Source: Escherichia coli
Lineage (GTDB): Bacteria > Pseudomonadota > Gammaproteobacteria > Enterobacterales > Enterobacteriaceae
Assembly: GCF_003018115.1 (NCBI RefSeq)
Contig: NZ_CP027457.1
Reading direction: 5' to 3' (one strand)
DNA length: 64,000 nt
The first letter of the stretch is position 1; each line of letters begins with the position of its first letter. The notes under the pieces were generated by a model. The model was not told the DNA's origin. It saw nothing but the letters and a program-made list of their open reading frames with translations, and made no database searches. Positions 1-64,000 of this stretch are shown piece by piece. The translations under genes were made by a program, and so were the position numbers.

Positions 1-91
1 GAATGGCGTGAATATTGGCGTCATCTTTTAAAAAGTTAGCCAGCGTTTCCGCCGCTTCGTTCAGTTCGTTACGAATAAGATCCTGGTACAT
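1..91 (-). CDS. gmhA: Phosphoheptose isomerase GmhA, N-terminal 30 codons only (gene continues beyond window start)
   Basis: Reverse-complement of 1..91 reads [30 protein letters not shown]..., the GmhA N-terminus as I recall it; AGGA Shine-Dalgarno upstream of ATG; divergent from fadE as in K-12. Confidence 0.8.
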
Positions 92-292
92 GAGGATATC
101 CTTCAGCATAAATGTAATAGACAAAATGCAGTGTACCGGATACCGCCAAAAGCGAGAAGTACGGGCAGGTGCTATGACCAGGACTTTTTGACCTGAAGTG
201 CGGATAAAAACAGCAACAATGTGAGCTTTGCTGTAATTATATTGTAAACACATTGCTAAATGTTTTTACATCCACTACAACCATATCATCAC

Positions 293-309
293 AAGTGGTC
301 AGACCTCCT
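293..309 (+). promoter_or_regulatory. Candidate FadR operator upstream of fadE
   Basis: AAGTGGTCAGACCTCCT resembles the FadR half-site pattern CTGGTC-N-GACC seen at fad regulon operators; lies 22 bp upstream of the fadE start. Confidence 0.6.
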
Positions 310-330
310 ACAAGTAAGGGGCTTTTCGTT

Positions 331-2775
331 ATGATGATTTTGAGTATTCTCGCTACGGTTGTCCTGCTCGGCGCGTTGTTCTATCACCGCGTGAGCTTAT
401 TTATCAGCAGTCTGATTTTGCTCGCCTGGACAGCCGCCCTCGGCGTTGCTGGTCTGTGGTCGGCGTGGGTACTGGTGCCTCTGGCCATTATCCTCGTGCC
501 ATTTAACTTTGCGCCTATGCGTAAGTCGATGATTTCCGCGCCGGTATTTCGCGGTTTCCGTAAGGTGATGCCGCCGATGTCGCGCACTGAGAAAGAAGCG
601 ATTGATGCGGGCACCACCTGGTGGGAGGGCGACTTGTTCCAGGGCAAGCCGGACTGGAAAAAGCTGCATAACTATCCGCAGCCGCGCCTGACGGCTGAAG
701 AGCAAGCGTTTCTCGACGGCCCGGTAGAAGAAGCCTGCCGGATGGCGAATGATTTCCAGATCACCCATGAACTGGCGGATCTGCCGCCAGAGTTGTGGGC
801 GTACCTTAAAGAGCATCGCTTCTTCGCGATGATCATCAAAAAAGAGTACGGCGGGCTGGAGTTCTCGGCTTATGCCCAGTCTCGTGTGCTGCAAAAACTC
901 TCCGGCGTGAGCGGGATCCTGGCGATTACCGTCGGCGTGCCGAACTCATTAGGCCCGGGCGAGCTGCTGCAACATTACGGCACTGACGAGCAGAAAGATC
1001 ACTATCTGCCGCGTCTGGCGCGTGGTCAGGAAATCCCTTGTTTTGCGCTAACCAGCCCGGAAGCGGGTTCCGATGCGGGCGCGATTCCGGACACCGGGAT
1101 TGTCTGCATGGGTGAATGGCAGGGCCAGCAGGTGCTGGGCATGCGACTGACCTGGAACAAACGCTACATTACGCTGGCACCGATTGCGACCGTGCTGGGT
1201 CTGGCGTTTAAACTCTCCGACCCGGAAAAATTACTCGGCGGTGCAGAAGATTTAGGCATTACCTGTGCGCTGATCCCGACCACCACGCCGGGCGTGGAAA
1301 TTGGTCGTCGCCACTTCCCGCTGAACGTACCGTTCCAGAACGGACCGACGCGCGGTAAAGATGTCTTCGTGCCGATCGATTACATCATCGGCGGGCCGAA
1401 AATGGCCGGGCAAGGCTGGCGGATGCTGGTGGAGTGCCTCTCGGTAGGCCGCGGCATCACACTGCCTTCCAACTCAACCGGCGGCGTGAAATCGGTAGCG
1501 CTGGCAACCGGCGCGTATGCTCACATTCGCCGTCAGTTCAAAATCTCTATCGGTAAGATGGAAGGGATTGAAGAGCCGCTGGCGCGTATTGCCGGGAACG
1601 CTTATGTAATGGATGCTGCGGCATCGCTGATTACCTACGGCATTATGCTCGGCGAAAAACCTGCCGTGCTGTCGGCTATCGTTAAGTATCACTGTACCCA
1701 CCGCGGGCAGCAGTCGATTATTGATGCGATGGATATTACTGGTGGCAAAGGCATTATGCTCGGGCAAAGCAACTTCCTGGCGCGTGCTTACCAGGGCGCA
1801 CCGATTGCCATCACCGTTGAAGGGGCTAACATTCTGACCCGCAGCATGATGATCTTCGGACAAGGAGCGATTCGTTGCCATCCGTACGTGCTGGAAGAGA
1901 TGGAAGCGGCGAAGAACAATGACGTCAACGCGTTCGATAAACTGTTGTTCAAACATATCGGTCACGTCGGTAGCAACAAAGTTCGCAGCTTCTGGCTGGG
2001 CCTGACGCGCGGTTTAACCAGCAGCACGCCAACCGGCGATGCCACTAAACGCTACTATCAGCACCTGAACCGCCTGAGCGCCAACCTCGCCCTGCTTTCT
2101 GATGTCTCGATGGCAGTGCTGGGCGGCAGCCTGAAACGTCGTGAGCGTATCTCGGCACGTCTGGGGGATATTTTAAGCCAGCTTTACCTCGCCTCTGCCG
2201 TTCTGAAGCGTTATGACGACGAAGGCCGTAATGAAGCCGATCTGCCGCTGGTGCACTGGGGCGTACAGGATGCGCTGTATCAGGCAGAACAGGCGATGGA
2301 CGATTTACTGCAAAACTTCCCGAACCGCGTGGTTGCCGGGCTGCTGAATGTGGTGATCTTCCCGACCGGACGTCATTATCTGGCACCGTCTGACAAGCTG
2401 GATCATAAAGTGGCGAAGATTTTACAAGTGCCGAACGCCACCCGTTCCCGCATTGGTCGCGGTCAGTACCTGACGCCGAGCGAGCATAACCCGGTTGGTT
2501 TACTGGAAGAGGCGCTGGTGGATGTGATTGCCGCCGACCCGATTCATCAGCGGATCTGTAAAGAGCTGGGTAAAAACCTGCCATTTACCCGTCTGGATGA
2601 ACTGGCGCACAACGCGCTGGCGAAGGGGCTGATTGATAAAGATGAAGCCGCTATTCTGGTGAAAGCTGAAGAAAGCCGTCTGCGCAGTATTAACGTTGAT
2701 GACTTTGATCCGGAAGAGATGGCGACGAAGCCGGTAAAGTTGCCGGAGAAAGTGCGGAAAGTTGAAGCCGCGTAA
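331..2775 (+). CDS. fadE: Acyl-CoA dehydrogenase FadE (814 aa)
   Basis: ORF 253..2775; true start taken at the [24 protein letters not shown] methionine (pos 331), giving the 814-aa length I recall for FadE. Confidence 0.95.
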
Positions 2776-2783
2776 TTGAATAA

Positions 2784-2808
2784 CGGAGCCGAAAGGCTCC
2801 GTTTCTTT
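2784..2808 (+). terminator. Intrinsic terminator after fadE
   Basis: CGGAGCC-GAAA-GGCTCCG hairpin followed by TTTCTTT. Confidence 0.7.
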
Positions 2809-2817
2809 ATCCGCTAA

Positions 2818-3291
2818 TTATTTAAAATTAAAGCCATCCGGATGGTTTTCCAGGCTGCCGGTCAACGCCGCGAACAGCACCGTTTTACCATCAATCGAAA
2901 GCGCATCGTTCACATTCAACCAGGTGAGTTTCTCTTGCGACGTTTTCTCATCAATAGTCGAGAACAGCCCCGTCATCTGATTAGATTTCTCGGACCACAT
3001 CACAGCGATACGTTGCGAGCCACAGTCATGCGGTTTGCACGCGCTCATCACCTGATACGTCTCATCTCCCAACGTTACGGTTTGTGCAGGGGTATAAGTA
3101 CCGCCTTTCATCACCCAGGCAGGCAGCTTATGCCCTTGCACCATCTGATTAAATGCAGCTTTGGTGGTTTCGCCCTTTGCAAGGCTGCTAATGGTTAAAT
3201 CATCCTGCGCCATTGCACTGGTGGCGATGACCAGTGCGGCGACTGTCGTTATTGCCTTAAACATCATTCCTCCCGAGCTTATCCTGCCCAT
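2818..3291 (-). CDS. ivy: Periplasmic inhibitor of vertebrate C-type lysozyme, Ivy
   Basis: 157-aa ORF with signal peptide and CKPHDC motif; matches Ivy in sequence and position next to fadE. Confidence 0.93.
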   Translation of the reverse strand: MGRISSGGMMFKAITTVAALVIATSAMAQDDLTISSLAKGETTKAAFNQMVQGHKLPAWVMKGGTYTPAQTVTLGDETYQVMSACKPHDCGSQRIAVMWSEKSNQMTGLFSTIDEKTSQEKLTWLNVNDALSIDGKTVLFAALTGSLENHPDGFNFK

Positions 3292-3444
3292 GTTATTAAC
3301 CTTCTAAAGCCTGGCGATAACACGATAATTTGCAAATCAGATATTTCCAATATCAGCATTTGTTATCAATTTATTCTGCGCTAAGGCAACTGCCTGATAA
3401 GGTGTTAAAGTTATAAAACCCTTCGCATAAAGGAGTTGTACACC

Positions 3445-4212
3445 GTGCCTGGTTTGAAGATTACGCTTTTGCAGCAACCACTGGTGTGGATGGATGGCCC
3501 TGCCAACCTGCGTCATTTTGATCGTCAACTGGAAGGTATTACCGGGCGCGATGTGATCGTTCTACCGGAGATGTTTACCAGCGGCTTTGCCATGGAAGCG
3601 GCAGCTTCGTCGCTAGCACAAGATGACGTAGTGAACTGGATGACAGCTAAGGCGCAGCAGTGCAATGCGCTGATTGCAGGCAGTGTTGCATTACAAACGG
3701 AGTCTGGTTCGGTTAACCGCTTTTTGCTGGTTGAGCCGGGCGGCACGGTACATTTTTATGATAAGCGTCATCTGTTCCGCATGGCAGATGAGCATCTACA
3801 TTATAAAGCGGGCAATGCGCGAGTGATTGTGGAATGGCGCGGCTGGCGTATTTTGCCGCTGGTGTGCTACGACTTACGTTTTCCTGTGTGGTCGCGCAAT
3901 CTCAACGATTATGACCTCGCCCTGTACGTCGCCAACTGGCCTGCTCCGCGCTCTCTGCACTGGCAGGCATTGCTGACGGCCCGCGCGATTGAGAATCAGG
4001 CGTATGTGGCGGGATGCAATCGCGTCGGCAGCGATGGCAACGGCTGCCATTATCGCGGTGACAGCCGGGTGATTAATCCACAGGGCGAGATTATCGCTAC
4101 TGCCGACGCGCATCAGGCAACGCGCATTGATGCGGAGCTGTCGATGGCGGTGTTAAGGGAATATCGCGATAAGTTTCCGGCATGGCGGGATGCGGATGAG
4201 TTTAGGTTGTAG
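3445..4212 (+). CDS. yafV: Carbon-nitrogen hydrolase family protein YafV (omega-amidase)
   Basis: ORF 3436..4212; likely GTG start at 3445 ([15 protein letters not shown]...) 9 nt after AAGGAG; nitrilase-fold residues. Confidence 0.9.
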
Positions 4213-4257
4213 TGAGTGGGTGTTGTGTTTAGGGCTGGGGAGAGTCGGGGAAGACTA

Positions 4258-4640
4258 CGAAAGCCCGCTCTCCTGCGACCACTTTTATCATAGGAGTGTG
4301 GAAGTGCTTTTCCATCAATCGCGATGACGTCTTTGTCATTTGATGAATGGCAGTCACGCATCCAGTTAATAAAGCACTCGTGAAATTTTGCAGGACTGAT
4401 ACAGGATACAACTCTGGCAATGGTATCGTGAACAGGAATACCATTTTCAAAATCACCATATTGCTTCAAAAAATCGAGATGTGTTTCCCCAAAATCCTCT
4501 ATATCTTCCCAACCTTCTGCACCAGAAATAACGGCACAAATAGTCAACAGTAGAATATCCGATAATTTATGTTCCACGTTCCAGGCTTGTCTGTAATCGG
4601 GGATAACAGAAATATGTTCCATCAATTTTTTAAGTTCCAT
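4258..4640 (-). pseudogene. Internally deleted ISAs1-family (H-repeat) transposase copy
   Basis: First ~115 codons are near-identical to the intact copy at 4686..5822 ([20 protein letters not shown]...), then the frame diverges; nucleotide comparison shows the 5' part joined directly to the last ~30 bp of the element. Confidence 0.8.
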
Positions 4641-4676
4641 TTTGTTCTCCTTAATTATGTAAGGAGTATTTGATCC

Positions 4677-5860
4677 AGGGCAAGATTACGAAAGCCCGCT
4701 CCCCGCAAGGACTGACGCCAGATAGTTTCTGTCCATGGCTGCTTTTCGCATCTTACGTCTTAACCCTGCCTTGAATACCTTATCATTCGTCAAAATATTA
4801 ATAGCAATGTGCCGTATCCCTGAAAATAATTCCGCTGCATTTCCTCTTCTTATTCTGCAGTCGTCTTCATTCATTACCACGTCCAGGCGCCAGTGCAGCT
4901 TATTTTCCACGTGCCAGTGATTTCGGTTCGCTGTGGCGAACTTCTCTGCAGTTAAATCAGCAGAGCTGATATAATATCTGACCGTCATTTCGGGTTCTTT
5001 CTTTTGTTCTGCTATTATTGACCGAAAGGAGACTGCCACGCATAATTTCTTCAGCCCTTTCCATTCAAACGTGAAATCAATAAGTTCATCAGGGACATCG
5101 CAAACAATATGAAGACGGATTTCTTCTCTGCCGTGACTCTTTTCACTGATTGCGTAACTGTCATGCTCTGGATTATTTAATTCTTTCAGCGGAAATTTTT
5201 CCTCAAAGGCTTTATTTAGCCGCCCCTGGTTTCCTTTTACCGCGAATAAATAATCACCTCCCTGTTTTTGTATCTTCTCTGCAATATCTTTCTGGCAACC
5301 CATCGCATCAGTTGTGATGATTTTTCCTTTAATATCCAGCATGTTAAGAAGTTCTGGGATAGCTGTAATCTCATTAGATTTCTCATCCGTCCTGATCTGT
5401 CCGATGACCAGACTGTGCATTGTTGAGAACGCACTAATGACATGAATCGCTCCCCTGCGGCGACTCTTGTCATAAGAGTGCCGGAGCGTTTTTCCATCAA
5501 TTGCAATGACGTCTTTATCATCTGAAGAATGGCAGTCACGCATCCAGTTAATAAAGCACTCGTGAAATTTTGCAGGACTGATACAGGATACAACTCTGGC
5601 AATGGTATCGTGAACAGGAATACCATTTTCAAAATCACCATATTGCTTCAAAAAATCGAGATGTGTTTCCCCAAAATCCTCTATATCTTCCCAACCCTCT
5701 GCACCAGAAATGACGGCACAAATAGTCAACAGTAGAATATCTGACAATTTATGTTCTACTTTCCAGGCTTGTCTGTAATCGGGGATAATAGAAATATGTT
5801 CCATCAGTTTTTTAAGTTCCATTTTGTTCTCCTTATTTATGCAAGGAGTATTTGATCATA
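4677..5860 (-). mobile_element. Intact H-repeat (H-rpt) element, ISAs1 family
   Basis: Ends inferred from the repeated terminal sequences shared with the truncated copy (gggcaagattacgaaagcccgc... at the 3' end; ccttatttatgcaaggagtatttgatc at the 5' end); abuts the truncated copy in tandem. Confidence 0.75.
4686..5822 (-). CDS. ISAs1-family transposase (H-repeat-associated protein, YhhI-like), 378 aa
   Basis: 378-aa ORF typical of Rhs-associated H-rpt proteins (conserved DAMGCQ and [14 protein letters not shown] segments). Confidence 0.88.
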
Positions 5861-6290
5861 TATAAGCTATGAAAAATAGTTTTAGGTAATAAGGAATATC
5901 TCAATTATTGAACATTTAGCGCGAATTATTTAGTACAAAAAGTGTACTTCTGATGACCTTTCCCTGCTCCAAAGTCTTCTAAAATCAACAATGTAGACTC
6001 TTAATTATATTTATCAACACAATAATCTATCCTATTACTATCTTGACAAGAGAGAACCGTTTTTTATTTAAATATATGATACACATCATTAAATATATAA
6101 CCATACTTTTTCATAAGGCAATCTAACTTAGCTCTTAAATCACCAAAACCCATCACACCATAACATCTAATAGCCATTGCCACACGTCACCATGGATTTA
6201 TTTCCACCTGCAATTACTTCGTCCTAACTTTAATTTAATCTCAAGAAGCATTAAGATCTCAATAGCGAGCTTAATACTTCTTGAATAATA

Positions 6291-6668
6291 TCACTCCTGA
6301 CCAAAATTTTTCCACACTAATGCATGAGACTTTGATTTGTCACCCAGAAATTTACTTACATCTTGCCAAAGTAAAGAATTGCTATCGGTCGCAGTGACTA
6401 TTGCCTCTATAAGCCCTGTAGCTACAACTGTGGCCAATTCATCATCAAGCGAGACCATACCATCTTCGACATGTTTAAATATTTTTTCTCTTTCAATATC
6501 CCCCATTTCATAAAAATTTTTTACAATCGTTTTTCCAACCTGAGAGAACAACATAACCACCGGTGGCGTTTCTGGATGCCAGTATTCATTAGCTAATGAG
6601 ACTGTCTCAGACAAAACAGTGGAAAATGATGCCATTTTTTCTATATAACTAGCAATATATTGGTTCAT
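6291..6668 (-). CDS. Candidate cognate immunity protein for the Rhs C-terminal toxin (cytoplasmic, 125 aa)
   Basis: Small ORF immediately downstream of rhs; its ATG overlaps the rhs stop (TAATG); no signal peptide; AT-rich like the toxin-encoding tail of rhs. Confidence 0.75.
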   Translation of the reverse strand: MNQYIASYIEKMASFSTVLSETVSLANEYWHPETPPVVMLFSQVGKTIVKNFYEMGDIEREKIFKHVEDGMVSLDDELATVVATGLIEAIVTATDSNSLLWQDVSKFLGDKSKSHALVWKNFGQE

Positions 6669-9600
6669 TACTTGCCTCCCAAAGCATTCTGTAAATCCTG
6701 AAGAACGTTTTCTGCTGCTGCTCGATCCCCTGGAGATGCTGTTGGATTCTTATCCAACCAATCCTGTAAAGCCCTTGTATAATCCTGTGCTTTCAATACA
6801 TGTCCTCTACCACCAACTTTTTCACCTGTGGCCAATTCATAACGAACAGCATCTGCTGTGCTTCCACTTCCTACTTTTGCATTTGGCCGATAAAGATCGT
6901 CTATAATATTTTTCAAATTTGAATCTGTAACGTCGGGTTTTCCCATTTTCTGTCGCAATTCATCTTTATACCGTTCATGCTGCATACGATCCCTTGCGCT
7001 ATTCTCATCTTCTGGTCCCCATCCTCCCGGGCTTCCCGTACTGCCGCCGGCCAGGCAGTTCTTCTCTTCATCCGTCAAATCCTTCCCAACATTCGGCTGA
7101 CTCCCTGACGAATTATCATTCTCATGTGGGCTATCTAAAGGACAACTACTGGTCCAGTAACACATTTCAGCCTGAGAATTTATTAACTGCCCATCGCTCA
7201 GAGCCTTCCCGGCACGCCCATCATTAGCGAGAAGGTCATATCCCATTGGCCCAGCGACCACAGCCATTGCTCCAAGAGCAGGGGCAGCAGACGCCATAGC
7301 CGCCGTGACTGCATCAAAAGTCGCCGCCCCACCCGAAAGTAACGCCCCCCCAAATTCTGTTCCTGTTACTGTTGTGGCAGAACCAAGAACCAGTGTCTCA
7401 CCAGACAACCCAAGAGGATCCCCCCGCTGCACCGGGTTCAGCGGATACGCATACAGGTTCCATCCCCCCTTCAGCCCAATGGGATCCTGGGTGATATAGC
7501 GTCCCTGCAACGGATCGTAGTACCGGTTCCGGTTATAGTACAGCCCCGACTCCTCATCATACTGCTGCCCCGGCAGACGGAGTGACTGTTGAAGGTGCTG
7601 CGCGCTGGTTTCGCCCAGCAGGTTTCCCCACTCGTCATACTCCCCCTGCCACGCCGTTTCCCCTTCCGGGCTGATGAGCGCCAGCGGCAGTCCCCGGTGG
7701 TCGCAGTGGTAAAGATGAAGTTTCCTCTCCGGGATGTATTCCGCCTCCAGCTGTGCGGCCATCTGCTCCGCCGTCAGCCCGCACTGCGCAAGCCATGCCT
7801 CACTCTCCGCACTCACCGCTCCCGCGCGCAGTTCCCGCTCCAGCCTCCCCAGCATCACCGACAGCTCCGCCGGTAGCGTCACACCCGTGTCCTCCTGCAA
7901 CACCTCCGCCAGGCTCCGGTGCCGCGCCTTCGCCTGTTCGCCATTCTCTGTTTCGATTCTCAGGAGCGGCGTGAAGCTCCCCGGCTGGTATACCGTCTGG
8001 ATACGCGTGGTGCCGGTCTGTATCGTCGTCAGCCTGTCACCGTCCCACCCGTACCATGTCACCTCCGGTTTACGCGACAGCGACATCCACCCCGTCAGGT
8101 CACGCTCCCGCCGCCATACCCGTTTTCCCGTCCGGCGGCCCAGCGGGTCATAGAGGTACCGGCTCTCCACCTGTGGTTCGCCGTGCTGTATCCGCGTGTA
8201 GAACACCAGGCGGTGCTGGCTGTCGTAGTGATAGTGGTGGGTGCGCTCGTCGTGCATCCGGATAACCCCTTCCGGGATACGGTCCGTCTTCTCCGCCAGC
8301 CTGCCGTATTCATCGTGGCGGTAGACATAGTGCGCATCCTCCGCGATGCGGTTATCCGGCCACGCCGTGAGCGTGCTGTCCGGGTGCAGTTCCGGGTCCG
8401 GCAGCCGGTTTCCTGCCGGGTCCGTCGCATACGGGATATCAATGTCCAGGTTCGCTGCCGTGGTGTGGACGCCCGTCAGCCTTCCCGTGCCGCTGTAACG
8501 GTACTCCCGGCTCTCCTGCGGGCCGCTGATGCGGATTAGCTGTCCGTTGTCGTTCCACGTATACTCACGGTCAAGCTGCGGAAGGTTCAGGTGCCTGCTC
8601 CGGAGCTGGCCGCTGGTATTCCAGGCGGTGGCAAGTTCATATGCCTCCCCGCCGAAGCTGCGGGCCGTCTCACGGTGCAGCCGGTCCCGCGTGTACTCGA
8701 CCAGCGGCGTTCCGCCCAGCTTCATCCCCGCAAGATAACCGCTGCCATACGTCAGCCACTCCACCGGCGGCAGACCGTCCGGCTCCTGACGGGTCGCCAG
8801 CCCCTGTTCGCTGTACGCATGCCCCGTCTCATGCTCCCACAGCATCTCCCCCGTCTCCGGGTTCTCCACCGTCTGCCGTTCGCCCGTCAGGCGGCCTTTA
8901 TCGTCATAGCCGTAGTGGACCGACACGCGGTGGCCTTCACTGGTATGGCTGAGGGTGGTTAACCACCCGTGCTCATCATACTGCCACTGCTCTGCCGGGT
9001 CGCCGTTCACCGTCCGGTGCGTGATGCGGTCCGACGCATCGTAGTGCCAGAGGGTGATAAGCCCCTCGTCTTCACTCTGCGTGAGTTTTCCGGTCAGGTC
9101 ATAGTGGTAACGTTGCGTCCGGCCGTCAAAACCGCGCTGTTCAGTCAGCCTGTCCACCGGGTCATACCGGAACGTGGACTGGCTGCCGTTCTCGTTGGTC
9201 AGCACGGTGATGCGCCCGGCAGCGTCATACCCCATGCTGCGCGTAAGACCGCCTTCCGTCACACTCACCGGACGCCCGTGTTTATCATATTCGATGGTGC
9301 TGCGTTTACCGTCCGGTGATATCGTTGCTGTCAGGTCGCCTGCGGCGCTGTACTCATAACGGATTTCACGCCCCTGCGCATCCTTCTGACTGACCAGTTG
9401 CCCACGCGGGTTATAACTGCTGTAAGTGCTGATGCCTTCCTCCCGGTGAACGGCGATTTGTTGACCGTACCAGTCATACTCATACCGCGTCGTGTACCCC
9501 GAGCAGTCCGTGAAGGCCCGAAGCTGACCGTACCGGTTTCGCGTTATTCTCCGCGTCACCCCGGTTCCGTCTTCCACCGCGCCGGGCAGGCTACTGCGGG

Positions 9601-11173
9601 GGGAGTCATAAAACCAGCGCGTAATGTTACCGTTGCGCGAGGTCTCTTCTGCCAGTCGGCCCTGACGGTCATATTTCCGGTTGCTGCGTAAACCATCCGG
9701 ATATGTCACTGAAGTCAGTTGCAACTGGCTGTTGTAACCATACCGTACCGTCCTGCCGTCCGGCAGTATCACTGAAGTCAGCTTTCCAGACGCCATATGC
9801 AGCCGGTACTCCGTCCGCCGCCCCGCCGCATCCGTCTGCGCCTTCAGCCTCCCCGCCTCATCATACTCGCTGCGGGTGATGCTCCCGTCCGCATGTTCCT
9901 TCTTCACCACACGCTTCAGGCCACCTTCGCCCTCCGTGTACAGCACCTCCCGCCGGTTCAGGCTGTCCGTGATGGTCACACGGTCCTGCCCGTACTCAAA
10001 GCGGTAGTCCAGCCCCTCCGGGTTGACCTGTTCTGTCACCCGACCGGTATCATCATACCGGTAGCGGCTCTCCGGCCTCCCTGCATAATGGTGCGCCACC
10101 ATCCGCCCGGCGTGCTGCACATCATAAGTAAACCCGCGCACCTGCGTCCCGCTGCGGTCATACACCGCCCGCAGTTCTCCGCTGGCCGTGTACGTGTAGC
10201 GCGCCAGCGGCGCAGTCGGCTGTTCATCCGGGTATGCCGGGTCGTGTGTCAGCCACACCGCCTCCAGCCGGATACCGTTATCGGCACCGTACTCTGTACC
10301 GGCGGGCAGCGTGTCGGGGAAAGCTGAAGAAAAGGAAGAAGAGGAAACAGAACGGGGACTGGCCGGGGAAGATAAGGAAGACTCGCGCTGTTTACGGAAG
10401 GCTTCCGCCCGCTGCGCCTGTGTGGTCAGCGCCAGGTGAAAACGGCGGCCCGCGCCGTCCGTCACCCCCGTCACCGCGCCCGCCACGTCACCCTCCGCCG
10501 CCCTGTGAAAGGCCAGCGTCCGACCAAAGCCATCCACCACGCCCGTCAGCACCCGGTATGCGGGCGGCTCCGGCGGCAGCACCTCGTCCGCCTCCGGCAC
10601 CCGCTCCGGCCAGCTGAGCACCAGCCACTGCCCGGTTGTGCTGACAGCCATCATATAGGTGTGTGGACTCAGACGGACCGCTTCCGGCAGCGCCCGCCAG
10701 AGCCGGGCCAGCGGGTGGCCTTTGTGTTGTTTCAGCACCCCACCCCTTGCCAGCCAGAGTGACTCGCTGCGGCTGTAGCTTATCTCGCCGGGAAACAGCG
10801 GCTCAAAGTGAATGCTCCTGCCGCCGTTGTCGTTGAGTATCAGTTCCCGCTCATGAATCTGTAAGCGGATATCAAAGGGGGCTTTCCAGCCGGGGCCAAA
10901 CACCCCCACCGGCGCGGGCGTCCTGGTCCGGTAACTGCTGTAGGCACGGGAAAGAATGAACGGCAGCGGGCCGGGCAGCGCAAGGTCCGTCTCGCCCGGC
11001 AGCACCTTCGCACCCAGTAGCGGGTTCACCGGGTTAGCATAGGTAATCCCTCCCGGACACACCGAGCAGGCCACTCCCGTCGGCGCACCTATCAGCACCC
11101 CCGCTGAACCCTGCACAATATCCAGTCCCTTGCGGGTCATATCACCCTGCCGCGCCGCCGGTTTTCCGCCCAT
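6668..11173 (-). CDS. rhs: PAAR-domain Rhs effector with variable C-terminal toxin domain (1501 aa)
   Basis: N-terminus [13 protein letters not shown]...[10 protein letters not shown] (PAAR-like); long YD/RHS repeat core; core-end motif [13 protein letters not shown] ~276 aa before the C-terminus; divergent, lower-GC C-terminal ~110 aa. Confidence 0.93.
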
Positions 11174-11248
11174 GAATCAATTCCTTCTGCTTTTAATATG
11201 GTTTATCTGGTCACTGCACCAGTTCCGTTTTGATTTTTTGCGCCTGAC

Positions 11249-13390
11249 TCAAAATTGCCGCATATCCGGCATTCCGGGGGGTAAATCTTTCGGCACAGGC
11301 GCATCCGGTACAGGTTGTGTGGCACCACAGTTCCAGTTAATCACCGGCGCATCACCGTTCACATCCGACTCCCCTTCCAGATGAATGTGCGTACCATTAA
11401 GAAATATGCTTCCGTCCTTCGTCAGCACCAGCCTTGCCTTACCACAGCAGAGTTCAAGATGCTCACCGGCAGAATAAACTGCTGTTTGTCCGGTGTTTTC
11501 CTTCATCGTCTTGCCCACCGAGAAGGTGACGTTATTCCCTACATTGACGCTGTAGCCCATTCCCACCATCAGTGATTTATGCAGCCCTACCTGTGAGGAC
11601 TGCAACAACGCCACCGAGGTATTCATAATGCCGCCTACCGTCGTCTGATACGCCACACCCACCGTCAGCGCACGAATGATCCCCACCTTTTCAACCTGGT
11701 TTGATCCCACTTTGATAATCTGGTTACTGCCCACCGTTTCCACCTGGTTGACACCAACCGTCTGTATCTGATTAACGCCAATGTTCTGGATCTGGTTATT
11801 GGTAACGGTGATCGCCTGGTTGTTACCTATTTTTTCGGCATGGTTGTTTATCACATCAGTGGTGCGGTTATTCAGCACCTCGGTGTTCATGTTCTTCTGC
11901 GCGTGGATGTAGACCTGTTCTTTCCCTGTCGCATCGTCAAACTTCAGTTCATTAAACCCGCTGCCCTTATAGGTTTTCGAACGAATGGTCATCTGCGTCT
12001 TTGTTCCCGGCAGGCTGCCGGGTGTGCGGTTTTCCTGGTGGTAGGTGCGCCCCATAATGATCGGCTGGTCCGGATCGCCGTTGAGGAAGTCCACAATCAC
12101 CTCCTGACCCACACGCGGTATCGCCAGGTTACCAAACCCGGTGCCTGCCCACGCCTGTGCCACACGGATCCAGCATGAACTGTCCTGGTTTGACGGGTTA
12201 TAGCGGTCCCAGTTAAATTTCACCCGCACGCGACCATGTTCGTCGCAGAAGATTTCCTCGCCTGCCGGTCCCGTCACGACGGCGCTCTGCGGGCCATCCA
12301 CCAGCGGTTTCAGCAACGGCTGTGGTCGCCATGTTCTGTCTGCCGGTATTACCGCAAAATGGTTATCCAGCGTGGTGCCTGAACCCCTGCGTCCCGGTAC
12401 CGCCTGCGGCTGTTCGCCGTGAAGATCGCTCGCCACCACCTGCCATTCCCGGTTCAGGTTCGCCTGCGGATGCCCCGTCAGCACAATTCGCCGTCCCGGC
12501 CATATCTCCGGCGAACGGCTTGTTCCGCGCGCCACTTCTGCGTTGTTTCGCCAGCCATCCATCTGCCAGCGGGCAAAGTTCTGCCCGTGGGCACCCTTGA
12601 AACGTCCGGGGTAGTCATACACTTCATACTGTGTGCGCTGGTAATCCTGGTACTGGCCTTCCTGATCAAAACGCCCTGCCCAGCCGGGTCGTTTAAAGGT
12701 GTAGTCTTTGGTCACCACGGAAGAAGGGCGGATTTGTGCGCTGTAGCGAAACTGGCTGATGCAGAGGGTGCTTACCTCGGTACGGGTGTTCGGATTCCAG
12801 GGGATCTCAAAGGACTCCGGCAGATAACGCACGGTATCGCACAGGACCAGGCTCTGGTCGGTACTTTTTTGCGCGTGCTCCTCATAAAAGAAGATGCCTT
12901 CCTCCGCCGCCATCCGGCACAGGAAATCGTAATCAGTCTCACCGTACTGGACACAAAACTCACGGGAAGGATGCGGTTCACTGAACAGCGGACTCCACTC
13001 GGTCACCCCGTTTTCCTGCAATATCGTGCCGAGGATGCTTTTGATGTCCTCGTTCTGGAAGATACGGAAGTTCTGGCGCAGCCCTGTGCGCCACAGCGGC
13101 GGGCATACCTTCATGCTGTACAGCTTCTGGTTTTTGTCGTTCTCCCCCAGTTCAAACCAGGTCACCACACCTTTCACCCGGCGCTGTACGTCATCGCCCT
13201 GCCATATCGTCAGGTAGGCCATTTTGTCGAGGATCTGCTGGAATTCAAGGGAGAGAAACTGCTGGCTGACCAGAGAGAGAGCGAGGGAAAAAAGCGAAGA
13301 GAGTGACTGGTTCAGATGAAAGGAGACCACCGCAAAAGCATCCGGTGGCAGGCCGTCCACTTCCAGCGTGAAACGTAATCCGGTTGACAT
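11249..13390 (-). CDS. vgrG: T6SS spike protein VgrG (713 aa)
   Basis: Typical VgrG N-terminus (MSTGLRFTLEVDGLPPDAFAVVSF), gp27/gp5-like core and repetitive beta-helix region (NNQ/VGxNQ repeats). Confidence 0.93.
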   Translation of the reverse strand: MSTGLRFTLEVDGLPPDAFAVVSFHLNQSLSSLFSLALSLVSQQFLSLEFQQILDKMAYLTIWQGDDVQRRVKGVVTWFELGENDKNQKLYSMKVCPPLWRTGLRQNFRIFQNEDIKSILGTILQENGVTEWSPLFSEPHPSREFCVQYGETDYDFLCRMAAEEGIFFYEEHAQKSTDQSLVLCDTVRYLPESFEIPWNPNTRTEVSTLCISQFRYSAQIRPSSVVTKDYTFKRPGWAGRFDQEGQYQDYQRTQYEVYDYPGRFKGAHGQNFARWQMDGWRNNAEVARGTSRSPEIWPGRRIVLTGHPQANLNREWQVVASDLHGEQPQAVPGRRGSGTTLDNHFAVIPADRTWRPQPLLKPLVDGPQSAVVTGPAGEEIFCDEHGRVRVKFNWDRYNPSNQDSSCWIRVAQAWAGTGFGNLAIPRVGQEVIVDFLNGDPDQPIIMGRTYHQENRTPGSLPGTKTQMTIRSKTYKGSGFNELKFDDATGKEQVYIHAQKNMNTEVLNNRTTDVINNHAEKIGNNQAITVTNNQIQNIGVNQIQTVGVNQVETVGSNQIIKVGSNQVEKVGIIRALTVGVAYQTTVGGIMNTSVALLQSSQVGLHKSLMVGMGYSVNVGNNVTFSVGKTMKENTGQTAVYSAGEHLELCCGKARLVLTKDGSIFLNGTHIHLEGESDVNGDAPVINWNCGATQPVPDAPVPKDLPPGMPDMRQF

Positions 13391-13552
13391 AGCAACCTCC
13401 GGGGTTAAGGAAAAACAGACAGTTCGCTGTTAAAGCGGCTGTGACAGTACAGTGTTACGCTTGCGTTCAGGCACGCTACCGCCGAAGTTTCCGGCAGCCG
13501 CCATCTCCCGTGAACGTAACCCCTTACTGACAACCTTTCTTTCTACGGCGTA

Positions 13553-13590
13553 ATACAAAAACAGCATCCGGCCTGATAGCCGGATGCTGT
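13553..13590 (-). terminator. Intrinsic terminator or attenuator between hcp and vgrG
   Basis: Perfect 12-bp stem ACAGCATCCGGC/GCCGGATGCTGT with 6-nt loop, followed on the minus strand by TTTTGT; 10 nt after the hcp stop. Confidence 0.7.
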
Positions 13591-13599
13591 TGGCTTAAC

Positions 13600-14118
13600 T
13601 TATGCTTCCAGCGGTGCGCGCCAGTCGTCGGCACCGGAGGTGCCAGATTTGACGTGTTCCCATTCAATTTTGCGGTAGGCCAGTGAAACTTCGAGCAACT
13701 GGGTGAACTCGCGTTTCGCCGGGTCCTGGCAATGCGGCATATGCAGTTTCATATCGACAATCGTCGAATCAGTCAGGCGGGTAGTGAAATAATGCTCCTG
13801 TTTGCCTTCCACAGAGGTACGCCACCAGTGAAGTTCAGTGGTTGGCAGCATTTCGCCGGAGGCCAGTGCGTTGTACATCAGCGGAACCGCTTTGTTCAGC
13901 GCCACGGTAAAAATGAAAGGCTTGTGAGCACGCTGACCCGCAGGCTGACCGGACTGAGGATCGGTCGGGACAGTAACGTTATGCAGGAATTCCTGCACCA
14001 GCATCTCGTCTTCGTGCCCCTGCACATAGATGTTGCCGACAGAATCAGCGGTAAATGCACCTGCAGTAATATTTCCCTGGGTCTGACCAGTGATGGAGAT
14101 ATAACACGGTGTTGGCAT
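13600..14118 (-). CDS. hcp: T6SS inner-tube protein Hcp (172 aa)
   Basis: 172-aa ORF with an Hcp-like N-terminus (MPTPCYISITGQTQGNITAGAF...); size and position upstream of vgrG. Confidence 0.93.
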   Translation of the reverse strand: MPTPCYISITGQTQGNITAGAFTADSVGNIYVQGHEDEMLVQEFLHNVTVPTDPQSGQPAGQRAHKPFIFTVALNKAVPLMYNALASGEMLPTTELHWWRTSVEGKQEHYFTTRLTDSTIVDMKLHMPHCQDPAKREFTQLLEVSLAYRKIEWEHVKSGTSGADDWRAPLEA

Positions 14119-14815
14119 TTGTAAACTCCTTGTTAACGTGGTTAATTACTACTTACAATGACCTGCCGTTAATCCCAGACAGGCAGATGCAGCTCACTTC
14201 ACGGAACCGCATCATTTTTCAGTATTTTTTACATACAAACCGAGCTAGAATTTACGGTTGTCGTAAAAACTATTTTTAAAATCATTAAATCTCTTATTCA
14301 GCAATAACTTAATAATATATATCTGGATAACCATACCCAACTGTTCAAAGTCCGTATTGCCTCCATAAAATGGCCAAAGCTGAATCATGAATAAATATTG
14401 TATTTATCCTTTCTGAATTATCATTTTGATAATTTTTGAGATATTCCTTAAAAATACCCACTTAATCAATCACAAAACAAATATATAAACAAGCAATCAT
14501 TAGATTAGCTTATGTTTAATAAAATTATTATACAATTCAATAAGATGAATAAAAAACCCTATATTTAAATTATTGCCATAATACACCTGACGCGAATTAC
14601 ACAGGTTCACACAATCTATTTAACGCTTGCAGAATACCCCTCTTTACGATCGATAAAAAGTCCTTTTCTTATTTATTTTGAAGCGTAAAATGCGGGGTGA
14701 TGAAGGAGTGGTGATTTTATTTTCACCGCCATTAGGGCGGCATTGCCGATATTTTTTTGCGGTACAAATATGCCGTGTTCATGGCCTGTACGAGATAACA
14801 TGACGGATCACTTTT
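14119..14815. promoter_or_regulatory. AT-rich divergent control region between hcp and tssB
   Basis: ~700 bp without ORFs, visibly AT-rich, between divergent operons; contains a Fur-box-like inverted GATAAT pair (~14414..14436) and GATC sites at 14648 and 14806. Confidence 0.5.
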
Positions 14816-15316
14816 ATGAGCAAAAAATTTGAAGGCAGCGTCGCGCCTCGCGAGCGTATTAATATATCGTATGTCCCAAAAACAGATGGCCAGACGGCTG
14901 AAGTGGAACTTCCGCTTAACATGCTCGTTGTCGGCGATACCGGAAATACGCAGGAAACATCCCCACTGGATGAACGTCAGGCAGTTTCCGTTAACAAGCA
15001 CAATTTCGGTGCAGTGATGGCTGAAGCAGCCATTGGCCTCAATTTTACCGTCCCTGCCACACTGAAGGGAAGCACAACGGACGATGAGCTGAATGTGGCG
15101 CTGAATATCAAGTCACTGGATGATTTTTCACCAGATAGCGTGGCCCGGCAGGTTCCGGAAGTGAATAAATTGCTGGAACTGCGTGAAGCACTGACTGCAC
15201 TGAAGGGGCCGATGGGTAACCTTCCGGCATTCCGTACCCAGCTCCAGGCATTGCTGGAAAATGAAGAGTCCCGCGAGCAGTTGCTCAAAGAAATCGGCCA
15301 GGTGAGCAATAAATAA
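14816..15316 (+). CDS. tssB: T6SS contractile sheath small subunit TssB (VipA)
   Basis: 166-aa ORF, first gene of the structural operon; TssB-like size and sequence. Confidence 0.9.
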   Translation: MSKKFEGSVAPRERINISYVPKTDGQTAEVELPLNMLVVGDTGNTQETSPLDERQAVSVNKHNFGAVMAEAAIGLNFTVPATLKGSTTDDELNVALNIKSLDDFSPDSVARQVPEVNKLLELREALTALKGPMGNLPAFRTQLQALLENEESREQLLKEIGQVSNK

Positions 15317-15350
15317 CCACCACTATTTCATTAAACAGGGTTATCCAGGC

Positions 15351-15575
15351 ATGACGGCACACAAAAATATCTCCGGGACATACCACCTCTCTGTTGCAGA
15401 CATTCTGCAGGTGGTTTACCAGGTATGTTTCAGCCCGTCCGTTGAAATCAACCAGGATGGTGTGGCTGCGCTGATTACAACACTGGATCGCCGTATCAGT
15501 GATCTATTGGATGAGATTATCCATTTTTGTGAGTTTCAGCAGAGCGCGTCGCACTGGCAGCGCGTACTTCACTGA
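15351..15575 (+). CDS. Small ORF (74 aa) resembling the N-terminal region of TssC
   Basis: LDRRISDLLDEIIHFCEFQQSASHWQRVL aligns with TssC IDERISRQMDVIIHAPAFQQVESFWRSL; sits between tssB and tssC. Confidence 0.4.
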   Translation: MTAHKNISGTYHLSVADILQVVYQVCFSPSVEINQDGVAALITTLDRRISDLLDEIIHFCEFQQSASHWQRVLH

Positions 15576-15625
15576 CGGCGAAAAGCCGGTTTCAGAAACA
15601 CAGCTAAAACAGAAGGATTTTCAGT

Positions 15626-17101
15626 ATGTCTTTACAGGAAGAGGAACTCGTTTCCAGTCATGCCGGGCAGCCTGAGCAGGCATCGTCGCTGCTTGATCAA
15701 ATCATGGCACAGACCCGTATTCAGCCCGGTTCGGAAGGTTATGACGTTGCCCGCCAGGGTGTGACAGCCTTTATTGCCAGCATCCTGCAATCCACTGCAT
15801 CTGCCGAACCGGTCAATAAACTGGCCGTGGACAGCATGATTGCAGATATTGATGAACGCATCAGCCGCCAGATGGATGTCATCATCCATGCGCCTGCCTT
15901 TCAGCAGGTCGAGTCGTTCTGGCGCTCACTGAAAACCATGGTGGATCGCGTTGATTTCCGTGAAAACATCAAGGTCAACGTGCTTCATGTCACCAAGCAG
16001 GAACTTCTGGAAGACTTTGAGTTTGCGCCAGAAATTATTCAGTCCGGATTTTATAAGCACGTTTATTCGTCCGGTTTCGGACAGTTTGGCGGTGAACCCA
16101 TCGCTGCCGTGCTGGGCGCTTATGAGTTCAAAAATACCGCGCCTGACATGAAACTGCTGCAATACGTCAGTGCCGTGGGCGCAATGGCGCACGCACCGTT
16201 CCTGTCCTCCGTTTCCCCGGAGTTTATGGGGCTGAACTCGTGGACCGAACTGCCTAATATCAAAGATCTTTATGCCATCTTTGAAGGTCCGGCCTACACC
16301 AAATGGCGCGCCCTGCGTGACTCGGAAGATTCGCGCTATTTAGGGCTTACGGCACCCCGCTTCCTGCTTCGCCAGCCCTATTCACCAACAGATAACCCTG
16401 TTAAGAACTTTAACTATTACGAAGATGTCAGCCAGAACCACGAAGATTATCTGTGGGGTAATACGGCCTGGATGCTGGCATGCAATATCGCAGACAGTTT
16501 TGCCAAATACCGCTGGTGTCCAAACATTATCGGTCCGCAAAGCGGCGGCGCAGTGAAAGATCTGCCGGTGCATCTGTTCGAAACGATGGGGCAGATTCAG
16601 GCCAAAATCCCAACCGAGGTGCTGGTCACCGATCGCCGCGAATTTGAACTGGCTGAAGAGGGTTTTATCACCCTTACCATGCGTAAAGACTCTGATAATG
16701 CAGCCTTTTTCTCTGCAAACTCGGTACAAAAACCGAAGCACTTTCCGGGAAAAGATGCAGAAACCAACTATAAGCTGGGTACGCAGCTTCCTTATCTCTT
16801 CATCATCAATCGGTTAGCGCACTACATCAAGGTGTTGCAGCGTGAACAACTGGGGTCATGGAAAGAAAGGAGCGACTTAGAAAGAGAGCTTAATACCTGG
16901 ATCCGTCAGTATGTTGCCGACCAGGAAAACCCGCCTGCAGACGTGCGCAGCCGCAAACCTCTGCGCGCTGCCAAAGTTGAGGTTATGGATGTAGAAGGCG
17001 AACCCGGCTGGTACCAGGTTGCGCTAAGCGTGAGACCTCATTTTAAATTTATGGGGGCAAATTTTGAGCTTTCCCTGGTTGGCCGGTTAGACAGGGAGTA
17101 A
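15626..17101 (+). CDS. tssC: T6SS contractile sheath large subunit TssC (VipB)
   Basis: 491-aa ORF, canonical TssC length and sequence. Confidence 0.93.
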   Translation: MSLQEEELVSSHAGQPEQASSLLDQIMAQTRIQPGSEGYDVARQGVTAFIASILQSTASAEPVNKLAVDSMIADIDERISRQMDVIIHAPAFQQVESFWRSLKTMVDRVDFRENIKVNVLHVTKQELLEDFEFAPEIIQSGFYKHVYSSGFGQFGGEPIAAVLGAYEFKNTAPDMKLLQYVSAVGAMAHAPFLSSVSPEFMGLNSWTELPNIKDLYAIFEGPAYTKWRALRDSEDSRYLGLTAPRFLLRQPYSPTDNPVKNFNYYEDVSQNHEDYLWGNTAWMLACNIADSFAKYRWCPNIIGPQSGGAVKDLPVHLFETMGQIQAKIPTEVLVTDRREFELAEEGFITLTMRKDSDNAAFFSANSVQKPKHFPGKDAETNYKLGTQLPYLFIINRLAHYIKVLQREQLGSWKERSDLERELNTWIRQYVADQENPPADVRSRKPLRAAKVEVMDVEGEPGWYQVALSVRPHFKFMGANFELSLVGRLDRE

Positions 17102-17107
17102 CACACC

Positions 17108-17521
17108 ATGATACCGGATCGGGAAAGAACCACAGGTTCTCTTTTTGAGCGTATGGAAGCCTCTTCGGCCAGAAACCGGCAGGGAGGCAGTATTCATTCG
17201 CTCAGGCAATCCATTCGCCAGAACCTACGAAACATTCTTAATACCCGGTCCGGTAGTTGCCGGGGTGCGCCTGAGCTGGGCATTGATGAACCGGAAGGGG
17301 CTGAAAACTTCCGCGAATCCATGAGTCGGGCCATCGAGCAATGTATAGAACGCTATGAACCCCGGATCTCACACGCTGAAGTGCAGGCAGTGGTTTCATC
17401 CGCCTCCAGCCCGCTGGATATGACGTTTCATATTACAGCCTGGGTGACATTTAACGAAACGCATGAGGTGCTTGAATTTGATATGGCACCGAATGGCAGC
17501 CAGCATTACCGGGTGGACTGA
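17108..17521 (+). CDS. tssE: T6SS baseplate protein TssE (gp25-like)
   Basis: 137-aa ORF following tssC; gp25/GPW-like size and position. Confidence 0.85.
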   Translation: MIPDRERTTGSLFERMEASSARNRQGGSIHSLRQSIRQNLRNILNTRSGSCRGAPELGIDEPEGAENFRESMSRAIEQCIERYEPRISHAEVQAVVSSASSPLDMTFHITAWVTFNETHEVLEFDMAPNGSQHYRVD

Positions 17522-17524
17522 CAA

Positions 17525-19375
17525 ATGGAATTTGAAGAACGCTATTTTCGGGAAGAACTCGATTACCTGCGCCAGCTTAGCAAGCTGCTGGCAACGGAAA
17601 AACCCCATCTGGCCCGCTTCCTGGCCGAAAAAGATGCGGATCCGGATATTGAACGCCTGCTGGAAGGGGTGGCTTTTCTTACCGGCAATCTCCGCCAGAA
17701 AATTGAGGATGAATTCCCAGAACTGACGCACGGGCTTATTAAGATGCTATGGCCTAATTACCTGCGTCCGGTTCCGGCAATGACCCTTATTGAATATACG
17801 CCGGATATGGATAAGTCTTCTGTACCGGTGTTAATCCCCCGTAATGAGCAGTTTACAACCAACGCCGGGGAAATCAGAGTTGATGAAGTGCTGCCCTCTG
17901 ATGCTAAAAAGGAGGAGCCGCCTCCCTGTACCTTCACCCTCTGCCGGGATATCTGGCTGCTGCCCGTTCGCCTGGAGCAGATTGAAAACCGCAGTACGAC
18001 CCGTAATGGTGTTATCAACATCACCTTTTCGGTCGCACCGGGAACGGATTTCCGCACGCTGGATCTGAACAAACTTCGCTTCTGGCTCGGCAATGACGAC
18101 AACTATACCCGTGACCAGCTTTATTTATGGTTCTGCGAATACTTGCAGGGTGCCGACCTGACTGTGGGTGAACAGCATATTCGCCTGCCTGAGTTTATGC
18201 TAAAAGCTGTCGGTTTTGAGCCGCAGGATGCCATGCTGCCCTGGCCGAAAAACGTCCACAGCGGCTACCGGATCCTTCAGGAGTATTTCTGTTACCCCGA
18301 TGCGTTTCTCTTTTTTAATCTTTGTGGTTGTCCGGCTTTGCCTGACGGATTGCAGGCGGAATTCTTTACCCTGCAACTGCGTTTTTCGCGCCCTTTGCCC
18401 GTGGACATCCGGCTGCGCCGCGATTCCCTGCGCCTGTATTGCGCACCTGCCATTAATTTATTTATCCACCATGCAGAAGCCATCACGCTGGACAACCGGC
18501 GGGCAGACTATCCGCTGGTTCCCAGCCGCCATTACCCACAACATTACGATGTATTTTCCGTTAACAGTGTGGTGAGCCAGGTCCAGGATATGTTCAGGAA
18601 AAAAGATCTGGGGCGTCCTGTTTCGACGCAGGCCGCGCGCCAGTGGCCAGCCTTTGAAAGTTTCAGCCATCAGATGGAATACAGCCGGAAGCGGGAAGTG
18701 GTGTACTGGCATCACCGGACCAAAACATCCCTGTTCCATCGCGGCTTTGATCATACCCTTGCCTTTATACATGCTGATGGCAGTTATCCGTCAGACGAAT
18801 CTCTGCTCAGTAATGAAGTGGTTTCGGTATCGCTGACCTGTACCAACCGTGAGCTTCCGTCACAAATTCGTTCCGGCGATATCACCGGCACAACCGGTAA
18901 AAATGCGGCTGTTGCTTCATTTCGCAACATTACCCGCCCGACGCAACCACTCTGGCCGGTCATTGATGGCAGCCTGCACTGGTCCCTACTCTCCGCCATG
19001 AACCTGAATTATCTGTCATTACTGGATACGGACGCGCTGAAGCAGGTCATCGCCAACTTTGATCGCCACGCAATCCATCATCCGCAGACGGCACGGCTGT
19101 CACAACAAAAGCTGGATGCCATTGAGCGTCTGGAGACCCGCCCCGTTGATCGCCTGTTTACGGGTATTCCCGTCCGGGGGCTGGCCTCCACGCTGTATCT
19201 GCACCCGGAGCCGTTTGTCTGTGAAGGGGAAATGTATCTGCTCGGTACGGTGCTTTCGCATTTTCTGTCGCTGTACGCCAGCGTTAACTCATTCCACATG
19301 CTGACCGTTGTGAACACAGAAAGCCAGGAGACATGGAAATGGACGGAAAGAATCGGGCAGCATCCTCTTATCTGA
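17525..19375 (+). CDS. tssF: T6SS baseplate protein TssF (VasA)
   Basis: 616-aa ORF; conserved position and TssF-like N-terminus. Confidence 0.9.
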   Translation: MEFEERYFREELDYLRQLSKLLATEKPHLARFLAEKDADPDIERLLEGVAFLTGNLRQKIEDEFPELTHGLIKMLWPNYLRPVPAMTLIEYTPDMDKSSVPVLIPRNEQFTTNAGEIRVDEVLPSDAKKEEPPPCTFTLCRDIWLLPVRLEQIENRSTTRNGVINITFSVAPGTDFRTLDLNKLRFWLGNDDNYTRDQLYLWFCEYLQGADLTVGEQHIRLPEFMLKAVGFEPQDAMLPWPKNVHSGYRILQEYFCYPDAFLFFNLCGCPALPDGLQAEFFTLQLRFSRPLPVDIRLRRDSLRLYCAPAINLFIHHAEAITLDNRRADYPLVPSRHYPQHYDVFSVNSVVSQVQDMFRKKDLGRPVSTQAARQWPAFESFSHQMEYSRKREVVYWHHRTKTSLFHRGFDHTLAFIHADGSYPSDESLLSNEVVSVSLTCTNRELPSQIRSGDITGTTGKNAAVASFRNITRPTQPLWPVIDGSLHWSLLSAMNLNYLSLLDTDALKQVIANFDRHAIHHPQTARLSQQKLDAIERLETRPVDRLFTGIPVRGLASTLYLHPEPFVCEGEMYLLGTVLSHFLSLYASVNSFHMLTVVNTESQETWKWTERIGQHPLI

Positions 19376-20421
19376 GTCCGGGAAATCCCCCGGCAGATAA
19401 AGAGCAGAATGATCCGCTGGCACAGGTTTTCCATAATGCCTGCTCTTACAATTTTTTTGCGATGGCGGAGCTGTTGCACCGCCTGGCAAAGGGTGAAAAG
19501 GGGACGCCAGAATTATCCCTGCGCGACGATCCGGCACAGGAAACCCTGCGTTTCAGCGCCGATGCCAGCCTTGCCTTCCCGTGCAGTGATATCAGTGCGC
19601 TGAAACGGGATACGTCAGGGGCATTCAGGATGACCACCACCTTTATGGGGTTACAGGGGAGCCAGTCGCCTCTCCCCGGTTATTACCTCGATCACCTGGC
19701 CTGGAAAGCGGTACATGAACAAAGTCCGGTAGGTGATTTTCTGGATATGTTCAGCCACCGCCTGACCCAGTTTGTCTGGCATATCTGGCGTAAGTACCGC
19801 TATCACATCAGTTTTCGTAACGGCGGTGTGGATGCGTTCTCGCAGCGCATGTACTCCCTTGTCGGGCTGGGCCACCGCCAGCTTCGCGATAAGCTGGCGA
19901 TTAATCACAGCAAAATGCTGGCGTATTCCGGGATCCTGGCAAATCCGGGACGATCCCCGGAAATTATCTGTGGCCTGGTGTCCCACTGCTTTGATTTGTC
20001 AGAAGTGACGCTGCAAAACTGGCAACGTCGCAAGGTGGATATTGAACCGGATCAGCAAAATAGTCTGGGGAGCTATTCTCTTAAAAATGGCGAAAAACTG
20101 GCGGGAAGATCGGTACTGGGCAACTTTGTTCTGGGTACACAAGTGCCCGATCTCAGCGGAAAATTCCAGCTCAGTATTACCAGCCTGACCCGAAAACAGT
20201 TCCTCTCTTTTCTGCCGTCCGGCGAAAACTTCCTGCCACTGACGATGTTCGTGTCCTTCATCCTGCGCGATCAGCTTGCCTGGGACTTACATCTGGGGCT
20301 GGCGCCGGAGCAGGTGGGCGCAATGCGCCTGGGCGATAACAAAAGTGCGCTGCTGGGCTGGACCAGCTTCCTCGGCACACCGGAAGAACGCCCCTCAGTC
20401 ACCATCAGGGTACGGTCGTAA
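19333..20421 (+). CDS. tssG: T6SS baseplate protein TssG (VasB); start ambiguous (19333 or 19339), overlaps the tssF 3' end
   Basis: 362-aa ORF overlapping tssF by ~40 nt; TssG-like N-terminal region. Confidence 0.85.
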   Translation: MEMDGKNRAASSYLSPGNPPADKEQNDPLAQVFHNACSYNFFAMAELLHRLAKGEKGTPELSLRDDPAQETLRFSADASLAFPCSDISALKRDTSGAFRMTTTFMGLQGSQSPLPGYYLDHLAWKAVHEQSPVGDFLDMFSHRLTQFVWHIWRKYRYHISFRNGGVDAFSQRMYSLVGLGHRQLRDKLAINHSKMLAYSGILANPGRSPEIICGLVSHCFDLSEVTLQNWQRRKVDIEPDQQNSLGSYSLKNGEKLAGRSVLGNFVLGTQVPDLSGKFQLSITSLTRKQFLSFLPSGENFLPLTMFVSFILRDQLAWDLHLGLAPEQVGAMRLGDNKSALLGWTSFLGTPEERPSVTIRVRS

Positions 20422-20424
20422 ATT

Positions 20425-21726
20425 ATGATAATCACGGAGCAGAATATGCCGGAAGAGAAACTACAGACGCTTTCATTGCAGGTCATTAACGGCAGTGAGC
20501 TGGAAAGCGGGCGGGCGGCGCGCTGTCTGTTCACACAGCAGGGAAATGTCGGCCATGGCCCCGAATGCCACTGGTCGGTACAGGATCGTCAGCAGAGCAT
20601 TCCGGCCCAGGCTTTTACCGTTATCCTGCACGATGGCACATTTTGTCTACGCCCGCAGACGGCACAACTGTGGCTGAATCAGGCAAAAGTCACAGCAACA
20701 TCAGACCTGATACAGTTGCGCCAGGGCGATGAGATCCAGATCGGACGGCTGATGGTGAGGGTTCATCTGAACCGGGGAGATATTCCCCATTACGATGAGG
20801 AAATGGCCACTCCCGAAACCATCGTTACCAATCGCGATATGCTCACGGATACCCTGCTATCAACGGAGGGTGCGCCACACTATCCGGGAATGACTCACCG
20901 GCACCAGCTTGCAGACACCGTGGTAAACGGTTTTTCTGCCGATCCACTCCAGGCACTTCAGTCCGAAAGCCTGATTACCACGGGCGATCCGCTTTCAGGC
21001 ATTGCGGCTGTCCGGCCATCGGCACCGCTGTCCGATCCGGCAAGTAATGGGGGGATCAATACTCCGTTTATGGATCTGCCGCCCATTTATGCCAGCCCCG
21101 GCGATCGTAATGACGACGTCTCTGCGGCAGAAATGGCGCAACGCCACCTTGCGGTCACCCCCTTACTGCGCGGTCTTGGCGGCTCGCTTACCATGAGCAA
21201 TTCCGACGATGCGGATGATTTTCTGGAGGAGGCCGGACGAACGTTACAGGCCGCAATAAAAGGTCTGCTCGATTTGCAGCAGCAGCGTAACAGCCTCTCA
21301 GACAAACATTTGCGCCCGCTGGAAGATAACCCGCTGCGCCTGAACATGGATTACGCCACCGCGCTCGACGTGATGTTTGCCGAAGGTAAAAGCCCGGTAC
21401 ATCTGGCGGCTCCCGCCGCCGTCAGTGAAAGCCTGCGCAATGTCCGCCACCACGAAGAAGCTAACCGGGCAGCAATTGTGGAGTCGCTTCGTGTCCTGCT
21501 GGATGCTTTCTCACCACAAAATCTGCTGCGCCGCTTTGTGCAGTACCGCCGCAGCCATGAACTGCGCCAGCCGCTGGATGATGCCGGAGCATGGCAAATG
21601 TACAGCCATTATTACGAAGAACTGGCCTCCGATCGCCAGCAGGGGTTTGAGATGCTGTTTAACGAGGTCTACGCCCAGGTCTATGACCGGGTGCTTCGTG
21701 AAAAACAGCGGGAGCCGGAAGCATGA
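20425..21726 (+). CDS. tagH: FHA-domain protein TagH (Fha, VasC)
   Basis: 433-aa ORF with N-terminal FHA-like region (HWSVQDRQQSIPAQAFTVILHDGTFCLRP). Confidence 0.85.
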   Translation: MIITEQNMPEEKLQTLSLQVINGSELESGRAARCLFTQQGNVGHGPECHWSVQDRQQSIPAQAFTVILHDGTFCLRPQTAQLWLNQAKVTATSDLIQLRQGDEIQIGRLMVRVHLNRGDIPHYDEEMATPETIVTNRDMLTDTLLSTEGAPHYPGMTHRHQLADTVVNGFSADPLQALQSESLITTGDPLSGIAAVRPSAPLSDPASNGGINTPFMDLPPIYASPGDRNDDVSAAEMAQRHLAVTPLLRGLGGSLTMSNSDDADDFLEEAGRTLQAAIKGLLDLQQQRNSLSDKHLRPLEDNPLRLNMDYATALDVMFAEGKSPVHLAAPAAVSESLRNVRHHEEANRAAIVESLRVLLDAFSPQNLLRRFVQYRRSHELRQPLDDAGAWQMYSHYYEELASDRQQGFEMLFNEVYAQVYDRVLREKQREPEA

Positions 21727-22247
21727 ACAGGAAGGCGTTTCTGGCCTGCGTGCTGATGTGCGTCATATTAACCGGCTGCGAAACGGCGAAAAAAATCAGC
21801 GAGGTGATCAAAAACCCGGATATCCAGGTCGGGAGCCTGAAGGAGCAACCTTCGGAAATAACCGTCACCCTGCTGACTGAACCGGACACCAATACCAATG
21901 CGGAGGGTGAATCAGCCGCCGTGGATGTGCAACTGGTGTACCTGACTGACGACTCAAAATTGCAGGCAGCCGACTATGACCAGATAGCCAGTACGCCGCT
22001 ACCGGATGTGCTGGGTAAAAACTATATCGACCACCAGGATTTCAACCTGTTGCCGGACACCATCAAAACCCTGCCGCCGATAAAGCTGGATGAGAAAACG
22101 CAGTTTATTGGTGTCGTGGCCTATTTCTCCGATGACCAGGCCACTGAATGGAAACAAATCGAGACGGTGGAAGGAACCGGCCACCATTACCGCCTGCTGG
22201 TGCATGTACGTCAAAGCAGCATCGAAATGAAAAAAGAGGATGAATAA
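21723..22247 (+). CDS. tssJ: T6SS outer-membrane lipoprotein TssJ (VasD)
   Basis: 174-aa ORF with lipobox LTGC; start overlaps the tagH stop. Confidence 0.88.
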   Translation: MNRKAFLACVLMCVILTGCETAKKISEVIKNPDIQVGSLKEQPSEITVTLLTEPDTNTNAEGESAAVDVQLVYLTDDSKLQAADYDQIASTPLPDVLGKNYIDHQDFNLLPDTIKTLPPIKLDEKTQFIGVVAYFSDDQATEWKQIETVEGTGHHYRLLVHVRQSSIEMKKEDE

Positions 22248-22249
22248 TT

Positions 22250-23581
22250 ATGGCAACCACCCGCAATAAGGTGATGTGGCAGGAAGGGATGCTGATGCGC
22301 CCACACCATTTCCAGCAACAGCAGCGTTACAACGACTACCTGGATAACCAGCGTTTCCGGGCCATGAATGATTTATCCTGGGGATTTACCGAACTCACCC
22401 TCAACAATGAACTGCTGGCGCAGGGTAAGATCATGATTGACAGCGCGTCAGGCACACTGCCTGACGGCACCGTCTTTTCTATCCCCGACCAGGACGCACT
22501 GCCCGATCCGCTGCACCCGCAAAATTTTCCGGACGAAAGAAGCCGCAATATTTACCTCGCTCTGCCGGTCGCCAGTGATGTGAGAAATGAAATCAGCGAC
22601 GGGCGGCGAATCGGGCGTTACCGGCTGAATTATGCCGATGTCCGGGATCTGCATTCAGAAGAAGGCGACGCGCGAACACTGACGCTGGGACAACTGACGC
22701 CGCGCATTATGAGCGGTGCAGAAGATATGAGTGCCTATATTACGCTCCCGCTTTGCCGTATCAGCGATCGCCATGCCGACGGCTCCCTGACGCTGGATGA
22801 CGATTTTATCCCCTCCTGCCAGAATATTCAGGTCAGTAAGAAACTGCGTGTTTATCTCAAAGAGGTACAGGGGGCCATTGGCGGACGGGCAAGCGATCTG
22901 GCAAACCGTATTGGCTCTCCGGCGCAGAGCGGCATCGCGGATGTGGCGGAATTTATGATGTTGCAGTTGCTTAACCGTAACCAGACCCGGTTTACCCATC
23001 GCGCCCGCCGATCCCAGCTCCACCCGGAAGATTTCTACCTTGATCTTGCCGGGTTGCTGGGTGAACTGATGACCTTTACAGAGCCGTCACGCCTGCCCTG
23101 CCCGCTTGATGTGTATGATCATCATGACCTGACCAAAACATTTAAAACACTGTTACCGGAAGTCAAACGGGCGCTGCATACCGTACTGTCGCCAAGAGCG
23201 GTCAATCTGCCGCTGCATCTGCGTGACGGCATCTGGCAGGCCGATGTTCATGACTCGGAACTGCTACAGTCTGCCACCTTTGTACTGGCCGTGGCAGCAA
23301 ATATGCCTGTCGATCAGATCCAGCGTCAGTTTATCCAGCAGTCGAAAATTTCCTCGCCGGAAAAAATCCGCAATATGGTCAGTGTGCAGATCCCGGGTAT
23401 TCCTCTGCGCGCACTGATGGTGGCCCCCCGCCAGCTTCCCTACCATTCCGGGTTCAGCTATTTCGAACTCGACAAGAGCGGCCAGACCTGGACAGAAATG
23501 GCTGCCGCCGGGGCCGTTGCACTGCATGTATCCGGCAGTTTCCCGGATCTGAACATGCAACTGTGGGCGATAAGAGGGTAA
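22250..23581 (+). CDS. tssK: T6SS baseplate protein TssK (VasE)
   Basis: 443-aa ORF; conserved N-terminus (VMWQEGMLMRPHHFQQQ). Confidence 0.9.
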   Translation: MATTRNKVMWQEGMLMRPHHFQQQQRYNDYLDNQRFRAMNDLSWGFTELTLNNELLAQGKIMIDSASGTLPDGTVFSIPDQDALPDPLHPQNFPDERSRNIYLALPVASDVRNEISDGRRIGRYRLNYADVRDLHSEEGDARTLTLGQLTPRIMSGAEDMSAYITLPLCRISDRHADGSLTLDDDFIPSCQNIQVSKKLRVYLKEVQGAIGGRASDLANRIGSPAQSGIADVAEFMMLQLLNRNQTRFTHRARRSQLHPEDFYLDLAGLLGELMTFTEPSRLPCPLDVYDHHDLTKTFKTLLPEVKRALHTVLSPRAVNLPLHLRDGIWQADVHDSELLQSATFVLAVAANMPVDQIQRQFIQQSKISSPEKIRNMVSVQIPGIPLRALMVAPRQLPYHSGFSYFELDKSGQTWTEMAAAGAVALHVSGSFPDLNMQLWAIRG

Positions 23582-23585
23582 GACG

Positions 23586-24347
23586 ATGGATGAGGGGTCA
23601 CTGTCTCTGCCACCATTTACCGGATACGACGAAAAAAGCCTGCGCGACTACCATCTCGCGCTTCGTGGCAACAGCCTGAATCCGATGATCGACGCGGCGA
23701 CGCCGCTACTCGGTATGGTAATGCGCCTTTCCACCATGAACAGCCAGACGATGCCGGAGCATCTTTTTGCTCAGGTGGTGACAGATGTTCAGGCCGTGGA
23801 GCAACTGCTTCAGGAACAGGGCTACGAACCGGGCGTGATTATCTCGTTTCGCTACATCCTCTGCACGTTTATTGATGAAGCGGCGCTCGGTAACGGCTGG
23901 TCGAACAAGAACGAGTGGATCAAGCAGTCATTGCTGGTCCATTTCCACAACGAAGCCTGGGGTGGCGAGAAAGTTTTCATCCTGCTGGAGCGCCTGATCC
24001 GTGAACCCAAACGTTACCAGGATCTGCTGGAATTTCTCTGGCTCTGTTTTTCTCTGGGATTTCGCGGGCGCTACAAAGTGGCAGTACAGGATCAGGGGGA
24101 ATTTGAGCAGATCTACCGCCGTCTGTACCACGTTCTGCATAAACTGCGCGGCGATGCCCCTTTCCCGCTGTTACACCAGGACAAAAAAACCCAGGGCGGG
24201 CGTTATCAGCTCATCAGTCGCCTGACTGTTAAACATATTTTTTGTGGTGGCGTTGTCGTGCTGGCGTTGTTTTACCTGTTCTATCTGTTGCGGCTGGACA
24301 GCCAGACGCAGGACATCCTGCACCAGCTAAACAAATTACTTCGATAA
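23586..24347 (+). CDS. tssL: T6SS membrane-complex protein TssL (DotU-like, VasF), no OmpA extension
   Basis: 253-aa ORF with a single C-terminal transmembrane helix (IFCGGVVVLALFYLFYLL). Confidence 0.88.
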   Translation: MDEGSLSLPPFTGYDEKSLRDYHLALRGNSLNPMIDAATPLLGMVMRLSTMNSQTMPEHLFAQVVTDVQAVEQLLQEQGYEPGVIISFRYILCTFIDEAALGNGWSNKNEWIKQSLLVHFHNEAWGGEKVFILLERLIREPKRYQDLLEFLWLCFSLGFRGRYKVAVQDQGEFEQIYRRLYHVLHKLRGDAPFPLLHQDKKTQGGRYQLISRLTVKHIFCGGVVVLALFYLFYLLRLDSQTQDILHQLNKLLR

Positions 24348-24355
24348 GGACGTTT

Positions 24356-27127
24356 ATGATCCAGATTGATCTTCCCACGCTGGTAAAACGGCTGAACCTG
24401 TTCTCCCGCCAGGCGCTGGAGATGGCCGCCTCTGAATGTATGAGTCAGCAGGCTGCGGAAATTACCGTCAGCCATGTGCTTATTCAGATGCTCGCCATGC
24501 CACGCAGTGACCTGCGGGTTATTACCCGCCAGGGCGATATTGGCATGGAAGAGTTGCGCCAGGCGTTGACGGTAGAGAACTACACAACCGCCCGTTCTGC
24601 GGACAGCTACCCGGCGTTTTCCCCGATGCTGGTTGAGTGGCTTAAAGAGGGCTGGCTGCTGGCGTCGGCTGAGATGCAGCACAGCGAACTGCGCGGCGGC
24701 GTGTTGCTGCTGGCCTTGCTGCATTCGCCGCTGCGTTATATACCGCCTGCTGCCGCCCGGCTGTTGACCGGCATTAACCGTGACCGTCTGCAACAGGACT
24801 TTGTGCAGTGGACACAGGAGTCGGCGGAATCAGTCGTGCCGGATGCAGACGGTAAAGGCGCAGGCACACTGACGGACGGCTCTGACACCCTGCTTGCCCG
24901 CTACGCCAAAAACATGACCGCAGACGCCCGTAACGGCAGGCTAGACCCGGTACTGTGCCGCGACCACGAAATCGACCTGATGATCGACATTCTCTGCCGC
25001 CGCCGTAAAAACAACCCGGTGGTGGTGGGCGAAGCAGGCGTGGGTAAAAGCGCGCTGATTGAAGGGCTGGCGCTGCGCATCGTGGCAGGCCAGGTGCCGG
25101 ACAAACTGAAAAACACCGATATCATGACCCTTGACCTGGGCGCATTGCAGGCCGGGGCATCGGTGAAGGGTGAGTTTGAAAAACGCTTCAAGGGGCTGAT
25201 GGCGGAGGTCATTTCCTCTCCGGTGCCGGTCATTCTGTTTATCGACGAAGCGCATACCCTGATTGGCGCGGGCAACCAGCAGGGCGGGCTGGATATCTCC
25301 AACCTGCTGAAACCGGCGCTGGCGCGTGGCGAACTGAAAACCATCGCCGCCACCACCTGGAGCGAGTACAAAAAATACTTCGAGAAAGACGCCGCCCTGT
25401 CGCGCCGCTTCCAGTTAGTGAAGGTCAGCGAACCCAACGCTGCCGAAGCCACCATTATTCTGCGTGGTCTGTCGGCGGTCTATGAACGGTCTCACGGCGT
25501 GCTGATTGACGATGATGCCTTGCAGGCCGCAGCAACGCTGAGCGAACGTTATCTCTCCGGGCGTCAGTTACCGGACAAAGCGATTGATGTGCTGGATACC
25601 GCCTGCGCCCGTGTGGCCATCAACCTGTCGTCGCCGCCGAAGCAAATCTCGGCGCTGACCACTCTGAGCCACCAGCAGGAGGCGGAAATTCGCCAGCTTG
25701 AGCGCGAGCTTCGCATCGGACTGCGTACCGACACATCACGGATGACCGAGGTGCTGGTGCAGTATGATGAAACGCTGACGGCGCTGGATGAACTGGAAGC
25801 GGCCTGGCACCAGCAGCAGACGCTGGTCCGGGAGATTATCGCGCTGCGCCAGCAGTTACTGGGCGTGGCAGAGGACGATGCGGCGCCGTTGCCGGACGCA
25901 GATACCGTGGAGGATACGCAGCCAGAGTCAGAGTCAGAGTCAGAACAGGATAATACCGGTGCCGTACCGGCTGATGAGGCCGACAGAGAACAGCCGGAAG
26001 AGACCGCTGAAACAGTTTCCCCGGTACAGCGGCTGGCCCAGCTCACTGCCGAACTGGACGCCCTGCATAACGACCGGTTGCTGGTCTCCCCGCACGTCGA
26101 TAAAAAACAGATTGCGGCGGTGATTGCCGAATGGACCGGCGTGCCGCTCAACCGCCTGTCGCAGAATGAAATGTCGGTCATCACCGACCTGCCGAAATGG
26201 CTGGGCGACACCATCAAAGGCCAGGACCTGGCGATTGCCAGCCTGCATAAGTATCTACTGACCGCACGCGCCGACCTGCGTCGTCCGGGACGCCCGCTCG
26301 GTGCGTTCCTGCTGGCTGGCCCCAGCGGTGTGGGTAAAACCGAAACCGTCCTGCAACTGGCAGAGCTGCTCTACGGCGGTCGCCAGTACCTGACCACCAT
26401 CAATATGTCCGAATTCCAGGAGAAACACACCGTCTCGCGGCTGATTGGTTCGCCTCCGGGCTACGTTGGCTACGGTGAAGGCGGCGTACTGACCGAAGCG
26501 ATTCGCCAGAAACCCTACTCGGTAGTACTGCTCGATGAAGTGGAAAAAGCGCACCCGGATGTGCTCAACCTGTTCTACCAGGCGTTCGATAAGGGCGAAA
26601 TGGCAGACGGTGAAGGCCGCCTGATTGACTGCAAAAATATCGTCTTCTTCCTGACGTCCAACCTCGGCTACCAGGTAATAGTCGAGCATGCCGATGACCC
26701 GGAAACCATGCAGGAAGTACTGTATCCGGTGCTGGCCGACTTCTTCAAACCTGCCCTGCTGGCGCGTATGGAAGTGGTGCCGTATCTGCCGCTGTCGAAA
26801 GAGACGCTCGCCACCATTATCGCCGGGAAACTGGCCCGTCTGGATAACGTGCTGCGCAGTCGCTTTGGTGCAGAAGTGGCCATTGAACCGGAAGTGACGG
26901 ACGAAATCATGAGCCGCGTCACCCGCGCGGAAAACGGCGCGAGGATGCTGGAATCGGTCATCGATGGCGACATGCTACCGCCGCTCTCGCTGCAGCTGTT
27001 GCAGAAAATGGCGGCTAACACGGCGATTGCCCGGATTCGGTTGTCGGCAGTGGACGGCGCATTTACGGCAGACGTGGAAGATGCTCAGAACGACGAGTCC
27101 GTCACAAAGGATGAAACGGTTTTATGA
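24356..27127 (+). CDS. clpV: T6SS AAA+ ATPase ClpV (TssH, VasG)
   Basis: ORF 24242..27127; start taken at MIQIDLPTLVKRLN (24356); two Walker A motifs (GEAGVGKSA, GPSGVGKTE). Confidence 0.93.
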   Translation: MIQIDLPTLVKRLNLFSRQALEMAASECMSQQAAEITVSHVLIQMLAMPRSDLRVITRQGDIGMEELRQALTVENYTTARSADSYPAFSPMLVEWLKEGWLLASAEMQHSELRGGVLLLALLHSPLRYIPPAAARLLTGINRDRLQQDFVQWTQESAESVVPDADGKGAGTLTDGSDTLLARYAKNMTADARNGRLDPVLCRDHEIDLMIDILCRRRKNNPVVVGEAGVGKSALIEGLALRIVAGQVPDKLKNTDIMTLDLGALQAGASVKGEFEKRFKGLMAEVISSPVPVILFIDEAHTLIGAGNQQGGLDISNLLKPALARGELKTIAATTWSEYKKYFEKDAALSRRFQLVKVSEPNAAEATIILRGLSAVYERSHGVLIDDDALQAAATLSERYLSGRQLPDKAIDVLDTACARVAINLSSPPKQISALTTLSHQQEAEIRQLERELRIGLRTDTSRMTEVLVQYDETLTALDELEAAWHQQQTLVREIIALRQQLLGVAEDDAAPLPDADTVEDTQPESESESEQDNTGAVPADEADREQPEETAETVSPVQRLAQLTAELDALHNDRLLVSPHVDKKQIAAVIAEWTGVPLNRLSQNEMSVITDLPKWLGDTIKGQDLAIASLHKYLLTARADLRRPGRPLGAFLLAGPSGVGKTETVLQLAELLYGGRQYLTTINMSEFQEKHTVSRLIGSPPGYVGYGEGGVLTEAIRQKPYSVVLLDEVEKAHPDVLNLFYQAFDKGEMADGEGRLIDCKNIVFFLTSNLGYQVIVEHADDPETMQEVLYPVLADFFKPALLARMEVVPYLPLSKETLATIIAGKLARLDNVLRSRFGAEVAIEPEVTDEIMSRVTRAENGARMLESVIDGDMLPPLSLQLLQKMAANTAIARIRLSAVDGAFTADVEDAQNDESVTKDETVL

Positions 27128-27867
27128 GCAGGTTGCGCGTTTTCCGGCAGACAGGATGGTTTATCGCGGGCCTGATGACGGGCTTACCCGCCACTGCCGC
27201 GCCCGCAGAAGCATCGTCAATGGCCAGTGTGGCGGTCGCCGTCGCCACCACGACCCCGCCGGATGCGACAGCCACGTTACAGGCCATGCAGTCCTGTCGG
27301 CGGGAGTCCGCGGCGCTGGAGCGGCTTGACTGCTATGACCGCCTGCTGGCACCGCTGTCCCCGTCAGGGTTTGACGGGGCGCTGGTCAAAGCCGGTTTTG
27401 TGGGCGAGGCCTGGACCCGCGCCACAGAGCAGGAAAAACGCCGCGAGGGCAACACCACAGAACTGCTGGTGACGCAGGTGCCGGGGGAGCGCCCGACGGT
27501 GGTGATAACCACCCCGGCTATCGGCCATGTTCCGCCGCGCCCGGTGCTGATGTTCAGTTGCGTGGACAATATCACCCGGATGCAGGTGGCGCTGATGCAC
27601 CCTCTGGATGTCCATGATATCGCCGTCACTCTGAATGCCGACAGCCGGGCATTGCGCAGCCACTGGTTTGTGCGCGAGAACGGCACCCTGCTGGAGTCCA
27701 GCCGGGGGCTGTCCGGGATTGATGAAATTAAGCAACTGTTCGGCGCAAAAACGCTGACAGTGGATACCGGCGCAGATAACGCCGCAGGAAAGCTGACCTT
27801 TAACATTGACGGGCTGGCAAGGGCGATTGCCCCCCTGCGCGATGCCTGCCACTGGGCGGGAGAATAA
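27124..27867 (+). CDS. T6SS-associated secreted protein, VasI-like
   Basis: 247-aa ORF with N-terminal signal peptide; ATGA overlap with the clpV stop; position equivalent to vasI in the V. cholerae gene order. Confidence 0.6.
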   Translation: MSRLRVFRQTGWFIAGLMTGLPATAAPAEASSMASVAVAVATTTPPDATATLQAMQSCRRESAALERLDCYDRLLAPLSPSGFDGALVKAGFVGEAWTRATEQEKRREGNTTELLVTQVPGERPTVVITTPAIGHVPPRPVLMFSCVDNITRMQVALMHPLDVHDIAVTLNADSRALRSHWFVRENGTLLESSRGLSGIDEIKQLFGAKTLTVDTGADNAAGKLTFNIDGLARAIAPLRDACHWAGE

Positions 27868-27871
27868 AAAT

Positions 27872-29284
27872 ATGGCAATGGACTTACGCGATCCGAATGT
27901 CTGGATATCGCACCTGCTGGAAAACCTGCCAGAAGAAAAACTGGCATCGGCGCTGAAAGATGACAACCCGAACTGGGAGTATATCGACGGCGAAATCGTC
28001 AAACTGGGATCTCTGGCCCACAGTCAACTGGATATCCCGGAACTCCAGCGCCGGGGGCTGGTCATTCTGGCTTCGGAGAGTAAGGACTTTCGTCTGCTGG
28101 CGCATCTGCTGAGAACCCTGCAACACGCCGGTGATCCTCATCTCGCATTGCGCCTGCTGGCGCTGTATGTGGAGCATTACTGGTCGGTGGCTGCGCCGCA
28201 GAATATGGCACATAAAAAACGCTTTGCCAGCCAGGTCATTAAACGCTTTGAAACAGGTATTGAAGGCTTTTCACAGAACGCCGCCACAGCGCAGCGCGAC
28301 GCGCTGTCAGGGGAACTGGCGAAACTGGCGCAGTGCTGGCAGTCACATAACGCCCCGGAACTGGCACTGGCTACCGATGATCTTTTTGCCCTGTACCAGC
28401 GTGCGTTTAATCGTGCGGCACCGGCTCCTGCCCCCACTCCGGCGGCCTCCGATAGTTCACCACAGACCACCGCCACGTCTGAAAGCGGCGTGACGCAACC
28501 CAGTGCTCCGACTCCCCAAATCGCCATCGACAGTCACGACGACAAAGCCTGGCGCGACACGCTGTTAAAAGTGGCGGCTATTTTATGTGAACGCCAGCCG
28601 GACTCGCCGCAGGGCTATCGCCTGCGCCGCCATGCCCTGTGGCAATCCATCACCAGTACACCCCAGGCGGAAAGCGATGGACGTACCCCATTGGCTGCGG
28701 TCTCTGCCGATATGGTGGCGGATTACCAGTCCCGGCTTGCCAGCGCGGATATGGCGCTGTGGCAGCAGGTTGAGAAAAGCGTATTGCTGGCTCCTTACTG
28801 GCTGGACGGTCACTGTCTTTCTGCACAGACGGCACTGCGTCTGGGTTACAAACAGGTGGCAGACACCATCCGCGATGAGGTCATCCGCTTCCTTGAGCGT
28901 CTGCCCCAGCTTACCGGGCTGCTGTTTAATGACCGCACACCGTTTCTCAGTGAGCAGACGAAACAATGGCTGGCTGCTTCGCCCGACGGCAAAGTTGCAC
29001 CGGTTGCGCAAATCGGTGAGGAATCGCAGGCAGCCAGAGCCTGTTTTGCTGGGCAGGGTCTGGAGGCGGCGCTGCGATATCTGGACATGCTACCCGAAGG
29101 CGATCCCCGCGATCAGTTTCACCGCCAGTACCTTGCCGCACAGTTGACGGAGGAGGCGGGGCTGATACAGCTTGCGCAGCAACAGTACCGGATGTTGTTG
29201 ATGATAGGGAGTCAGATGATGGTGTCTGACTGGGAGCCATCATTACTTACGCAGCTTGAACAAAAATTCACGGCAGAACAATAA
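27872..29284 (+). CDS. tssA: T6SS protein TssA (ImpA N-terminal domain, VasJ)
   Basis: ORF 27806..29284; start taken at MAMDLRDPNVW (27872); ImpA_N-like N-terminal region. Confidence 0.85.
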   Translation: MAMDLRDPNVWISHLLENLPEEKLASALKDDNPNWEYIDGEIVKLGSLAHSQLDIPELQRRGLVILASESKDFRLLAHLLRTLQHAGDPHLALRLLALYVEHYWSVAAPQNMAHKKRFASQVIKRFETGIEGFSQNAATAQRDALSGELAKLAQCWQSHNAPELALATDDLFALYQRAFNRAAPAPAPTPAASDSSPQTTATSESGVTQPSAPTPQIAIDSHDDKAWRDTLLKVAAILCERQPDSPQGYRLRRHALWQSITSTPQAESDGRTPLAAVSADMVADYQSRLASADMALWQQVEKSVLLAPYWLDGHCLSAQTALRLGYKQVADTIRDEVIRFLERLPQLTGLLFNDRTPFLSEQTKQWLAASPDGKVAPVAQIGEESQAARACFAGQGLEAALRYLDMLPEGDPRDQFHRQYLAAQLTEEAGLIQLAQQQYRMLLMIGSQMMVSDWEPSLLTQLEQKFTAEQ

Positions 29285-29302
29285 AAGAGAACAGGAGTTT
29301 TT

Positions 29303-32300
29303 GTGTTCAGATTACCAACACCCCGACTACTCAGCGGACTCAAATCAGCCCTACGCCCGGCGATGCCCCGGTTTAAAGTCTCCGCTTTCTGGCTGCTGAT
29401 ACTGGCGTGGATTTTTCTGCTGGTATGGATCTGGTGGAAAGGCTCGACGTGGACGCTGTATGAAGAACAGTGGCTCAAACCACTGGCGAACCGCTGGCTG
29501 GCAACGGCGGCATGGGGGATTATCGCCCTGGTGTGGCTTACCGTCCGGGTGATGAAGCGCCTGCAACAACTTGAAAAAATGCAAAAGCAGCAGCGCGAGG
29601 AGGCCATTGATCCGCTCAGTGTGGAGCTGAACGCCCAGCAGCGTTACCTTGACCGCTGGCTGCTGCGCCTGCAACGCCATCTCGACAACCGCCGTTTCCT
29701 GTGGCAGTTGCCGTGGTATATGGTCATCGGCCCGGCGGGCAGTGGCAAAACGACACTGCTGGGCGAGGGGTTTCCGTCAGACATTATTTATGCCCCGGAA
29801 GGCGCGCGCGGCACAGAACAACGCCTGTACCTTACGCCCCATGTCGGTAAACAGGCGGTGATCTTTGATATCGACGGCACACTCTGCGCTCCCGCTGATG
29901 CGGATATCCTGCATCGCCGTCTGTGGGAACATGCCCTCGGCTGGCTGAAAGAAAAGCGCGCGCGCCAGCCGCTGAACGGGATTATTCTGACACTCGATTT
30001 ACCCGATCTGCTTACCGCAGACAAACGCCGCCGCGAGCATCTGTTACAGACGCTGCGCAGCCGCTTGCAGGATATACGCCAGCATCTTCACTGCCAGTTA
30101 CCGGTTTACGTGGTACTCACCCGGCTTGATTTATTGCAGGGTTTTGCCGCCCTGTTCCAGTCACTGAACAGACAGGATCGCGATGCGATTCTGGGCGTCA
30201 CGTTCACCCGCCGCGCCCATGAAAATGATGACTGGCGAACAGAGTTGAATGCTTTCTGGCAGACATGGGTGGATCGAATGAACCTAGCGTTGCCGGATCT
30301 GATGGTCGCTCAGACTCACACCCGCGCGTCTTTATTTAGTTTTTCCCGCCAGATGCAGGGAAGCCGTGAACCGCTGGTGTCACTGCTTGAGGGTCTACTT
30401 GATGGCGAAAATATGAACGTGATGCTGCGTGGTGTCTATCTCACCTCTTCGCTTCAGCGTGGACAGATGGATGATATATTCACCCAGTCTGCCGCCCGCC
30501 AGTACCGGCTGGGCAATAACCCACTGGCGTCCTGGCCTCTGGTGGACACCGCGCCTTATTTCACCCGCAGCTTGTTCCCGCAGGCATTACTCGCAGAGCC
30601 TAATCTGGCAACGGAGAGCCGCGCCTGGCTGATGCGTTCCCGTCGCCGCCTGACGGTTTTCTCTACCACAGGAGGCGTGGCGGCACTGCTGCTCATCACC
30701 GGCTGGCATCACTATTACAACGGTAACTATCAGTCCGGCATCACCGTGCTTAAGCAGGCCAAAGCCTTTATGGATGTGCCGCCTCCACAGGGGGAAGATG
30801 ACTACGGCAACCTGCAACTGCCGCTGCTGAACCCGGTACGCGATGCCACACTGGCCTATGGCGACTGGGGCGACCGCAGCCGTCTGGCCGATATGGGACT
30901 GTACCAGGGACGACGTATCGGGCCTTATGTGGAACAGACCTATCTGCAACTGCTGGAGCAACGTTACCTGCCCTCGCTGTTTAACGGGCTGGTTAAAGCG
31001 ATGAATGCCGCGCCGCCGGAGAGTGAAGAAAAACTCGCGGTGCTGCGCGTGATGCGAATGCTGGAGGACAAAAGCGGACGTAACAATGAGGTGGTGAAGC
31101 AGTATATGGCAAAACGCTGGAGCGAAAAGTTCCACGGCCAGCGCGATATCCAGGCACAACTGATGTCCCATCTTGACTACGCGCTGGCTCATACTGACTG
31201 GCACGCAGAGCGTCAGGCGGGCGACGGTGACGCCATCAGCCGCTGGACGCCATATGACAAGCCCGTGGTATCAGCACAGAAAGAACTGAGCAAACTGCCT
31301 GTCTACCAGCGGGTTTACCAGAGCCTGAAAACGCGGGCGCTGGGCGTTCTTCCTGCCGACCTCAATCTGCGTGACCAGGTAGGGCCAACCTTTGACCAGG
31401 TGTTTACATCTGCCGATGACAACAAACTGGTTGTTCCACAGTTTCTTACCCGTTACGGCCTGCAAAGCTATTTTGTAAAACAGCGCGATGAACTGGTTGA
31501 ACTGACGGCGATGGATTCCTGGGTACTTAACCTTACCCGCAGCGTGAAATACAGTGACGCCGACCGCGCGGAAATCCAGCGCCAGCTCACCGAGCAGTAT
31601 ATCAGCGACTACACCGCCACCTGGCGGGCCGGGATGGACAATCTGAATATCCGCAATTTTGAGTCCATCGGACAACTGACCGGGGCGCTGGAGCAGGTTA
31701 TCAGCGGCGACCAGCCTTTGCAGCGGGCGCTGACCGTGCTGCGTGACAACACACAGCCAGGCGTCTTTTCTGAAAAACTCTCTGCCAAAGAACGGGATGA
31801 GGCCCTGGCAGAGCCGGACTACCAGTTACTCACCCGTCTCGGGCATGAGTTCGCCCCGGAAAACAGTACCCTGGCAGTACAGAAAGACAAAGAAAGCACG
31901 ATGCAGGCAGTATATCAGCAACTCACCGAGTTGCACCGCTACCTGCTGGCAATCCAGAACGCGCCTGTACCAGGGAAATCGGCGCTGAAAGCCGTGCAGT
32001 TACGGCTTGATCAGAACAGCAGCGATCCGATATTCGCCACCCGCCAGATGGCAAAAACGCTGCCTGCTCCGCTCAACCGCTGGGTTGGCAGGCTGGCTGA
32101 CCAGGCCTGGCATGTGGTGATGGTGGAGGCCGTTCACTATATGGAAGTGGACTGGCGCGACAGCGTGGTGAAACCGTTTAACGAGCAACTGGCAAATAAC
32201 TATCCGTTTAATCCGCGTTCTGCACAGGATGCCTCACTGGATGCCTTCGAACGCTTCTTTAAACCGGATGGCATACTGGATACCTTCTACCAGCAGAACC

Positions 32301-32827
32301 TGAAGCTGTTTATCGATAATGACCTGAGTCTGGAGGATGGCGATAACAGCGTCATTATTCGCGAAGATATTATTGCGCAACTGGAAACTGCGCAGAAAAT
32401 CCGTGACATCTTCTTCAGCAAACAGAACGGTCTGGGAACATCCTTTGCCGTGGAAACGGTATCGCTTTCAGGCAATAAACGCCGCAGTGTACTGAACCTT
32501 GACGGTCAGTTAGTCGATTACAGCCAGGGCCGTAACTATACCGCCCATCTGGTCTGGCCTAACAACATGCGCGAAGGCAACGAAAGTAAGCTGACGCTCA
32601 TCGGCACCAGCGGCAACGCGCCGCGCAGTATCAGCTTCAGCGGGCCGTGGGCGCAGTTCCGCCTGTTCGGGGCCGGACAACTGACCGGAGTACAGGATGG
32701 CAACTTTACCGTGCGCTTTAGCGTGGACGGTGGCGCGATGACCTACCGTGTGCATACCGACACGGAAGATAACCCGTTCAGCGGTGGGTTGTTCAGCCAG
32801 TTTGGTCTGTCAGACACACTGTACTGA
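29303..32827 (+). CDS. tssM: T6SS membrane-complex protein TssM (IcmF, VasK); start at GTG 29303 or ATG 29363
   Basis: ~1170 aa; N-terminal transmembrane helices; Walker A GPAGSGKTTL. Confidence 0.92.
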   Translation: MFRLPTPRLLSGLKSALRPAMPRFKVSAFWLLILAWIFLLVWIWWKGSTWTLYEEQWLKPLANRWLATAAWGIIALVWLTVRVMKRLQQLEKMQKQQREEAIDPLSVELNAQQRYLDRWLLRLQRHLDNRRFLWQLPWYMVIGPAGSGKTTLLGEGFPSDIIYAPEGARGTEQRLYLTPHVGKQAVIFDIDGTLCAPADADILHRRLWEHALGWLKEKRARQPLNGIILTLDLPDLLTADKRRREHLLQTLRSRLQDIRQHLHCQLPVYVVLTRLDLLQGFAALFQSLNRQDRDAILGVTFTRRAHENDDWRTELNAFWQTWVDRMNLALPDLMVAQTHTRASLFSFSRQMQGSREPLVSLLEGLLDGENMNVMLRGVYLTSSLQRGQMDDIFTQSAARQYRLGNNPLASWPLVDTAPYFTRSLFPQALLAEPNLATESRAWLMRSRRRLTVFSTTGGVAALLLITGWHHYYNGNYQSGITVLKQAKAFMDVPPPQGEDDYGNLQLPLLNPVRDATLAYGDWGDRSRLADMGLYQGRRIGPYVEQTYLQLLEQRYLPSLFNGLVKAMNAAPPESEEKLAVLRVMRMLEDKSGRNNEVVKQYMAKRWSEKFHGQRDIQAQLMSHLDYALAHTDWHAERQAGDGDAISRWTPYDKPVVSAQKELSKLPVYQRVYQSLKTRALGVLPADLNLRDQVGPTFDQVFTSADDNKLVVPQFLTRYGLQSYFVKQRDELVELTAMDSWVLNLTRSVKYSDADRAEIQRQLTEQYISDYTATWRAGMDNLNIRNFESIGQLTGALEQVISGDQPLQRALTVLRDNTQPGVFSEKLSAKERDEALAEPDYQLLTRLGHEFAPENSTLAVQKDKESTMQAVYQQLTELHRYLLAIQNAPVPGKSALKAVQLRLDQNSSDPIFATRQMAKTLPAPLNRWVGRLADQAWHVVMVEAVHYMEVDWRDSVVKPFNEQLANNYPFNPRSAQDASLDAFERFFKPDGILDTFYQQNLKLFIDNDLSLEDGDNSVIIREDIIAQLETAQKIRDIFFSKQNGLGTSFAVETVSLSGNKRRSVLNLDGQLVDYSQGRNYTAHLVWPNNMREGNESKLTLIGTSGNAPRSISFSGPWAQFRLFGAGQLTGVQDGNFTVRFSVDGGAMTYRVHTDTEDNPFSGGLFSQFGLSDTLY

Positions 32828-32837
32828 GGAGGCAGGG

Positions 32838-34187
32838 ATGAATAGTAACGTACTGACACAAACTATCGTTACCGGCAGTGACCCGCGCGGGCTGCCGGAA
32901 TTCAGCGCCATCCGCGAGGAAATAAACAAAGCCAGCCACCCGTCACAGCCTGAGCTGAACTGGAAACTGGTGGAGTCGCTGGCGCTGGCGATTTTTAAAG
33001 CCAACGGTGTGGATTTACACACCGCCACCTACTATACGCTTGCCCGGACACGGACACAGGGACTGGCGGGATTCTGCGAAGGTGCGGAACTGCTGGCGGC
33101 AATGGTAAGCCACGACTGGGATAAGTTCTGGCCGCAGGGCGGCCCGGCGCGTACTGAAATGCTGGACTGGTTTAACTCCCGAACCGGCAATATTCTGCGT
33201 CAGCAAATCTCCTTTGCGGAATCTGATCTGCCGCTGATCTACCGCACAGAGCGGGCATTGCAGCTTATCTGCGACAAGCTTCAGCAGGTAGAGCTGAAGC
33301 GCGTTCCGCGCGTGGAGAATCTGCTCTATTTTATGCAGAACACGCGTAAACGGCTTGAACCCCAGCTGAAGAGTAACACTGAGAACGCCGCACAGACCAC
33401 GGTCAGAACGCTGATTTATGCCCCGGAAACACAGCCATCTTCCACACCAGAAGCGGTAGTGCCTCCCCTGCCCGGCCTGCCTGAGATGAAAGTGGAAGTG
33501 CGCAGTCTGACAGAGAATCCCCCACAGGCCAGTGTGATAAAGCAAGGCAGTACGGTAAGAGGGTTTATCGCAGGGATCGCCTGTTCAGTGGCTGTCGCCT
33601 CAGCATTGTGGTGGTGGCAGGTCTATCCGGTGCAGCAGCAACTGTTACAGGTTAACGACACCGCTCAGGGCGCAGCAACGGTGTGGATGGCCTCACCTGA
33701 ACTCGAAAACTATGAGCGCAGGCTGCAACAACTTCTTGATACCTCCCCGGTACAGCCGCTGGAAACCGGGATGCAGATGATGCGTGTTGCCGACAGTCGC
33801 TGGCCGGAAAGCCTGCAACAGCAACAGGCCTCGACACAATGGAATGAGGCACTCAAAACCCGCGCACAGAATAGCCCGCAGTTGCGTGGCTGGTTGCAGA
33901 CCCGCCAGGACTTACATGCTTTTGCAGATCTAGTGATGCAGCGCGAGAAAGAGGGACTCACCCTTTCCTATATCAAAAATGTCATCTGGCAGGCGGAGCG
34001 GGGACTGGGGCAGGAAACACCCGTTGAGTCTCTGTTGACGCAGTACCAGGATGCCCGTGCGCAGAAGCAGAATACAGATGCGCTGGAAAAACAAATTAAT
34101 GAGCGACTCGAAGGCGTGTTAAGCCGCTGGCTGCTGCTGAATAATAATACGATACCGACGATAAAAAAAGGCATTGAATTTCAATAA
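32838..34187 (+). CDS. ImpA-N domain T6SS accessory protein (VasL-like)
   Basis: ORF 32748..34187; start taken at MNSNVLTQTI (32838, GGAGG upstream); N-terminal region resembles TssA/ImpA_N; internal hydrophobic helix (IAGIACSVAVASALWWW). Confidence 0.65.
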   Translation: MNSNVLTQTIVTGSDPRGLPEFSAIREEINKASHPSQPELNWKLVESLALAIFKANGVDLHTATYYTLARTRTQGLAGFCEGAELLAAMVSHDWDKFWPQGGPARTEMLDWFNSRTGNILRQQISFAESDLPLIYRTERALQLICDKLQQVELKRVPRVENLLYFMQNTRKRLEPQLKSNTENAAQTTVRTLIYAPETQPSSTPEAVVPPLPGLPEMKVEVRSLTENPPQASVIKQGSTVRGFIAGIACSVAVASALWWWQVYPVQQQLLQVNDTAQGAATVWMASPELENYERRLQQLLDTSPVQPLETGMQMMRVADSRWPESLQQQQASTQWNEALKTRAQNSPQLRGWLQTRQDLHAFADLVMQREKEGLTLSYIKNVIWQAERGLGQETPVESLLTQYQDARAQKQNTDALEKQINERLEGVLSRWLLLNNNTIPTIKKGIEFQ

Positions 34188-34213
34188 CATTCATGAATAC
34201 AAAGGAGTTTTAA

Positions 34214-34693
34214 ATGGCGAATTTAATTTATTTAACACTAAATGGTGATAATCAAGGGCTCATTTCAAGTGGTTGTTCATCACAACCATCCATTGGAAAT
34301 AAAGCTCAAACAGCACACATTGATCAAATTATGATTTATGAATTCATGCATGGATTAAATCGAGATCAAAACGTCAACCATCATCATTTGACAATAAAAA
34401 AACCTATAGATAAAGCATCACCCTTATTAGGCAAAGCAATTTGCGACAATGAATTATTGACATGTGATTTTTCCTTTTATCGTACAAATAAATTTGGAAT
34501 TAATGAACTGTACTATAAAATCAAATTAACTGGAGCAAAGATAAGCGACATTCATGTCTCTATATCACATATTGTTGTTGATAACAGCGTTCAACCCGAA
34601 GAGTCAGTTTCTTTCAGTTATGAGTCAATTATATGGGAGCATTGTTCCGCTGGCACTAGTGCATACAGTTTATGGGAAGATCGTCTTTTTTAA
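34214..34693 (+). CDS. Divergent Hcp paralog (159 aa) in the AT-rich terminal module
   Basis: Aligns with the cluster Hcp in several blocks (YLTLNGDNQGLISSG vs YISITGQTQGNITAG; SVSFSYESIIWEHCSAGTSAYSLWED vs EVSLAYRKIEWEHVKSGTSGADDW). Confidence 0.8.
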   Translation: MANLIYLTLNGDNQGLISSGCSSQPSIGNKAQTAHIDQIMIYEFMHGLNRDQNVNHHHLTIKKPIDKASPLLGKAICDNELLTCDFSFYRTNKFGINELYYKIKLTGAKISDIHVSISHIVVDNSVQPEESVSFSYESIIWEHCSAGTSAYSLWEDRLF

Positions 34694-34713
34694 AAACATA
34701 TGGGATTATTATA

Positions 34714-35610
34714 ATGGCTAACAATATTTTACACTCTTCAACATCAGACAGTGAAAGCAAAAATACAAGCACTGACAGTACGTTATTTAATGAAAAATTC
34801 CCATTTCAACTAAGACAAGATTTCGCATCAAGAATAACAGAAGATGAAAGTGATTTTTTTAAATGGAAAAAAATAAGAGAGTTGGCATTTGTGAGCAATC
34901 ATAAAGAATGGAATAAATATGACTTATTAATTTTAAAATCTGTTAATGAAATCAACATTCATTTGTCCAGCACTCCATACTTTCAGCCGTTGGATTGGTA
35001 TATAATAAAAGCCATGCTCTGGACTGAAAACGATGCGAAAAATACTTCTCAGTGGAATGGTTATCCATTACAAATTGGTCGTTTTCGGAAAGATAAAGCG
35101 ATGCCAGCTTTAATCTCTGGAGAAAAATCTACAGCCCTTGTTACCCCACCACAATGGAGAAACAAAGCATTCAATGGGTTAAAAGATCCAGAAAGAAATT
35201 ACTGGGCAAAAGAACAAATAACTGGCTCTCCAGAAGAGAATATCAAAGCAGCAATTACTTACTTAATGATGAAACTTTCTAATACAAAGGAAGAATCAAC
35301 TATCGATCAATATGACTCAACTCTATATAGCGCCATTGTCCAAAAAGGCGATTTGGCTGACAACATCAGAAAAGAGAGAAAAACGACCATACCTAACTTA
35401 ACGAAAAACAATCCTGGAAAAAATCTCGATAAAATACACCCGGGAGATATTTTATATTATCAAAAAGCATCCATGAAAGTAATAATTACTGGATGGAAAC
35501 CTATCACAATAAAAAATGTAGCGATGAATTATAATGGTGGTGGCGATCCCAAGTATGCAATAAAACTTCAGTTCGTTTATACATTACTCACAAAAAACAG
35601 AGTATTATGA
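34714..35610 (+). CDS. Candidate Hcp-associated T6SS effector (298 aa, no Cys, no signal peptide), function unknown
   Basis: Follows the hcp paralog by 21 nt; start taken at MANNILHSS; its stop overlaps the start of the downstream signal-peptide protein (ATGA). Confidence 0.55.
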   Translation: MANNILHSSTSDSESKNTSTDSTLFNEKFPFQLRQDFASRITEDESDFFKWKKIRELAFVSNHKEWNKYDLLILKSVNEINIHLSSTPYFQPLDWYIIKAMLWTENDAKNTSQWNGYPLQIGRFRKDKAMPALISGEKSTALVTPPQWRNKAFNGLKDPERNYWAKEQITGSPEENIKAAITYLMMKLSNTKEESTIDQYDSTLYSAIVQKGDLADNIRKERKTTIPNLTKNNPGKNLDKIHPGDILYYQKASMKVIITGWKPITIKNVAMNYNGGGDPKYAIKLQFVYTLLTKNRVL

Positions 35611-36062
35611 GAATGCGAAAAATAACAATTATTCTATTGCTGACATTCTCATGTACAAAAGGTCTGGCATTTGACATTTCCATGTCTAAAGAATGTAGTG
35701 GTGTTGATGAACTTGAATTTATTGATTGTGTTAAAAACTCATTTATTATGAGCACTATTACACTTAAAAAAGCAGAAGCAAATATAAAAGAGAAAATTCA
35801 AAAATGGAATAGTGATGAGGACGAAGCAATAAGAAAAGAAGCAGTTATTTCTTTAAAAAGACTAGAGTCTTCTAATAGGGAATTTATACGTTACAGATTT
35901 GCTCAATGCTCTTTTACTCTAACCTGGGGGGCCAGAGTAGGGCGACTGGCATTCTCTCGGCTATATCCATGCTATACTGAGTTAAACAAAATAAGAGCCA
36001 TGCAACTAAACAATGCTTACATTTCTGACTTTCAAAATCCAGATGAGATATCCAGCAAATGA
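35607..36062 (+). CDS. Candidate periplasmic immunity protein 1 (151 aa)
   Basis: N-terminal signal peptide (MRMRKITIILLLTFSCTKGLA); 4 Cys in mature part; ATGA coupling to the upstream effector; pattern loosely reminiscent of DUF1311/LprI-like lysozyme-inhibitor proteins. Confidence 0.5.
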   Translation: MRMRKITIILLLTFSCTKGLAFDISMSKECSGVDELEFIDCVKNSFIMSTITLKKAEANIKEKIQKWNSDEDEAIRKEAVISLKRLESSNREFIRYRFAQCSFTLTWGARVGRLAFSRLYPCYTELNKIRAMQLNNAYISDFQNPDEISSK

Positions 36063-36415
36063 TTATTATAAATTTAAGATTAACATTACTATTTATACTG
36101 GCCACATTTACATATTCAGTACAATCAGACGAATTCGATGATCAAACCACTTACACGCAATACCGTTATTTTTCCACTGCTATACCGGAAGATATACGTA
36201 GATTTATGTTCTACGTAGATTATTGCTTTGTAGATTTAGCATTCGATATCGAAACTGACTCAATGACAGCTAAGAATGATATTATTAATGAATGTACTCC
36301 ATTAAAAGAAAGAAACAAGACATTAAAAGAAAAATATAAAAAAAATGAAGAGATAATAGCAATTCTTTCCATTGCAGATGATACTATTTTAATTTATGAA
36401 GAATTAAAAAAATAA
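36059..36415 (+). CDS. Candidate periplasmic immunity protein 2 or paralog (118 aa)
   Basis: Signal peptide (MIIINLRLTLLFILATFTYSVQS); ATGA overlap with the upstream gene; very AT-rich. Confidence 0.45.
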   Translation: MIIINLRLTLLFILATFTYSVQSDEFDDQTTYTQYRYFSTAIPEDIRRFMFYVDYCFVDLAFDIETDSMTAKNDIINECTPLKERNKTLKEKYKKNEEIIAILSIADDTILIYEELKK

Positions 36416-36540
36416 CTCACATGCAATACACTGGTAATATATATTATAACTTTATAAAAACAATCATATTTACATTATAAAAATACTCAACTCCTGTTTG
36501 CTGCCACCCTAAACTACAGGCGGCAGCATAACAATAACGA

Positions 36541-37341
36541 TTACTGGAATCGACTCACCAAGTCTTTCACCATCGATACATATGTTTTTTGTTTCAAATT
36601 AAACAGTTGCGCTTCCGTAACATGGTCATTTGATAGTTCTTTATTGCTCGTTTTTGTTATTCCAGCCGGCGGAAAAATTACTCTCGATTCATAATTCACC
36701 GGCGACCAGGTAGCCCACTCACCTGTTGCCACATCCACCAGCGTGAAACGTACCAGGTAGCGCAGGGAGATAGCGTCAGTGAGTTTTTCATTTTTATAGT
36801 CGGACCATACTGTTGATTTCAGCGCAGAGTCATATTTTCCTGTCTGCAACATATCCTGGTAAACAATAATCGCTTTCTGATGTCCTTTTGCAGCCACAAA
36901 ACGCAGTGCCTGCATCCAGTTCATATTCTCAGCACGGGCAACATCCTCGTTCTCATTTTTATCTTTGTTTTTGTTACAAGTCAGAGGCTTTTGCCTGTCC
37001 GGGATACCAGAGAATGTGGAAACAGTATAATATTTTCGCATCTCCTCCTGCATAATGGTTTCCGGTGCGCGGTTGCCGGATTGAACAAGTATTACAGGAG
37101 AATTAAGGGGAACGCGGAACTCATCTCCATCAAGCGCTGCTTGAATATCCTCTTCGGATACGGCCAGAGTGGTTTCATTACCGAATAAATCTTTGTCTGT
37201 CAGTTGCTGGGGAGTGTTTTTATTCATATTACTTTGTGTGACTTGAGCTTTTTTCTTCTTTTCATCAATAGAAGATTCAGAGGCACATCCTGCAAGCAGC
37301 GAGAATAACACACATATGCAACAAAGCTTTTTTGAATTCAT
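36541..37341 (-). CDS. yafT: Lipoprotein YafT
   Basis: 266-aa ORF with lipobox LLAGC; adjacent to aspV as in K-12. Confidence 0.85.
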
Positions 37342-37603
37342 AATTGGACACTCCCTCGCCTGTCATAATGATTAGAATATTTAGCATTGATAACGGACTC
37401 TAATTATATACCCCACTTAAATAATAACAAACAAAATCAATTTGAAATATACATTCATTTAATCAATATAAATTTATTCTCTGGAAATATATTTAAGCTG
37501 AATGGTTCGATATCATTATTGAATTTTAATGAATGAGACAACAAGCGAGAATCACGCACTTACGCCAGAGTAAAATCATTGAACAGAGAAATGGTGGAAT
37601 TCA

Positions 37604-37640
37604 AATACAAAAAAACCGCAAAATTAAAAATCTTGCGGTT
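37604..37640 (-). terminator. Intrinsic terminator downstream of aspV
   Basis: ACCGCA/TGCGGT stem with T-run on the minus strand just 3' of the tRNA. Confidence 0.6.
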
Positions 37641-37668
37641 CTCTGAACTCATTTTCATGAGTGAATAG

Positions 37669-37745
37669 TGGCGGAACGGACGGGACTCGAACCCGCGACC
37701 CCCTGCGTGACAGGCAGGTATTCTAACCGACTGAACTACCGCTCC
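37669..37745 (-). tRNA. aspV: tRNA-Asp (GTC)
   Basis: Reverse complement reads GGAGCGGTAGTTCAGTCGGTTAGAATACCTGCCTGTCACGCAGGGGGTCGCGGGTTCGAGTCCCGTCCGTTCCGCCA. Confidence 0.97.
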
Positions 37746-37877
37746 GCGTTGTGTTCCGTTGGGAACGAGGCGAATATTACGGATTGCCTCACCCTTCGTC
37801 AACGGTTTTTCTCATCTTTTGAATCATTTGCTGCAAAAATCGCCCAAGTCGCTATTTTTAGCGCCTTTTACATGTAT

Positions 37878-38609
37878 TTATGCCCGCCAGAGGCAGCTTC
37901 CGCCCTTTTTCTGCACCAGATCGAGACGGGCTTCATGTGCTGCAAGCTCTTCATCTGTTGCAAAAACAACGCGTAACTTACTTGCCTGACGTACAAGGCG
38001 CTGGATTGTTGCTTCACCTTGTTGCTGTTGTGTCTCTCCTTCCATCGCAAAAGCCATCGACGTTTGACCACCGGTCATCGCCAGATAAACTTCCGCAAGG
38101 ATCTGGGCATCGAGTAATGCCCCGTGCAGCGTTCGTTTACTGTTATCTATTTCGTAGCGAGCACATAACGCATCGAGGCTGTTGCGCTTACCGGGAAACA
38201 TTTTCCTCGCCACCGCAAGGCTATCGGTGACCTTACAGAAGGTATTGGTCTTCGGAATATCGCGCTTAAGCAACGAAAACTCGTAGTCCATAAAGCCGAT
38301 ATCGAACGCTGCGTTATGGATCACCAACTCCGCGCCGCGGATATAGTCCATGAACTCATCGGCTACTTCGGCAAACGTGGGCTTATCGAGCAAAAATTCA
38401 TCGGCAATACCATGTACGCCAAAGGCTTCCGGATCCACCAGCCGATCGGGTTTGAGATAAACATGGAAGTTATTGCCCGTCAGGCGACGGTTCACCACTT
38501 CAACGGCACCAATCTCAATGATCTTGTGGCCTTCATAGTGCGCACCAATCTGGTTCATACCGGTGGTTTCGGTATCGAGAACGATCTGGCGTGTAATTGC
38601 AGTGCTCAT
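37878..38609 (-). CDS. dnaQ: DNA polymerase III epsilon subunit (3'-5' proofreading exonuclease)
   Basis: ORF 37878..38618; start taken at [18 protein letters not shown] (243 aa); exonuclease motifs. Confidence 0.95.
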
Positions 38610-38673
38610 AGCGGTCATTTATGTCAGACTTGTCGTTTTACAGTTCGATTCAATTACAGGAAGTCTACCAGAG

Positions 38674-39141
38674 ATGCTTAAACAGGTAGAAATTTTCACC
38701 GATGGTTCGTGTCTGGGTAATCCTGGACCTGGGGGTTACGGCGCTATTTTACGCTATCGCGGACGCGAGAAAACCTTTAGCGCAGGCTACACCCGCACCA
38801 CCAACAACCGTATGGAGTTGATGGCCGCTATTGTCGCGCTGGAGGCGTTAAAAGAACATTGCGAAGTCATTTTGAGTACCGACAGCCAGTATGTCCGCCA
38901 GGGTATCACCCAGTGGATCCATAACTGGAAAAAACGTGGCTGGAAAACAGCAGACAAAAAACCAGTAAAAAATGTCGATCTCTGGCAACGTCTTGATGCT
39001 GCATTGGGGCAGCATCAAATCAAATGGGAATGGGTTAAAGGCCATGCCGGACACCCGGAAAACGAACGCTGTGATGAACTGGCTCGTGCCGCGGCGATGA
39101 ATCCCACACTGGAAGATACGGGCTACCAAGTCGAAGTTTAA
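38674..39141 (+). CDS. rnhA: Ribonuclease HI
   Basis: ORF 38563..39141; start at [23 protein letters not shown] (155 aa); divergent from dnaQ. Confidence 0.95.
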
Positions 39142-39860
39142 GCCTGTGGTTTACGACATTGCCGGGTGGCTCCAACCGCCTGGCGAATTCGTGGCTTGTT
39201 TTTACTCGGTTTCATCGGGTTTAGCGTTAAAGGAATAGTCCGTTTCCGGGCAACAATAAGTTGTAAGCAACCAAGCGCAGGAATATGCGCATTCAATAGT
39301 TTTCCTCCGTGTTTGTTCCACGGGAGAACATGGAAACGGCTGGCGTGCAGCACTTCAAAATTCAACAAAGAGAGCCAGTCCAGTTGCCGCATCAGAGTAA
39401 ACATCCGGCTGTTATAGGGCGAGGTTTTTCGCAATACCGGCACAAGTTTGCGTAATCCCATTAAACTAATGGGATTGAAGCCACTAATCACCAGCCAGCC
39501 ATCATCAATCAATACCCGATCGGCTTCACGCAATAAACGATGCGGATCGGTGCACCACGGCAATGTATGTGCCAATAGACAAACATCAACGGATTTATCG
39601 GCAAAAGGAAGATGAAGTGGGTCCGCCTGCACCTGGACAGGCATTCCTTGCGCAGAAACATTCACTTGATGAGAAACCGCGCACGCTTCGCAATTGATTT
39701 CTGCGCTTAAATTGCCAATCTTAAGCAGATGAAAACCATACATTTTAGTGAACCACGGGTTGAGCTGGCGCTCCAGCGCCTTGCGATAAAGCTCTCCCCA
39801 GGGCAAATCGCCCCAGCAATCAGGAGCCACGACAGTTTGAGGGACTCTTGCCGGTTTCAT
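39138..39860 (-). CDS. yafS: SAM-dependent methyltransferase YafS
   Basis: ORF 39138..39878; start taken at [10 protein letters not shown] (240 aa). Confidence 0.85.
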
Positions 39861-39890
39861 CACAACCTTCCGTTTCACACTGAGAGGTAA

Positions 39891-40649
<759 letters not shown>

Positions 40650-40720
40650 TAAAACTTTCTTGTCATCGGCTTCGTTCGCCGTTATGATCGGTCGTCTTTT
40701 AAGCAACTATTGACACACAC

Positions 40721-42079
40721 ATGAAGGCAAAAGCGATATTACTCGCCTCTGTCCTGCTCGTGGGTTGCCAGAGTACCGGCAACGTTCAACAGCACGCACA
40801 GAGCCTTTCTGCAGCTGGTCAAGGGGAAGCAGCAAAGTTTACAAGTCAGGCACGATGGATGGACGATGGGACGTCTATCGCGCCAGATGGTGACTTGTGG
40901 GCTTTCATTGGCGACGAGCTAAAGATGGGAATTCCGGAAAATGACCGGATTCGCGAACAGAAACAGAAATATTTACGCAATAAGAGCTATCTCCACGATG
41001 TAACTTTACGGGCAGAGCCGTATATGTACTGGATAGCCGGGCAAGTTAAAAAACGTAACATGCCTATGGAACTGGTACTACTACCCATAGTGGAGAGCGC
41101 TTTTGATCCTCACGCAACGTCTGGCGCCAATGCCGCAGGCATCTGGCAGATCATTCCGAGCACGGGGCGCAATTATGGTTTGAAACAGACCCGCAATTAT
41201 GACGCGCGTCGCGATGTTGTTGCTTCAACAACTGCCGCGCTGAACATGATGCAGCGTCTGAACAAAATGTTTGACGGCGACTGGCTTCTGACCGTAGCGG
41301 CTTATAACAGCGGCGAAGGTCGGGTCATGAAGGCAATTAAAACGAACAAAGCGCGTGGGAAATCCACGGACTTCTGGTCGTTACCGTTGCCGCAGGAAAC
41401 GAAGCAGTACGTGCCTAAAATGCTGGCATTGAGTGATATTCTCAAAAACAGCAAGCGTTATGGCGTACGTCTGCCAACGACCGATGAAAGCCGTGCTCTG
41501 GCGCGTGTGCACCTGAGCAGCCCGGTTGAAATGGCGAAGGTTGCAGATATGGCGGGGATTTCCGTCAGCAAGCTGAAGACATTCAACGCTGGCGTGAAAG
41601 GCTCCACGCTGGGCGCAAGTGGTCCGCAATACGTGATGGTGCCAAAGAAGCATGCAGATCAACTGCGTGAATCTCTGGCTTCAGGCGAAATTGCTGCTGT
41701 ACAGTCGACGCTGGTTGCCGACAATACGCCGCTTAACAGCCGTGTTTACACCGTACGCTCTGGCGACACGCTTTCAAGTATCGCTTCACGTCTCGGCGTA
41801 AGCACCAAAGATTTGCAGCAGTGGAACAAACTGCGCGGATCTAAGCTGAAGCCAGGCCAAAGTTTGACGATTGGTGCAGGCAGTAGCGCACAGCGACTGG
41901 CAAACAACAGCGATAGCATTACGTATCGTGTGCGCAAAGGCGATTCGCTTTCAAGCATTGCTAAACGCCACGGCGTGAACATCAAAGATGTGATGCGCTG
42001 GAACAGCGACACTGCGAATCTGCAACCAGGCGATAAGCTGACGTTGTTTGTGAAAAACAACAACATGCCAGATTCCTGA
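40721..42079 (+). CDS. mltD: Membrane-bound lytic murein transglycosylase D
   Basis: 452-aa lipoprotein (LLVGCQ) with SLT domain and C-terminal LysM repeats (YTVRSGDTLSSIASRLGV, YRVRKGDSLSSIAKRHGV). Confidence 0.93.
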   Translation: MKAKAILLASVLLVGCQSTGNVQQHAQSLSAAGQGEAAKFTSQARWMDDGTSIAPDGDLWAFIGDELKMGIPENDRIREQKQKYLRNKSYLHDVTLRAEPYMYWIAGQVKKRNMPMELVLLPIVESAFDPHATSGANAAGIWQIIPSTGRNYGLKQTRNYDARRDVVASTTAALNMMQRLNKMFDGDWLLTVAAYNSGEGRVMKAIKTNKARGKSTDFWSLPLPQETKQYVPKMLALSDILKNSKRYGVRLPTTDESRALARVHLSSPVEMAKVADMAGISVSKLKTFNAGVKGSTLGASGPQYVMVPKKHADQLRESLASGEIAAVQSTLVADNTPLNSRVYTVRSGDTLSSIASRLGVSTKDLQQWNKLRGSKLKPGQSLTIGAGSSAQRLANNSDSITYRVRKGDSLSSIAKRHGVNIKDVMRWNSDTANLQPGDKLTLFVKNNNMPDS

Positions 42080-42126
42080 CAAACCAGATAATAAAAAGGC
42101 ACCGATTCCCCCGGTGCCTTTTTTAT

Positions 42127-42897
42127 TTATGCCGCTTTATGTGCATCTACCATGATGATATCACTGGTGAAAGAGCCATCATTCTGCAAGGCAAAATACG
42201 TTCTCACCTCTGTCGATGCGCTCTGTTGGTAAATGCGAATAGCGTCTACTAACGCTTCTGGCGTACGCATTCTCGCGACCCATGAAGAAAATTCCAGCGG
42301 TAACTTATCTGTAATTAAATTATCAACTATCAGATTGGCTTCATTGATTAACGTCAACCACTCACCGCTGGCGTAGTTTCGTACGTGAGAGGTATCGCGT
42401 AATGCTTCTACCGTCTGTAACCAGATGTCGCGCACTGGGTGACCCGGAGACATTACGTCCATCACAATCAGCCTACCGCCAGGTTTCAATATCCGGTTCA
42501 CTTCTCGCAGTGCTGCACCAACATCATGCCAGTGATGGGCAGAATAACGGCTGATAACAATATCAAATGCGTTATCGGCAAATGGCAGACTTTCGGCATA
42601 TCCCTGGCGGGTGGTGATATTTTTCAGTTGCCGGGCTTCGGCAGCTTGTGCCACGACATCCAGCATATGGGCAGATAAGTCATACGCCACCACCGTGCTC
42701 ACGTTTTGCGCAGCGACAAAGCTGGCATGCCCTGCTCCGCAGCCCATATCAAGTACACTTGCATCAGGATAATCAGCCAGACACACTGCCAGGCGCTGTA
42801 AATCTCGTCCGGATGCATGTACGGTACTGGTCAGATATTCGCTGGCTTGAGAGCTAAACTGCTTTTCTACGTGGTCATGGTGGGATTGTGTTGTCAT
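42127..42897 (-). CDS. yafE: SAM-dependent methyltransferase YafE
   Basis: 256-aa ORF with methyltransferase motif LDMGCGAGH; position as in K-12. Confidence 0.85.
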   Translation of the reverse strand: MTTQSHHDHVEKQFSSQASEYLTSTVHASGRDLQRLAVCLADYPDASVLDMGCGAGHASFVAAQNVSTVVAYDLSAHMLDVVAQAAEARQLKNITTRQGYAESLPFADNAFDIVISRYSAHHWHDVGAALREVNRILKPGGRLIVMDVMSPGHPVRDIWLQTVEALRDTSHVRNYASGEWLTLINEANLIVDNLITDKLPLEFSSWVARMRTPEALVDAIRIYQQSASTEVRTYFALQNDGSFTSDIIMVDAHKAA

Positions 42898-42974
42898 TAC
42901 GCTGTCCTTTTGTTGTTTGAGTATAAAAGGGCAGCGCCATACGTTGGTCTGCCCTGTGGCAGACCTGACATACC

Positions 42975-43826
<852 letters not shown>

Positions 43827-44015
43827 CTACTGTTATAGGGATTTTAGCTCACTCTTTCAACGAGCAATTGTATATTGTTATGTAAGCAAGTGCTTACACC
43901 GGTCAGAATTTTGCTCATTATTGAGAACATTAAATCGGATGACATATCCCGCATCCTGATGGTTTAATGACAAATAAATTCAAAATATCTCTTCTATTTT
44001 GCAACAGGAGCAAAA

Positions 44016-44930
44016 ATGAAAGCCACATCGGAAGAACTCGCCATTTTTGTTTCGGTCGTAGAAAGCGGCAGCTTTAGCCGGGCAGCGGAACAATTAGGGC
44101 AAGCAAACTCTGCGGTAAGCCGGGCGGTGAAAAAGCTGGAGATGAAACTTGGCGTTAGCCTGCTTAATCGGACCACGCGACAACTTAGCCTGACGGAAGA
44201 AGGCGAGCGTTATTTTCGTCGCGTACAGTCAATTTTGCAGGAGATGGCAGCGGCAGAATCAGAAATTATGGAGACGCGTAATACACCGCGTGGACTGTTA
44301 CGGATCGATGCCGCAACTCCAGTGGTGCTGCACTTTCTGATGCCGTTAATTAAGCCTTTCCGTGAACGCTATCCGGAAGTCACTTTGTCGCTAGTCTCCT
44401 CTGAAACGATTATTAATTTGATCGAAAGAAAAGTGGATGTCGCGATACGCGCTGGTACGTTAACGGATTCCAGCTTACGTGCTAGGCCGTTATTTAACAG
44501 TTATCGAAAAATTATCGCCTCCCCCAATTATATTTCCCGCTACGGGAAGCCAGAAACGATCGACGATTTAAAGCAACATGTTTGCCTGGGATTCACTGAA
44601 CCCGCTTCCCTCAATACCTGGCCGATAGCCTGTAGCGATGGACAATTACATGAGGTGAAGTACGGTTTGTCATCCAATAGTGGGGAAACACTGAAACAGC
44701 TTTGCCTGAGTGGCAACGGGATTGCGTGTTTGTCCGACTATATGATCGACAGAGAAATCGCTCGCGGAGAATTGGTGGAGTTAATGGCAGATAAAGTGTT
44801 GCCAGTGGAAATGCCATTCAGTGCAGTCTATTACAGCGACCGTGCGGTAAGTACGCGCATCCGGGCTTTTATCGATTTCCTTAGTGAGCATGTAAAAACA
44901 GCTCCCGGAGGAGCTGTCAGAGAGGCTTAA
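44016..44930 (+). CDS. yafC: LysR-family transcriptional regulator YafC
   Basis: 304-aa ORF with N-terminal HTH ([23 protein letters not shown]). Confidence 0.88.
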
Positions 44931-45730
44931 TCCCATTCAGGAGCCAGACCTTCCGGGCTAACCAGGCGGTCGTTGCAATCCAGTGCGGCGATCGCTTTTT
45001 TATCTTCGGCATCAAGCTGTAAATTTTGTGCCTTAAGATTACTCTCCAGGTTTTCACGTTTAGTAGAAGAAGGAATTACTGAGTAACCTTCCCCCATAGC
45101 CCACGCCAGAATCACTTGTGCCGGAGTCGCATTGTGTTTAGCTGCGATACGAGCAATAACCTCATCTTTCAGAGCCTTACCATACGCCAGCGTCATATAG
45201 GAAGTAATATGGATGCCGTGCTGTTTAGCCCAGGCAACCACTTTACGGTTTTGCAGATAAGGAGAGAGTTCAATCTGGTTAGTAGCGATGTTTTCAGCGC
45301 CAACAGCAGCAATCGCCTTTTCCATCAATGGGATCGTGAAGTTGGAAATACCGATCTCACGCGTCAACCCTTCTTTTTTGGCTTCCAGCAGCGCCTGCAT
45401 AAACTCTTCAACAGAGACTTCATCGTTTGGTGACGGCCAGTGGATTAGAGTCAGATCAACATAATCGGTACGCAATTTTTGCAGGCTCTCTTTTAGACTC
45501 GGGATCAATTTGTCTTTGCTGAGATTTTCAATCCAGATTTTAGTGGTGATGTAGAGTTCATGACGTGGCACGCCACTTTCTGCAATCGCCAGACCTACTG
45601 CGGCTTCGTTATCATAGATTTGTGCAGTATCAATTGCGCGATAACCAAGTTCAAGCGCCGTTTTCACAGATGAAATAACAACGTCGTCTTTCAGACGGAA
45701 AGTACCTAAACCAAATGCAGGGATAGCCAT
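44927..45730 (-). CDS. dkgB: 2,5-diketo-D-gluconate reductase B (aldo-keto reductase)
   Basis: 267-aa aldo-keto reductase ORF; synteny next to the rrnH 3' end. Confidence 0.9.
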
Positions 45731-45852
45731 AATATGCCTCTTTTAATGCTATTTTCGTTAACTGAGGTGATTATGGGCTTTAGAATGTTGCGGAAAAAGG
45801 GCGTAAAACGCAGAGGATTTTTGCGATTTTAGAAATAATAGAAATGTAGACG

Positions 45853-45880
45853 AAAAAAAACCTCGAGCGATAACTCGAGG
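45853..45880 (-). terminator. rrnH operon terminator downstream of aspU
   Basis: CCTCGAG...CTCGAGG hairpin followed by an 8-T run on the minus strand. Confidence 0.7.
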
Positions 45881-45892
45881 CTTCTTAATAAG

Positions 45893-45969
45893 TGGCGGAA
45901 CGGACGGGACTCGAACCCGCGACCCCCTGCGTGACAGGCAGGTATTCTAACCGACTGAACTACCGCTCC
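45893..45969 (-). tRNA. aspU: tRNA-Asp (GTC), distal gene of rrnH
   Basis: Identical tRNA-Asp sequence in reverse complement immediately 3' of the 5S rRNA. Confidence 0.97.
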
Positions 45970-46021
45970 ACCGAATTCTTTTACAACCACCGGTTTTATG
46001 ACCGGCTTACTGCTTTATTTG

Positions 46022-46141
46022 ATGCCTGGCAGTTCCCTACTCTCGCATGGGGAGACCCCACACTACCATCGGCGCTACGGCGTTTCACTTCTGAGTTCGG
46101 CATGGGGTCAGGTGGGACCACCGCGCTACGGCCGCCAGGCA
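46022..46141 (-). rRNA. rrfH: 5S ribosomal RNA
   Basis: Reverse complement matches E. coli 5S rRNA (TGCCTGGCGGCCGTAGCGCGGTGGTCCCACCTGACCCCATGCCGAACTCAG...). Confidence 0.97.
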
Positions 46142-46233
46142 AATTCTGTTATATCAGACCGCTTCTGCGTTCTGATTTAATCTGTATCAGGCTGAAAATC
46201 TTCTCTCATCCGCCAAAACACCTTCGGCGTTGT

Positions 46234-49137
<2,904 letters not shown>

Positions 49138-49309
49138 TCACAACCCGAAGATGTTTCACTTCAGAGTTGCGAAAATTTGAGAGACTCGAACACACTTAAA
49201 AGTGTGTCGTTTCAATTTTCAGCTTGATCCAGATTTTTAAAGAGCAAAACTTCGCAGTGAACCTTTGCAGGTACACTCTGAAGTATTTTTTATTTAATCA
49301 CTACAGAGA

Positions 49310-49385
49310 TGGTGGAGCTATGCGGGATCGAACCGCAGACCTCCTGCGTGCAAAGCAGGCGCTCTCCCAGCTGAGCTATAGCCCC
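49310..49385 (-). tRNA. alaV: tRNA-Ala (TGC), 16S-23S spacer
   Basis: Reverse complement reads GGGGCTATAGCTCAGCTGGGAGAGCGCCTGCTTTGCACGCAGGAGGTCTGCGGTTCGATCCCGCATAGCTCCACCA. Confidence 0.97.
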
Positions 49386-49427
49386 ATAACATGTAGTTAA
49401 AACCTCTTCAAATTTGCCGTGCAAATT

Positions 49428-49504
<77 letters not shown>

Positions 49505-49572
49505 GTAGAGGTTTTACTGCTCATTTTCATCAGACAATCTGTGTGAGCACTGCAAAGTACGCTTCTTTAAGG

Positions 49573-51114
<1,542 letters not shown>

Positions 51115-51239
51115 AAAAGTTTGATGCTCAAAGAATTAAACTTCGTAATGAATTACGTGTTCACTCTTGAGACTTGGTATTCATTTTTCGTCTTGCGACG
51201 TTAAGAATCCGTATCTTCGAGTGCCCACACAGATTGTCT

Positions 51240-51445
51240 GATAAATTGTTAAAGAGCAGTTGCGACGCAGCTTTCAGCTCACTGTCGCGAGGTGGCGTAT
51301 ATTACGCTTTCCTCTTTCAGAGTCAACCCTGAATTTCAGGATTTTTTCTCTTCAACCGAACCGACTGTTTGTGTGAAGTGATTCACATCCGCCGTGTCGA
51401 TGGAGGCGCATTATAGGGAGTCGGCTCAGGAAGACAAGCGGAAAA
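51240..51445 (-). promoter_or_regulatory. rrnH leader and tandem promoters P1/P2 with boxA antiterminator
   Basis: Minus strand shows P1-like CTCCCTATAATGCGCC (-10 at 51410..51415), P2-like TTGACT (-35) and TAATAT (-10) around 51290..51330, and leader boxA TGCTCTTTAACAA (51247..51259). Confidence 0.75.
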
Positions 51446-51480
51446 ATGCATTTTTATTTCAACCGCTCATCTTTTAATCA

Positions 51481-52053
51481 TTACGCCGGTTTTTGCTGCT
51501 TTTTTATCGCTTGCGGCAGGTCTGCCAGGCTATTTAACACCCAATCTGCCGCGTTTTCTGCTTCAGGTGTAATAGGTTTACCCGTACGCACCAGCACTTT
51601 TGTTCCCACGTTCGCCGCAACCGCTGCCTGCATATCTTCTAATTTATCGCCCACCATATAAGAAGCGGCCATATCAATATGCAAATAATCGCGTGCTGAC
51701 AAAAGCATCCCCGGATGTGGTTTGCGGCAATCGCAGACCTGGCGAAACTCTTCAACACTACCCTGCGGATGATGCGGGCAATAATAGATACCATCCAGAT
51801 CGACATCTCGGTCCGCCAGCGACCAGTCCATCCACTCGGTCAGCGTTTCAAACTGTGCTTCGGTAAATTTACCGCGAGCAATGCCAGACTGGTTGGTTAC
51901 TACCACCAGCGCAAAGCCCATTTTTTTTAGCTCGCGCATGGCGTCAATAACACCGTCGATAAATTCAAAGTTGTCGATCTCATGGACATAGCCGTGATCG
52001 ACATTAATGGTGCCATCACGGTCAAGAAAAATTGCGGGTACGCTCTTCGCCAC
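51481..52053 (-). CDS. gmhB: D,D-heptose 1,7-bisphosphate phosphatase
   Basis: 190-aa HAD-family ORF ([16 protein letters not shown]); upstream of rrnH as in K-12. Confidence 0.93.
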
Positions 52054-52142
52054 CTTTTATAGCTCCTTAATAAGGCATGTGACGCTAGTATCGCATGTTT
52101 CGACCTGCAAGAAAGTGCTCTTCGCATAAACCTGATTGATTT

Positions 52143-52158
52143 AGACGTCTGGATGCCT
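52143..52158 (+). promoter_or_regulatory. Candidate MetJ operator (met boxes) upstream of metN
   Basis: AGACGTCT followed by degenerate GGATGCCT, ~90 bp upstream of the metN start. Confidence 0.55.
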
Positions 52159-52240
52159 TAACATCCATTTCATTGACGGCGTTGCCCGTTTCAGGCATTC
52201 GAGATGCCACGACTAACTTAATGACGATAATAAATAATCA

Positions 52241-53272
52241 ATGATAAAACTTTCGAATATCACCAAAGTGTTCCACCAGGGCACCCGCACCATCCAGGCG
52301 TTGAACAACGTCAGCCTGCATGTGCCAGCTGGGCAAATTTATGGCGTTATCGGTGCCTCAGGCGCGGGTAAGAGTACGCTTATACGTTGTGTAAACCTGC
52401 TGGAGCGCCCAACCGAGGGTAGTGTGCTGGTCGATGGCCAGGAACTGACCACGCTGTCAGAATCCGAGTTGACCAAAGCTCGTCGCCAGATTGGTATGAT
52501 TTTCCAGCATTTTAACCTGCTCTCTTCGCGTACTGTTTTTGGCAACGTGGCTCTGCCGCTGGAGCTGGACAATACACCGAAAGACGAGATCAAACGTCGC
52601 GTGACGGAATTGCTGTCATTGGTTGGTCTTGGCGATAAGCATGATAGCTACCCGTCGAATCTTTCCGGTGGGCAGAAACAACGTGTGGCGATTGCCCGTG
52701 CATTAGCCAGCAATCCCAAAGTATTGCTGTGTGATGAAGCCACCAGCGCGCTAGACCCGGCAACGACACGTTCTATTCTCGAACTGCTGAAAGACATTAA
52801 CCGCCGTCTGGGTTTGACGATTCTGTTGATCACCCACGAAATGGACGTTGTGAAGCGCATTTGTGATTGCGTGGCGGTTATCAGTAATGGCGAACTGATC
52901 GAGCAGGACACGGTAAGTGAAGTGTTCTCGCATCCGAAAACGCCTCTGGCGCAGAAGTTTATTCAGTCAACCCTGCATCTGGATATCCCGGAAGATTACC
53001 AGGAACGTCTGCAAGCGGAGCCATTCACTGACTGCGTCCCGATGCTGCGTCTGGAGTTTACCGGTCAATCGGTCGATGCCCCACTGCTTTCTGAAACCGC
53101 GCGTCGTTTCAACGTCAACAACAACATTATTAGCGCGCAGATGGATTACGCCGGTGGCGTGAAGTTCGGCATCATGCTGACTGAAATGCACGGCACACAA
53201 CAAGATACGCAAGCCGCCATTGCCTGGCTGCAGGAACACCATGTAAAAGTAGAGGTACTGGGTTATGTCTGA
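52241..53272 (+). CDS. metN: Methionine ABC transporter ATP-binding protein
   Basis: 343-aa ORF; Walker [13 protein letters not shown] signature LSGGQKQR. Confidence 0.95.
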
Positions 53273-53918
53273 GCCGATGATGTGGCTGCTGGTTCGTGGC
53301 GTATGGGAAACGCTGGCAATGACCTTCGTATCCGGATTTTTTGGGTTTGTGATTGGTCTGCCGGTCGGCGTCCTGCTTTATGTCACGCGTCCGGGGCAAA
53401 TTATTGCTAACGCGAAGCTTTACCGTACCGTTTCTGCGATTGTGAACATTTTCCGTTCCATCCCGTTCATTATCTTGCTGGTATGGATGATTCCGTTTAC
53501 CCGCGTTATTGTCGGTACATCGATTGGTTTGCAGGCAGCGATTGTTCCGCTGACCGTTGGCGCTGCACCGTTTATTGCCCGTATGGTCGAGAACGCTCTG
53601 CTGGAGATCCCAACCGGGTTAATTGAAGCTTCCCGCGCAATGGGTGCCACGCCAATGCAGATCGTCCGTAAAGTGCTGTTACCGGAAGCGTTGCCGGGTC
53701 TGGTGAATGCGGCAACTATCACCCTGATTACCCTGGTCGGTTATTCCGCGATGGGTGGTGCAGTCGGTGCCGGTGGTTTAGGTCAGATTGGCTATCAGTA
53801 TGGCTACATCGGCTATAACGCGACGGTGATGAATACGGTACTGGTATTGCTGGTCATTCTGGTTTATTTAATTCAGTTCGCAGGCGACCGCATCGTCCGG
53901 GCTGTCACTCGCAAGTAA
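53265..53918 (+). CDS. metI: Methionine ABC transporter permease
   Basis: 217-aa polytopic membrane ORF overlapping the metN stop. Confidence 0.93.
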
Positions 53919-53957
53919 CGTTCAACACAACATAAATAATTGAAGAAGGAATAAGGT

Positions 53958-54773
53958 ATGGCGTTCAAATTCAAAACCTTTGCGGCAGTGGGAGCCCTGA
54001 TTGGATCACTGGCACTGGTAGGCTGCGGTCAGGATGAAAAAGATCCAAACCACATTAAAGTCGGCGTGATTGTTGGTGCCGAACAGCAGGTTGCAGAAGT
54101 CGCGCAGAAAGTTGCGAAAGACAAATATGGCCTGGACGTTGAGCTGGTAACCTTCAACGACTATGTTCTGCCAAACGAAGCATTGAGCAAAGGCGATATC
54201 GACGCCAACGCCTTCCAGCATAAACCGTACCTTGATCAGCAACTGAAAGATCGTGGCTACAAACTGGTCGCAGTAGGCAACACTTTTGTTTATCCGATTG
54301 CAGGTTACTCCAAGAAAATCAAATCACTGGCTGAACTGCAGGATGGTGCGCAGGTTGCCGTGCCAAACGACCCAACTAACCTTGGTCGTTCACTGCTGCT
54401 GCTGCAAAAAGTGGGCTTGATCAAACTGAAAGATGGCGTTGGCCTGCTGCCGACCGTTCTTGATGTTGTTGAGAACCCCAAAAATCTGAAAATTGTTGAG
54501 CTGGAAGCACCGCAGCTGCCGCGTTCTCTGGACGACGCGCAAATCGCTCTGGCAGTTATCAATACCACCTATGCCAGCCAGATTGGCCTGACTCCGGCGA
54601 AAGACGGTATCTTTGTCGAAGATAAAGACTCCCCGTACGTAAACCTGATCGTAACGCGTGAAGATAACAAAGACGCCGAGAACGTGAAGAAATTCGTCCA
54701 GGCTTATCAGTCTGACGAAGTTTACGAAGCAGCAAACAAAGTGTTTAACGGCGGCGCTGTTAAAGGCTGGTAA
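53958..54773 (+). CDS. metQ: Methionine-binding lipoprotein
   Basis: 271-aa ORF with lipobox LVGCG; NlpA-family substrate-binding protein. Confidence 0.93.
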   Translation: MAFKFKTFAAVGALIGSLALVGCGQDEKDPNHIKVGVIVGAEQQVAEVAQKVAKDKYGLDVELVTFNDYVLPNEALSKGDIDANAFQHKPYLDQQLKDRGYKLVAVGNTFVYPIAGYSKKIKSLAELQDGAQVAVPNDPTNLGRSLLLLQKVGLIKLKDGVGLLPTVLDVVENPKNLKIVELEAPQLPRSLDDAQIALAVINTTYASQIGLTPAKDGIFVEDKDSPYVNLIVTREDNKDAENVKKFVQAYQSDEVYEAANKVFNGGAVKGW

Positions 54774-54810
54774 TTTTTAGGCTGTTTCCACAATTTGTAA
54801 TATCATTCAG

Positions 54811-54839
54811 GACGGGCGCTTGCCCGTCTTGTCATTTTT
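54811..54839 (+). terminator. Intrinsic terminator after metQ
   Basis: GACGGGC-GCTT-GCCCGTC hairpin followed by a T-rich run. Confidence 0.7.
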
Positions 54840-54890
54840 ACAAGCTCCTGATTCAATATTGACGTTTTGATCATACATTGAGGAAATACT

Positions 54891-55295
54891 ATGCGTGCTT
54901 TACCGATCTGTTTAGTAGCACTCATGCTAAGCGGCTGTTCCATGTTAAGCAGATCCCCTGTCGAACCCGTTCAAAGCACTGCACCCCAGCCGAAAGCGGA
55001 GCCTGCAAAACCGAAAGCGCCGCGCGCCACGCCGGTCCGAATTTATACCAATGCAGAAGAATTAGTCGGCAAACCGTTCCGCGATCTCGGTGAAGTCAGT
55101 GGCGACTCTTGCCAGGCCTCTAATCAGGACTCTCCGCCGAGCATTCCAACCGCACGTAAGCGGATGCAAATCAACGCCTCTAAAATGAAAGCCAATGCTG
55201 TATTACTGCATAGCTGCGAAGTCACCAGCGGTACGCCGGGCTGCTATCGTCAGGCTGTATGTATCGGCTCTGCGCTTAACATTACGGCGAAATGA
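54891..55295 (+). CDS. rcsF: Outer-membrane lipoprotein RcsF (Rcs phosphorelay sensor)
   Basis: 134-aa ORF; lipobox LSGCS; Pro/Lys-rich linker; four conserved Cys. Confidence 0.93.
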   Translation: MRALPICLVALMLSGCSMLSRSPVEPVQSTAPQPKAEPAKPKAPRATPVRIYTNAEELVGKPFRDLGEVSGDSCQASNQDSPPSIPTARKRMQINASKMKANAVLLHSCEVTSGTPGCYRQAVCIGSALNITAK

Positions 55296-55999
55296 GCAGT
55301 TTCCAGTTCGAGCAAATAGGCGTTATTCGCTCGCCCTATAAAGAAAAATTCGCCGTTCCGCGCCAGCCAGGTCTGGTAAAAAGCGCCAACGGCGAACTGC
55401 ATCTCATTGCTCCCTACAACCAGGCCGACGCCGTTCGCGGCCTGGAAGCGTTCAGCCATTTATGGATCCTTTTCGTCTTTCATCAAACGATGGAAGGCGG
55501 CTGGCGTCCGACTGTGCGTCCACCGCGCCTCGGCGGTAACGCCAGAATGGGGGTTTTCGCAACACGCTCTACTTTCCGCCCTAACCCAATTGGTATGTCG
55601 CTGGTAGAGCTGAAAGAGGTTGTTTGCCATAAAGACAGCGTGATTCTAAAGCTCGGCAGTCTGGATCTGGTCGATGGTACGCCGGTAGTGGATATCAAAC
55701 CGTATCTCCCCTTTGCCGAATCGCTTCCCGATGCCAGTGCCAGCTATGCGCAAAGTGCGCCAGCGGCAGAGATGGCGGTGAGTTTTACCGCAGAGGTCGA
55801 AAAGCAGCTTTTGACGCTGGAGAAGCGTTATCCGCAGTTAACGCTGTTTATCCGCGAAGTACTGGCGCAGGACCCGCGCCCGGCCTATCGTAAAGGTGAG
55901 GAAACGGGCAAAACCTATGCCGTCTGGCTACATGATTTTAACGTTCGCTGGCGCGTCACCGACGCAGGTTTTGAAGTCTTTGCGCTGGAACCGCGTTAA
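55292..55999 (+). CDS. trmO: tRNA (adenine37-N6)-methyltransferase TrmO (TsaA/YaeB)
   Basis: 235-aa ORF; ATGA overlap with the rcsF stop; conserved synteny. Confidence 0.9.
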   Translation: MSSFQFEQIGVIRSPYKEKFAVPRQPGLVKSANGELHLIAPYNQADAVRGLEAFSHLWILFVFHQTMEGGWRPTVRPPRLGGNARMGVFATRSTFRPNPIGMSLVELKEVVCHKDSVILKLGSLDLVDGTPVVDIKPYLPFAESLPDASASYAQSAPAAEMAVSFTAEVEKQLLTLEKRYPQLTLFIREVLAQDPRPAYRKGEETGKTYAVWLHDFNVRWRVTDAGFEVFALEPR

Positions 56000-56109
56000 A
56001 TTCACGCCCTTCTCTTTTGACATTTCTTTTGCACTGGTAAACTAAATCACTTTTTTTGTCCCAGGCTCGCCTTGAGCCTGTTCTACCTTCCAACTGGAAC
56101 CGTAACAAC

Positions 56110-57828
56110 ATGCGTACTAGCCAATACCTGCTCTCCACTCTCAAGGAGACACCTGCCGACGCCGAGGTGATCAGCCATCAGCTGATGCTGCGCGCCGGGA
56201 TGATCCGCAAGCTGGCCTCCGGGTTATATACCTGGCTGCCGACCGGCGTGCGCGTTCTGAAAAAAGTCGAAAACATCGTGCGTGAAGAGATGAACAACGC
56301 CGGTGCAATCGAGGTGTCGATGCCGGTGGTTCAGCCAGCCGATTTGTGGCAAGAGAGTGGTCGTTGGGAACAGTACGGTCCGGAACTGCTGCGTTTTGTT
56401 GACCGTGGCGAGCGTCCGTTCGTACTCGGCCCAACTCATGAAGAAGTTATCACTGACCTGATTCGTAACGAGCTTAGCTCTTACAAACAGCTGCCGCTGA
56501 ACTTCTATCAGATCCAGACCAAGTTCCGCGACGAAGTGCGTCCGCGTTTCGGCGTCATGCGTTCCCGCGAATTCCTGATGAAAGATGCTTACTCTTTCCA
56601 TACTTCTCAGGAATCCCTGCAGGAAACCTACGATGCAATGTATGCGGCCTACAGCAAAATCTTCAGCCGCATGGGGCTGGATTTCCGCGCCGTGCAAGCC
56701 GACACCGGTTCTATCGGCGGCAGCGCCTCTCACGAATTCCAGGTGCTGGCGCAGAGCGGTGAAGACGATGTGGTCTTCTCCGACACCTCTGACTATGCAG
56801 CGAACATTGAACTGGCAGAAGCTATCGCGCCGAAAGAACCGCGCGCTGCTGCTACCCAGGAAATGACGCTGGTTGATACGCCGAACGCGAAAACCATCGC
56901 GGAACTGGTTGAACAGTTCAATCTGCCGATTGAGAAAACGGTTAAGACTCTGCTGGTTAAAGCGGTTGAAGGCAGTAGCTTCCCGCTGGTTGCGCTGCTG
57001 GTGCGCGGTGATCACGAGCTGAACGAAGTTAAAGCAGAAAAACTGCCGCAGGTTGCCAGCCCGCTGACTTTTGCGACTGAAGAAGAAATTCGTGCCGTGG
57101 TTAAAGCCGGTCCGGGTTCACTGGGTCCGGTAAACATGCCGATTCCGGTGGTGATTGACCGTACCGTTGCGGCGATGAGTGATTTCGCTGCTGGTGCTAA
57201 CATCGATGGTAAACACTACTTCGGTATCAACTGGGATCGCGATGTCGCTACCCCGGAAATTGCTGATATCCGCAACGTGGTGGCGGGCGATCCAAGCCCG
57301 GATGGTCAGGGTACGCTGCTGATCAAACGTGGTATCGAAGTTGGTCACATCTTCCAGCTGGGTACCAAGTACTCCGAAGCACTGAAAGCCTCCGTACAGG
57401 GTGAAGATGGCCGTAACCAAATCCTGACTATGGGTTGCTACGGTATCGGGGTAACGCGTGTAGTAGCTGCGGCGATTGAGCAGAACTACGACGAACGCGG
57501 CATCGTATGGCCTGACGCTATCGCGCCGTTCCAGGTGGCGATTCTGCCGATGAACATGCACAAATCCTTCCGCGTACAAGAGCTTGCTGAGAAACTGTAC
57601 AGCGAACTGCGCGCACAAGGTATCGAAGTGCTGCTGGATGACCGCAAAGAGCGTCCGGGCGTGATGTTTGCCGATATGGAACTGATCGGTATTCCGCACA
57701 CTATTGTGCTGGGCGACCGTAACCTCGACAACGACGATATCGAATATAAATATCGTCGCAACGGCGAGAAACAGTTAATTAAGACTGGTGACATCGTCGA
57801 ATATCTGGTGAAACAGATTAAAGGCTGA
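56110..57828 (+). CDS. proS: Prolyl-tRNA synthetase
   Basis: ORF 56056..57828; start taken at [20 protein letters not shown] (572 aa). Confidence 0.95.
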
Positions 57829-57835
57829 TGCCAGA

Positions 57836-57865
57836 AAGGGTCCTGAATTTCAGGGCCCTTTTTTA
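57836..57865 (+). terminator. Intrinsic terminator after proS
   Basis: AGGGTCCTGAA...TTCAGGGCCCT hairpin followed by TTTTTT. Confidence 0.75.
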
Positions 57866-57871
57866 CATGGA

Positions 57872-58705
57872 TTGTATAAAATGGATAAACCAAAGGCGTA
57901 CTGCCGCCTGCTTCTCCCCTGCTTTCTTTTACTTTCGGCCTGTACCGTTGATATCAGCCAGCCAGACTCCTCTGCCACAGCAGTAGATGCCGAGGCGAAA
58001 ACATGGGCTGTCAAATTCCAGCATCAAAGCTCTTTCACCGAACAATCAATAAAAGAAATAACGGTACCTGATCTCAAACCCGGCGATTTGCTGTTCTCCT
58101 CAAGCCTGGGGGTAACCTCATTTGGGATCCGCGTTTTCAGCACTTCCTCTGTGAGTCACGTTGCAATCTATCTGGGTGATAATAACGTTGCAGAAGCGAC
58201 AGGCGCTGGCGTCCAGATTGTTTCCCTTAAAAAAGCGATGAAGCATAGCGATAAGCTTTTCGTCTTACGAGTCCCGGATCTTACCCCGCAACAAGCCACA
58301 GAAATCACCGCGTTCGCCAACAAAATTAAAGATAGCGGGTATAACTATCGCGGCATTGTCGAGTTCATTCCATTTATGGTGACCCGCCAGATGTGCTCAC
58401 TGAATCCTTTTTCCGCAGATTTTCGCCAACAGTGCGTCAGCGGCCTGGCGAAAGCGCAGTTAAGCAGTGTGGGCGAAGGAGACAAAAAGTCGTGGTTTTG
58501 TTCGGAATTTGTCACTGATGCATTTGCCAAAGCCGGGCATCCGCTTACGCTGGCGCAATCGGGCTGGATTAGCCCTGCCGATCTGATGCATATGCGTATT
58601 GGTGATGTCTCTGCGTTTAAGCCAGAAACGCAGTTACAGTATGTTGGGCACCTGAAGCCAGGGATTTATATCAAGGCGGGTCGCTTTGTTGGTTTGACCC
58701 GGTGA
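57872..58705 (+). CDS. yaeF: YaeF/YiiX-family putative lipoprotein (permuted papain-like fold)
   Basis: 277-aa ORF with signal peptide and lipobox LLSACT; synteny between proS and nlpE. Confidence 0.85.
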   Translation: MYKMDKPKAYCRLLLPCFLLLSACTVDISQPDSSATAVDAEAKTWAVKFQHQSSFTEQSIKEITVPDLKPGDLLFSSSLGVTSFGIRVFSTSSVSHVAIYLGDNNVAEATGAGVQIVSLKKAMKHSDKLFVLRVPDLTPQQATEITAFANKIKDSGYNYRGIVEFIPFMVTRQMCSLNPFSADFRQQCVSGLAKAQLSSVGEGDKKSWFCSEFVTDAFAKAGHPLTLAQSGWISPADLMHMRIGDVSAFKPETQLQYVGHLKPGIYIKAGRFVGLTR

Positions 58706-58706
58706 T

Positions 58707-58850
<144 letters not shown>

Positions 58851-58904
58851 TGTTGAAATATATCCTTCTGGCCTGTTTTGCGTTTGTTTCTGTCTCAAGA
58901 CGGG

Positions 58905-59615
58905 TTACTGCCCCAAACTACTGCAATCCTGGTTTGGGTAAAATTTACCTGCCGTATCGGGCGCTAATACTTTGGTTGGCGCACCGGTATCCGGATTAGC
59001 CTCAAGCGTAAAGTGACCTTCTACTGACAGTAACACCGGTTTTTCACTGTGACCACGCGCAGCCAGGTAGCCACGCTCCAGCTCTGCGTTATTCGCTACC
59101 ATGAAACGTTTTCCGGTCACGCAATCAGTGAAGGTCGCCGCATCAGCCATATAAAAATACATGCCCCGCAGGGTCATCGGCGTCATGGGTAAACTGGATT
59201 GTGCCGGTTCCAGCGTATAGTTGAACTGCGATTCAATCGGATTGCCTTCACGATCGAGCATCTCCAGCGCATCGCCTTTCGCCCGATAATATGACTTTTC
59301 ACCTTTGCTGTCGGTTAATACCAGCTTGTCAGCGGTTCGCGCCCATGTACCGTAGGAAGCGAAGGAGGAAGGTTCTTCACGAGCACCGAGATAACGCTCA
59401 TTCATCACCCATGTTCCGTCTTTTTCGAGGAACAGAGAGGTTTCGATTCCTTCGCAATCGGCACACGGCAGCACGCCGCGCCAACTTTGCGGCATCGGTT
59501 TCAGTTCGGCTGCCTGCGCCGGAGAAAGCGTATCGACTTCGGCCCGATTATTACAACCCATCAGAGTAAAGAGGCTGATTACAGCCATCGCTGTCACTAT
59601 CGCTTTTTTCACCAT
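58905..59615 (-). CDS. nlpE: Outer-membrane lipoprotein NlpE (CutF), Cpx-pathway sensor
   Basis: 236-aa ORF; lipobox LMGCN; CxxC motif PCADCEG. Confidence 0.93.
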   Translation of the reverse strand: MVKKAIVTAMAVISLFTLMGCNNRAEVDTLSPAQAAELKPMPQSWRGVLPCADCEGIETSLFLEKDGTWVMNERYLGAREEPSSFASYGTWARTADKLVLTDSKGEKSYYRAKGDALEMLDREGNPIESQFNYTLEPAQSSLPMTPMTLRGMYFYMADAATFTDCVTGKRFMVANNAELERGYLAARGHSEKPVLLSVEGHFTLEANPDTGAPTKVLAPDTAGKFYPNQDCSSLGQ

Positions 59616-59628
59616 CCATTCCTTCTTT

Positions 59629-60051
59629 TTATTCCCGACCGCTGCGCACTTTGCCGCGCATCGCCTTCACGCTTGATTTTTGTGCTTTCGATGCCAGCCT
59701 GCGCTCTTTCGATGCACGGGTGGGCCGCGTGGGTCGTCGGGCTTTTTGTTCTGTTGTTAATTCTTTAATCACAGCCACCAGCCGGGCCAGAGCGGCTTCG
59801 CGGTTCAGTTCCTGACTGCGGTATTCCTGTGCCTTAATGACAATCACGCCATCACTGCTGATCAAATGATGGCTGGCGGCGAGCAGACGCTCTTTGTAAT
59901 ACTCTGGCAGGCTGGACGCCCGAATGTCAAAACGCAGATGAATAGCCGTTGAGGTCTTATTAACATGCTGCCCGCCCGCGCCCTGCGCACGAATGGCGGT
60001 GATCTCAAGCTCACCATCGGGAATAGCAACATGTCGGGAAATCACAATCAT
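59629..60051 (-). CDS. arfB: Peptidyl-tRNA hydrolase ArfB (YaeJ), ribosome rescue factor
   Basis: 140-aa ORF with GGQ motif ([10 protein letters not shown]) and basic C-terminal tail. Confidence 0.93.
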
Positions 60052-60593
60052 GAAGGTTGTTGCCAGGCGGTTAAGTTCACTTCCAGATTATTCTTATCAT
60101 CCGATAACCAGATCACGCCATCCTGAATCGTTGCCTGCAGCGTCATGGTACGATCGGCAAAGGCGCTTACTTTCGCCAGTTGTTCATCGTCCAGATACCA
60201 GACGGAAAGATTGGCAAACTGCACACATTTGCTCTGATTTTGCTGCCACCAGATTTGCGCCGCCCGACTATTATAGGTAAACAGCGCCACTTCTGCGGCC
60301 TGGGTGCAGGCTTTCTTAATCCGCCGCTCATCCGGCAGCCCCAGCTCAATCCACAAATCAATGCCCAGGTGATCGTTACGCAGCCACGCTTCCGGCTCAT
60401 CATCGGCACACAAACCACGGGTAAATTGCAGACGTTCATCAGCATATTTCAGCCACGCCAGCAAGCGCAGCATCATACGCTCCTGGGTTTCTGAAGGGTG
60501 GCGCGCCAGCGTCAGAGAGGCATCGAGAAACTGGTTGCGGTCGAGATCGGCCACATTAACCGTCGCTTTATAAATTGTCGCTTTAAGCGCCAT
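60048..60593 (-). CDS. yaeQ: YaeQ family protein
   Basis: 181-aa ORF; ATGA overlap with arfB; conserved synteny. Confidence 0.88.
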
Positions 60594-60758
60594 AAGAAAA
60601 CTCCTTTCGAATCAGGAGGCCATTGTAACGGAATACGTGCAGTTGCGGCGCTGATATTGCAGAAATGAGTGTGGTATAGTCACCTTGCGAAACAGAGTTT
60701 ATCTTCGTAGGCTTAGACTTGCATCCACGGTTAAGTCAGAGTGCTGACAGGAGGGCAT

Positions 60759-60959
60759 GTGGAAAAATATTGTGAGTTAATACGCAAGCGGTACGCGGAA
60801 ATCGCCAGCGGAGACTTAGGATACGTTCCGGACGCGCTGGGCTGCGTTTTGAAAGTGCTGAATGAAATGGCTGCCGACGACGCCCTTTCTGAGGCTGTCA
60901 GGGAAAAAGCAGCATACGCTGCGGCAAACTTACTGGTGAGCGATTATGTCAATGAATGA
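60759..60959 (+). CDS. yaeP: Small protein YaeP (66 aa), probable GTG start
   Basis: ORF 60741..60959; K-12-like product begins at [17 protein letters not shown] with GTG at 60759 preceded by GGAGGG. Confidence 0.8.
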
Positions 60960-61206
60960 TACGTATCAACCAATCAATTGTGATGATTACGATAATCTTG
61001 AGCTCGCCTGCCAGCATCATTTAATGCTGACACTTGAGCTGAAAGATGGCGAAAAATTGCAGGCAAAAGCCAGCGATTTAGTCTCCCGCAAAAATGTGGA
61101 GTATCTGGTCGTCGAGGCCGCTGGCGAAACCCGTGAGCTACGTCTGGATAAAATTACCAGCTTTAGCCACCCGGAAATCGGTACGGTGGTGGTGAGCGAG
61201 TCCTGA
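60952..61206 (+). CDS. rof: Rho-specific inhibitor of transcription termination Rof (YaeO)
   Basis: ORF 60946..61206; start at [23 protein letters not shown] (84 aa); overlaps the yaeP stop. Confidence 0.9.
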
Positions 61207-61258
61207 TTGACTTTCGCCGGATGCGACGCTTAATGCGTCATATCCGGCCTTCACTTAA

Positions 61259-62554
61259 CTAAGCGTTTTGCTGCCAGACAAAACTTATGCCATTCTCACC
61301 TTCAGCCACACCTTCTTGCGTCACAAATACCCCTGCCGCCGCAATCAGCGTTTCGCCATAAAACAGCAGTGGCGTGGTGTCACGTAGCCACGGCGGCACG
61401 CCCAGCTCTTGCCAGATTTTCTTTAGCTTACGTCCGCCGTTACGCCCGACAATATGCAGCAATCCTGGCGCTTTGAAACGCACGCTGACCGCTTCGTCTG
61501 CACGCGGAGGGCGAATATCGCCTCCCGCATTAAGCTGTACACTTCCCAGCCCCGCCGGTAATTCCAGCGGTTGAAGCCACGTCTGCCACGGCACAATGTT
61601 TTCGCTTTGCCCGGTGACGGATTTAATCCACCACAGTTGCGACTGATAGCGTCGGATTTCAAACGCGCCCAAACGTAAACAGGGGGAGGCATCTTCCCGC
61701 GCCAGCGCCACTTCCTGCCAGATCCTCACCAACGCGTCGCGGGAAGGCATCGGTGCATTCTGCCCTGCCAGCCAGCGGCGGATAATCGCCGCGCGACGGG
61801 CATCACTCATCGCCAGCATTGGCGCAATCTGCAGCGTCCCCTGCGGCGATTGACAGTGTGCTAAATCATCCGCCAGCAGTTCATCCAACAGGCTCTCTTG
61901 TTCAGCACAAAGTGCGGCGCTGCGGGCCGTTGTTTCGGCAAAATGCGGCCAACGCTGCTGCAATAACGGCACTACGCGCAGGCGCAGAAAGTTACGATCG
62001 TATGAGTCGTCCTGATTACTTTCGTCTTCAATCCAGCGTAAACCATGCGCCAATGCCCACTGCGCAAGTTCCCCCCGCGTGCGGGCAAGCAACGGGCGGA
62101 TAAGCCGTGTTCCGGCAAACTCCGAAACTTCCGCCATAGCCGAAAGCCCGGCAGGGCCGCTACCGCGTTTTAGCGCCAGCAGAAAAGTTTCACATTGATC
62201 GTCGAGATGTTGCGCGGTGACCAGCACTTCACCGGGCAACAAGGTGCGGGCAAATGCCTGATAACGCGCCTGCCGCGCCTGGGCCTCAATCCCCAGCCCC
62301 TCTTGCGCAAGTTGTACGCGTTCGACCACCAGCGGCACCTGCCACTGTTGGCAGACGTTTTCGCAATGCGTAACCCAGGCATCGGCATTGGCACTTAAAC
62401 CGTGATGCACATGAATAGCGCGCAGAGCGACACCCGGATTTTCCGTCCGCCACTGCACCAACTGATGCAGCAGAACGGTGGAGTCAAGCCCGCCGCTAAA
62501 GGCCACCAGAATCTGGCGTGAGGTGAGAAGTTGTCTATTGAGCGTGAGTGTCAT
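61259..62554 (-). CDS. tilS: tRNA(Ile)-lysidine synthetase
   Basis: 431-aa ORF with PP-loop motif SGGLDS. Confidence 0.93.
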
Positions 62555-62618
62555 GATGGTGCGATTTTACAGTAGCAATGCCCGGCACGTTACCGGGCAA
62601 ATGCCGCGATGACAAGCC

Positions 62619-63008
62619 TTACCACTCATACAGTTCCAACGGCAGCCCGTCCGGATCGTTAAAGAACGTGAAGCGTTTTTGCGTGTATGGATCGACACGG
62701 ATGGCTTCACACTTCACGTTATGGCTTTCAAGGTGCGCCACTGCCGCATCGATATCATCAACGCTAAAAGCCAGATGACGCAGGCCGCAAGCTTCCGGTC
62801 GGCTGGGGCGCTCCGGCGGGAACGGAAATGAGAAAAGCTCAATCACATATTGCCCATTAAGCGCCAAATCCCCTTTCCACGAGTCGCGCGCTTCGCGATA
62901 GACTTCGCTTTGCAGCGTGAAACCAAGAATATCGCAGTAGAAAGCTTTGCTCACCGCATAATCCGTCGCAATAATCGCAATATGGTGAACCTGTTTTAAA
63001 CCCAGCAT
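62619..63008 (-). CDS. yaeR: VOC (glyoxalase-like) family protein YaeR
   Basis: ORF 62619..63035; start taken at MLGLKQVHHIAIIATDY (129 aa). Confidence 0.85.
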   Translation of the reverse strand: MLGLKQVHHIAIIATDYAVSKAFYCDILGFTLQSEVYREARDSWKGDLALNGQYVIELFSFPFPPERPSRPEACGLRHLAFSVDDIDAAVAHLESHNVKCEAIRVDPYTQKRFTFFNDPDGLPLELYEW

Positions 63009-63064
63009 AACGTCTCCTTTATTTGTTAACAGCACGTTACTCGCCCGGAAGCCGCTCTGGCAAG

Positions 63065-64000
63065 TTATCCCGCCATTTTTAGGACTCGTACGCGGTAAAC
63101 GCCGTCTTCGTCCTGTTTCGCGCCGTGAATATCCGTTTCAAAACCGGGGTAATGTTGCCCTACGGAACAAAGCATCAGTAGAAAATCGAGTACTGTGCGG
63201 CTCTCTTTGGTCAGCATTTCTCCAGGCATCAACAGCGGTACGCCAGGAGGATAAGGCAGGATCATATTTGCCGATACTCTACCGACCAGTTGTTCCAGCG
63301 CAATGGTTTCTACTTCACCTTTAATCTGTCTCTGCCATGCCTGATGTGGCGTCATGATCATTTCCGGCAAAGTATCGAATGCCCGCAACATCAAACCGGG
63401 AAGATCGTGTTTACGAATTAGCTTATGGATCCCTTGCGCCAGATCCTGAATACGCATATTGCGGTAGAAATCGGGATCTTCTGCGTACAGATCCGGAAGC
63501 ATATTTTTGATTCGCAGATTGAGATCGTAAGAGCGTTTAAATTCCGTCAACCCACGCAATAATCCCATTGCTTTGGTTTTATCGATGCCAATACTAAAGA
63601 GAAACAGCAGGTTATATGGGCCGGTTTTCTCTACCACGATCCCACGCTCATCGAGGAACTTCGCCACCAGCGCCGCCGGGATCCCCTCCTCGCTCATATT
63701 GCCCTGCTCGTCCATCCCCGGCGTCAGAATAGTGACTTTAACCGGATCGAGGAACATATGATCGGCATCCGCATCGTTAAAGCCGTGCCATTGTTCGCCA
63801 GGCGCAACGGGCCAGCATTCGGCTTCATCCACCTGCGGCGGTTGCCAGATATCGAAAAACCAACCGTCAGACTCTTCCCGCAGCCGCTGGACCTCTTTGC
63901 GAAAATGCAGAGCTCGTTCTACTGAACGGTTAATCAGCCGTTTACCCGGATTACCACGCAGCATCGCTGCTGCCGTCTCAACCGAAGCAACAATGGGATA
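63065..64000 (-). CDS. ldcC: Lysine decarboxylase LdcC, C-terminal portion only (5' end beyond window)
   Basis: Open frame runs to the window edge; translation matches the C-terminal part of a fold-type I PLP lysine decarboxylase; synteny next to yaeR. Confidence 0.88.
   Translation of the reverse strand, partial: YPIVASVETAAAMLRGNPGKRLINRSVERALHFRKEVQRLREESDGWFFDIWQPPQVDEAECWPVAPGEQWHGFNDADADHMFLDPVKVTILTPGMDEQGNMSEEGIPAALVAKFLDERGIVVEKTGPYNLLFLFSIGIDKTKAMGLLRGLTEFKRSYDLNLRIKNMLPDLYAEDPDFYRNMRIQDLAQGIHKLIRKHDLPGLMLRAFDTLPEMIMTPHQAWQRQIKGEVETIALEQLVGRVSANMILPYPPGVPLLMPGEMLTKESRTVLDFLLMLCSVGQHYPGFETDIHGAKQDEDGVYRVRVLKMAG

What the first reader, a model, noticed from the sequence alone, without database searches (positions are those of the whole stretch)
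27100..27900. Vas-type gene order but no vasH-like sigma-54 activator
In the V. cholerae cluster this organisation matches, a sigma-54-dependent activator gene (vasH) sits between clpV and vasI. Here clpV and the vasI-like gene overlap by ATGA, leaving no room, and I found no obvious GG-N10-GC sigma-54 promoter upstream of tssB. Regulation of this cluster is therefore likely different (see the AT-rich control region) or supplied in trans.
Basis: partly seen in the sequence, partly recalled or inferred. Interest (0 to 1): 0.4.

Follow-up and report, generated by a model that had tools for sequence, protein, structure and literature searches.

The report
E. coli T6SS-2 lacks its VasH regulator
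This is the common E. coli type VI secretion island at tRNA-Asp (aspV): it has no vasH activator gene and no sigma-54 promoter, which is the normal, already annotated state of this cluster and looks like an old gene loss.

Summary
The clpV stop codon and the vasI start codon share ATGA at 27124-27127. No enhancer-binding protein (bEBP) gene lies anywhere in the 64 kb. A position weight matrix (PWM) built from 42 ChIP-seq-mapped E. coli sigma-54 promoters finds nothing in any intergenic region of the island. The best score in the hcp/tssB control region is 3.5 bits, against a training median of 14.7.

The thing itself is ordinary. It is the aspV-linked, vas-type E. coli "T6SS-2" island. It occurs in 3067 of 5426 complete E. 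coli genomes, and RefSeq annotates the same tssH/vasI overlap.

One premise is off. In V. cholerae V52, VasH and RpoN drive the hcp operons and vgrG3, not vipA/tssB. I therefore also scanned upstream of hcp and vgrG; both were negative.

Comparison of 84 vas-type clusters shows three states of the slot:
- Full VasH (Hafnia/Obesumbacterium, Alkalispirillum).
- A 265-aa VasH that lacks the AAA+ module (Yersinia, Serratia, Photorhabdus, Proteus and others).
- An empty slot.

The window's empty-slot clade is nested inside the short-VasH group (198/200 bootstraps), which implies secondary loss.

Expression most likely runs from sigma-70 promoters in the 33% GC intergenic region, silenced by H-NS as shown for the EHEC cluster of the same type. 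Interest is low. The short VasH family is the only mildly new by-product.

The parts
24356..27127 (+). clpV / tssH (AAA+ sheath-recycling ATPase). The ATG at 24356 follows the tssL stop at 24345-24347.
   Evidence: Pfam AAA_2, AAA_lid_9 and ClpB_D2-small. The start was read. RefSeq annotates the equivalent gene as tssH.
27124..27127 (+). ATGA overlap of the clpV stop (TGA) and the vasI start (ATG). This is the empty vasH slot.
   Evidence: Sequence read directly. RefSeq E. coli has the same 4-nt overlap.
27124..27867 (+). vasI / tagO, a 247-aa accessory protein. The N-terminus looks like a signal peptide (my reading of the sequence, not run through a predictor). It has four invariant Cys residues.
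   Evidence: PF11319 VasI, E 3.7e-53. Alignment invariants C58, C70, C146 and C242. Homologues are named VasI/TagO.
27872..29284 (+). tssA (vasJ)
   Evidence: PF16989 T6SS_VasJ plus ImpA_N. ATG at 27872.
14119..14815 (.). Divergent hcp/tssB intergenic control region, 697 bp and 32.9% GC (28.3% in its core). It has no sigma-54 site. It is the presumed site of sigma-70 promoters and H-NS silencing.
   Evidence: GC content. PWM maximum 3.5 bits. One bare GG-N10-GC scoring -5.8. Sigma-70-like matches at chance level. At least 95% identical in 2235 E. coli genomes.
13600..14118 (-). hcp, divergent from tssB. By analogy with V. cholerae this is the gene a VasH/sigma-54 promoter would be expected to serve.
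   Evidence: PF05638, E 5e-31. V. cholerae data.
11249..13390 (-). vgrG
   Evidence: TIGR03361, E 1.9e-188.
6668..11173 (-). Rhs core protein (effector)
   Evidence: NF041261 RHS_core, 2513 bits.
14816..24347 (+). tssB, a 74-aa ORF, then tssC, tssE, tssF, tssG, tagH, tssJ, tssK and tssL
   Evidence: Pfam assignments. RefSeq annotation of the near-identical locus.
29303..34693 (+). tssM (start codon uncertain), vasL and a second hcp
   Evidence: IcmF-related domains, VasL plus ImpA_N, and T6SS_HCP. Sequence around the tssM start read.
37669..37745 (-). tRNA-Asp (aspV), the right boundary of the island
   Evidence: ARAGORN. It is flanked by dnaQ and rnhA in the RefSeq locus.

Best explanation
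The window carries the aspV-linked, vas-type (V. cholerae-like) type VI secretion island that the E. coli literature calls T6SS-2.

In this lineage the regulator slot between clpV and vasI is empty. The two genes abut with an ATGA stop/start overlap, which suggests translational coupling.

The emptiness is a secondary, stepwise loss. Distant vas-type clusters encode a full sigma-54 activator (VasH) in the slot. A large Enterobacterales group encodes a 265-aa derivative that keeps the VasH N-terminal domain and the Fis-type helix-turn-helix but has lost the AAA+ sigma-54 module. The Escherichia/Citrobacter/Enterobacter clade, nested within that group, has lost the gene altogether.

Consistent with this, no -24/-12 promoter is left upstream of hcp, vgrG, tssB or the second hcp.

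Transcription therefore most likely starts from sigma-70-type promoters in the 697-bp, 33% GC divergent hcp/tssB intergenic region. It would be controlled by host global regulators, chiefly H-NS silencing.

Shown here: the gene content, the junction, the absence of a bEBP gene and of sigma-54 sites, the three states of the slot, and the tree topology.

Inferred: translational coupling, the exact promoters, and H-NS control. The H-NS control is taken from experiments on the EHEC EDL933 cluster of the same type.
For: - Gene order and families.
- ATGA overlap.
- Island context (fadE-ivy-yafV ... aspV-dnaQ-rnhA).
- The 6-kb clpV-vasI-tssA region is present in 3067 of 5426 complete E. coli genomes.
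- No bEBP motif or homologue in the window.
- No sigma-54 site by IUPAC pattern or by ChIP-seq-derived PWM.
- Partial positive control: a 12.5-bit site lies 63 bp upstream of hcp in the vasH-bearing Alkalispirillum locus L088.
- Full bEBP between clpV and vasI in L082, L085, L087 and L088.
- The short protein is the VasH N-domain plus HTH_8. hhalign gives 98% probability and E 1.5e-13, with support from BLASTP and Pfam HTH_8.
- None of the 80 loci fetched through VasI has a bEBP motif within 10 kb on either side.
- In the neighbour-joining tree, the empty-slot Enterobacteriaceae clade is monophyletic in 200/200 bootstraps. It groups with a short-VasH subclade in 198/200. The short-VasH clusters are monophyletic in only 2/200.
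- H-NS silencing of the EHEC aspV cluster: PMC5363993.
- The intergenic region is 32.9% GC against 55.8% for the cluster genes.
Against: - The promoters are not mapped. Sigma-70-like matches in the intergenic region are at chance level (5 found, 3.8 +/- 2.2 expected).
- A PWM negative is not proof. A site bound by sigma-54 in vivo inside metQ scores only 5.5 bits.
- The tree is neighbour-joining on three proteins, rooted by assuming that the full-VasH clusters are the outgroup.
- Vibrio and Aeromonas themselves were not among the loci retrieved.
- The Pasteurellaceae and Budviciaceae-like empty-slot clusters branch outside the short-VasH group, so losses were multiple and the order of events at the base is not resolved.
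- The rest of the source genome could not be searched for an orphan activator.
- The EDL933 sequence was not compared with the window directly.
Confidence: 0.75

Rival explanations
1. Regulation in trans. An orphan VasH-like enhancer-binding protein elsewhere in the chromosome activates a cryptic or degenerate sigma-54 promoter in the island.
For: - The source genome outside the 64 kb could not be searched.
- Weak-scoring sigma-54 sites can still be bound in vivo. The metQ intragenic site is conserved exactly at 54192-54208 and scores 5.5 bits.
- K. pneumoniae and other T6SSs without a cluster-encoded bEBP are reported as RpoN-dependent (review PMC10482370).
Against: - The best PWM score in the hcp/tssB intergenic region is 3.5 bits, and at most 2.7 bits upstream of vgrG and the second hcp. 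All are below every training site.
- Only one bare GG-N10-GC occurs in that region, scoring -5.8.
- The CFT073 GAFTGA census lists 11 activators, none tied to T6SS.
- The paper that reports rpoN-deletion transcriptomes of CFT073 and EDL933 never mentions T6SS or hcp. The cluster is silent in LB, so this evidence is weak.
Confidence: 0.05
2. Ancestral absence. The vas-type cluster of Enterobacteriaceae never had a gene in this slot, and vasH (full or short) was inserted independently in other lineages.
For: - The clpV/vasI junction is seamless, with no pseudogene remnant.
- Empty-slot clusters also occur in Pasteurellaceae and in Budvicia, Pragia and Limnobaculum, which branch outside the short-VasH group.
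Against: - The window's clade is nested inside the short-VasH clusters (198/200).
- The short protein is homologous to the VasH N-domain and sits in the identical slot. Independent insertion of related genes at the same junction is less parsimonious than loss.
- Full VasH occupies the same slot in an Enterobacterales member, Hafnia/Obesumbacterium.
Confidence: 0.12
3. Decaying cluster. The missing regulator is one symptom of a T6SS that is being inactivated in this strain, and nothing regulates it because it is no longer used.
For: - EHEC T6SS-2 is reported to be degenerating, with tssM and clpV lesions (PMC12981562).
- The closest RefSeq locus has a frameshifted vasL and a truncated cargo gene.
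- Expression in vitro is very low in EHEC.
Against: - In the window every core gene, including vasL, is an intact ORF with full-length Pfam matches.
- The empty slot is shared by a whole clade of genera with intact clusters. It therefore predates any strain-level decay.
- EHEC T6SS-2 is functional when derepressed.
Confidence: 0.08

Closest known systems
E. coli T6SS-2 (Journet & Cascales scheme): the aspV-linked island of EHEC O157:H7 EDL933 (z0243-z0275) and many commensal and ExPEC strains
   Same: - Same insertion site at tRNA-Asp (aspV), next to dnaQ and rnhA.
- Same gene order, including the tssH/vasI overlap.
- Rhs next to VgrG, and an FHA-domain gene.
- 98.8% DNA identity to RefSeq genomes over 6 kb.
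   Different: Nothing of substance. Differences are strain-level: an intact vasL and an intact 312-aa cargo ORF where strain 100181 has a frameshift and a fragment, and a different Rhs tip.
V. cholerae vas cluster (VCA0107-VCA0123) with VasH (VCA0117)
   Same: - Core and accessory gene order from tssB to vasL.
- Presence of the VasI (VC_A0118 family), VasJ and VasL accessory genes.
   Different: - No vasH and no sigma-54 promoters here.
- Here hcp, vgrG and rhs sit divergently next to tssB rather than in auxiliary clusters.
- A 74-aa TssC-fragment ORF lies between tssB and tssC.
- In V. cholerae, VasH and RpoN act on the hcp operons and vgrG3, not on vipA.
Vas-type clusters of Yersinia, Serratia, Photorhabdus, Xenorhabdus, Proteus and Providencia that carry a 260-266-aa "Fis family transcriptional regulator" between clpV and vasI
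   Same: - Closest phylogenetic neighbours of the window's cluster.
- Identical flanking genes: clpV upstream, vasI and tssA downstream.
- Also no AAA+ bEBP and no GAFTGA motif.
   Different: They retain a VasH remnant (N-terminal domain plus HTH_8). The window has none.
H-NS-silenced horizontally acquired T6SS islands (Salmonella SPI-6, EHEC T6SS)
   Same: - An AT-rich promoter region inside a GC-richer island.
- No dedicated activator in the cluster.
- Low expression in vitro, reported for the EHEC cluster.
   Different: - H-NS binding was not measured for this sequence.
- SPI-6 belongs to a different T6SS phylogenetic group (my own knowledge).

Membership tests
Vas-type T6SS / E. coli T6SS-2 | All 13 core genes (tssA-M, hcp, vgrG) are present | tested here: met
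   Pfam and NCBIfam hits above the curated cut-offs for TssB, C, E, F, G, J, K, L, ClpV, TssA (VasJ), TssM, Hcp (two copies) and VgrG.
Vas-type T6SS / E. coli T6SS-2 | Vas gene order with the accessory genes tagH (FHA), vasI/tagO and vasL | tested here: met
   The order is tssB-C-E-F-G-tagH-J-K-L-clpV-vasI-tssA-tssM-vasL. RefSeq T6SS-2 loci have the same order. The T6SS-2 criteria are in PMC10711316.
Vas-type T6SS / E. coli T6SS-2 | Chromosomal insertion at tRNA-Asp (aspV), with an Rhs effector next to vgrG | tested here: met
   tRNA-Asp at 37669-37745 next to dnaQ. RHS core at 6668-11173. EHEC description.
VasH/sigma-54-regulated T6SS | A cluster-encoded bEBP with the AAA+ Sigma54_activat domain (GAFTGA) between clpV and vasI | tested here: not met
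   ATGA overlap. No signature motif in six frames. No tblastn hit below E = 0.099.
VasH/sigma-54-regulated T6SS | A -24/-12 (GG-N10-GC) promoter upstream of hcp, vgrG or the structural operon | tested here: not met
   PWM maxima are 3.5 bits (hcp/tssB), 2.1 (vgrG-hcp) and 2.7 (vasL-hcp2), against a training minimum of 6.5. Supported.
VasH/sigma-54-regulated T6SS | Expression depends on rpoN | not testable with these tools
   Needs an rpoN mutant. No T6SS genes are mentioned in the paper reporting EDL933 and CFT073 rpoN-deletion transcriptomes.
Short VasH (AAA+-less) vas-type clusters | A gene of about 265 aa (VasH N-domain plus HTH_8) between clpV and vasI | tested here: not met
   There is no room at the junction, and tblastn with three short VasH proteins gives no significant hit.
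H-NS-silenced acquired island | A promoter region much more AT-rich than the surrounding island | tested here: met
   32.9% GC (core 28.3%) against 55.8% for the cluster genes.
H-NS-silenced acquired island | H-NS occupancy, and derepression in a hns mutant | not testable with these tools
   Reported for the EDL933 aspV cluster of the same type (up to 60-fold; PMC5363993). Not measured for this sequence.

The most novel reading that the evidence does not exclude
The regulator slot of vas-type T6SS clusters records a stepwise escape from sigma-54 control within Enterobacterales. Full VasH (Hafnia/Obesumbacterium) was cut down to an AAA+-less "mini-VasH", which keeps the sensory N-domain and the Fis-type helix-turn-helix. 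It is found in Yersinia, Serratia, Photorhabdus, Xenorhabdus, Proteus and Providencia. The gene was then deleted entirely in the Escherichia/Citrobacter/Enterobacter lineage.

If mini-VasH is a functional, sigma-54-independent T6SS regulator, it would be a family I could not find described in the searchable literature. The E. coli cluster would then be the end-point in which control passed wholly to host global regulators.
Probability: 0.45. Interest if true: 0.45.

Novelty: already known. Interest (0 to 1): 0.15.

Why it matters
For the window itself it matters little. This is the standard layout of a very common E. coli island, and its lack of a dedicated activator, together with H-NS silencing, is already in the literature and the annotation.

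The useful outcomes are a correction and a context.
- Correction: the absence of a sigma-54 promoter at tssB would not be informative even in V. cholerae. The decisive sites upstream of hcp and vgrG have now been formally scanned and are negative.
- Context: the empty slot is the last step of a reductive series, from full VasH to AAA+-less VasH to nothing. This explains why some enterobacterial T6SSs answer to sigma-54 and others to xenogeneic silencing.
- It also points to an uncharacterised candidate regulator in Yersinia, Proteus and Photorhabdus.

Tried and rejected
- The search for related loci with a 71-sequence VasI alignment failed because no stretch was conserved enough. A 16-sequence alignment worked. 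It returned only Enterobacterales and Pasteurellaceae, so Vibrio and Aeromonas are not in the locus set.
- Bernard et al. 2011 (PMC3133059), the paper on T6SS sigma-54 promoters, is not held. I used Dong & Mekalanos 2012 and Bonocora 2015 instead.
- The search for homologous proteins with the short VasH found only close relatives and no full-length VasH. Full VasH was obtained through the look-up of encoding contigs on distant VasI representatives.
- The P0179 contig was too short to be useful.
- L086 has vasI directly after tssL, with no clpV, and is not informative.
- L010 (Lelliottia nimipressuralis) was flagged "full" by my gap rule. That is an artefact of a split clpV ORF: the tblastn gap is 63 nt and no bEBP motif is present.
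- The sigma-70 consensus scan of the control region is at chance level and does not locate the promoters.
- A count of H-NS motif-like 10-mers (TCGATAAATT, recalled from memory) gave 3 in the intergenic region against 1.2 per kb window-wide. This simply tracks AT content, so I give it no weight.
- Literature searches for a described truncated VasH in Yersinia, Proteus or Photorhabdus found none. Only open-access text was searched.


Full report
**What is in the window.**

The ORF layout and family scans identify a complete type VI secretion island.
- On the minus strand: an Rhs core protein (6668-11173), vgrG (11249-13390) and hcp (13600-14118).
- Then a 697-bp intergenic region (14119-14815).
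- On the plus strand: tssB, tssC, tssE, tssF, tssG, tagH (FHA), tssJ, tssK, tssL, clpV/tssH (24356-27127), vasI/tagO (27124-27867), tssA/vasJ (27872-29284), tssM, vasL, a second hcp (34214-34693), and low-GC cargo ORFs.

The island lies between fadE-ivy-yafV with ISAs1 transposase remnants on the left and tRNA-Asp (37669-37745), dnaQ, rnhA... rrnH, metNIQ on the right.

A 6-kb probe across clpV-vasI-tssA matches 3067 of 5426 complete E. coli genomes, with a best identity of 98.8%. RefSeq annotates the same genes in the same order. By gene content (Rhs, FHA gene) and order, this is the cluster the E. coli literature calls T6SS-2 (PMC10711316). The same kind of island is described at aspV in EHEC EDL933 (PMC5363993).

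**Checking the observation.**

The clpV stop codon and the vasI start codon overlap as ATGA at 27124-27127. RefSeq annotates the identical 4-nt overlap. There is indeed no room for a gene.

I extended the check to the whole window.
- No GAF[TS]GA, bEBP-type Walker A or ESELFGH motif occurs in any of the six frames.
- tblastn with four full-length VasH-like proteins and three short VasH proteins, all taken from related clusters, gives nothing better than E = 0.099.

For sigma-54 promoters I ran two scans.
- The IUPAC consensus TGGCAC-N5-TTGCW with up to 2 mismatches gives 34 hits against 43 +/- 7 expected. None lies in the control region.
- I built a PWM from the 42 intergenic sigma-54 sites mapped by ChIP-seq in E. 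coli K-12 (Bonocora et al. 2015, PMC4591121, Table 1). Leave-one-out scores of the training sites are minimum 6.5, 10th percentile 11.9 and median 14.7 bits.
- The best PWM scores in the island's intergenic regions are 3.5 bits (hcp/tssB), 2.1 (vgrG-hcp), 1.0 (rhs-vgrG) and 2.7 (vasL-hcp2).
- Window-wide, 9 sites reach 11.9 bits against 6.8 +/- 2.1 expected. The maximum, 14.3 bits (antisense inside tssM), is below the mean maximum of shuffled sequence, 16.0 +/- 1.6.
- The only bare GG-N10-GC in the hcp/tssB region scores -5.8.

As a partial positive control, the same PWM finds a 12.5-bit site 63 bp upstream of hcp in a vasH-bearing cluster of Alkalispirillum mobile (L088).

As a caution, an in vivo sigma-54 site inside metQ (IA02 of Bonocora et al.) is conserved exactly at 54192-54208 and scores only 5.5 bits. 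Weak sites can therefore be bound. Even so, the T6SS control region is below that score.

**A correction to the premise.**

In V. cholerae V52, ChIP-seq, RNA-seq and qPCR show that RpoN and VasH control the hcp operons and vgrG3, and have no effect on vipA/vipB or the main cluster (PMC3439928; see also the review PMC10482370). The informative promoters are therefore those of hcp and vgrG. Here hcp shares the divergent intergenic region with tssB. I scanned both strands of that region, and the regions upstream of vgrG and hcp2. All were negative.

**What occupies the slot in relatives.**

Using a VasI alignment I fetched 80 loci, one genome per species. I added five loci found through distant VasI representatives. 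Three states appear.

1. Full VasH. L082, L085, L087 and L088 carry a 502-523-aa protein between clpV and vasI.
   - It has Sigma54_activat, and usually HTH_8.
   - L085 is Hafnia alvei/Obesumbacterium proteus (I place these in Hafniaceae, within Enterobacterales, from my own knowledge). L088 is Alkalispirillum mobile.
2. Short VasH. 37 loci carry a 260-266-aa gene in the same slot. They come from Yersinia (including Y. pestis), Serratia, Photorhabdus, Xenorhabdus, Proteus, Providencia, Edaphovirga, Entomohabitans, Enterobacillus, and a second cluster in Trabulsiella.
   - The gene has a C-terminal Fis-type HTH_8 and no AAA+ domain.
   - Its residues 37-186 align with the N-terminal domain of full VasH. 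hhalign gives 98% probability and E 1.5e-13. Pairwise BLASTP gives E 5e-5 with collinear positions.
   - It is therefore VasH with the sigma-54-activating module removed.
   - Databases call it only "Fis family transcriptional regulator". I found no paper describing it.
3. Empty slot. Here clpV abuts vasI. This state is found in Escherichia, Citrobacter, Pseudocitrobacter, Enterobacter, Lelliottia, Buttiauxella, Rahnella, Yokenella, Atlantibacter, Superficieibacter, Phytobacter and the first Trabulsiella cluster. It is also found in Budvicia, Pragia and Limnobaculum and in Pasteurellaceae.

None of the 80 VasI-fetched loci has a bEBP signature within 10 kb on either side.

**Polarity.**

I built a neighbour-joining tree from concatenated ClpV, VasI and TssA (1543 columns, 84 taxa), rooted on the full-VasH clusters.
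- The empty-slot Enterobacteriaceae clade that contains the window is monophyletic in 200/200 bootstraps.
- It groups with the Edaphovirga/Entomohabitans/Enterobacillus/Trabulsiella-b subclade, which carries short VasH, in 198/200.
- The short-VasH clusters are monophyletic in only 2/200.

The parsimonious reading is that the ancestor of the E. coli cluster carried the short gene and then lost it. The Pasteurellaceae and Budviciaceae-like clusters emptied the slot independently.

The limits of this analysis are: a distance method, three proteins, an assumed outgroup rooting, and no Vibrio or Aeromonas sequences in the set.

**How the cluster is most likely controlled.**

With neither activator nor -24/-12 promoter, sigma-54 control is very unlikely.

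The hcp/tssB intergenic region is 32.9% GC (28.3% in its core), against 55.8% for the cluster genes. It is at least 95% identical in 2235 E. coli genomes.

In EHEC EDL933, the aspV-linked T6SS island has very low expression in vitro. It is derepressed up to 60-fold by hns deletion, after which Hcp secretion was examined (PMC5363993).

I infer sigma-70-type promoters in this region under H-NS silencing and host global regulators. The promoters themselves are not identified, because consensus matches there are at chance level. A 14-bp-stem hairpin with a T-run directly after hcp (13591-13560, minus strand) may attenuate read-through into vgrG.

An orphan VasH acting in trans is unlikely. A GAFTGA census of UPEC CFT073 lists 11 activators, none linked to T6SS, and the paper that reports rpoN-deletion transcriptomes of CFT073 and EDL933 never mentions T6SS genes (PMC9017345). 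I could not search the source genome beyond this window.

**Verdict.**

The feature is the ordinary, already annotated state of a very common E. coli island, so novelty is "already known" and interest is low.

The comparative by-product is the only mildly new element, and it lies outside the window. It is a reductive series from full VasH through an AAA+-less VasH to an empty slot, with an undescribed candidate regulator family in Yersinia, Proteus and Photorhabdus.

Noticed in passing
L033-L038, L040, L042-L046, L048, L050, L053, L055-L057, L059-L063, L065-L071, L073-L076, L078, L080, L081 (about 9100-10000 in each locus; for example L044:9133-9930, Y. pestis): A conserved 260-266-aa gene lies between clpV and vasI. 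It is homologous to the VasH N-terminal domain (hhalign 98%, E 1.5e-13) and has a Fis-type HTH_8, but the whole AAA+ sigma-54 module is missing. It is annotated only as "Fis family transcriptional regulator", and I found no paper describing it. It is a possible sigma-54-independent T6SS regulator.
   Followed up: partly
window 15351-15575 (+): A 74-aa ORF fills the 310-bp gap between tssB and tssC. It is a diverged copy of TssC residues 50-102 (34% identity, E 2e-8), and RefSeq calls it a hypothetical protein. It could be a duplicated fragment of the N-terminal region of the sheath large subunit. Its function is unknown.
   Followed up: partly
window 54192-54208 (-): This is an exact copy of the intragenic, antisense sigma-54 binding site IA02 that ChIP-seq mapped inside metQ of E. 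coli K-12 (TTGGCGTCGATATCGCC). It scores only 5.5 bits with my PWM, which shows that weak sites can be bound in vivo.
   Followed up: yes
window 13560-13591 (-): A 14-bp-stem, GC-rich hairpin followed by a T-run lies immediately after the hcp stop codon, ahead of vgrG. It looks like an intrinsic terminator or attenuator that could set a high Hcp to VgrG ratio.
   Followed up: no
window 34672-37341: A block of low-GC (35%) ORFs lies after the second hcp: 312, 151 and 118 aa on the plus strand and 266 aa on the minus strand. The four I scanned have no Pfam hits, and the 312-aa and 266-aa ORFs also have no NCBIfam hits. In the RefSeq locus the equivalents are a truncated hypothetical, a peptidoglycan-binding protein, a DUF1311 protein and hypotheticals. 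They are probably Hcp-linked effector and immunity cargo. The 312-aa ORF is intact here but fragmented in strain 100181.
   Followed up: no
window 4113-5822 (-): An ISAs1-family transposase (378 aa) and a truncated second copy (175 aa) mark the left edge of the island, between yafV and the Rhs gene. A low-GC stretch (37-39%) lies at 5000-7000.
   Followed up: no
L086 (JGI metagenome 3300007190), 6074-7726: This vas-type cluster has vasI directly after tssL, with neither clpV nor vasH in the locus.
   Followed up: no
L085 (Hafnia alvei / Obesumbacterium proteus), 5496-7004: A full-length sigma-54 activator is retained between clpV and vasI in a member of Enterobacterales. All three states of the slot (full, short, empty) therefore coexist within one order.
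   Followed up: partly
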